A program made the position numbers and the translations under genes. A stretch of DNA of 37,088 bases. Source: a virus (lineage: Duplodnaviria; Caudoviricetes). This document shows positions 1 through 37,088 of this stretch, in pieces. The stretch spans positions 1 through 37,088 of the IMG/VR virus record IMGVR_UViG_3300021408_000092. One strand, written 5' to 3'. The notes below the pieces were generated by a model. That model was not told the DNA's origin. It saw only the letters and a list, made by a program, of their open reading frames with translations, and did no database searches. Position 1 is the stretch's first letter; each line of letters begins with the position of its first letter.

Positions 1-130
1 GTGGGGGGCCGCGACAGCGACTCTGAGGTCATCGAGAAGGTCACTGCAAAGCTTCCGGTTTGGGACCGGACGGCCGGGCAGTACGCGGCCGGATGGTGTG
101 CACCTTCTGAAACCCTCTACGAACTTTGCC
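1..130 (+). repeat. Terminal direct repeat (circular assembly overlap) matching 36959..37088
   Basis: Positions 1-130 equal 36959-37088 except position 4 (G vs T). The capsid reading frame continues across the junction. Confidence 0.95.
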
Positions 131-1044
131 CCTTCGTGACCAGCCTTGATGGCATCGTTGATTTGCCTGAGGTTGTGGCCCGACGTGGGGGTGTCCAAAC
201 GACTAATGGCCCAAACTTCGCGACCCTGTTCGCGAATGCTTCTATCGGACAAGTCCTCACGGAAGCACAGGTTATCGCTGCTACACCTAAGACGTGTATC
301 GAAATTGATTGCCCGCCGTTTACTGAGACTCGCCTGGACGTTAACCCGTTGTGTATCACGGGGAACTTGCTGACGCAGGCCGGATACCCGGAATATGTGG
401 AGAGGTTCATCCGGGAAGCGATCGCCGCTAACGAACACAAAATCAACCTCAACATTTTGACTCGCATGGTTGCCGCTTCGACAGCAGTAACCATTCCTGT
501 GGTCCCCGCTACCACAGGCGTGTCAGACACTTCGACTACGTCGCAGTTCCTGGACTGGGCTTCCCTGTATGCGGAGTGGCTGCGCAACCGGTACCGTTTG
601 CGGTTCGATTCACTGATTGAGGTTGTGGCACCTCACTGGTACCTGCAACACATGACCGCCGATCTGGCTCGCCGTAACGGTGTTGATCTTCTGGTTTCTG
701 AGGCGCGTATCCGAGCAGCGTTCGCTGAGCGGAACATTCGTGTGCAGTGGGTGTATGACTGGCAGCCCGTCGCCACCACCCCAGCACTGGCAGCTACCCG
801 ACCGTTGAGCGCGCAGGTTTTGATCTACATTCCTGGAACGTTCGTGAAGTTGACGTCGCCAGTCATCAACCTGGGGACGATTCACAGTGCGGCTCAGCTG
901 ACCCTGAACCAATACACAGCCCTCTTCGTGGAAGAGGGCTTCAACGTGCTGGAGCGTTGCTTCGAATCCCTGGCCATCACCATCCCGACCTGCCCATCTG
1001 GTACCACTGGTGCGGCCACTGGTTCTTGCGACTCCACCCCATAA
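1..1044 (+). CDS. Major capsid (hexamer) protein, C-terminal part; gene starts at 36236
   Basis: AAGWCAPSETLYELC and EIDCPPFTETRL motifs typical of actinobacteriophage hexamer-type capsid proteins; in frame with the ORF starting at 36236. Confidence 0.88.
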   Translation: MGGRDSDSEVIEKVTAKLPVWDRTAGQYAAGWCAPSETLYELCPFVTSLDGIVDLPEVVARRGGVQTTNGPNFATLFANASIGQVLTEAQVIAATPKTCIEIDCPPFTETRLDVNPLCITGNLLTQAGYPEYVERFIREAIAANEHKINLNILTRMVAASTAVTIPVVPATTGVSDTSTTSQFLDWASLYAEWLRNRYRLRFDSLIEVVAPHWYLQHMTADLARRNGVDLLVSEARIRAAFAERNIRVQWVYDWQPVATTPALAATRPLSAQVLIYIPGTFVKLTSPVINLGTIHSAAQLTLNQYTALFVEEGFNVLERCFESLAITIPTCPSGTTGAATGSCDSTP

Positions 1045-1089
1045 CCAGGGTGGTAATTCGCATAAACCAGGACCTTGAGAGGGCAGGCT

Positions 1090-2139
1090 ATGGCTATACA
1101 AGTTGAACCACCGGTACGGACCCCGTACCGGTATGGCCTGCTCTCAACGGCGCAAGTCGTTGAGCATGGCAAATCGTTGCGGCTGTCATCGGAGTATGTT
1201 TTCGATTCGGTGGCATGCCACGACGGAATTATTTGGAACACGGATTGCGCTAATCCGTTCACGGTGACTTTTACGCGGACTGCCACTGAGGACGAGTTCA
1301 CGGTCACCGTGTCCCCTGGGGTTGTAGGTGACTACACGTACAGCGTCGACGGTGAAGCTGCCGTACCGCTCACAGGCACTGTCACGATCGTCTCGGACGA
1401 ACCTGTGTCTGTGGAAGTGTGCGAGGTTGGGGGTCTTCAGCGGTGTGTGACAGTTGCCGACGTGGACCCCGACTCTGTTGAGGGAACAACTTACGTTTTC
1501 TTTTCCACACAAAACAACAACCTTCCCAAAGAGGTCACTGAGGGCATAGACGCCCAAACGGCTGATCCGTTTCTGGTTATCTCTGGTGTGACATGCACCC
1601 TGGTTGCTGGGGAAATCGATTCTAAGGGCCGGGACGCGTTCACGTCGGTTGAGCAGCGGCTAGTTGAGCAGCAGTTTTGGGCTCAACTAGCTGCCTCGAC
1701 CCCGGCGGTGCTGGGCGGCGGCGCTGTTTCTCTCGCTGAAGGTGTCGCTTTGCTGGAGGCATACCTGCGCGATCAAACCGGTTTCACGGGCATGATCCAC
1801 TCAGATGCCTACGTTGCTCCCTATGCGTCACAAGCGGTCCTAGTCACCGAAGAGAACCCAGAAACAACGAAACGAACAGCATTGTGGACACCTTGGGCGT
1901 TCGGCGGCGGATATGCCCTCACCGGACCTGCCGGGGAAGCCGCACCGGCAGCTAACCAGGCATGGCTGTACGCCACCGGGCAAGTGGTTATCCACCGAGG
2001 AAACGTCCGTGCCCGTGGCGGTGGAGCGGATGGCTTCAACGTCACCACGAACCAGGATTTGGTGATCGTGGAGCGCAGTTACGTTGTCATCCCGGACTGT
2101 CCTACCGCCGCCGTACTTGTTCAGCTGGAGGCAGCATGA
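1090..2139 (+). CDS. Second capsid protein (pentamer type) with an internal beta-rich insertion
   Basis: PPVRTPYRYGLLS N-terminus, VEQRLVEQQFW, WAFGGGY and WLYATGQVVIHRG motifs; lies directly after the hexamer gene. ATG at 1090. Confidence 0.75.
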   Translation: MAIQVEPPVRTPYRYGLLSTAQVVEHGKSLRLSSEYVFDSVACHDGIIWNTDCANPFTVTFTRTATEDEFTVTVSPGVVGDYTYSVDGEAAVPLTGTVTIVSDEPVSVEVCEVGGLQRCVTVADVDPDSVEGTTYVFFSTQNNNLPKEVTEGIDAQTADPFLVISGVTCTLVAGEIDSKGRDAFTSVEQRLVEQQFWAQLAASTPAVLGGGAVSLAEGVALLEAYLRDQTGFTGMIHSDAYVAPYASQAVLVTEENPETTKRTALWTPWAFGGGYALTGPAGEAAPAANQAWLYATGQVVIHRGNVRARGGGADGFNVTTNQDLVIVERSYVVIPDCPTAAVLVQLEAA

Positions 2140-2366
2140 GTGTCACAATTCGTCCAGATCACACTTCTGACGAGATCACCAGGATCGCTCAGGCTCTCCT
2201 TGCCGCTGCCGATGATCCTCGGGACGTCCGCGTAGAAACTTTCGGTGACGGGCCCGTGTTTGTGGTACCTGACGAGGTAGCCCAGAAAGCGAAACTTAAC
2301 CCCGAAACGCCCGAAGAAACCAAAACTTCGTCATCTAAGGCCAGCAAGAAGCGGAAGGACCGATAA
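2136..2366 (+). CDS. Small virion-associated hypothetical protein (76 aa)
   Basis: ATGA overlap with the upstream stop and TAATG overlap with the downstream gene; basic C-terminus. Confidence 0.7.
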   Translation: MSVTIRPDHTSDEITRIAQALLAAADDPRDVRVETFGDGPVFVVPDEVAQKAKLNPETPEETKTSSSKASKKRKDR

Positions 2367-3304
2367 TGGTTGTCAAATGTGTTGGTGCTTACAACGTTGA
2401 GGTTTTGCGCTTCACACGTGTGGACTCTTGTGGGCGCCCCATTTTCGGTCCGTGTTCGACGCTGGTCATCGACTGTTTCGAAACAGTCGCGATCAACGCG
2501 GACATTGAGGACGGCGAAGAAATCGCCCCAGTCAACGCCAATGGTAAGCAGTGCTTTTTCATCCCGGCACCTAAATTGGACCGTGGGTTTGAGGTTGTCG
2601 CTAACTTCACTAAGAAGTATCCGAACCTGTTTACCGCTTTGAACCCGAACTGGCTACAAGCTATCGATGAGCTGGGAAACATTACTGGCTACCAGCACAT
2701 TCCTGAAGTTTCGCTTCGTGAAGGTGTAGCGATTGAGGGCTGGGAATCCGTTGCCGGAACTGACGTGTGTGTGCCTGGTGCTCTAGGGGCCTGGAACTAT
2801 TTCATTCTTCCTTATGTCACTAACTGGGCTCGCGGTGACATGGAGCTAGGTAACAGCGTCCACTCAGAGGAGTGGACAGGTCACACCATCGCAGGAAACG
2901 CTTGGAGTGTCGGTCCTTACGATGTTCGGCAGAACGCGTCGACTCTGGTGGCGGGTCCTTTGATGACGGCGTTGGATAGCCGAAGCCAGTTTTATGACGA
3001 AGTGGTAACGGTTCCTCCGCCTGAGGCTTCATGTGAATGTGTTCCTCTATCGAATCCGGCAGCGCCAGTTTTCGCTATCACAGAATGCGAAACCGGCACC
3101 TTGACGATGGAAATCACTGCTACTGCTACTGGCGGGCGCCCGATGTCCATCAACTGGGGCGATGGCAGCCCAGCTGCGGTGATCACTACCGCTGTGGCGC
3201 TGCCGCACACTTACACACTCGCCGGCTCGTACACTGTATCGGTTAAATACAGCAACCTTGCCGAAGAAGAAGCCTACCTGGTGGTGACGGTCCCATGCCC
3301 ATAG
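2366..3304 (+). CDS. Major tail (tube) protein with C-terminal PKD/Ig-like domain
   Basis: RFTRVDSCGRP, EDGEEI..NANGKQC and WNYFILPYV motifs; C-terminal INWGDGS...HTYTLAGSYTVSV PKD signature. Confidence 0.85.
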   Translation: MVVKCVGAYNVEVLRFTRVDSCGRPIFGPCSTLVIDCFETVAINADIEDGEEIAPVNANGKQCFFIPAPKLDRGFEVVANFTKKYPNLFTALNPNWLQAIDELGNITGYQHIPEVSLREGVAIEGWESVAGTDVCVPGALGAWNYFILPYVTNWARGDMELGNSVHSEEWTGHTIAGNAWSVGPYDVRQNASTLVAGPLMTALDSRSQFYDEVVTVPPPEASCECVPLSNPAAPVFAITECETGTLTMEITATATGGRPMSINWGDGSPAAVITTAVALPHTYTLAGSYTVSVKYSNLAEEEAYLVVTVPCP

Positions 3305-3555
3305 AAGCCAAAAAGGACTACACGGCATCCGTTGTCCGCACCTTGACGCCTCTGCTGGTGGGTTTGGTACTCAGCGTGTTTGGTTCCGAGGTCGCTGGGG
3401 TGAACGAAGCATCACTCACCCCAGTGATCGCCGCGATCATCGCCGGCGCATACCACGCTCTGGTGCGCGCTTTGGAACAAAAGTGGCCTAAGGTGGGAGT
3501 GCTGCTGGGGTGGCCCACCGCGCCCACCTACAGCAAGCCATCTGACGGGCAGTAG
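3295..3555 (+). CDS. Holin
   Basis: 86 aa, two hydrophobic helices; VRTLTPLLVG...YHALVRALEQKWP..GVLLG..TAPTY pattern of actinophage holins. Confidence 0.75.
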   Translation: MPIEAKKDYTASVVRTLTPLLVGLVLSVFGSEVAGVNEASLTPVIAAIIAGAYHALVRALEQKWPKVGVLLGWPTAPTYSKPSDGQ

Positions 3556-3557
3556 AT

Positions 3558-4337
3558 ATGGCTGAGCCGTGTTCTGTCTGGCCGGTAGATGAGGCGTGCA
3601 GCTATGGCATCCCTGTAGATCCAGTGGACCGCACTCCCGTGCAGGTGCATGCCATGGCTGTCGCCACAGAAATCTTGTGGCGTTTGACCGCAGGGATTTA
3701 TGGAACGTGTCCTATTACAGTGCGCCCTTGTGGCCGCAAATGCGGAAGTTTTGATTTCTTTCCGACGCAGACGATTCAGGGTGTGTGGATCAACGTCGCG
3801 TGTGGCTGCGAACAGTCCACGTGTGGCTGCTGCTATGTGTGTGAGATCGCTCTAGAAGGCCCCGTCGCTGAGGTGACAGAAGTCAAAGTCGATGGGGTTG
3901 TGGTGCCGCCGGAGGTTTACCGAATTGATAACGGGAACCTTTTGGTGCGCACTGACCTTGCCGAAGACGGTGAGTGTTGGCCGCAATGCCAAGACCTTGG
4001 GTCCCCAGACACCGAGCTAGACACATTCAGTATCACCTATGAGAAGGGCCTTCCGGTCCCTGTCGGAGGTCAGCGCGCTGTTTCTGCTCTCGCCGCCGAG
4101 ATCATAAAGTCGTGTGAAGGCGGCCCATGCCGTCTACCTGCACGGGTCCAACAAATAACCCGCCAAGGTGAACAGATACAGCTCATAAACGACGTCGATT
4201 TTCTGCGTTCTGGGCTCACAGGTCTCCCTGATGTCGACATTTGGCTGACGGCCGTGAACCCGACTGGGCAGCGGCAGCCCTCAAGGTTTTGGTCACCGGA
4301 CATGCAACCCGTGCTGCGTAGCACTACATGGCCGTAG
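3558..4337 (+). CDS. Head-to-tail adaptor
   Basis: ATEILWRLTAG, CPITVRPC, VTEVKVDG, WPQCQDL, CRLPARVQQITRQG and TGLPDVDIWLTAVNP motifs; position in the neck region. Confidence 0.8.
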   Translation: MAEPCSVWPVDEACSYGIPVDPVDRTPVQVHAMAVATEILWRLTAGIYGTCPITVRPCGRKCGSFDFFPTQTIQGVWINVACGCEQSTCGCCYVCEIALEGPVAEVTEVKVDGVVVPPEVYRIDNGNLLVRTDLAEDGECWPQCQDLGSPDTELDTFSITYEKGLPVPVGGQRAVSALAAEIIKSCEGGPCRLPARVQQITRQGEQIQLINDVDFLRSGLTGLPDVDIWLTAVNPTGQRQPSRFWSPDMQPVLRSTTWP

Positions 4338-4346
4338 ACTGCTGTT

Positions 4347-4814
4347 ATGGCCAATAACGTCACACCTTTGCTGACCTCCATTTTGGCGTGTCTGTGTACC
4401 CAGCTGGCATCTGATGGGCATGCGGTGTGTGAATGCTGCGTGGTCGTATCGGACCAGCTTCCGCCGATGCGGGGATGCGACTGCGTGTGCGACGAAGGGC
4501 AGGGAGTCGCATGGGCGCGGTTTGTGGGCGCGGAATGGCAGCAAACCGAAGTAACAAAATGCCCCTTGGGGCCGTGGGAAGTCCGCTTGCAGATAGGTGT
4601 ATATCGGTGTCTTGCATCTGAGCCGACATGTGAAACAACCACAGCGGAGGCAGATATGGTCGCCGAGGATATTGCGTCGCTGCAACGGGCCGTTTTGTGT
4701 TGCGATGCGCTTGGTGGTCGTAGGTACACCTTGGGTCCCGTGCAGGTCATAGGCCCAGCTGGCGGATGCGTGGGGTCTTCTTTGGAGATAGTGCTAGAAC
4801 TAGCGACACTGTAA
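4347..4814 (+). CDS. Tail terminator / neck protein
   Basis: Cys-rich; IGVYRC and GPAGGCVG motifs; synteny. Confidence 0.65.
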   Translation: MANNVTPLLTSILACLCTQLASDGHAVCECCVVVSDQLPPMRGCDCVCDEGQGVAWARFVGAEWQQTEVTKCPLGPWEVRLQIGVYRCLASEPTCETTTAEADMVAEDIASLQRAVLCCDALGGRRYTLGPVQVIGPAGGCVGSSLEIVLELATL

Positions 4815-4823
4815 AGTTAGGCC

Positions 4824-5015
4824 ATGGCTACCTACCGCATTTTGCGCAAGAACAGCATCTTTAAAGGATTCGCTGGTGATGAGATCGTCACTGAGCCTGG
4901 TGCTTTGTTGGATGCTGCTGTCCGTTCAGGGATCGTGCAGCGCATAGATGTACAGAAAGCGGAGAAGCCCAAAGTTTCGAAGCGCGCTTCGGTGAAGGAT
5001 GATAGGGAGACCTGA
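4824..5015 (+). CDS. Small hypothetical protein
   Basis: 63-aa ORF, TGATG-coupled to the next gene. Confidence 0.6.
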   Translation: MATYRILRKNSIFKGFAGDEIVTEPGALLDAAVRSGIVQRIDVQKAEKPKVSKRASVKDDRET

Positions 5016-5413
5016 TGGCGGTGCGGGTCATTTCTACGGGTGTCATGGCTTTGGCCCGCACTGAGGTTGCTGCGTTTACCGGGGAGCTTGGGCGGAGAGT
5101 GCGTCGTCGCGCTGAGACTACAAGCCCGGTCGCGTCAGGAAAGCTGCGGTCTTCCATTGCTGTTGGGCGTGTGACTTTTCGAGGGCTGACCTCTTCAGTT
5201 AAAGTTTCAACTAACACCGGTTATGGTCTGTACCCGGAAGAAGGAACGGGCCTGTACGGCCCGCTAGGGCAAGTGATCCGACCCAAACGGGCGCCGTTCC
5301 TCGTGTTCCAGCCGCGAGGATTGGGGCATGTCATACGTGTACGTAGCGTCAAGGGCCAGCCGGGCCAGCACTACATGCGCGACGCTTTAATCGCCGCCAT
5401 CAGGACCCTCTAG
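5015..5413 (+). CDS. HK97 gp10-like tail completion/neck protein
   Basis: SPVASGKLRSSI, YPEEGTG and VKGQPGQHYMRDAL motifs. Confidence 0.8.
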   Translation: MAVRVISTGVMALARTEVAAFTGELGRRVRRRAETTSPVASGKLRSSIAVGRVTFRGLTSSVKVSTNTGYGLYPEEGTGLYGPLGQVIRPKRAPFLVFQPRGLGHVIRVRSVKGQPGQHYMRDALIAAIRTL

Positions 5414-5421
5414 GAGCTGAC

Positions 5422-5793
5422 ATGTCTGAACTGAAAACCCTTGACTTTAAAAAGGTTGACCTTGAACCGGATGAAGCCGAACCGATTTTGGTGCCTCTTG
5501 GCGAAAGCTCATACACGGCGCATTGCCCAAACGACTACGAATTCATTGCGCTCATGGGCGAGGTCCGCAAGTTGCAGGATGACCCGTCGGCTATAGACAT
5601 GATCCCCATCATGTCCGCGTTTTTTCACAGCCATGACGTCAGGGTCATCGACAGGAAATGCCGTGGCGGCGAAATTTCGTTCGTCGGTGAACTAGGGCCG
5701 GCTCTCACGGCTCTAGCCGATCATTACCGACCTGCTGTTGAGCAGCGACTACAGCAGGTGCAGAAGAAGATCACCTCCCCAAAAGCACGGTAA
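5422..5793 (+). CDS. Tail assembly chaperone (G)
   Basis: Upstream of tape measure; RBS AGGAG; slippery heptamer C CCA AAA at 5778-5784. Confidence 0.75.
   Translation: MSELKTLDFKKVDLEPDEAEPILVPLGESSYTAHCPNDYEFIALMGEVRKLQDDPSAIDMIPIMSAFFHSHDVRVIDRKCRGGEISFVGELGPALTALADHYRPAVEQRLQQVQKKITSPKAR
5778..5784 (+). other. Putative programmed -1 ribosomal frameshift site (CCCAAAA)
   Basis: X XXY YYZ heptamer in the correct codon phase; the -1 frame reads CCC AAA AGC ACG GTA ATG into the 5793 ORF with no stop. Confidence 0.7.
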
Positions 5794-6269
5794 TGTATCC
5801 ATCGGGGTGGCCCGATGTGGTGCATATAGATGACCTAGAGTTGCGTTACAGCAGTGATGTTCCGTCGATCTTGCGGAGCCTGAACGGGGCGACAACTGCT
5901 GATAGCACCAGCGGGTGGCTAAGCGTTGTGGCATACGCGCTGGACGAGGACTCTCAAGAAAACCTGGTCCAGGCCGTAGATCAGAGGCGAATATCAGGGC
6001 TAGCCCTGATGGTGCTAGCGCACAAAATGTGCGAGCGGGCACTAGGCGTTGATCTGAACGCGGCTAGTGCCCTAGCCGGCAGCGTTCTAGGGTCCTGGTT
6101 CCTTCTCGCATCATGGGCGGCAGGTAAAGGAATGCGCATAATCGACATGAAAGTTCACGAACTTCTCGCTATATGCTATTCCGCCCAATGCGAGCAGTGT
6201 AAAGAACCATCAGACCTTGCTAGGCTAAACAGGAAAATATTCAGAACATCGCATCCTTGGGGACGATAG
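5793..6269 (+). CDS. Tail assembly chaperone, C-terminal (GT) extension
   Basis: In the -1 frame relative to 5422..5793, immediately before tape measure. Confidence 0.7.
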   Translation: MYPSGWPDVVHIDDLELRYSSDVPSILRSLNGATTADSTSGWLSVVAYALDEDSQENLVQAVDQRRISGLALMVLAHKMCERALGVDLNAASALAGSVLGSWFLLASWAAGKGMRIIDMKVHELLAICYSAQCEQCKEPSDLARLNRKIFRTSHPWGR

Positions 6270-6271
6270 AT

Positions 6272-8191
6272 ATGGCTACAACGGTCGCCGATGCTGATGT
6301 TCTGATCGTGGCAGATGTTTCAAAACTCGCCGCCGATCTTCGAAAAAAACTCGACCCGATCATGCGCGCATTGAACGTGACACTCGACCTGCTTGCCGAT
6401 GCGACTTCGTTTGACAACACTGTCAACGATGCTGTCCGTGATGCTGATGGGCGGACAGCGACCATAAACGTCACCGCAGATACGAGCACCATCAGCGGCG
6501 AGGTCGCTGCCACCCGCGCGCAAATAAGCAGAACTCCCGCGACGCTGCGCGTAACCGTCACCAACGTCGACCAAGAAATAAACCGGACCCGAGGACGTTT
6601 CACGAAATCATTTGACGAAATCGGCGGCGAGTCTGGGAAAAAGTTTTCCTCGTCCCTGTCATCATCCATGACGTCTGGGCTTCGCCCTCTTACTAGCATT
6701 ATTCCATCAGCGATGGCTAACCCGGTGGTTATAGGTGTAGCCGCGATCGTCGCGTCTTTGGCCGCGATACCTGTAGCTGCTTTCCTCGCCGCTACAGCCA
6801 TCGCCGGTGTCGGCTTGGGCTTCCTTGCTTTGGGTGCGTTTGCTTTGCGGGGCAATGAAAAAGTCGCTGGCGCGTTCGATCAAATGCGCGAAAAGATAAG
6901 CAAAACGTTCGAGGACGCCGCGCAGCCACTAGTCGAGCCTCTGGTGAACGCTTTTAACATCATCGGGAACGCGGTCGAGAAGATCGGCCCACAGCTAGAG
7001 GAAGCGTTCGGCGATCTGGCTCCCTCCGTCGAAAAACTGGCTGAGGGATTCGACGGATTTATAGAGAACACTATGCCCGGGCTGAACGCCGCTGTGGAGG
7101 CAGCTGGTCCGTTGCTTGACGAGCTTGCCAAACAGCTCCCCGGTTTGGGTGACACGTTCAGCGATTTCTTTGAAATTTTGTCGCTTGGTGGCGAGGACTC
7201 TGTAGATGCTCTCAAGATCGCATTTGATCTGCTAGACATCGGTTTGAAAGCGATAGCTTTCACTATCCTGGGCCTAACGCTAGCGTTTGGTCTCCTCGTA
7301 GATGCCATAAATTTGGCCAGCGATGCAGCTGAAGGGCTTCTCATCGCCACTACCGGTTTGAACTTCGACATCCTCCTCGAGTCCATCAAACGACTCACGA
7401 CAGAAGGAATCGTGACACTTGGCGACTTCCTGAGCGCCGCGAAGGACATTTTGGGTCAACTTCCAGAAATTTTCGGCTACAACATTAATCAGGCCACGAC
7501 GCGAGGCGAAAACGAGCTACGCACCGGGTCGGCGCAGATAGTCGGTGTCGCTTCGGGGATTCCAGACCAAATCCATAACGCGATATCGCGGATACCCAGT
7601 TTGGTTTCGGGGGTTTTCGTCGATGCCTTTAACCAGGCAACAAACGCGACACGCAACGGTGTGGGGAGCGTGACGAGCGCAGTTCGAGGGCTAGCTAGCC
7701 AGGTTGTTGCTGCTCTGAGCGGTATAGCCTCAGCGGCCTATAACTCCGGCCGCGCGATTATCAGTAACCTGATCGCTGGTCTTGTTTCTAGGGCTGGTGA
7801 TCTTGCGAGAACCGCGGCGAAGATCGTCGCGTCGGTAAAAGACCTGTTGCCTAACAGCCCGGCGAAAGAAGGACCTTTCTCTGGTCGGGGCGCCCCTGAG
7901 GTTTCTGGTCGGGTTATCGCTGACGACGTCGCGAAAGGGCTTAAATCGGGAGAAGCTGGTCTTACCGCTCAAGGAAATCAGCTGGTTGGCTCTCTAAAGG
8001 CGCAGTTTGATGGGCTTTCTTTGGGTTCTAGTGTTGGGCAAGGGATGTCGGCAGTGATGCAGCCTTCTGGTGCTTCTTCTGTTAGTAATAGCCGCACGTT
8101 TTCCCCTGTTATCAACGTGACTGTGGCCGGTGGGGAACCGAATGCGGCTGCGAACGCGATAGTTCGTCGTCTTCTAGCGGTAGGGGTGTAG
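6272..8191 (+). CDS. Tape measure protein (~639 aa)
   Basis: Longest ORF in the tail module, Ala/Gly/Leu-rich helical sequence with hydrophobic stretches; LPNSPAKEGPFSG motif. Confidence 0.9.
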   Translation: MATTVADADVLIVADVSKLAADLRKKLDPIMRALNVTLDLLADATSFDNTVNDAVRDADGRTATINVTADTSTISGEVAATRAQISRTPATLRVTVTNVDQEINRTRGRFTKSFDEIGGESGKKFSSSLSSSMTSGLRPLTSIIPSAMANPVVIGVAAIVASLAAIPVAAFLAATAIAGVGLGFLALGAFALRGNEKVAGAFDQMREKISKTFEDAAQPLVEPLVNAFNIIGNAVEKIGPQLEEAFGDLAPSVEKLAEGFDGFIENTMPGLNAAVEAAGPLLDELAKQLPGLGDTFSDFFEILSLGGEDSVDALKIAFDLLDIGLKAIAFTILGLTLAFGLLVDAINLASDAAEGLLIATTGLNFDILLESIKRLTTEGIVTLGDFLSAAKDILGQLPEIFGYNINQATTRGENELRTGSAQIVGVASGIPDQIHNAISRIPSLVSGVFVDAFNQATNATRNGVGSVTSAVRGLASQVVAALSGIASAAYNSGRAIISNLIAGLVSRAGDLARTAAKIVASVKDLLPNSPAKEGPFSGRGAPEVSGRVIADDVAKGLKSGEAGLTAQGNQLVGSLKAQFDGLSLGSSVGQGMSAVMQPSGASSVSNSRTFSPVINVTVAGGEPNAAANAIVRRLLAVGV

Positions 8192-9571
8192 ATGTTCACC
8201 GGGTGGCTTTCGTATGCAGGGGTGGAAATCGTCAACGAGGCGCGGCTGTACGCCTATACGCGTAGTTTGGGTATTCCTTTTTCTACGTGTGAAGATTGTC
8301 CGACGTTGCGTACAGCGTTTGAGCACGAGCCTTATACGACACCGGCAGCCGACGGTGCGCCCTGGTATGACGCGAACATTCCAGAATCGGGGATGGTGGC
8401 AGGGTTTTACATTAGGGCTTTGGACGGCTTGGGTGACACAGCTACACGTCGTGTGGATGAGCTGGCGCGTAATGGTGCGATCGTGGGGTCACGGCGGCGG
8501 GGGTCTCGTAGTGTGGAGATGACCATTCAGGCTGTCGCCGCGTCGGAGTGCGCGCTCAGTTATGCGATGGGATGGCTCGCTAAAGTCTTGCGGGGCGGGG
8601 ATTGTTTGGCGGTTTCAGATATTTTCTCTGGCTCAACGGGCGCTGGTTGTGCTTCGGAAACTTTGTGTATGCTCACGTGCTGCCCGCTCACACCTGAAGA
8701 TGTGCCGACCTATTTGACTTCTTTGTACCGTGTGGGTGTTACTCAGGGGCCTGTGGTGATATCGCGGTCTCACGAGTCGACGTTCAGCCCGGGTGACGAG
8801 TGCGGGTTGGTTATTTGTGATGTTGAGGTTACGTTTACTGCTGGTGATCCGGGCTGGTACAGCCCACTAGTGAACATCATTGATACGCCACTAGCCCCTT
8901 TCTATGTTGGTACAACTGACCCTTTTGAACCGTATGACATCACTGAGCTGTGCAATCCTCTCGTGGCCCAACCAAATGCGGTAATTTGTACCCCCATCGT
9001 TCCTAACGGGTGCGCTGCAACGAACGTCCCCGTCACGCAGGATTTGCCTATTCCGTGCATCGGCGTCCCGGACCCGCGCCTCGAATACACCCAATACAAC
9101 TTTTATTCGATTCCCATTGACACGTCTGGGATTACCCAGTGGCTGGACCTGATACCTAAACTCAGCTACCAGCCGGGCCAAATGTCCCCAACGGGTTCCA
9201 TTACTGACCCGCAAGATGTAGAAAACTTTGAAGGACCCATCGCTTTCCAACTACGGCGGGTTACCCCGGGGAAACCCTGTGGGGAAGAATCTGACCCCTG
9301 CGATGTGTGCATGGAGCTTTTTGCACCGATTTGGCCGCGCGCAACGGAGGGCGTAGCGGACTGGATACAGCGCAAGGCCTTCCGCATCGAGGCTGGCGGT
9401 TTGGGCATGTGCCCATTCCCCGTCTACACGCGGGGCCTAGCTCCTTTCGATTGGCCGACTCTCGTGTGTGGCGACGAAATGTGTCTAGACATTTACATCA
9501 CCACAGACACCGATGCACGTAGTGGCACGGTCCGCCTCGATGTCATGCGTCGCCAAGACGCTCAATGCTAG
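8192..9571 (+). CDS. Minor tail protein (distal-tail/baseplate hub-like)
   Basis: GWLSYAGVEIVNEARLYAY, YTTPAADGAPWYD..IPES and VTFTAGDP motifs; follows tape measure. Confidence 0.8.
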   Translation: MFTGWLSYAGVEIVNEARLYAYTRSLGIPFSTCEDCPTLRTAFEHEPYTTPAADGAPWYDANIPESGMVAGFYIRALDGLGDTATRRVDELARNGAIVGSRRRGSRSVEMTIQAVAASECALSYAMGWLAKVLRGGDCLAVSDIFSGSTGAGCASETLCMLTCCPLTPEDVPTYLTSLYRVGVTQGPVVISRSHESTFSPGDECGLVICDVEVTFTAGDPGWYSPLVNIIDTPLAPFYVGTTDPFEPYDITELCNPLVAQPNAVICTPIVPNGCAATNVPVTQDLPIPCIGVPDPRLEYTQYNFYSIPIDTSGITQWLDLIPKLSYQPGQMSPTGSITDPQDVENFEGPIAFQLRRVTPGKPCGEESDPCDVCMELFAPIWPRATEGVADWIQRKAFRIEAGGLGMCPFPVYTRGLAPFDWPTLVCGDEMCLDIYITTDTDARSGTVRLDVMRRQDAQC

Positions 9572-9580
9572 GGGTGTGGT

Positions 9581-10720
9581 ATGGCTATTGGATGCGCGGA
9601 AAACTATTCGGCCTTGATCGTCAGACAAGCCGGCGACGCCACAGGGCAAGGCGCAACTCCTGTGGCGGTAGGAGAAATATCGGAGATCACTAACCTTCAG
9701 TTCAACCGGACCTTGTCGGGAACTTCCAACGCACGGATCGTGTTCACTAAATGCCCCACCAACTGCGGGTTCATGTCGACCCCAGTGAAACCGTGGGCTT
9801 ATGAGCTGTGGATATACCGAGATAACCTTCTGGCATGGTGTGGTCCCATCGTGACCACCACCGAAAGCCGCATAGCGGAGACGTTCGAGATTACTGCTTG
9901 GGACATTACCGGTTGGACAACCCGGCGCCGCATCGACGAGTTTTACAGCATCACCAACAACCCGACCTCCATTGCCGTCAACATTTTGCAAACATTCTTC
10001 GACGGAAGTACTGGACGCCACGACCCCGGCTTTCTGCCGTACATACATTTTTTGGGATTCGCTGCTGCGACTATCAGCGTCGAGTACGACGAATACCAGT
10101 ATCAGGTGGGCCAAAAATGGGTCGATTTGGTGCGAGCAGGATTCAACTACACCACTGTGGGTAGGTATACCTTCGTCTGGGGAGAAACCGCACCAAATAT
10201 CGACCTCCCTTATGTCATCGATGCCACCAGCATTTTGGGGGAGATGGAACTCGTCCAGGACGGGACGGATTTCGCTACCCGTGTCGCTGGTATCGGGGAG
10301 GGCATCATTTCTTCTCAAGGCCCATTCGGCGCGGAAGCAGCATACTACGGTGACGTGGACTGGCCTACTGCGAAATATTCGGGCCTTGAAGATTTCAGCC
10401 AGCTGAACACTTTGGTGGTGAACCTATTCAACGAGAAACGGGACATGTCACCCACGTTGGTGATCCCGTCAGGTTCTAGCCTTGCAAGTAACACAGATAT
10501 TCAGCCCACCGGCTACAACATTACGTTCGCTACACCTGTTGCTCTTCCTGATCTTATTTGCGGTATGCGGTATGACGTGCAAGTTGCTGCCGAGCAGTTT
10601 TGTCAGCCCGGTAGATATCCGATGCGTCTCAACGAAGTGAAAGTCACCTGGACTCCTCGGGATCAAGAAAAAATTGCGGTAGGTTTCGACACCTTGGGTA
10701 TCCCAGCAGTGGAGGAATGA
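9581..10720 (+). CDS. Minor tail protein (tail-tip hub)
   Basis: FNRTLSGTS and PWAYELWIYRDNLLAWCGPI motifs; synteny. Confidence 0.75.
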   Translation: MAIGCAENYSALIVRQAGDATGQGATPVAVGEISEITNLQFNRTLSGTSNARIVFTKCPTNCGFMSTPVKPWAYELWIYRDNLLAWCGPIVTTTESRIAETFEITAWDITGWTTRRRIDEFYSITNNPTSIAVNILQTFFDGSTGRHDPGFLPYIHFLGFAAATISVEYDEYQYQVGQKWVDLVRAGFNYTTVGRYTFVWGETAPNIDLPYVIDATSILGEMELVQDGTDFATRVAGIGEGIISSQGPFGAEAAYYGDVDWPTAKYSGLEDFSQLNTLVVNLFNEKRDMSPTLVIPSGSSLASNTDIQPTGYNITFATPVALPDLICGMRYDVQVAAEQFCQPGRYPMRLNEVKVTWTPRDQEKIAVGFDTLGIPAVEE

Positions 10721-10721
10721 C

Positions 10722-10925
10722 ATGGCTATACCGGTAGACGGATTCGAGTCTTTGGTGCGCGAGGTTCGAAGTTTGCGCGCGGAAGTGGAAGCCCTACGAA
10801 ACCAGCAGGGCCGAAGTATGTCATTTGGCACCACATACCGTCTGCAAGTGGTAGGAACCGGGGCGGGAGCTGTACTCCAGGCGGTTCGGATAGCAGACAA
10901 CAACACTGTTCAGATAGCACCATAG
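10722..10925 (+). CDS. Small coiled-coil minor tail protein
   Basis: LVREVRSLRAEVEALR heptads; RBS GGAGG. Confidence 0.6.
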   Translation: MAIPVDGFESLVREVRSLRAEVEALRNQQGRSMSFGTTYRLQVVGTGAGAVLQAVRIADNNTVQIAP

Positions 10926-10933
10926 GGAGAGTC

Positions 10934-11488
10934 ATGGCTGTATGTGGATGTGGGGCTTCTCTTGCTGGTAGTCCCCCGATCGTCGATGGCGGTGTTGGTG
11001 ACGATCAAGGCATCATCGTTTCTGGAACGTTTGATAACACCATTATTACTGCTGTTGCCGCAACGGCATGGCGGCCGTTAAGCCCAGATGATTACACGCT
11101 GTTCAACTTTTCTCTCGGCAATGGGGAAGTGAACGCACGATATTTGTCCGACGGATACAACATCGACATCATCATGTCCTTCCAGTTCGGGTCCACGTCG
11201 TCTTTCTCCGCCTCCACATGGTCAGTGGATATCCCGTTCGTACCCCAGTCATACAGCAGCATCATCAACAACCACGGCATTTTGGGAGATTGGTCAGTTT
11301 TTGATGCTTCGGGTGGCTTGCCGTGGTATCAAGGCCGCGTTGTTCGTGCATCCTCCGGTGTTTTGCAGTTCCGGTACGGCGACGACGCCGGCGGGTCTAA
11401 CAGCCTGGTGCAAGATGGCACCCCGATCACGTTTGCTAACAACGACGAGTTTTCCTTCCAGGTACGTTTCGAAGCAGACAGCAACTAA
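10934..11488 (+). CDS. Tail fibre / receptor-binding-like protein A
   Basis: N-terminal CGCG; FSLGNG..NARY, FQFGSTSSF and PITFANND beta-sandwich head pattern; paralog of the next gene. Confidence 0.65.
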   Translation: MAVCGCGASLAGSPPIVDGGVGDDQGIIVSGTFDNTIITAVAATAWRPLSPDDYTLFNFSLGNGEVNARYLSDGYNIDIIMSFQFGSTSSFSASTWSVDIPFVPQSYSSIINNHGILGDWSVFDASGGLPWYQGRVVRASSGVLQFRYGDDAGGSNSLVQDGTPITFANNDEFSFQVRFEADSN

Positions 11489-11498
11489 GGAGCACATC

Positions 11499-12029
11499 AT
11501 GGCCGAACCGTGCCTATGCGGACAAGCTACAGCGGAACCGACATGCACCCTGGTTGCTGGTGCGGGCATCACTATCCAGGGCGGAGACACGATCCAGGCG
11601 CATTCGGCGCTGCCGTGGGTTTCTTTCTTGCCGACGACCGCAAACTTTACTTTGGGTAATGGCCTGAATGACTCGCGTTATCTTCTGGTCGGGAAAACGG
11701 TTGATGTGATCATCGCGCTCAGGTTTGGAACTACGTCAACGTTTTCGGCTACTCAATGGCGCATTGGGATGCCTGCTGGAACGGTGCCCTTTTTCGGGCC
11801 GGGAGCGATCGCGGTGAACCATGTTGCCGGGGCGGCGTCGATGCGTGACCAGTCAGCTGGGAGCCCGTGGTTTTCCGGGGAGACGATCCTCAACAACAAC
11901 GCCACCCCTATACAAGTCCGGTACGGCGACGACGCCGGCGGAACCAACAGCCTGGTGATGCAGGGTGTTCCTTTTACGTGGACCAACTTGGATGAGCTGG
12001 TCATTCGCTTCCGAACCGAGGTCGTGTAG
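11499..12029 (+). CDS. Tail fibre / receptor-binding-like protein B (176 aa)
   Basis: ATG 11499 after AAGGAG; FTLGNG..SRY, RFGTTSTF, RYGDDAGG and PFTWTNLD; paralog of 10934..11488. Confidence 0.65.
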   Translation: MAEPCLCGQATAEPTCTLVAGAGITIQGGDTIQAHSALPWVSFLPTTANFTLGNGLNDSRYLLVGKTVDVIIALRFGTTSTFSATQWRIGMPAGTVPFFGPGAIAVNHVAGAASMRDQSAGSPWFSGETILNNNATPIQVRYGDDAGGTNSLVMQGVPFTWTNLDELVIRFRTEVV

Positions 12030-12040
12030 ACACAGACAAA

Positions 12041-12085
12041 GGGCCTCTGACCTGCGAAAACATTCTGATTCGCACGTAGAGGCCC
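12041..12085. terminator. Hairpin between the convergent tail and recombination operons
   Basis: GGGCCTCT...AGAGGCCC outer stem with an inner TGCGAA/TTCGCA stem. Confidence 0.55.
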
Positions 12086-12100
12086 TAAGCTGTGTGTACC

Positions 12101-12508
12101 CTAGTGTGGGGTACCAATATTTTGTTTCTCGGAACCGAAAACCCAACCTTCATCCTGCTTCTTGGGTGTCGGCCCCGGCTTTTTACGCGGAGACACATAG
12201 CCGTCCCGTAACGACACCTGCTTCGGGCCTAGTACGGACACAATGTGGTCCATATCGCGCGGTCGCCAAATCGCTGCTTCAAGCCCCAGCCGTGTGAGTG
12301 CATCAATCCATATCTTCTGCGCCGGCCGGACACGACCAGTCTCTGTTTTCAGTTCCACGAAAATGATACGGTTCCGTTCCTCGTTGACAAACACTTCATC
12401 AGGCCAGCCAGGATCAGAAAACTTGGAGTTGTGTGTGTGGTAGTTCAACCGCCAGCCGTATAGGCGGGCGATCTGCCGAACCTGCTGCCTGAACGCTTCC
12501 TCCGTCAT
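12101..12508 (-). CDS. VRR-NUC domain nuclease (Holliday junction resolvase-like)
   Basis: MTEEAFRQQV, PGWPD, FVELKTETGRVRPAQKIW and IWRPRD motifs. Confidence 0.9.
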   Translation of the reverse strand: MTEEAFRQQVRQIARLYGWRLNYHTHNSKFSDPGWPDEVFVNEERNRIIFVELKTETGRVRPAQKIWIDALTRLGLEAAIWRPRDMDHIVSVLGPKQVSLRDGYVSPRKKPGPTPKKQDEGWVFGSEKQNIGTPH

Positions 12509-12774
12509 TGCTTATCCCCATAACTGCGATCTGACCACATGTCGTCTACCTGGATGTAGTGCTGTCCTCCAACATCATCAAAGTCCACATACTCGAATGT
12601 CGCAGTCGAGCCATCCAGGCGTCGTATCTTCCGCTTCATACCGACGAGAACGTTAGGTGACACCCCGACTGTTTTTCTGATTAGCTTCTGTAGGGCTTCC
12701 GATGAGATGAGGCAAACATCGTTCATGACATTATTCGGTATTCTTGTTGTTTTCTTCATGCTGTTCCTCCTCAT
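12505..12774 (-). CDS. Hypothetical protein
   Basis: ORF coupled by ATGA to VRR-NUC; start uncertain. Confidence 0.55.
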   Translation of the reverse strand: MRRNSMKKTTRIPNNVMNDVCLISSEALQKLIRKTVGVSPNVLVGMKRKIRRLDGSTATFEYVDFDDVGGQHYIQVDDMWSDRSYGDKQ

Positions 12775-12846
12775 CCCGACACTCGTGAGTTACATACTTT
12801 TCGCACACAGGACACGTCGATGTCCTCACGGAAGCCTCCTCTTTCA

Positions 12847-13044
12847 TCACTTCCCCCAAGAAACTTTAAGCATCGATCCGGTCTCTATTCCTTTTTCAAA
12901 GTTCCCCCTCAACTGGATGCGCATACTGAATGTCTTCCCTTCCTCGAGCAGAGAGAACCCGTAGATGTCGGCCTCTTTCCTGGTGAGGAAAACTTTAGAA
13001 GTTTCCTCGTGCGTAACAACGAACTCAAGTTCTGTAAATTTCAT
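12847..13044 (-). CDS. Hypothetical protein (MKFTELEF..., 65 aa)
   Basis: ATG 13044 after a GGGGAAG RBS; lies within the leftward operon. Confidence 0.55.
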   Translation of the reverse strand: MKFTELEFVVTHEETSKVFLTRKEADIYGFSLLEEGKTFSMRIQLRGNFEKGIETGSMLKVSWGK

Positions 13045-13052
13045 GGCTTCCC

Positions 13053-13265
13053 CTAGCCGACGATTTTCAGGTTGTAATGCCGGGCCGTGCACTCCCAAAA
13101 CATTTCCGGGATATCGGTGAGGTGATGCATACCCTCCGGCATCCACGAAGAGTTCAGCTCTTCCACTAGCTCCATGCGTTCCAGATGAAAATGTTCCCGG
13201 TCAATGGCCGGTAGGTCCCCGGTCCACAGGTCCTTCAACTCTTTTGTCGCGATCTTGGTAAACAT
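13053..13265 (-). CDS. Hypothetical protein
   Basis: Strong RBS GAGGAG; 70 aa. Confidence 0.6.
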   Translation of the reverse strand: MFTKIATKELKDLWTGDLPAIDREHFHLERMELVEELNSSWMPEGMHHLTDIPEMFWECTARHYNLKIVG

Positions 13266-13277
13266 GGTTGTTCTCCT

Positions 13278-13919
13278 CTATTGCATGCTGGTAACAGTTT
13301 TTTCTACGAGCATCTCCCAATGCGGAGGCATGTCTTCATACGACCAAAACATTTCGATTACCTCCAAAACGTTTTTGCATGTTTCCTGCCTGTATTCGAT
13401 GTCCCACGTTTTAACTGGTGCACCACCTATCCGGGCTGCCACATATGCTTCTTCCGTTTGCATGACGGCCATCTGTGTGTGCACTTGCGCTAGAACGTGC
13501 GCCGGCGGCCCGTATCGCCATAGATATCCATATCGGATGCCTACTGCCTTGGCCTCGATAAGAGCCGGAAGGGTACCCCAAACCTGGTCAGGTTGGCGAT
13601 CCGTCACGACCGCGTCAAGTGAAGCCATCAGCCCATCCATCGACCAGCAGTACCCATCTAGATGCGCAGGAGTCACATCCCCGTACAACTCGTGCATGGC
13701 GGCGGTGATAATCAACGGTTCCTCTTGGTGCCCCCACCAGATGGGTGTGTTAATCGATCCGTCGGGTTGTGGCCGGCCAGCTCCTCGCTTGGCCTCCCAC
13801 ACATCCGCTGGGGTGTCCCACGGGCTCACACCCAGCAGCGCACCCATATCGGATGCCCCTAGGCGCGTTTTGCGGAGCTGATGCCATTCGGGGCTGTACG
13901 TGCGAACTGGGGGCTCCAT
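13278..13919 (-). CDS. YqaJ/lambda-exonuclease family recombination exonuclease
   Basis: EWHQLRKTRLGASD, GVSPWDTP, WGHQEEP, ASLDA..LIEAK and QVHTQMAV motifs. Confidence 0.9.
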   Translation of the reverse strand: MEPPVRTYSPEWHQLRKTRLGASDMGALLGVSPWDTPADVWEAKRGAGRPQPDGSINTPIWWGHQEEPLIITAAMHELYGDVTPAHLDGYCWSMDGLMASLDAVVTDRQPDQVWGTLPALIEAKAVGIRYGYLWRYGPPAHVLAQVHTQMAVMQTEEAYVAARIGGAPVKTWDIEYRQETCKNVLEVIEMFWSYEDMPPHWEMLVEKTVTSMQ

Positions 13920-14023
13920 GGGTGATCCTGTATCTGTTGGTTGATGATGTGTTGCGGGTAGCCGAGTTGGGTGAGGTGTGATCGGAGTTCCTGAAGGTAA
14001 GCGAACCGTTTAGGTTTAGTCAT
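13859..14023 (-). CDS. Hypothetical protein (MTKPKRF..., 54 aa)
   Basis: RBS GGAG before ATG 14023; overlaps the exonuclease start by 61 bp, so uncertain. Confidence 0.4.
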   Translation of the reverse strand: MTKPKRFAYLQELRSHLTQLGYPQHIINQQIQDHPWSPQFARTAPNGISSAKRA

Positions 14024-14273
14024 TGTTGTCTCCAGCGAGTTCATCAACCCAAGCCAACGAAAAGTTAGGGCCACGAAGGTTGTCCTGTTCCTCGTAGGCG
14101 TAGTAGGCGCCTTGCATGGTGGGGCATGGCCATAGGACCGCGTATTGGTCGTCTCCGTCGTCACAGTTAGCGCATACATCAACCCACTCCTCACCGAGTC
14201 CGTCTTCGCTGAAGAACTGTGTTTCTACGGGGTAGTGGATTTCTTCGAGTTTGGTGAGGCGGTTGAGGTCCAT
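14016..14273 (-). CDS. Small Cys/His (zinc-binding-like) protein
   Basis: H.P...CANC...WPCPT pattern; RBS GGGAG; first gene after the 14303-14332 promoter. Confidence 0.65.
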   Translation of the reverse strand: MDLNRLTKLEEIHYPVETQFFSEDGLGEEWVDVCANCDDGDDQYAVLWPCPTMQGAYYAYEEQDNLRGPNFSLAWVDELAGDNND

Positions 14274-14302
14274 TTCGATGCTCCCTAAAACGTTGTGACA
14301 CC

Positions 14303-14332
14303 ACTGTAGCAACGTTGTGGCAATGGTGTCAA
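14303..14332 (-). promoter_or_regulatory. sigma70-type promoter TTGACA-18-TACAGT with operator motif in the spacer
   Basis: Minus strand reads TTGACA CCATTGCCACAACGTTGC TACAGT. Confidence 0.8.
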
Positions 14333-14381
14333 GGGTATAGAAAAAGCCGGCCCCCGATTTGAGGACCGGCCCAATCTGTGT

Positions 14382-14549
14382 TTACTTCTTACCTGGATTC
14401 TTCTCGTACCAATCACATTCATCGCAAGGATGACATTGGCAAGAATCAGGCTCGATCAATTCATGCTTCTCCCATTTGTAAGGATCAATCCACCCGGTTT
14501 TCTTAATCCAATCCATCTTCGCTTTAGTGCTTTCGCAGTATTCCTTCAT
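14382..14549 (-). CDS. Small Cys-rich protein (55 aa; not in the ORF track)
   Basis: Translated by hand as MKEYCESTKAK...SCQCHPCDECDWYEKNPGKK; ATGA-coupled to the upstream gene. Confidence 0.55.
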   Translation of the reverse strand: MKEYCESTKAKMDWIKKTGWIDPYKWEKHELIEPDSCQCHPCDECDWYEKNPGKK

Positions 14550-15139
14550 GACAAGGCTGCCTTACGTTCCTTCCACACCTCAGTCAAAACCTTCAACTCA
14601 GAGATGCTCGGCTTAGGATCCATCTGCGATATCTCCTCCGCCACCAGCTGCAAATCAGGAAGAGTCTCAGCAGCATCCATGCGAGTACACAGCGCGGACA
14701 CCGCATCAAGATTCTCTATCGACACCGGCTCCTTGGGCTTCACAGCAGGCTTAGCGGCAGGTTTACGTATAGGAGTCACCTTCTGCTCCTCCTTGCGGTT
14801 ACGGACCTCCTCAGCTGAAGCGATGCTCTTCTTCGTATCCCCCGCAAGAGCAGCAACAATCGCCCGGCCCCACGCAGAGGTTTCCGCGTTCTGAAGCTCT
14901 GACCCACGCGTGAAGTTTGTTTTACCCGGGAAGATTTCGTATGCCATACCAATACCGGGACGCACATCATCAGGTGTGCGATATGCGGCAGCGACAACAA
15001 CGATGTATGTCTGTCCCGCTATTTCCTGGATGGTGTAGGGCTTCTCTTTATCTGCTGGCTGAAGGGAACCTTCGGGATGCTTGGCCCGAAAGTCCGTGAT
15101 TCGTACTGCAACGTCAATGTAATCGTCGGCGTATGCCAT
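14546..15139 (-). CDS. Putative single-strand annealing recombinase (Rad52/Sak-like)
   Basis: YIDVAVRI..F...HPEG, YRTPDD and ELQNAETSAWGRA motifs; near the YqaJ exonuclease. Confidence 0.65.
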   Translation of the reverse strand: MAYADDYIDVAVRITDFRAKHPEGSLQPADKEKPYTIQEIAGQTYIVVVAAAYRTPDDVRPGIGMAYEIFPGKTNFTRGSELQNAETSAWGRAIVAALAGDTKKSIASAEEVRNRKEEQKVTPIRKPAAKPAVKPKEPVSIENLDAVSALCTRMDAAETLPDLQLVAEEISQMDPKPSISELKVLTEVWKERKAALS

Positions 15140-15152
15140 GAGTACGGTGCTC

Positions 15153-15311
15153 CTATTTTTTGGTGGCTCGGTCTTGGATTAGCATGCGGATCATCGCGGA
15201 TCGTGGCACGTGGGCTGCTTGTGCCCATTCGTCCAGCTTTTTTACGTCTGCGGGTCGTAGGGATACGGTGACTTGAAGAAAGCCCTTTGGTGGGTCCTGT
15301 TTGGGGTTCAT
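15153..15311 (-). CDS. Ribbon-helix-helix (CopG/Arc-like) DNA-binding protein (52 aa)
   Basis: QVTVSLRPADVKKLDEWAQAAHVPRSAMIRMLI; ATG 6 nt after a -10 box, so probably leaderless. Confidence 0.85.
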   Translation of the reverse strand: MNPKQDPPKGFLQVTVSLRPADVKKLDEWAQAAHVPRSAMIRMLIQDRATKK

Positions 15312-15317
15312 GCCATC

Positions 15318-15410
15318 ACCATACCATCGCCGCAATGGTGTGGCAACGTTGGGAGTGTGTGGGCGTTCCCGCACTGCAACGTTGCGGGAACGGCGTGGCG
15401 GTGCTACCGT
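15318..15410. promoter_or_regulatory. Divergent promoters with GCAACGTTG operator boxes
   Basis: Minus: TTGCCA-17-TATGGT (15346 to 15318). Plus: TTGCGG-17-TACCGT (15382-15410). Confidence 0.7.
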
Positions 15411-15436
15411 AGCGTTACCACACCACAAGGAGCATC

Positions 15437-15757
15437 ATGCGATACACAGACTGGTACCAAGCAACCGGCTACCGCAACATCACCGAATACATCCAACACA
15501 AACTCGGAGCATTCACCCCCCAATACAACCTACGAAACATCGAAGAACAACTCACCCAAGAAATCCAAGACCGCCTCCCCGACGGCTACAGCTTCCACGG
15601 CCTCGTCATATTCAAAGACAACAACGCCCCCCACCCACTCTGCTACCTCAACAACGAAGGCGACCTATCCCTCCACCAACTCATCGAAGACATCGACTTC
15701 TGGCACATCGCCGACACCAACGAAAAACGACACGGATGCCAAAATGCATCCACCTAA
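15437..15757 (+). CDS. Hypothetical early protein
   Basis: RBS AAGGAG; 106 aa; consistent C/A-ending codons. Confidence 0.75.
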   Translation: MRYTDWYQATGYRNITEYIQHKLGAFTPQYNLRNIEEQLTQEIQDRLPDGYSFHGLVIFKDNNAPHPLCYLNNEGDLSLHQLIEDIDFWHIADTNEKRHGCQNAST

Positions 15758-15944
15758 ATACCAGCCAGAAAACTGGGCCCGATGGTCACCACACTCCGTG
15801 CTCATACCAAACCCGTTTCCCACCTGGGCCATACTCCTGCACGGCATCCTCACCGCAGCAACCTGCTTCCTATGGCTACCAATATGGGGACTCCACTACG
15901 CGCTACACAAACCAGTCAAACGTATCTATAAGGAATGGGAATAA
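15744..15944 (+). CDS. Small membrane protein (66 aa)
   Basis: HGILTAATCFLWLPIW hydrophobic hairpin; TAATG-coupled to the next gene. Confidence 0.6.
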   Translation: MHPPKYQPENWARWSPHSVLIPNPFPTWAILLHGILTAATCFLWLPIWGLHYALHKPVKRIYKEWE

Positions 15945-16441
15945 TGAACGATTACGAAGAATACGTAAACATGTCTATAGCCGGAGAGATGCGCTACTTC
16001 CAAGCAAAACTAGACAACCTAGGCAATAGACCAAAACGCCACATCCCAGGATGGGCAGTATCCCAACCAGTATGGGAATTCAAACAGGAAATATTGCAAG
16101 ATGTCCTGAACAGGCTTGAGGACCTACGCGACGCTATAAACGAACAAGAATGGGAAGGCCTGAGCGAAGAAACACTCACGGAACTAGCTGCCATGCCAGA
16201 ACCAGAAGGAATCCCAACCGTCGAAGAAATCGCTAAACGCAACCGAAGTCGCTGGCTAGCCAGCGACAAACCGCTCAGAGAAGACGAACTAGAAAGAGCC
16301 ACACTAGACAGAGCCACACTCGTTCAGGAAACCAAACTTTTCAGCCTCCCAATAACCGCCCCCCGTGGCGGTATCGGCTACAGAAACGGCCCCGACTTCT
16401 CAACCCTATACAACCAAGAAGAAGACGAACACAACTCGTGA
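15944..16441 (+). CDS. Hypothetical acidic protein
   Basis: 165-aa ORF followed by a strong hairpin. Confidence 0.7.
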   Translation: MNDYEEYVNMSIAGEMRYFQAKLDNLGNRPKRHIPGWAVSQPVWEFKQEILQDVLNRLEDLRDAINEQEWEGLSEETLTELAAMPEPEGIPTVEEIAKRNRSRWLASDKPLREDELERATLDRATLVQETKLFSLPITAPRGGIGYRNGPDFSTLYNQEEDEHNS

Positions 16442-16460
16442 GACAAACGAACAGAAAACA

Positions 16461-16499
16461 GCGGTGGCCCTCCCCACGGAAATCGGGGAGGGCCACCGC
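16461..16499. terminator. Hairpin between convergent genes
   Basis: GCGGTGGCCCTCCCC-loop-GGGGAGGGCCACCGC, 15-bp perfect stem. Confidence 0.8.
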
Positions 16500-16508
16500 C
16501 TTCTGGCA

Positions 16509-17276
16509 CTAACCCCCTAGAGCATCCAACTCACCCCTAGAAGACGCCTGCAACAACGCCAACAACTCCTCACGCACCACCTGACGCAACACCTCAGGAT
16601 CAGTACCACCCACACCAATCTGCTCCAAAATCTGACCCGCCTTCACATTCGCCGCATCAGCAGAATGCGCAGCAGCAGCCCAACGATTCTGATTCGACTG
16701 AGTATTCACACCATCATCAGGCTCAACACTCACACCCCAAGCAAAATCGGCATAAGCCAACTTCTGCACAACAGCATTCGCGATCTCATCAGCAGTAGCC
16801 ATATCCTCAACCCCTCCAAACTCCTGCCCAGCATCAAGCCAAGCCCTAAAACGCTCCACCAAATCACCATCCACACCGCCATTCTCAAACGACAAATGCA
16901 CATGATGATCACCAGAATACGTAGACTTCAACGTCCCAGCCCTAGCCTTCTCAAAAGAAGCCCAAGACTGAACATTCCAATGACGATTCAACACATTGAT
17001 GTACTTCAACCCACCAAGCTCACCCCGCCGCCACGAACGCCGCACAAACGTCTCCAACAAATCCAAGTAATACTCAGACCCACCAATATCCTGCGCATGC
17101 ACCTCACCCTGCGTCGGATACCCAAACTTCCCCACATGCGAAGACCACGGCGTATGATCACCCGCACCCTGCTGATGAGACGTATCACCAATCGTCCCCA
17201 AATCCGTCAAAAACGACGTACCACGCACATCGCGGTTAACCTGCGCCACATTCGGCGCCAAAACCCAACTAGCCAC
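16509..17276 (-). CDS. Endolysin, zinc D,D-peptidase-like (LAS/M15 type), 255 aa
   Basis: GTIGDTSH...GDHTP...VHAQDI...KYI...HHVHLSF motifs; GTG start at 17276 after GGGGGGTG. Confidence 0.75.
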   Translation of the reverse strand: MASWVLAPNVAQVNRDVRGTSFLTDLGTIGDTSHQQGAGDHTPWSSHVGKFGYPTQGEVHAQDIGGSEYYLDLLETFVRRSWRRGELGGLKYINVLNRHWNVQSWASFEKARAGTLKSTYSGDHHVHLSFENGGVDGDLVERFRAWLDAGQEFGGVEDMATADEIANAVVQKLAYADFAWGVSVEPDDGVNTQSNQNRWAAAAHSADAANVKAGQILEQIGVGGTDPEVLRQVVREELLALLQASSRGELDALGG

Positions 17277-17349
17277 AAAACACCCCCCAATGTAGTAACA
17301 GCACCACCACACCACCGTAACACCCCTACAAACCCCTACACTAATAACC

Positions 17350-17883
17350 ATGGCAGCGAACGATGCACTAAGACAGCTGAAAGAAAAACTCGTCAAAGAG
17401 GCCGATCAGCGGTACGAAGAGCGGCAAATCACCAAGCGCATGGAAGACATTTTGCGTTTCCGAAGGATGAAATGGTCGTATCGGAAGATCGCTGATGTTC
17501 TGGGTATACATTTCACGACTGTCCGCGAATCGCATCAGAGAGCACTGGACATTCTTGGTGACAAACGTGTCCCTAAAGAGCTGTCACACCTGACACCTAA
17601 TGAGCTCGCTCGCCTGGAAGAACTCGACTATATCGAGGGCGTCCTAGAGCAGTATATGAAGATCGCCGACGACACTGAGCAGTCCAAGCCCAGAACGGCT
17701 ATTGAGGCGCTTAACGGGGCTCACAGGTACCTTCAATCACTAATTGAGATGAAGGCGATAAATCCACCTAAGGAAGTTCATCATCGGATCACGATCGAGG
17801 ACTTGAAGCAGGAGCTTTTGAAGATCGAATCTGAGATAGGTGAAGGCGCATTAGACGAGGTGATAGGGGAGATAGATGGATAA
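17350..17883 (+). CDS. terS: Terminase small subunit (HTH)
   Basis: WSYRKIADVLGIHFTTV helix-turn-helix; overlaps the TerL start. Confidence 0.7.
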   Translation: MAANDALRQLKEKLVKEADQRYEERQITKRMEDILRFRRMKWSYRKIADVLGIHFTTVRESHQRALDILGDKRVPKELSHLTPNELARLEELDYIEGVLEQYMKIADDTEQSKPRTAIEALNGAHRYLQSLIEMKAINPPKEVHHRITIEDLKQELLKIESEIGEGALDEVIGEIDG

Positions 17884-19237
17884 GGCCGAGCTCCTTGAAC
17901 GCGCTGTTCTTCTGAAGAAGATCATCAAAGCCCACGAGAAGGCCGAGAACAGGCACCGTAACGCATGGCTTGAAACTGCGCGCCCTAACCAGTTGCCACC
18001 CCCTGGTGATGAGTGGAGTGTCTGGTTGATGCTTGCTGGGCGTGGTTTCGGTAAAACCCGGTCGGGTTCGGAGTGGATCGCCGATCAGGCATTGTCTAAC
18101 CCGAAAACGTCGTGGGCTGTTATCGCTCCCGTGTGGCGGGACACGAAAGATGTTCCCATGGCTGCTGTGGAGAAGGTTCTTACTGAAAACAAAATAAAAT
18201 ACCGTTACAACAAGTCTGATTTGCATTTCTATTTGCCGAATGGTTCGGAGATCATCGGGTATAGCGCGGATAAGCCGGACCGTATTCGTGGAGCTAACCT
18301 TTCTGGTGGTTGGTTGGATGAGCTTGCGGCATTTCAGCGGGCGAATGAGCTTTGGTATGAGGCTTTGATGCCTGCTGTGCGTATTGGGCGTAGGCCACTC
18401 ATCTTGGTTACCACTACTCCGCGCCCGACACCGCTTATCAAGGAATTGGTGGAGCGTGACGATGGTTCCGTAGTCGTGGTTCGGGGCTCGACCTTCGATA
18501 ATGAGGCGAACCTGTCTCCCGCCGCTTTGGCTGAGTTGAAACGCAGGTATGAAGGAACGCGCATAGGTAGGCAGGAACTGTACGGCGAGCTGTTGATGGA
18601 CGCAGAGTTCGCGTTGTGGACCCGTGATCTGATTGAGGCTGTGCAGTCCACTAAACCTGTTCCGCAGATGATGCGCACTATCGTCTCAGTTGACCCCTCA
18701 GGGTCAGCAGACGGTGACGCGACAGGCATTATCACAGCTGGAGTGGACCGCGCAGGAATTATTTACATATTGGCCGACGATACATGTAACGGAACACCCG
18801 ATTACCGCTATAAACAGGTGTGTCGCGCCGCGTCCCGGTCCGGGGCCGGGACGATCCTCTACGAGGGTGCATACGGCGGCGACAACGTGGCGCACGGCAT
18901 CCGCCTATCGTGGAAAGACCTATCAGCTAGAGGCCAGGTGGAGGGGCCTTTACCTCTGCTGAAGGTGAGTCCAACGAAATCGTCTAAGGCGGACCGTGCC
19001 CACCCCGTTGTTGCTTTGTATGAGCAGACAGCGAACGGAACTGTGAAGGTTGTGCATCCGGTTCCTTTGCCGGAGCTTGAGGATGAGCTTGTGCAGTGGG
19101 AGCCGTCGGCTTCGTGGTCTCCTAACCACCTGGATGCGTTGGTGCACGCAGTTAGGTTCCTTGCCCCGTATACGGGGTCGTCTAGACTTCAGTCGCCGTT
19201 GTCTCTACCAAGCTTGCCGTCACTGCCTATAGGGTGA
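17876..19237 (+). CDS. terL: Terminase large subunit
   Basis: ARPNQLPP, Walker A AGRGFGKT, RGANLSGGWLDE Walker B, VTTTPRP, nuclease VSVDPS and SPNHLDALV. Confidence 0.97.
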   Translation: MDKAELLERAVLLKKIIKAHEKAENRHRNAWLETARPNQLPPPGDEWSVWLMLAGRGFGKTRSGSEWIADQALSNPKTSWAVIAPVWRDTKDVPMAAVEKVLTENKIKYRYNKSDLHFYLPNGSEIIGYSADKPDRIRGANLSGGWLDELAAFQRANELWYEALMPAVRIGRRPLILVTTTPRPTPLIKELVERDDGSVVVVRGSTFDNEANLSPAALAELKRRYEGTRIGRQELYGELLMDAEFALWTRDLIEAVQSTKPVPQMMRTIVSVDPSGSADGDATGIITAGVDRAGIIYILADDTCNGTPDYRYKQVCRAASRSGAGTILYEGAYGGDNVAHGIRLSWKDLSARGQVEGPLPLLKVSPTKSSKADRAHPVVALYEQTANGTVKVVHPVPLPELEDELVQWEPSASWSPNHLDALVHAVRFLAPYTGSSRLQSPLSLPSLPSLPIG

Positions 19238-19296
19238 CCTGGTTTTAGTGGCTCTACGTCCATTTCACAGTGTTTTCGCAGGTCAAAGGGGTTGTA

Positions 19297-19623
19297 ATGC
19301 CGGTTGGTGTGGCTGTTTTGGTGGTCCTGTCGGTGATGAGGTTGACGAGGCTGGTCACGTTCGACACGTTGACGGACGGGTTTTGGCTGAATCGGGTAAA
19401 CAGTTTGAGTCGTTGGCCGTCGGTTCAGTATTGGTTCACGAAGCTGGTGACTTGTTCCTGGTGTGCGTCTATGTGGGTGGCGCCGGCGGTGGTTGTGTCG
19501 GCCTATTTTTTTGGTGACCATGCTTGGTTTGTGATCGGGGCGATGATCCTGGCGTGTTCACAGTTGACTGGTTTGGTGGCTCAATGGCTCGATGATGGGC
19601 GCCGTGACTGGGCTGGTGACTAG
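19297..19623 (+). CDS. DUF1360-like membrane protein
   Basis: RLTRLVTFDTL and KLVTCSWCASMWVA motifs; between TerL and portal. Confidence 0.8.
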   Translation: MPVGVAVLVVLSVMRLTRLVTFDTLTDGFWLNRVNSLSRWPSVQYWFTKLVTCSWCASMWVAPAVVVSAYFFGDHAWFVIGAMILACSQLTGLVAQWLDDGRRDWAGD

Positions 19624-19671
19624 ACACACATCTGGGCGGTACAGTACGCATAGCTAACGAATGGGGATCAC

Positions 19672-21321
19672 ATGGCTTTTCTGGACGCGTTGCGCAAGAG
19701 GAAGCCAAAGGCACCTCAGATGCACTCTACGAGTTCTCAGTTCGCGTCGATTTCGTTGGCGTCGGCGTCGTTGTCGTCTCCTTTGGCTCAGGTCGCGGGG
19801 GGTGGTACTGGCTGGCAGAAGAAGGCGTGGGAGTTTTATGACGTTGTGCCGGAGATGCGCCTTGTTGTGTCGTATCGGGCAGCCGCGTTGTCTAAAGTTA
19901 AACTGCAAATTGCGCGGGTCACGCCTGATGGGCCGGAGCTGATCACCGATCAGCGTTCACAGTCGATGCTGGAGACCCTCTTCGGTGGCATATCTAACCA
20001 CGCCGCCAGCCTATCTAGATATGCGCAGCACCTCACCATCCCGGGAGAAACCTACACATTCGTTATCAAAGGCGACGATGGTAAAGACGAATGGCTTATC
20101 GTCCCCGCCGACCAAGTAAACTTCAACCGCAAAACTCTGCGATTCACGCATCCCCTCACCGGCGAAGACCTGTCCTACAACATCGAAGACCTATACAACT
20201 TCCGACTGTGGCAGCCCCACCCCCACAAGTTTTGGGAAGCCGATTCCCCTACACGCGGCGGAATATCTGCGTTGGACAAGATTCAGGCCATCGACGCATC
20301 CATCAAAACAACAGCAATGTCCCGCCTTGTCGGTGCAGGTATTTTGCCTATGCCCCTGGAGATGAATCTCCCCGCACCTACCGCCGACCAGGAAGGAATG
20401 TCCCCCGAGGACGCCTTTCAGCAGACGATGCATAAGGGCGTTTCTCAGTCGATTAGTGATCCGAACTCGCCGGCCCGGCACGTCCCGTATTTCATGTGGA
20501 TGCCAGCTGAGGCTATGGCTGCGCTACGAGATAAGCCGATCACTTTTTGGTCCGAGTTCGACGATCAGGCATCGGGTTTGCGGGACACAGAGATACGCCG
20601 ATATGCGACAGGTCAGCCGTTGCCCACGGAGATGGTCACCGGTGTCGGGGATTTGAACCACTGGACGGGCTGGCAATTGTCCGAAGAGGACCTGAAGTTT
20701 GATATAGCGCCGCTCGCTCAAACGATTTGCGATGCGTTGACCGTTCGTGTTGTGCAGCCTGTAATGGGCCCCGATTACATTATTCAGGCCGACTTTTCTG
20801 ACCTGGTGTCACGCCCGGATCGGACTCCCGAAGCGATTGAACTTCGCGCTGCTGGTGTGATCAGTTTGAACGAAACTCGCGAGGCAGCGGGGTATGCGCA
20901 TGTGGATGGGGGTGACGATATTGGTGCGATGGAGCGTGACGATATTGCCGATCCGGTGCGGATTGAGTCTGAGCGGGCCGCGCCGCCTCTGTTGGATCGG
21001 GGCGGCGACCCGGCAGATTTTGGGGTGGCTGAGATGTTGGCGCGGGACATTGTTTATACGGCTGGGCAGTGGATGGCTACTCATTCGGGTCGCGCTAATC
21101 GTGCGCAGGTGACCGCTGTGGATGCTTTGGAGCGGCATGTGACGTTCGCGGCTGATGGTGATGTGCTTGTTGAGGCTGTTGCGAGGGTGAAACCAAAGTA
21201 TGAAGGTGTTGTGGCTGGGGCTCTCTTTGATTGTGTCGTTGGCTATGTGGGCCATATTTTTGGTGGTCGTGAGGGCTATAGCTCAGTTGGTTTGAGGTCG
21301 TGGGTGCGTAGTGGACGTTGA
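19672..21321 (+). CDS. Portal protein
   Basis: WQKKAWEFYDVVPE, RLWQPHP..WEADSPTR, SRLVGAGIL and NHWTGWQ motifs of actinophage portals. Confidence 0.92.
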   Translation: MAFLDALRKRKPKAPQMHSTSSQFASISLASASLSSPLAQVAGGGTGWQKKAWEFYDVVPEMRLVVSYRAAALSKVKLQIARVTPDGPELITDQRSQSMLETLFGGISNHAASLSRYAQHLTIPGETYTFVIKGDDGKDEWLIVPADQVNFNRKTLRFTHPLTGEDLSYNIEDLYNFRLWQPHPHKFWEADSPTRGGISALDKIQAIDASIKTTAMSRLVGAGILPMPLEMNLPAPTADQEGMSPEDAFQQTMHKGVSQSISDPNSPARHVPYFMWMPAEAMAALRDKPITFWSEFDDQASGLRDTEIRRYATGQPLPTEMVTGVGDLNHWTGWQLSEEDLKFDIAPLAQTICDALTVRVVQPVMGPDYIIQADFSDLVSRPDRTPEAIELRAAGVISLNETREAAGYAHVDGGDDIGAMERDDIADPVRIESERAAPPLLDRGGDPADFGVAEMLARDIVYTAGQWMATHSGRANRAQVTAVDALERHVTFAADGDVLVEAVARVKPKYEGVVAGALFDCVVGYVGHIFGGREGYSSVGLRSWVRSGR

Positions 21322-21997
21322 TGAGGGCGAAGCCGCTGTCAGGTTGGCTGTTCAGAGCGCGTTTGATGAGTTCGTTGCCCGCATCAGGGCGACGGTGTTC
21401 GCTGATCCTGAGCACCCGGATTGGCTTGTGTGGCCTACGGATGCGTGGCCTGAGCTGGTAGCCGAGTTTGTGACTCCTGAGGCTCGCCGTGTGTTTGAGG
21501 AAACTTTGATTTCGGCGGGTGTTGTTTCTCCGGCTCTTGTTGCTGGGGCTGCGGGTACGTTTGTTGGTCAGGATTTGGTGCCGGTGGTTACGGCTACGAC
21601 GATCCCTGCCCAGACTCAGGCGTGGGTGTATGCGGCGTTTGTTGCTGGGGGTTCTGTGGCTGCTTTGGGTTTGTTGTCCGCTTCGGCAGCGCTGTGGCAG
21701 CCGATGCTTGGGGTGATGGCTGTAAATGGTGGGGCTGTTGCGGTGAATGCCGCCTGGTTCGCCGCTGCTGTGGTGTTGGCGGATGGTGGACGTCGACGGG
21801 TGGTTAAGACGTGGATCGCCCGAGAAGATGAGAAAACACGTCTAACTCATGCTGCTGTTGATAACACAACAGTTTTGGTGGACGATGTGTTCAATGTAGG
21901 TGGATTTCCCCTCCGCTACCCGCATGACCCATTCGGCCCTGTTCAAGAGGTAGTGAATTGTCGGTGTCGGATACGGGTTGGAGAACAAAATGGTTGA
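21311..21997 (+). CDS. MuF-like minor head protein
   Basis: KTWIAREDEKTRLTH...FNVGGFPLRYPHDP.GP..EVVNCRC. Confidence 0.88.
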   Translation: MDVDEGEAAVRLAVQSAFDEFVARIRATVFADPEHPDWLVWPTDAWPELVAEFVTPEARRVFEETLISAGVVSPALVAGAAGTFVGQDLVPVVTATTIPAQTQAWVYAAFVAGGSVAALGLLSASAALWQPMLGVMAVNGGAVAVNAAWFAAAVVLADGGRRRVVKTWIAREDEKTRLTHAAVDNTTVLVDDVFNVGGFPLRYPHDPFGPVQEVVNCRCRIRVGEQNG

Positions 21998-22886
21998 GGT
22001 TCATTGGCGGGCGTTGATCGCTCCGTTGAATAAGCCGGATGCTGCGGGACGCAAAATAGCGATGGGTAGCACCGCGAAGGTTCGGCCGTTGCCGATTGCT
22101 TTGCGGTACGCCCCAGCGGATTGGGGGGGTCATGCTGGAGCAATATCCGTGGGGACTATCGACCGTGTCTGGGTGGATAGTGGTGCTCTTTGGGGTGAAG
22201 GCCGTTTTGATCTATATGATACGGCGGCGCGCGAAGTTGTACGCAAGGTCCAGAATGGTTTCGTTCGGCACATATCTGCTGATATTGAGCCTGGCACCTT
22301 CAAGCTTATGGCCGCAACGATCGTTGATATCCCCGCTTTTGAAGACGCTGAAATCAAGTCGATCAACATCCCCGAAGTCGTCGCTGAACGGGAGGAGCCT
22401 GAGTTGATGGCTTTTGCTTTTCGTGTGGTGGGGGATATGGAGTTGCCGTTCACGGATCGTGGCCGTGAGTGGGATTCTGGTGCTGCGGTGGGCCGCGTGT
22501 TTGAATGGGCTGGTGGGGATGATTTGGACATCAACCGGTTCAGGCGCGCGTTCTTGTATCAGGACCCGGACGCTGATCCTGCTACTCGGGGTGCCTACAA
22601 ACTCCCGTTCGCGGATGTTGTGGACGGGGAGTTGCGGGCGGTTCCTCGGGGGGTGTTTGCGATTGCTGGGGGGCGTGGTGTTGATGCTGCGGACATCCCG
22701 GAGTCCGATAAGGAGACCATTAGGCGCAGGGTGGGTGCGTTGTACCGGCGTATGGCGAAGCAGTTTGATGATCCGTCGTTGGTGTCTCCGTTTGAGCGAC
22801 AGTCGATGGCTGGGGTTTCGGTTGAGTTCGCTGCTGCGCGCCGTCGGGTTCAGCGCGAGTTGGCTCTACTAGAGGGTGGTGTGTGA
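21990..22886 (+). CDS. Capsid maturation (prohead) protease with a C-terminal accessory domain
   Basis: LPIAL...GGHAGA..VGTID...ISADI...ATIVDIPAF protease pattern; C-terminal WDSGAA...AYKLPFADVVDGELRAVPRGV domain. Confidence 0.85.
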   Translation: MVEVHWRALIAPLNKPDAAGRKIAMGSTAKVRPLPIALRYAPADWGGHAGAISVGTIDRVWVDSGALWGEGRFDLYDTAAREVVRKVQNGFVRHISADIEPGTFKLMAATIVDIPAFEDAEIKSINIPEVVAEREEPELMAFAFRVVGDMELPFTDRGREWDSGAAVGRVFEWAGGDDLDINRFRRAFLYQDPDADPATRGAYKLPFADVVDGELRAVPRGVFAIAGGRGVDAADIPESDKETIRRRVGALYRRMAKQFDDPSLVSPFERQSMAGVSVEFAAARRRVQRELALLEGGV

Positions 22887-23098
22887 TGGCGTGTGGGTCG
22901 TGTGGTGGGGCTAGGGCTAGGACTGCTGTTGGTGCGGATGGTCAGCAGAGGCAGGTATCGCCTCGCCGAACGAAGTATGTGTGGAATTGGATTCCGGTTG
23001 GTGGCGGTGAGGGGAAAGCGTTTGATTCTGAGCGTGAGGCCCGCGAGTGGCTGAAATCGGGTAATGCGGGGTCGTTGATGGTTGGTCCTGCTGTTTAA
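22886..23098 (+). CDS. Small MACGSCGG protein of the head module
   Basis: TGATG-coupled to the protease; N-terminal CxxC. Confidence 0.7.
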   Translation: MACGSCGGARARTAVGADGQQRQVSPRRTKYVWNWIPVGGGEGKAFDSEREAREWLKSGNAGSLMVGPAV

Positions 23099-23126
23099 TG
23101 GTTGTTGGCGTTTCGCACCGCTGTTG

Positions 23127-23160
23127 GGCCCCCCTTTTTTCTCGTGGTGGAGGGGGGCTC
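23127..23160. terminator. Hairpin between convergent genes
   Basis: GGGCCCCCCTT...GAGGGGGGCTC. Confidence 0.5.
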
Positions 23161-23164
23161 TTCT

Positions 23165-24196
23165 TTATGTTTCTAGTGAGTATTCGATTCCGTCGAGCAT
23201 GATGTAGGGCTGTGTGTTGGCGGCTCCGAGCATTTGTATGTTTCCGTTTTTGCGGATGATGATTCGGATTCCTCCACCTGAGCCCATGGCTACGAAGCCT
23301 CGGTCTTGTAGTGGTACTGATGAGATGGTTGCTGTTCCTACGGTGATGCTGGTGGGGACTGTGGTGGCAATGATTTCGTCTGTTACTCCACCTGTTGTGA
23401 CGGAGTTGATGCGTCCTCTGAGTAGTGCACGTTTCCCGCCGGCGATGATCATGACTTGCGGTGAGTTGGTGTTGTTGGCGCCGTTTGCGTTGGCCGTGTA
23501 TTTCGCGGCTGTTTGTGGGCTGTCGATGGTGATGGGTGTCCATAGTGATTCGTAAAGGTTTGGGCCTAGGACGGGTCCGGTGAAGGTGGCTGTTCCGTTG
23601 CCTAGTACGTAGCCGACTTCGGTTCCGTTGGAGTGGAACCAGCGCGAGGATTTGGATGTTGGTGTTCCGGCGTGGAATTGGTGGGTTGCTTCGCCTTCTT
23701 TGCCTAGGCCGGTTGTGGCTGGTGGGGTGAGGTCTCTGGGTAGGCCGAGTTCGTTGGCGCGCATGGTGTTGAACGTTTGGTACCACAGTTCGATCATGTT
23801 GGCGTCTGCGCTGGTGACGGGGTTGGGTTGGTTGATGCGTAGCCCGACGGTTGATGCGTCGGGTTGGTTGATTACTAGTCCACCGTCGATGATGAGGTTC
23901 CCGGGGATGGTGATGCCGTCTATGCAGGTGACGGGGTCTATGGGGTCCGCTGCCGATATGTCTAGGTCATCGGGTAGGGGGCACATATCTGTTCCGCTGT
24001 CGGTGAAGGTGAGGGCCCCGAACATGGTGCAGAGGTCTTTGCGGGCGTGGAAGTGTTGTGTGATGTAGGTGGAGATGTACACGTTTTGGGCGCCGGCCCA
24101 GCAGATGAGCCTTTGTGACATTTCGTCGAACAGGTTGTTGGTGGTGGGCCATATGCAGGCTGTGTCTGCTGGGACGCCTGGGTGCCGTCGTGCCAT
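23165..24196 (-). CDS. Stand-alone tail fibre / receptor-binding-like protein
   Basis: Thr/Gly/Asn-rich beta shaft; C-terminal WTPITI...PQV...ALLRGRI...IRKNGNI...IMLDGIEY head pattern. Confidence 0.65.
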   Translation of the reverse strand: MARRHPGVPADTACIWPTTNNLFDEMSQRLICWAGAQNVYISTYITQHFHARKDLCTMFGALTFTDSGTDMCPLPDDLDISAADPIDPVTCIDGITIPGNLIIDGGLVINQPDASTVGLRINQPNPVTSADANMIELWYQTFNTMRANELGLPRDLTPPATTGLGKEGEATHQFHAGTPTSKSSRWFHSNGTEVGYVLGNGTATFTGPVLGPNLYESLWTPITIDSPQTAAKYTANANGANNTNSPQVMIIAGGKRALLRGRINSVTTGGVTDEIIATTVPTSITVGTATISSVPLQDRGFVAMGSGGGIRIIIRKNGNIQMLGAANTQPYIMLDGIEYSLET

Positions 24197-24251
24197 GGTG
24201 GGCTCCGTTTGGTTGGGAGTTATGGCACTGATTATTGCTGGTGGTGGTGGT

Positions 24252-24401
24252 TTATTGGGTTTGGATTTTTGGTAGGAGGATTGTGTCGGCGTTGAGATCG
24301 GTTTTTTGTTTGGTTTTGAATAGGTCTGTCAGTTTTTGTATGGGTGTTTTGCTGGGTTTTCTGTGTTTTCCTATCGCGTGTCGTGGTCGGGTGTTTGTCA
24401 T
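24252..24401 (-). CDS. Small basic protein (49 aa; not in the ORF track)
   Basis: Translated by hand as MTNTRPRHAIGKHRKPSK...LLPKIQTQ; starts 2 nt after the upstream stop. Confidence 0.45.
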   Translation of the reverse strand: MTNTRPRHAIGKHRKPSKTPIQKLTDLFKTKQKTDLNADTILLPKIQTQ

Positions 24402-24403
24402 GG

Positions 24404-24571
24404 TTAGACGCTAGACCCTTTTGGGGGTATGGCGCCTGCTAGGCGTTGGTTGGCGTGGTGCTGGTTTTCTTTGATTGTTGCCATGATTTGGCAGTGGGTG
24501 CAGGTGGGTTTGGGGTTTGGTTGGTGTAGGACGTATCCGCAGTGGGTGCAGCGTGGTTTTTGGGTGGTCAT
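24404..24571 (-). CDS. Small zinc-finger protein (55 aa)
   Basis: CTHC..CTHC; RBS AAAGGA. Confidence 0.65.
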   Translation of the reverse strand: MTTQKPRCTHCGYVLHQPNPKPTCTHCQIMATIKENQHHANQRLAGAIPPKGSSV

Positions 24572-24598
24572 GGGGTGTTCCTTTCTTGTAGTTCCACC

Positions 24599-24637
24599 AC
24601 CATAGCACCGTGGCAACGTTGCCACAACGGCTTGAGG
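24599..24637 (-). promoter_or_regulatory. Promoter TTGTGG-17-TATGGT containing the perfect palindrome GTGGCAACGTTGCCAC
   Basis: Palindrome at 24610-24625; the 18 bp TGCCACAACGGCTTGAGG is identical to 27969-27986. Confidence 0.75.
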
Positions 24638-24678
24638 ACATAAAAAATCCGCCCCCAAAAGAGAGCGGACCCGAAAAC

Positions 24679-25023
24679 CTAAACCATCCGTATATGCACC
24701 CCCGCCCACACCGGCGCAGACACAACAGTCAAACCAGTAATAATCGTCCTACCAGCCGCGAACTTGATGTTAGGTGACACATTCACCGGCTTACCTGTCA
24801 GCAGACGGCCTAACAGCTCACCCTCACTAGCCACTCCGCCAGCCTTGATGTGAGTGTCCATCAGGGTTATAGATTTGATTACCCCGGCCGGCTTACCGTG
24901 GTTCCACAAGGTGATAGGTAAATCAATCCACGTATTATGCGCATGGGAGTGGAGTATTTTTCCGTCTTTCGTCGCCTGGTCGAGCACGGCTATCGTCCCG
25001 GACCACTGCAACTCCTTACTCAT
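24679..25023 (-). CDS. Prohead-protease-like paralog (114 aa)
   Basis: Aligns by eye with the N-terminal domain of 21990..22886 (W..IA.L...G, LPI.L, G.I, VS..I, TVV..P); TAATG-coupled start at 25023. Confidence 0.6.
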   Translation of the reverse strand: MSKELQWSGTIAVLDQATKDGKILHSHAHNTWIDLPITLWNHGKPAGVIKSITLMDTHIKAGGVASEGELLGRLLTGKPVNVSPNIKFAAGRTIITGLTVVSAPVWAGVHIRMV

Positions 25024-25403
25024 TACTGTTCGCCTTCTAGTTCGCAGCCGACAGCGCCACACTGTGAGGTCAAACCGTCCTGGATGTGCCAAACATGCTC
25101 TGAGAGGGTCGGCATAACGCGTCCTATCTCTGACGCGGCGGCAGGATATTTTTGAACTAGGAACCTCCCGAGCCAATCCATGGCAGCCGCCCGTTGATCG
25201 TCTGACCCGCCGGATATTTCATCGGCGACTTTTTTCGCCGATTTGCGTGCCGCCACCACGGACGTGCACAGTGGGCTGTATAGGACACGGTCGGACATGT
25301 GTAGCGCCGCCTTGGATTCGCCGTCTTTGGCGAGGTGTTCTTCTGCCCATTTCAGGGCGGCAGTTATTTTGTTTAGCTCACGCAAGATGTCGTCGTTATT
25401 CAT
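25023..25403 (-). CDS. Hypothetical protein
   Basis: 126 aa; overlaps its neighbours in the operon. Confidence 0.65.
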   Translation of the reverse strand: MNNDDILRELNKITAALKWAEEHLAKDGESKAALHMSDRVLYSPLCTSVVAARKSAKKVADEISGGSDDQRAAAMDWLGRFLVQKYPAAASEIGRVMPTLSEHVWHIQDGLTSQCGAVGCELEGEQ

Positions 25404-25620
25404 GGCTATCCTCGCTAGTGATCCAAAATGGGGCGTATCCGAGCCAGACGAGCATCGCGGCGAGGATGTGTGAGCCGGGTGCTTGGCCTTTTGCTAGGCG
25501 CACGAACACGGCAGAGTCGATGTCGGTGGTGCGGCTTACTTGGCGCCACGACAGGTCTAGGCGTTGCCGTTTAGCGTCTAGTGCTTCGTAGAGCGCCGCT
25601 GTGTTGACACGTACGGTCAC
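25396..25620 (-). CDS. XRE/Cro-like helix-turn-helix protein
   Basis: LYEALDAKRQRLDLSWRQVSRTTDIDSAVFVRLAKGQAP. Confidence 0.85.
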   Translation of the reverse strand: MTVRVNTAALYEALDAKRQRLDLSWRQVSRTTDIDSAVFVRLAKGQAPGSHILAAMLVWLGYAPFWITSEDSHE

Positions 25621-25985
25621 CGCTGCTCACCGCCTTGGCACGGATATTCGTGTCCGTCTTCAAATTTGCCCGTGGTCATCGAGCGGTAGCAGGTGCATTG
25701 ATCGGGCCGTCGCTCAACAGGGATTGGCTTGAGTGCTTCATCGTTGGATTTTTCTACGTCGGGTTCACAGGCGCAGGGGCAACGATAAACACCGCCTATT
25801 TCCTCGTAGTAGCAGCTGCACTGCGCGCAGGCTTTCTCGAGCTCCATCACCTTTTGTTGTAGACAGGTTGAGCGGTGTGCCCAGCTCGCTTCTGTGTATC
25901 CGCAGTCGCATAGATATGACGGGTTTTGGATTTGCGTGTTTAGGGAGCCTTTCCCGTGTATTTTACGTTTACCCCGCCGCATCAC
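25617..25985 (-). CDS. Cys-rich hypothetical protein
   Basis: Several CxC/CxxC clusters; coupled to its neighbours. Confidence 0.55.
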   Translation of the reverse strand: MMRRGKRKIHGKGSLNTQIQNPSYLCDCGYTEASWAHRSTCLQQKVMELEKACAQCSCYYEEIGGVYRCPCACEPDVEKSNDEALKPIPVERRPDQCTCYRSMTTGKFEDGHEYPCQGGEQR

Positions 25986-26143
25986 TGTTCACCTTCAAAT
26001 TCGCATCCGCACATGCCTGCTTCGCCCTCGCAAATGTGAAAGTAGTGGGCGCCGCTGTCGGTGTTTTGCGCGACAACCCAGTTGATTAGCCAGTCAAGTG
26101 CACTATCTTCAAGAGATTGCTGTTTTTTGCTTTTACGTGCCAT
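25982..26143 (-). CDS. Small hypothetical protein (53 aa; not in the ORF track)
   Basis: Translated by hand as MARKSKKQ...GMCGCEFEGEQ; fills the operon gap with stop/start overlaps. Confidence 0.55.
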   Translation of the reverse strand: MARKSKKQQSLEDSALDWLINWVVAQNTDSGAHYFHICEGEAGMCGCEFEGEQ

Positions 26144-26466
26144 CACTGCTCACCGCCTATTTCCTCAATGCGGGTTGCGTCTTCCATGTCACAGTTTTCA
26201 ATGAGTAGGCCCATTTCGTTCTTGCCCGTGTCGCGCCAGTCGCGTTCGGCCATGAGCTGCACTGTTTTATGGGTTTCTGATCGCCACGCGACGCCCTCAA
26301 AGATCACCCGGTAACGTTTCCCGTCCTGCATCTGGGCGGGAGAAACCGATTTCTTGTGGTCTTTCCCGCAGTTGAATCCCGTTTTTGTGCATTCGCAGAT
26401 GGAGCAGCATAGGCAGCTGGAGCAGCGGAATCGCTCATCGTGGCATCCCAGTCCGAGGTCAGTCAT
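26143..26466 (-). CDS. Cys-rich hypothetical protein
   Basis: CSSCLCCSICEC cluster; operon context. Confidence 0.6.
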   Translation of the reverse strand: MTDLGLGCHDERFRCSSCLCCSICECTKTGFNCGKDHKKSVSPAQMQDGKRYRVIFEGVAWRSETHKTVQLMAERDWRDTGKNEMGLLIENCDMEDATRIEEIGGEQ

Positions 26467-26911
26467 CGCTATCGTCTCCTAGACGAAAACCTGTCTGGTT
26501 TTCGTAGTCGTCATCCATTTCGGGAGACTCTGCGATATATGCGCGTATCCACGCTAGACATTGGCCAGGTCCGAAATGGAGCGCTGCTACGGCGGCTTCG
26601 ACAATGAGCCGTTTCATGTGGTCCAGTTCCCGTTTCCGCGCCCCGTTGTCGGCCATGAGCGCCTCGATCATTTTGGAACGGTGTTCCGCGTCCTGCTTGT
26701 TAGCTTGGAATCGTCGGGTGAGGCTGTCGCCTTCTTCGTAGACGCTCTCGCGGGCCCGATATTCCTTCAACAGCAACCGCAGGCGCTCGTTTTCCTCGCG
26801 GAGGTCCTCTACGTCGCTTCGGTAGCCAGCGAGTTCTAGCTCTAGCATCTGTTCGCGGGTGATCGTTTCGTCTTCGTCCACTTGGTCCGTTCCTATCTCT
26901 ACGTCAGTCAT
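26459..26911 (-). CDS. Coiled-coil hypothetical protein
   Basis: DLREENERLRLLL heptads; RBS AGGAG. Confidence 0.7.
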   Translation of the reverse strand: MTDVEIGTDQVDEDETITREQMLELELAGYRSDVEDLREENERLRLLLKEYRARESVYEEGDSLTRRFQANKQDAEHRSKMIEALMADNGARKRELDHMKRLIVEAAVAALHFGPGQCLAWIRAYIAESPEMDDDYENQTGFRLGDDSDD

Positions 26912-26927
26912 CGGATGCTCCTAGGGT

Positions 26928-27218
26928 TTATTTGGGGATTGTGGTGAATTTTAGTAGCGCACCGCCGTGGGCGAGGGTGAGCTTGTAGGTGGCTCCCGTG
27001 TCGGTGATGGTCGTGGCGAGGTCTTTAATTAGTTGTGTTACGTCGTCTTCGGGCGTTGTGGAGATGTCGATGGTGAATCGCATCTGGGTTTCAGTGAGGA
27101 CTTCTTCACTGTTTTTGAGGTGCGCGTAGTCGGCGAGTAGCTCGGAGTAGTCGGCTCGTAGTTGTTCGTATTTGGCGATGTCTTGGGGGCTCATGTCTCT
27201 TCTTTCCTTCGCGTTCAT
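26928..27218 (-). CDS. Hypothetical protein
   Basis: ATGA overlap at 27215-27218 (alternative start 27194). Confidence 0.6.
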   Translation of the reverse strand: MNAKERRDMSPQDIAKYEQLRADYSELLADYAHLKNSEEVLTETQMRFTIDISTTPEDDVTQLIKDLATTITDTGATYKLTLAHGGALLKFTTIPK

Positions 27219-27421
27219 TTGCTGGTAACCCACGTGACGAGGGCGTAGATTGCCCATCCGATGAGACCAAGGAATGAGAGCTTCACGAGGGCAGCTCCAA
27301 ACCCGATCAGTTTCCAAAAGAATGGGATTTTAGGGAAGTCGTCGTTTTTGTTTTCGGTTCGGTTTGTTGGTGTGTTCAGTTGGGTGAGGAAGTTTCGTGC
27401 CTCGTACTCTTCGCGTTTCAT
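27215..27421 (-). CDS. Small membrane protein
   Basis: RBS AAGGA; hydrophobic C-terminal half. Confidence 0.6.
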   Translation of the reverse strand: MKREEYEARNFLTQLNTPTNRTENKNDDFPKIPFFWKLIGFGAALVKLSFLGLIGWAIYALVTWVTSK

Positions 27422-27429
27422 GGGGTTCC

Positions 27430-27522
27430 TTAGTTGGTGATCATCCAAACAATGGCGATGAGGGTGGCGCAGATCATGGCTAGGCAGATGATTCCTGCCG
27501 TGGTGTTTTTTTTGTCGTTCAC
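27430..27522 (-). CDS. Very small membrane peptide (30 aa)
   Basis: Translated by hand as MNDKKNTTAGIICLAMICATLIAIVWMITN; GTGA overlap, RBS AGGAG. Confidence 0.5.
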   Translation of the reverse strand: MNDKKNTTAGIICLAMICATLIAIVWMITN

Positions 27523-27731
27523 TGTTTGTCTCCTATTGTTGCCATGGTTTTGGTGGTGAGGTCTTTGATGATGTTCATGCCGTCGACGGGGTGTTGTTTC
27601 TTAATGGCCTCGAGTAGGGCCAGCATGACTGTGGTGAGTGCGTTGCCTAGTCGTTCGTTTTCTGCTTCGAGTGTTTCTATACGGGTGCGGATGTATCGAT
27701 CGGAATAGCTTTCGGTGAGTTCGATTTGCAT
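27519..27731 (-). CDS. Small coiled-coil protein (70 aa)
   Basis: RBS AGGAG before ATG 27731; IETLEAENERLGNAL. Confidence 0.6.
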   Translation of the reverse strand: MQIELTESYSDRYIRTRIETLEAENERLGNALTTVMLALLEAIKKQHPVDGMNIIKDLTTKTMATIGDKQ

Positions 27732-27745
27732 GGTTGCTCCTGTGG

Positions 27746-27916
27746 TTAGAGTTTTGTTGCTGCGATGATGAGGAGGGTTGCGGTGATCGCGCAGGTGACT
27801 GTGGTTGCGGCGGCGAGTCCGGGTGTGATGGGTTTGCGTGGTTTGCCTATTTGGGTGATGTCGACTATGGCGGCTAGGATGTTGAGTGCGGCGAGTATGT
27901 AGAGTGCGTAGTTCAT
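27746..27916 (-). CDS. Small two-helix membrane protein (56 aa)
   Basis: Translated by hand as MNYALYILAAL...IGKPRKPITPGLAA...; RBS AAAGGAG. Confidence 0.65.
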   Translation of the reverse strand: MNYALYILAALNILAAIVDITQIGKPRKPITPGLAAATTVTCAITATLLIIAATKL

Positions 27917-27947
27917 TTTTCTCCTTTATGTTTTTCTGAACAACGTC

Positions 27948-27986
27948 ACCATACCACAGCCACAACGGTGCCACAACGGCTTGAGG
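27948..27986 (-). promoter_or_regulatory. Promoter TTGTGG-17-TATGGT with tandem GCCACAACGG operator boxes
   Basis: GCCACAACGGTGCCACAACGGC at 27959-27980, between divergent genes. Confidence 0.7.
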
Positions 27987-27995
27987 TAGGGGATT

Positions 27996-28226
27996 ATGGA
28001 ACAGGCAGACCTAGACAAAAGATTCACCCAACACGCACCAGACCCGGCGAAAACACAACTTCAGAACACGGTACGAAACACGCTGAAAGCAGCAGCAGAC
28101 GCCGTAAACACCGTCGTCCCCGAAGGCCGGGAAAAAGTGCTGGCCGTCGCGAAGCTCGAAGAGGCCATGTACTGGGCAAACACCGGTATCGCACGGCATG
28201 TTGAAGCCGCACCCGAAGGCGCGTAA
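27996..28226 (+). CDS. Acb2/Tad1-like cyclic-nucleotide sponge domain protein (putative anti-defence)
   Basis: RFTQHAP...VR...VPEGREKVLAVAKLEEAMYWANTGIAR helical-hairpin signature. Confidence 0.72.
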   Translation: MEQADLDKRFTQHAPDPAKTQLQNTVRNTLKAAADAVNTVVPEGREKVLAVAKLEEAMYWANTGIARHVEAAPEGA

Positions 28227-28302
28227 ACTGGGGTTGCAAACAAATTCTGGCTAGCAACGACAGCAGTCAGTACATAGGCAGCCTGAGCCGGTAGGTGAAG
28301 GA

Positions 28303-28345
28303 GAAGCCCCGCATCCCGGCCGGACGGCCAGAGGTGCGGGGCTTC
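28303..28345. terminator. Hairpin between convergent genes
   Basis: GAAGCCCCGCATC...GGTGCGGGGCTTC. Confidence 0.6.
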
Positions 28346-28358
28346 AGTCATTCCCGGT

Positions 28359-28709
28359 CTAGAACATAGGTATAACCAGAAGGTTTGGAGCGTGGAGAGG
28401 CATGACTTCCATTCGCCCATCCAAAAGGACTCGCATGCTAATTGGGTCTCCGCAAGATGCACCCATCTCTCTGATGAAATCTTCCATCAAATCACACTGA
28501 ATGAATGGAAATCTGCATTCGTGTGGCTCTTCCGAATGTCTCTCGTGTGCGATCTCCATGCAGCAACCCCCGGGAGTCAGACCCAGAACTACCGCTTCAC
28601 CAGTTTTGTGCTGCTTCCATTCCCCCATTCCCAACCAGGCGTACCAGAGTGGCGTTCCGACCGGATAGGTGGGTATTACAACGTTGTCACGCTGGGTCTT
28701 GTTGCACAT
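28359..28709 (-). CDS. Hypothetical protein
   Basis: TGATG-coupled to the upstream gene. Confidence 0.55.
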   Translation of the reverse strand: MCNKTQRDNVVIPTYPVGTPLWYAWLGMGEWKQHKTGEAVVLGLTPGGCCMEIAHERHSEEPHECRFPFIQCDLMEDFIREMGASCGDPISMRVLLDGRMEVMPLHAPNLLVIPMF

Positions 28710-29167
28710 CAGAAATCCTTAGCCTCCACTTGCGGTGCACTTTTAAACACATGCTTCATCAAAACTGCCGGTTCAAACTTCTGCCCCAGCTCAGGCCTTT
28801 GGGGATGCCTTTGACCATCAGCAAGCATTCTGATGTGTGCTCTTTGAGCCAGTACCGTGCGCCTGGCATAGCTGCCTTCACTCTCACCGTCAATGTCGGC
28901 GACTGGGATGAAGGAGGATTCCCATCCATGAGAGCGACGCTCCCTGATTTTTACTACCTCTGAGGCAATGTCGTTAGGGTTGATCCACCTGGCCCGGTCC
29001 TCCTGGATTCGGCGGCGGACGAGGGTCTTCAGGGCTTCTAGGCAGTCGGCTAGTGAGAAGTCTCCGATTACCATCTCCCAGGCTTCGACTCCGTATTCTT
29101 CCATCGCCGATTTGGGTCCTGTTTGGCGTGCCATGTTAACGAACTGAACTAGTTGTTTCGGATTCAT
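28709..29167 (-). CDS. Putative helicase loader / replication partner (lambda P-like position)
   Basis: EAWEMVIGDFSLADCLEAL...WINPNDI pattern; ATGA-coupled to the initiator. Confidence 0.65.
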   Translation of the reverse strand: MNPKQLVQFVNMARQTGPKSAMEEYGVEAWEMVIGDFSLADCLEALKTLVRRRIQEDRARWINPNDIASEVVKIRERRSHGWESSFIPVADIDGESEGSYARRTVLAQRAHIRMLADGQRHPQRPELGQKFEPAVLMKHVFKSAPQVEAKDF

Positions 29168-30099
29168 GCTGCACCGCCCATTGTCAGCATTCGGTCCCAC
29201 AGGTTGGCTGGAGCTACACCCGCTGCCTCTTCGGCCTCACGAGACGCTGCACGTTCCAAATACCTGGCGTAGTGAGCCTCGGTACCCAGATCGCCATTAC
29301 GTCGCTGCACGTTGATCTGAGAGCCGTTCCCGGCGCCTTCTCGTTGAGCGACAAGGCGAAGCTGGTCGTACTTCTCACGCAACTTAGGCATCGACAGAAT
29401 GTTGGCTTTCCAGAACTCGTGATTCTGGCACCAAAGGATCGCTGCCTGGATCTGTTGGAAAGTGCGACCGTCACGGTCCAACATGAGCCGAGCTGCATCA
29501 CGCCACTTGTCGGTGATGTTTGGTCTTTTGCTTCCGTTGGCTTCGATGCGGTCAGCTAGGAGTGTGCAAAGAGATTCCACATCGTCTCTTCTGGGCACCA
29601 GGTCGGTGGAGCGCGAAGCGATCTCCGACGAAATGCTTTTATCTTTATCTTTATCTAGAGTCTCTCTTTTAGTATCTCTCTTCTTAGGCGCCTGGTTTAC
29701 CGGCGCCTGGTTTACCGGCGCCTGGTTTTCCGTCGCTGGTTTGACCTGGGCTTTTGCGTTGTTTCCGCTGGTGGCACCGGCGCCTGGTATTGCGCGCACC
29801 TCGGTGGTTGTTCGTATTTTTCCGTCTTCACCTTGGTACTTTTTACTCTCGAATAGCCCTGCCTCCTTCAGCTCGTTTAGGGCGTTTCGGACGGCGTCGC
29901 GGCCTTCTTTGCGCTGACGAGATATGCGGTCAGAAGATATATCCCAACCTTCGGGAAGGCTCATTAGGTAGGTATGTAGCCCCAAAGCTCTCAGGGAAAG
30001 TGAGGGAAGTTGTGACACCTTCCAGAAAGAAGGTGTCCATTCCGGCTCTGGGATTATTTTCTTTAGCTTGGCTGTCTCTTGTGGGTTTTCGTCTGGCAT
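29164..30099 (-). CDS. Replication initiator (lambda O-like; N-terminal wHTH)
   Basis: LSLRALGLHTYLMSLPEGWDIS...EGRDAVRNALNELKEAG N-terminal domain; WRDAARLMLDRDGR...FWKANILSMPKLREKYDQL C-terminal domain; iterons in the linker. Confidence 0.88.
   Translation of the reverse strand: MPDENPQETAKLKKIIPEPEWTPSFWKVSQLPSLSLRALGLHTYLMSLPEGWDISSDRISRQRKEGRDAVRNALNELKEAGLFESKKYQGEDGKIRTTTEVRAIPGAGATSGNNAKAQVKPATENQAPVNQAPVNQAPKKRDTKRETLDKDKDKSISSEIASRSTDLVPRRDDVESLCTLLADRIEANGSKRPNITDKWRDAARLMLDRDGRTFQQIQAAILWCQNHEFWKANILSMPKLREKYDQLRLVAQREGAGNGSQINVQRRNGDLGTEAHYARYLERAASREAEEAAGVAPANLWDRMLTMGGAA
29636..29788. repeat. Iteron array and AT-rich tract: candidate replication origin
   Basis: GGCGCCTGGTTT(A/T)CC x3 in tandem (29687-29731), a degenerate fourth copy, ACCGGCGCCTGGT at 29776-29788, and an AT-rich TTTATC-repeat tract at 29636-29686. 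Confidence 0.75.
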
Positions 30100-30184
30100 G
30101 TGTCTTGCACCTTTAAATAAGGCACGTGACGTTTGGCACTTCCGTTGAGTTCTGCGCCCCCAAGGCGATGGGGTACAATAATCT

Positions 30185-30249
30185 CATCGTGCCGCACCTC
30201 TGACGTGCGGATCCAAAAACCCTCGCTCTAACGAAGCGGGGGTTTTTTT
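30185..30249 (+). ncRNA. Candidate ~65-nt countertranscript antisense to the rep leader
   Basis: -10 TACAAT at 30174-30179, hairpin CCGCAC/GTGCGG, then a terminator stem ending in a T7 run. Confidence 0.5.
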
Positions 30250-30315
30250 CTTGTCTTGATCTTACTCCATTTTGGTTATCGGCGTTTGTGGCGTTTGTGT
30301 TTCACCGATGTGCTG

Positions 30316-30375
30316 AGTGTAGACGAAAACTAATCTGGCCACAACGTTGCCACAACGGCGTGACGGTGGTATGGT
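30316..30375. promoter_or_regulatory. Divergent promoters (rep leftward, early genes rightward) sharing an operator
   Basis: Minus TTGTGG-17-TACACT; plus TTGCCA-17-TATGGT; GCCACAACGTTGCCACAACGGC at 30338-30359 covers both -35 boxes. Confidence 0.78.
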
Positions 30376-30421
30376 TATGAAGTCGAACAGCAACACCACA
30401 CAAAAAACCAAGGAGCCCACC

Positions 30422-30598
30422 ATGAACATCACCGCCACCGAAGCCAAAAACCTCTACCTCGCCAACACCACCACACACAACGGAATCACCACCAAAGACA
30501 TCCACACCCTCGTCGCCGGCGGAGACATCGACACCGACGACCTCGGCATCCCCACCGAAGACATGTGGGCCGTGCTCGCAGACCAAATCAACAGCTAA
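30422..30598 (+). CDS. Small acidic early protein, paralog 1 (58 aa)
   Basis: RBS AAGGAG; ends DTDDLGIPTEDMWAVLADQINS. Confidence 0.75.
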   Translation: MNITATEAKNLYLANTTTHNGITTKDIHTLVAGGDIDTDDLGIPTEDMWAVLADQINS

Positions 30599-30637
30599 CC
30601 CCCTCCACCCCCATTCGCACGGCCCTAGGAGCCCCAC

Positions 30638-30835
30638 ATGACACTCACCGCCCAAGAACTCTCCTCCACCTACCGCACCCACCTATACACCCGCGAACAC
30701 CTCCGCTCCACCGAACTCAACAACAACATGGACCGCATCGAGATCGCCATGGCAGACCTCGATATCGCATGGGACACCTTCCCCACCACCCAACAATGGG
30801 ACGACATCGCCGACCTCATCAACAAAACCAACTGA
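30638..30835 (+). CDS. Small acidic early protein, paralog 2
   Basis: RBS AGGAG; ends FPTTQQWDDIADLINKTN. Confidence 0.7.
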   Translation: MTLTAQELSSTYRTHLYTREHLRSTELNNNMDRIEIAMADLDIAWDTFPTTQQWDDIADLINKTN

Positions 30836-30848
30836 TAAGGACCCCCAC

Positions 30849-31268
30849 ATGACAGACACAACCCTCATATCCGCCGATGCCCAGAAAATCCTCGACCTGG
30901 CAGTCTCCGTCAAAAACACCCTCGACCAACAAAAAAAGACCAAAAAGGACCCCTTCCTCCTCAAGGACCGCCTGAGTGGCGAGTACTCGGGGTATGTCCG
31001 AGCTCTGTCGATCCTCACCGGAATCCGCAGCTACCTCAAAATCCACCAGCTCATCGCACAAACCCAACACCACATCCGCGAGAACGCCATCACCCCCGCC
31101 CAGGTCCGCGACCTCTACAACGGCGCCCCCGCCATCACCCGCGAAGGAATGCCCACCATCACCACCGCAGACATCCACGCCCTCATCGGCGACCACGTCG
31201 ACACCGACGATGACGGTGTTCCCACCGACGACATGTGGGAGGTCCTCGCCAACCAGGTAAACAGCTAG
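30849..31268 (+). CDS. Early protein with a C-terminal paralog-3 domain
   Basis: RBS AAGGA; ends DTDDDGVPTDDMWEVLANQVNS. Confidence 0.75.
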   Translation: MTDTTLISADAQKILDLAVSVKNTLDQQKKTKKDPFLLKDRLSGEYSGYVRALSILTGIRSYLKIHQLIAQTQHHIRENAITPAQVRDLYNGAPAITREGMPTITTADIHALIGDHVDTDDDGVPTDDMWEVLANQVNS

Positions 31269-31301
31269 CCCCGCCCACACACCAAGGACCTAGGAGCCCT
31301 C

Positions 31302-31604
31302 ATGTCTGCACCCACACTCACAAACACCATCCGCCGAACCGAAGCCTGGGAAATCGAAGGCGAGTGCTTCAACATGGACGGAGACTGGTTCTTTCCAACC
31401 GGAACCGTCCCCCCCCCCCCCCCCCCACAAAACCCCCAATGCGCCCAATACGTCATCGATGCCATCCCCACCGCCTACCCCATCCGTGCAGGCATCTGGG
31501 CCGGCATCCGTATCACCGACACCCACAGCACCATGAGCCGCTCCGAATCCCACCAAAAGGCCTACCGTGCTCTCGCCGCTATCGCCACCGGACAGGTCCA
31601 GTGA
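31302..31604 (+). CDS. Hypothetical early protein containing a C18 homopolymer
   Basis: RBS AGGAG; poly-C at 31409-31426 encodes poly-Pro. Confidence 0.6.
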   Translation: MSAPTLTNTIRRTEAWEIEGECFNMDGDWFFPTGTVPPPPPPQNPQCAQYVIDAIPTAYPIRAGIWAGIRITDTHSTMSRSESHQKAYRALAAIATGQVQ

Positions 31605-31644
31605 TCCCCATGAACACTGCCGACGACAACAACTGGTACTAGAA

Positions 31645-31743
31645 ATGAAACCCACAAAAATTCAACACCTAGCCTGGGCAATCTTCTACACATGGATCGC
31701 ATGCTGCGTAGCAGTCCTCATGCTGGCCCTCTCCACCATCTGA
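31645..31743 (+). CDS. Very small membrane peptide (32 aa)
   Basis: Translated by hand as MKPTKIQHLAWAIFYTWIACCVAVLMLALSTI. Confidence 0.45.
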   Translation: MKPTKIQHLAWAIFYTWIACCVAVLMLALSTI

Positions 31744-31749
31744 AAACCA

Positions 31750-31773
31750 AAGGGAGGCCCTAGGGCCTCCCTT
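31750..31773. terminator. Palindromic hairpin between convergent genes
   Basis: AAGGGAGGCCCTAGGGCCTCCCTT is a perfect 24-bp palindrome. Confidence 0.7.
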
Positions 31774-31965
31774 CTACTTTGCGTCCCTCGCCACCCTGTA
31801 CGCCTCAACATCGGCCGGCAAATAACGGCGCCGATTCCCAACCTTGATATACGGCAACACGTCGCGCGGTGTCCTATGCACCGTCGGGATGGAACACGAC
31901 AGGCAGGCAGCTGCCTGGCCGCTCGATAGGTAGCCTCCCGGGAGAGTTTTCATTTCTTGGTTCAT
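31774..31965 (-). CDS. Excisionase/MerR-like (HTH_17) DNA-binding protein
   Basis: YLSSGQAAACLSCSIPTVHR...LPYIKVGNRRRYLPADVEAY; divergent from the transfer module; start at 31965 or 31953. Confidence 0.8.
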   Translation of the reverse strand: MNQEMKTLPGGYLSSGQAAACLSCSIPTVHRTPRDVLPYIKVGNRRRYLPADVEAYRVARDAK

Positions 31966-31978
31966 GCCCACATGATCT

Positions 31979-32920
31979 GCGACAACACCCAAACAAGTCA
32001 ACTTGAGCACCTTAACTAACTTGACTACCTGAACATCGTTGTGCAGACTAGCGACATGACATCACTACGACAAAACATGACATCACTACGACAAAACCTG
32101 TCGCAATGGAGCGACAAGCGACACCAAGCAAAAGCCCGACGCAAAACGATACGACAACTAGCGACATCCCAATCACGACACATCGCAGCCATGGTCGCTG
32201 TCGTTGCAGGCCTCGCCTTTGTCGCAGCAGTCAACTTCGCACTGTCGTTCGCGGGACTCTACGACTTCGGCGACAAACTGTCGGAACTACCAGGAATACT
32301 TCCAGCGTTCGTCCCTGTCGGAGTCGACGGTCTAGCTGTCGCGTCAATGGGCGGCATCTTCATGATGCGACACGCACCACTACGCGTCAGACTCTTCTGC
32401 TGGCTCGTCTTCGCCGCATCACTAGCCGCGTCAATCGCAGGCAATGTGTCGCATGCCGTCACACGCGACCTACATGTCGCAGCCCAATTCGGAAGCGCCG
32501 TATGGCCCCTCTTTGTCGCACTAGCGACACACCTACTAGTCGTCATCATGCGACACATCGAACTAGCGCAACTCGAAACAGCCGACGTGACACCTGTCGC
32601 ACCGCTCAAGCGACGGTCCTGGGTAGTCAAGAACGACAACGACACGACAACGAAACTCAAACCAGCGACACGACAAGCAGCGAAACAACTCACGACAGTC
32701 GCACGACGCGACAACAACACCGACCGCGACTACGCGACACAACGAGCACGCGAAGGCGCGACAGTCACAGAAATCCAACAAGAACTTGTCGCACAAGGCA
32801 GCGACACAAACCGACGCAACATCGAACGCTGGACCAAGCCAATCCGCGACAACGCAGGAGCGACAACATGAGCAACATCCTGATGTTCGCGACAATCGCC
32901 ATCATCGGCTTACTTGTCGC
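31979..32920. repeat. Dense dispersed array of CGACA/TGTCG pentamers, plus a 21-bp tandem duplication (32054-32095)
   Basis: About 39 copies by manual count (~26 forward, ~13 reverse) in ~940 bp. Confidence 0.85.
32056..32871 (+). CDS. DUF2637 / SpdA-like membrane protein with C-terminal HTH
   Basis: Four transmembrane helices with ALSFAGL, PVGVDG, SIAGNVSH and AVWPL motifs; C-terminal GATVTEIQQEL...RRNIERW; promoter TTGACT-17-CAGACT ending 7 nt before ATG 32056. Confidence 0.8.
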   Translation: MTSLRQNMTSLRQNLSQWSDKRHQAKARRKTIRQLATSQSRHIAAMVAVVAGLAFVAAVNFALSFAGLYDFGDKLSELPGILPAFVPVGVDGLAVASMGGIFMMRHAPLRVRLFCWLVFAASLAASIAGNVSHAVTRDLHVAAQFGSAVWPLFVALATHLLVVIMRHIELAQLETADVTPVAPLKRRSWVVKNDNDTTTKLKPATRQAAKQLTTVARRDNNTDRDYATQRAREGATVTEIQQELVAQGSDTNRRNIERWTKPIRDNAGATT

Positions 32921-32987
32921 AGGAATCGTCTCCAAAGAACTTAATGACGCATTCAAGGCCAACCTAGAAGAGGAACGCAACTCATGA
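32868..32987 (+). CDS. Small single-pass membrane protein (39 aa)
   Basis: MSNILMFATIAIIGLLVAGIV...; RBS AGGAG; ATGA overlap. Confidence 0.6.
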   Translation: MSNILMFATIAIIGLLVAGIVSKELNDAFKANLEEERNS

Positions 32988-33199
32988 AAAAGTTTCTGAT
33001 CTACCTAATCGCCCCATTCGTGCTACTCACCGGGATCGCTATCGGAGCCATCGCCGCCACCACAGGACTCGTAGACCCACACGACATACGCGGACTAACC
33101 ACCACACAAATCCTGATAGCAGGCTCACTACTCGGACTAGCAGCCATCGCCATTGGCACCACCGCAACGAAACTCATCCAAAAAGCAGCAGACAAATGA
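32984..33199 (+). CDS. Small two-pass membrane protein
   Basis: Two hydrophobic helices; ATGA overlap. Confidence 0.7.
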   Translation: MKKFLIYLIAPFVLLTGIAIGAIAATTGLVDPHDIRGLTTTQILIAGSLLGLAAIAIGTTATKLIQKAADK

Positions 33200-33267
33200 G
33201 CACTCTTACCACCGTCTTGACGGTCATTACCTCGTTCATCATCGCCTGGATCATAGGAACCCAATGA
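33196..33267 (+). CDS. Hydrophobic mini-protein (23 aa)
   Basis: MSTLTTVLTVITSFIIAWIIGTQ; ATGA overlaps at both ends. Confidence 0.45.
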   Translation: MSTLTTVLTVITSFIIAWIIGTQ

Positions 33268-33461
33268 AAACCTGCCAGCCACACGGCTACAACCCGCCCA
33301 GCAGATGCCCAAACTGCCGAATCCACAAACGCCGACAACGCAAAAAAGCCAGCCAAAAAGGCTGGCAAACCAGACGAGCAAGCATCATCTCAGAAGTAGA
33401 AAACGAACAAGAACCAATCAAAATAAGAGAAGAATTCTCGATCCACGGATGGTTGAGCTAG
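33264..33461 (+). CDS. Small basic zinc-binding-like protein (65 aa)
   Basis: CxxH...CxxC followed by a Lys/Arg-rich helix; ATGA overlap. Confidence 0.55.
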   Translation: MKTCQPHGYNPPSRCPNCRIHKRRQRKKASQKGWQTRRASIISEVENEQEPIKIREEFSIHGWLS

Positions 33462-33579
33462 CAAAATTTGTGGGAGAACCTGCCAGGCGCTAGCGGCGTC
33501 AGTTGTTTAGTGCCTGGAGCTTATCACATAACACCAAATTTGTGCTAACGAAAACTAACAAAGAAAGGCAACAGCAGCT

Positions 33580-35262
33580 ATGGCTGTCAAGGCGGTGCGA
33601 GAAGTGAGCCCCTGGACCATCGGGTCGGGGGTGAAAGTTTGGGAAATGATCAACCTTCCGCCCTTCGTGATTGTGGCGTTCAAGATAATAGGCGCCATAT
33701 TTGCCCTGCTGATCTTGGCTGTACAGCACTACGTGATCACGGCCGCTCTGGTTGTGGCGGTCGGTTTGTCTGTGCAGTTTTGGTCGTGGTGGGGGATGTT
33801 CGCGGGGGTGATACCCCCTGCCACGTACTGGACAGCGGTGGTGCTTCTGACGTTGAGGGGCTCAGAAGCATCGTCTGCCCGCTCGGTCATTCAGGGCATG
33901 TGGCGTATTCGCACCATTAAGAAGATGTGGCAGCCGGTCCTGTTCCAGTTGAAGGTGACGTCTCGTGTCGATAGTGAGGCCGTTGCACCTTTGGTGAATG
34001 TGAAACCGACGGATTCTGGTTTGACGGGGAACATTGTTACGGGTGCTGTCGCTCTATCAGCATCGAAACTGGTCAAGTTGGAGCAGGAATTCGCTTCGGG
34101 GTTTTTCTGTGACCGGGTAACGATCCGTCCTATGTCTCCGTCGATGGCTACTGTTCGTTTTGATTGGGGTCAGCATCTGCGGTCCACGTTCCGTTTGCAT
34201 GAGCTGCCTTCCGTGAAGCAGATTGAAGGCAAACCTGCACGTGTACGTTTCGGTGTCCGCGCGGACGGCAACGCAGCAACGCTAGTTTCGAACATTTCCA
34301 CACTGGTGGGTGGCGTTTCTGGTGCTGGTAAGTCGTCGACGATGTGGTCGTTGATCGCCGGGTATCACGAGGTCGTTCCGATTCGCCTTCGCATCATTGA
34401 CCCGTCTGGCGTTGAGTTCGCAAACGCGAAGAAATATTTAGGTCGGGGCTTGGTCCACGACTACGTGTCTGACCCTAAGCAGCCTGGCGCCCGCAAGTTG
34501 GAAGAGTTTTGGGAGGACTTGGAGGAGGACTTCAACCGCCGTATGGCCCGTGTGGAGGCTTCAGGTCACCGCTGGCATAAGCCGACGGAGGCTGAGCCTT
34601 TGGATGTTGTGATCATTGATGAGATTCTTCCTCTGATTTCTTCGTTGAAGAAGGACCCAATGGATCACATCGTGGGCCGCATCTTGTATTTGGGCCGTAA
34701 GGCCGGGTTTGTGGTGTTGGCTGCTTCGCAGGTTGCGCAGAAGGAAGTGATTGGCCCGATCCGTGACCTGTTTCCGCAGCGTTTGTGTCACCGCACAGGA
34801 AACAGGTACATGACCGACGCGTTCTTGGGCGATGGTGCTGAGAGCGACGGTGCGGCTTGTTCAATGCTCGACGTGGAGCGGGATCAGGGTGTTCTGTATT
34901 TGGCTGTTGATGGACAGTCTGGGTATACGGCGGCGCGATCTGCTTGGGTTTCTGATTCTGATACTGGGCAGATAGCGCAAGGGATGCGTCCAGCTCCGAA
35001 GGTTCAGGAACTTAAAACGAAACCTACTTCTTTGTATGCGTTTCATGACCACAGGGGCGCCCTGCTGTATGTGGGGATCGCTGAGCAGACCCGTCTCCAA
35101 AACCGGTGGGATGAACACAAACGCACCAAACAGTGGTGGGGAGAGGTCCACCAGAAGACGGAACTGTACACGTACCCGGACAGGGAGATGGCCGAAACCG
35201 CCGAGGCGGTAATGATCAAAAAGCAGCGCCCAAAGTACAACAAACAGCACAACATGTCCTAG
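33580..35262 (+). CDS. TraB-like FtsK/SpoIIIE DNA translocase with C-terminal GIY-YIG domain
   Basis: N-terminal transmembrane helices; Walker A GVSGAGKS, IIDPSGVE, Walker B VVIIDE, GRKAG..VLAASQ, RDLFPQRL; C-terminal LYAF..GALLYVGI...RWDEH...AEAVMIK..RPKYN. Confidence 0.88.
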   Translation: MAVKAVREVSPWTIGSGVKVWEMINLPPFVIVAFKIIGAIFALLILAVQHYVITAALVVAVGLSVQFWSWWGMFAGVIPPATYWTAVVLLTLRGSEASSARSVIQGMWRIRTIKKMWQPVLFQLKVTSRVDSEAVAPLVNVKPTDSGLTGNIVTGAVALSASKLVKLEQEFASGFFCDRVTIRPMSPSMATVRFDWGQHLRSTFRLHELPSVKQIEGKPARVRFGVRADGNAATLVSNISTLVGGVSGAGKSSTMWSLIAGYHEVVPIRLRIIDPSGVEFANAKKYLGRGLVHDYVSDPKQPGARKLEEFWEDLEEDFNRRMARVEASGHRWHKPTEAEPLDVVIIDEILPLISSLKKDPMDHIVGRILYLGRKAGFVVLAASQVAQKEVIGPIRDLFPQRLCHRTGNRYMTDAFLGDGAESDGAACSMLDVERDQGVLYLAVDGQSGYTAARSAWVSDSDTGQIAQGMRPAPKVQELKTKPTSLYAFHDHRGALLYVGIAEQTRLQNRWDEHKRTKQWWGEVHQKTELYTYPDREMAETAEAVMIKKQRPKYNKQHNMS

Positions 35263-35271
35263 GAGCACATT

Positions 35272-35958
35272 ATGGCTACACGTACTGCACGCATCAAATC
35301 TCATACACGCACATCGAAGAATGGAAAGGTTCACAAGGTTAAGGCGCATGGCCGGGCGGTTTCTATGTCGGAGATGCTCCAGTCGGTGATGCGTAACCCG
35401 TCGTTGAAGAAGGTCAAGTGGGCTGCGATTGGCTCTGTCGGGCTCACAGGAGCGGTATATGTGCTGTCCACGGCCATGTCCGTAGCAGCTTCTCTGGTGT
35501 GGGCGATCCTCCTGGGCTGTATGGCCGTCATGGCGATGCTGTTAATGACGAAAGGCCAGCGTAAAGCGAAGCGAAAAAAGTTTAGGGAGGCTGCTGCGCT
35601 GTCGGTGGAGCGCCGTTTGAAGCTTTGGACGCACCACCAGGTCGTCAAATATCGGAAACCGGTACCAGCGGCAAAGGCTAAACCAAAGCCGAAGGGTGCC
35701 CCCCGTCCGCAGTCCGCATCTGAAGGAGTCACGCACACCACGCCTTCTGAAGGGGAGTTCATTCCTCCGCCGGCGATGCGTGATCCTCTTGCTCCACGCA
35801 AAACTGCTGCTCAGCTGCGTCCATGCGCGCCCTGTAAAGGAACAGGTGTTCTTACGAAAAAGGGACATATAGCAGGTCATGGAGTTCACCTTGGTGCTGG
35901 TGACGCGGCTGTCACGCACTATCAGTGCCGTGCGTGTTTCGGGCAAGGGAAGGCGTAA
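35272..35958 (+). CDS. Membrane protein with basic N-terminus and C-terminal DnaJ-type zinc finger
   Basis: IKSHTR..GKV.KVKAHGR, two hydrophobic helices, CAPCKGTG and CRACFGQG; RBS AGGAG. Confidence 0.75.
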   Translation: MATRTARIKSHTRTSKNGKVHKVKAHGRAVSMSEMLQSVMRNPSLKKVKWAAIGSVGLTGAVYVLSTAMSVAASLVWAILLGCMAVMAMLLMTKGQRKAKRKKFREAAALSVERRLKLWTHHQVVKYRKPVPAAKAKPKPKGAPRPQSASEGVTHTTPSEGEFIPPPAMRDPLAPRKTAAQLRPCAPCKGTGVLTKKGHIAGHGVHLGAGDAAVTHYQCRACFGQGKA

Positions 35959-36027
35959 TTCGGCTGTTCTGCTGATATACTGAGGTGGTATTCGAGGTGC
36001 TTAGAGTGCGACTTGGATGCTCCTAGG

Positions 36028-36076
36028 AAACCCCGCCCAACTGGACTTGTCATCTACCGGGCGGGGTTTTTTCTTT
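36028..36076 (+). terminator. Rho-independent terminator
   Basis: AAACCCCGCCC...GGGCGGGGTTTTTTCTTT. Confidence 0.75.
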
Positions 36077-36102
36077 GTCCTGCTTTCGATGAGCGGGACA
36101 CA

Positions 36103-36133
36103 GTTGCCACAACATCATCATCTGGGCTATTCT
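36103..36133 (+). promoter_or_regulatory. Capsid operon promoter TTGCCA-18-TATTCT with a GTTGCCACAAC box
   Basis: The operator motif overlaps the -35; about 100 nt upstream of the capsid ATG. Confidence 0.65.
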
Positions 36134-36142
36134 GCCCACAAA

Positions 36143-36209
36143 GTCCTGCTGGTACTCGGTCCGGGGACAACCTGAAGACACGCCCTGTCTGGTACTCGGT
36201 CCGGGGGCG
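36143..36209 (+). repeat. Two tandem hairpins sharing an 18-nt core (CTGGTACTCGGTCCGGGG) in the capsid leader
   Basis: Cores at 36149-36166 and 36189-36206, closed by different stems GTCC/GGAC and CGCCC/GGGCG. Confidence 0.8.
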
Positions 36210-36235
36210 GCAAACCCGCCAGCAAAGGACCCAAC

Positions 36236-37088
36236 ATGCTTGATGACGTTATCAAGGCATATCTATCGCCAGATAAGAAAACGTCCCTTGAAACCGCTCT
36301 GGGCAAGGTCGAAGACCTGGACGCGCTTGCCGCTGAAGCCACCGCGAAAAGCAAAGCCCTCGACGAAAAAGACGCCTCCGACCTCACGGACGATGACGTC
36401 ACCGAGTTGCAAGGCATCGCGGAAATCCTGAAATCTGTTCGTTCTATCCGCGCAGAGGCCGCCAAGAAGGCCGCCGACGATCTGGTGGCCGAATCTCAGA
36501 AGAGCGAACGCCTGGAAAAGGCCGAAGCGGCTAAGCAGAGCATCGCTGACCTGGGAAAAGAGCCTGAGAAGGCCGTAGAGGCCCCAGCGAAGGAAGACCC
36601 ACAGCCTGACACCCCCGTGGCGAAAGCCGAACCAGTACAGGAGCCCGCAACCATGCCCGAACCGCAGACGGAACCCGTCGCCGAAACCAAAGAACTCGTC
36701 GGCGCCGGTGTCGGCGGCAACGAACAGTTTGCGGTGTCCTCTCTAACATCCCCTCCTCCCGTAGCTGTCGGAGGACTGGTAGGCAGCAAACTGAATCGCA
36801 TGTTCGCCGTCGACAGCGGTGGCGCTGCAACATCACGCAAGTTTGATGCGATGCTCGATGTGGGTTCCGCTGTCATGTCGGCGCTCGAATCGCCGATGCG
36901 CGGCTTCGGGAAAAACGTCATCGCCCAGTACAAGCGCGACGACCTGGACGAGTTTTCGGTGTGGGGCCGCGACAGCGACTCTGAGGTCATCGAGAAGGTC
37001 ACTGCAAAGCTTCCGGTTTGGGACCGGACGGCCGGGCAGTACGCGGCCGGATGGTGTGCACCTTCTGAAACCCTCTACGAACTTTGCC
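36236..37088 (+). CDS. Major capsid (hexamer) protein, N-terminal part with scaffold-like region; ~588 aa when joined to 131..1044
   Basis: ATG 36236 after AAAGGA; open to the window end; coiled-coil and Pro/Glu-rich N-terminus; in frame with position 1. Confidence 0.88.
   Translation, partial: MLDDVIKAYLSPDKKTSLETALGKVEDLDALAAEATAKSKALDEKDASDLTDDDVTELQGIAEILKSVRSIRAEAAKKAADDLVAESQKSERLEKAEAAKQSIADLGKEPEKAVEAPAKEDPQPDTPVAKAEPVQEPATMPEPQTEPVAETKELVGAGVGGNEQFAVSSLTSPPPVAVGGLVGSKLNRMFAVDSGGAATSRKFDAMLDVGSAVMSALESPMRGFGKNVIAQYKRDDLDEFSVWGRDSDSEVIEKVTAKLPVWDRTAGQYAAGWCAPSETLYELC
36959..37088 (+). repeat. Terminal direct repeat matching 1..130
   Basis: 129 of 130 positions identical. Confidence 0.95.

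Follow-up and report, generated by a model that had tools for sequence, protein, structure and literature searches.

A phage DUF2637 membrane gene is filled with a short DNA word that its own helix-turn-helix domain probably reads

The window, a 37,088-nucleotide stretch of DNA analysed over its whole length, derives from a tailed phage of soil metagenomes. Since its final 126 bases repeat positions 5-130 and a capsid ORF is split over the contig ends, the window is very probably a complete circular genome, despite a CheckV completeness figure of 66%. The host would be an actinomycete, judging from the distribution of the DUF2637 family. Standard maintenance genes went undetected: the window yielded no tyrosine integrase or resolvase, no ParA/ParB match (PF13614 or PF02195) at E 0.1, and no identifiable immunity repressor. 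A lambda O-like replication initiator (29164-30099, minus strand; phrog_391, E 2.5e-28) is encoded about 1.9 kb upstream of, and divergently from, the DUF2637 gene studied here. The gene order is odd, in that replication and transfer genes fill some 13 kb (22886-36236) between the portal/MuF genes and the major capsid gene. An Acb2/Tad1 hairpin-domain anti-defence gene (PF24729, E 7e-12) lies on the plus strand at 27996-28226 with its neighbours on the opposite strand, and a long C run at 31408-31427, which forms a polyproline tract in ORF 31302-31604, may be a slippage site or an assembly error.

The DUF2637 gene (32041-32871, plus strand) encodes a membrane protein of up to 276 aa that matches phrog_733 and PF10935 (E 2e-8, 34.7 bits against a gathering cut-off of 22.8). 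Its start is uncertain (GTG 32041, or ATG 32056, 32077 or 32191), which gives a product of 226-276 aa. AlphaFold, run with a 124-row alignment (pLDDT 87), predicted an N-terminal helix, four long hydrophobic helices taken as membrane helices (residues ~48-172; 32182-32556, plus strand), a disordered linker of about 45 residues, and a C-terminal three-helix domain (32719-32862, plus strand), which structure comparison also suggested to be a helix-turn-helix (HTH) and whose predicted recognition helix, RRNIERW, spans residues 258-264. The HTH domain modelled alone again gave three helices (pLDDT 87), and its best structural matches were transposase HTHs (Mos1 and SETMAR; Z 6.4, rmsd 2.4, 51-52 aligned), which are modest and below the trust level of the tool. 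No Pfam HTH family matched the copy in the window protein, and PF13384 is present in its close homologs P0009 and P0010. Foldseek against the PDB returned no significant match for the full protein or the HTH, and designed proteins were the sole matches in a PDB sequence search. As a predicted homotrimer, the membrane part associated head to tail with a score of 0.44 against 0.00 for the best control (pLDDT 78 or more, contacts agreeing to 89% or more). In a calibration on two copies, 20 of 30 solved homodimers pass the score mark, as does 1 of 23 monomers; three copies lie outside this calibration. An overlapping 293-aa ORF (32106-32987) has no family match and was discarded as a shadow frame.

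Downstream, three small overlapping hydrophobic ORFs of 39, 71 and 23 aa (32868-33267, plus strand) are Spd-like by size and position only, and no Pfam or PHROG family matched the 71-aa ORF. They are followed by an FtsK/TraB-like membrane ATPase (33580-35262, plus strand; phrog_1358, E 2e-13), whose residues 481-558 match endonuclease phrogs, with PF01541 below its cut-off. Its C-terminus is thus of the GIY-YIG type where pIJ101 Tra, used as a control, shows a MarR-like winged helix, and we take the catalytic-type Y, R, E and N residues, as judged by eye, to be present. Stand-alone GIY-YIG genes also lie close to the DUF2637 gene in two related loci (L014 and L015), and in a third (L003) the ORF after TraB is GIY-YIG-like. 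Upstream, the segment 31962-32049 (plus strand) contains an inverted pair, AGTCAA/TTGACT (31996-32026), besides one GCGACA, and is partly conserved in related contigs from the same samples, which then split from 32049 into a different gene start. This segment is a candidate promoter/operator; a promoter scan found no sigma-70 site on the plus strand, and none of the matches listed was an RNA dataset carrying the sequence.

We then investigated the short word that fills the DUF2637 gene. The first-pass annotation had estimated about 39 CGACA/TGTCG pentamers in both orientations over some 940 bp, against 2-3 expected by chance, with sharp thinning outside the gene. We counted exactly 39 within 31979-32920 (26 on the plus and 13 on the minus strand; 26 of the 39 as GCGACA; consensus roughly W-R-CGACA), whereas the rest of the window, with this array left out, averages 2.7 per 942 bp and never exceeds 6, in agreement with that description. 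No other 5-mer in the window forms so extreme a local cluster (Poisson log10 p -30.6 for the array). ORF 32041-32871 contains 36 of the copies; the others lie upstream of it (31980) and within the next small gene (32890 and 32915), namely the 39-aa ORF with its two copies, and 38 of the 39 are downstream of the earliest start codon. As had been claimed, the words fall in different reading frames, five of the six possible frames being occupied, and the frame that forces Cys-Arg holds zero copies in all six array-bearing genes described below. In the membrane-helix part the words are mostly spelled TGTCG (Val-Ala, Leu-Ser). No constant spacing separates the words, the intervals being irregular in the window and in the other array genes, and a perfect TGTCGCGACA palindrome is absent from the window. 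Direct reading of the sequence also revealed an exact tandem duplication of 21 bp (32055-32096, plus strand), by which one motif copy was gained and the peptide MTSLRQN doubled.

The enrichment is selection-like. Three null models, with 3000 draws each, were applied to ORF 32041-32871: synonymous codons taken from the other genes of the phage gave 4.7 +/- 2.0 copies (maximum 12), reshuffling of the gene's own synonymous codons gave 11.6 +/- 2.3 (maximum 19), and shuffling of the codon order gave 4.2 +/- 1.9 (maximum 11), compared with the 36 observed. The codon-shuffled controls proposed in the first-pass annotation thus left the excess standing. The array gene, which is unusual in its codon use, fills 36 of its 43 encodable word positions, against 53 of 524 across 20 other genes of the phage, and scarcely uses near-miss words (GGACA 0/13, AGACA 0/23, TGACA 3/26). 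Furthermore, 13 of the word sites sit in the conserved membrane region through synonymous choices. Among the matches listed, contigs from a second study are identical across the array gene, which argues against an assembly artefact. A reading of the array as an RNA structure was set aside on the irregular spacing and the context-driven orientation of the words.

We next examined relatives of the gene. From 58 profile hits, removal of 20 duplicates, 2 truncated genes and one HTH-only ORF (L105) left 35 genes. CGACA was the top 5-mer, with 15-49 copies, in all six genes that encode an ER helix, a recognition helix containing E-R (the window gene and those of L003, L005, L008, L010 and L015), whereas none of the other 29, many of them distant or without an HTH, exceeded 6 copies. 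The association of the ER helix with the CGACA array gave a Fisher p of 6e-7 over the 35 genes, a post hoc value on genes that are not independent, the ER rule having first been spotted on the very six genes that score it. Among the close HTH-bearing homologs alone, the array is found in 6/6 ER genes and 0/5 others. The six array genes share 27-68% identity in the membrane region and come from phages spanning about 56-72% gene GC; they are split over the membrane-domain tree, where a single clade was rejected (p-AU 0.02) and L015 is the sister of the array-less L014. Because any pair of the six genes has just 0-7 word sites in common in the membrane region, it is the density of the array that is maintained, while the positions of the sites turn over. 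The orientation of the words follows the protein: TGTCG outnumbers CGACA by 23:6 in hydrophobic stretches, and CGACA outnumbers TGTCG by 106:38 in polar stretches of the six genes. This blindness to orientation fits a double-stranded DNA site that may be read in either direction.

The association was also visible at the protein level. GCGACA-encodable sites per 100 aa had a median of 9.3 in 37 ER proteins, four of them with genes already scored, and 5.2 in 44 proteins with other HTHs (p 1.6e-7; GCGACA ranked first among 151 hexamers). Excluded from this comparison were 70 proteins in which no helix pattern could be recognised, and the difference persisted when the HTH was removed. The ER state changed 17 times on the tree, and six well-supported independent pairs gave, in a phylogeny-controlled and underpowered test, 3.6 agreements, 0.0 disagreements and 2.4 ties on average (p 0.125). 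Retrieval by the helix pattern alone yielded one true gene in one hit for ER and one in ten hits for QR; the ER gene (L181) fills 9 of 31 sites against a background of 58 of 615, a weak positive, and the QR gene (L187) fills 4 of 27, in the right direction and weakly.

Other relatives show fainter arrays of other words. These include CGGGCA (L004) and GACCA (L006), as well as GGACA in L002, L009 and L012 (7/21, 10/21 and 8/26, weak against a 13% background); the ER gene of L003 likewise fills 7 of 26 GGACA positions. On the Streptomyces plasmid NZ_CP104318, a DUF2637 gene whose C-terminus differs (L047, 3647-4936) contains 30 GGTCA/TGACC in its 3' half. In DUF2637-like HTH genes of two cultured phages, marginal excesses were seen for CTGAGC in phiC31 gp25 (L194, 3292-4008; 9 against 3.9 shuffled) and for CGACGC in gp37 of phage Whack (L172; 11 against 3.7 shuffled). 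Most of the distant DUF2637 genes, including the HTH-bearing L173, L176 and L014, have no clear array, and pIJ101 spdB has none. The first-pass annotation had asked whether each homolog carries its own k-mer that co-varies with the HTH: the word indeed tracks the helix, but distant ER homologs share one word instead of each having its own. No homologs were returned by a viral-contig scan with a single protein, a phage tblastn with the window protein or a genome scan with query A1, and a genome scan with query A2 gave one truncated locus. An unspecific triple-motif scan of viral contigs gave 123 loci, the densest with 15 CGACA per 800 bp, none with a DUF2637 gene.

The word also occurs outside the DUF2637 genes. 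Second arrays lie 1.2-2.4 kb away in three loci: in L003 within the 3' half of the TraB-like gene, and in L010 and L015 within non-coding stretches, where they are converging and oriented. They show that the word marks the wider transfer region as well. In L010 (~2340-2480) and L015 (~6220-6370), several TGTCG are followed by a common core, CCCCAGGTCA..AGGGGGG, and then by several CGACA, and no converging array of this kind is present in the window. L010 additionally has a perfect TGTCGCGACA 5' of its gene, 11 words in the 200 bp before the gene, one word just before the start codon, and an 18-bp tandem repeat in the linker. In most of the loci whose flanks are long enough, TraB-like genes lie near the homolog. 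The C-termini of the TraB proteins beside the same word differ, however, with GIY-YIG in the window, an end soon after the ATPase in L003 and differing domains in L010 and L015, and L005 combines a strong array with no TraB within 5 kb. Since the TraB C-termini vary or TraB is absent while the DUF2637 helix is constant, TraB is unlikely to be the reader of the word. Weak arrays may go with integrases, as suggested by their presence in L002, L014 and L181 and their absence from the window, G002 and G005, in a small set of partly incomplete genomes.

Because distant relatives with the same HTH tail use the same word, the array words are probably sites read by the gene's own HTH, and the co-variation of helix and word likewise suggests that the claim of a gene written in its own sites was probably right. 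We propose that the HTH would read CGACA and that the predicted oligomers in the membrane would hold on to numerous short sites together; fixed spacing would be unnecessary, because the oligomers would supply avidity through flexibly linked heads. The circular phage DNA would thereby be held at the host membrane. Such a tether could keep an extrachromosomal genome from being lost by the host and could offer its DNA to the neighbouring TraB-like pump, which has no sequence reader of its own, so that the DNA could spread from one compartment or cell to another. With the address inside the gene, tether and address would form one portable module whose specificity changes jointly. We treat retention and spread as one function because stability and spread are difficult to tell apart in mycelial hosts (PMC4170104). 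To this reading as a whole, in which membrane oligomers bound to their own HTH sites tether the circular DNA, we assign a probability of roughly 0.55. A wider version is tentative and rather doubtful: one-gene anchors of this type would be widespread in actinophages, each a ring-forming membrane protein with its own gene as the centromere, helix and word would co-evolve (ER reading CGACA, other helices other words), the protein would give specificity in trans to a reader-less TraB, and a genome with neither integrase nor Par genes would persist and move without virions.

The closest parallel in logic is SpdA2/sps of plasmid pIJ101, in which a protein also has sites in its own gene, as those proposed here. 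SpdA2, a protein of 135 aa with no membrane segment, recognises a 12-bp palindrome present in 2-3 copies within its own coding sequence and stabilises pIJ101, and synonymous removal of the sites lowers stability (PMC4170104); the available text of that report describes no NTPase partner. The two differ in build, since SpdA2 binds DNA through its N-terminal region, whereas the array protein has four membrane helices and a predicted C-terminal HTH, and in their sites, 2-3 copies of one conserved 12-bp palindrome as opposed to about 36 unspaced 5-6-mers, without constant inverted spacing, whose word varies with the helix. SpdA proteins are also shorter (117-163 aa, against 226-276 aa), and no homology to the SpdA N-terminal domain was detectable (hhalign probability 0.7%). 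The second parallel, SpdB2, is a membrane Spd protein reported to bind DNA non-specifically (PMC4447253), and from what these two sources state, the first-pass description of SpdA as a membrane DNA-binding protein merged the soluble SpdA2 with the membrane SpdB2 (PMC4170104, PMC4447253). The array protein resembles SpdB2/SpdB of plasmids pSVH1 and pIJ101 as a four-helix oligomeric membrane protein near TraB, with its helices and oligomer predicted, but would bind a specific word. SpdB2 homologues in phages have been credited to the phiC31 genome, with the gene unnamed in the available text (PMC4447253), and phiC31 gp25 matched the DUF2637 family profile in our analysis (E 3e-8 in a two-sequence search; Foldseek E 8e-4). 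No significant match to the profile was obtained for pIJ101 SpdB, and phiC31 gp25 is thus the only Spd-type relative for which the comparison of sequences indicates homology.

The clt locus, 50-175 bp of mostly non-coding direct repeats read by the winged helix of TraB (PMC3583192, PMC4170104), shares with the array short repeated words near an FtsK-like pump. It is compact and directly repeated, whereas the array comprises 26 plus and 13 minus words over 940 bp with a coding overprint of 0.9 kb, and the window's TraB-like protein has GIY-YIG in place of the winged-helix reader. StbA/stbS of R388 combines a single HTH protein with a centromere-like repeat and no plasmid NTPase, and links segregation with conjugation (bioRxiv 10.1101/2022.04.29.490116), which makes it a functional analogue of the array module as proposed here. 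StbA has a PadR-like N-terminal HTH, with no membrane domain described in the available text, unlike the membrane helices and C-terminal HTH of the array protein, and Foldseek placed the two HTHs together at a non-significant E of 2. ParABS differs in relying on a ParA ATPase and ParB, neither of which was detected in the window (E 0.1); as the first-pass annotation suggested, the array might take the place of such a system.

Four alternatives and a neutral origin were weighed against the tether. The same HTH-bound sites might serve autoregulation or self-titration, with bound protein blocking transcription of the gene and its operon and so limiting a potentially toxic pore-forming protein. 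This agrees with all of the co-variation evidence, with the one site upstream of the gene in the window, with the words that crowd the region before the L010 gene up to its start codon, and with the formation of pores by SpdB2 (PMC4447253). It remains improbable, since 38 of the 39 sites lie past the earliest start, dozens of sites far exceed the needs of repression, and the second arrays of L003, L010 and L015 stand 1.2-2.4 kb off.

Membrane anchoring of replicating DNA has a precedent in p16.7 of phi29, and the HTH-borne tether could anchor the phage DNA during lytic growth and have no part in inheritance or spread. The window has neither an identified integrase nor an identified repressor, the distance to its replication initiator is 1.9 kb, and an HTH_36 gene in L008 likewise runs divergently from the array gene there, although it showed no pairwise similarity to the window initiator. 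We consider lytic anchoring quite unlikely, because the array gene heads a TraB/Spd-like cluster, TraB-like genes are near the homolog in most well-flanked loci, and members of the family are found on plasmids too.

In line with the clt/TraB half of the first-pass proposal, the array might instead be a clt-like loading site for the TraB-like translocase and not for the membrane-HTH protein. Short repeats, with a possible overlap with tra, are typical of clt (PMC3583192), and the second arrays in the TraB-like gene of L003 and in the non-coding DNA of L010 and L015 would suit such a site. That half did not hold up well and is very unlikely: the TraB-like proteins of the window and L003 have no winged-helix reader, those of L010 and L015 differ in their C-termini beside the same word, TraB is missing from the vicinity in L005, and the word tracks the DUF2637 helix in a mixed orientation, unlike the direct repeats of clt. 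It is similarly hard to credit that the array serves a host protein, such as a nucleoid, defence or modification factor, as a decoy or landing pad; the sharing of one word by phages of about 56-72% gene GC would be compatible with a host reader, but the word is limited to the DUF2637 gene with its neighbours, and what it tracks is the helix of the phage protein itself. Finally, a neutral outcome of slippage, low-complexity linker repeats or local codon bias, to which the duplication at 32055-32096, the tandem repeat in the L010 linker and the unusual codon use might point, is largely refuted by the 13 synonymously chosen sites in the conserved membrane region, the own-codon maximum of 19 against 36 and the near absence of near-miss words.

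The preferred reading, a tether bound to its own sites, would give the large, uncharacterised DUF2637 family (1503 representatives, E up to 0.001) a testable, sequence-specific role. Among the papers listed by a literature search, none was seen to report motif arrays in DUF2637 genes. What is new is one word common to divergent phages and apparently tied to specific helix residues, together with its imprint at the protein level and a complete genome with neither integrase nor Par genes whose TraB is reader-less. The helix-to-word code would be legible from sequence alone, and the locus makes a strong case of dual coding, in which a DNA signal has measurably shifted a protein sequence. If true, the tether would account for the persistence of some actinophages that have neither integrase nor Par system, and it bears on how Spd proteins link DNA to the TraB machinery; the Streptomyces plasmid gene of L047 offers a cultured test case. 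Short HTH-less DUF2637-like membrane proteins encoded near an integrase (L180 and many Mycobacterium phage records) are annotated as 'excisionase', a label that is probably a misannotation.
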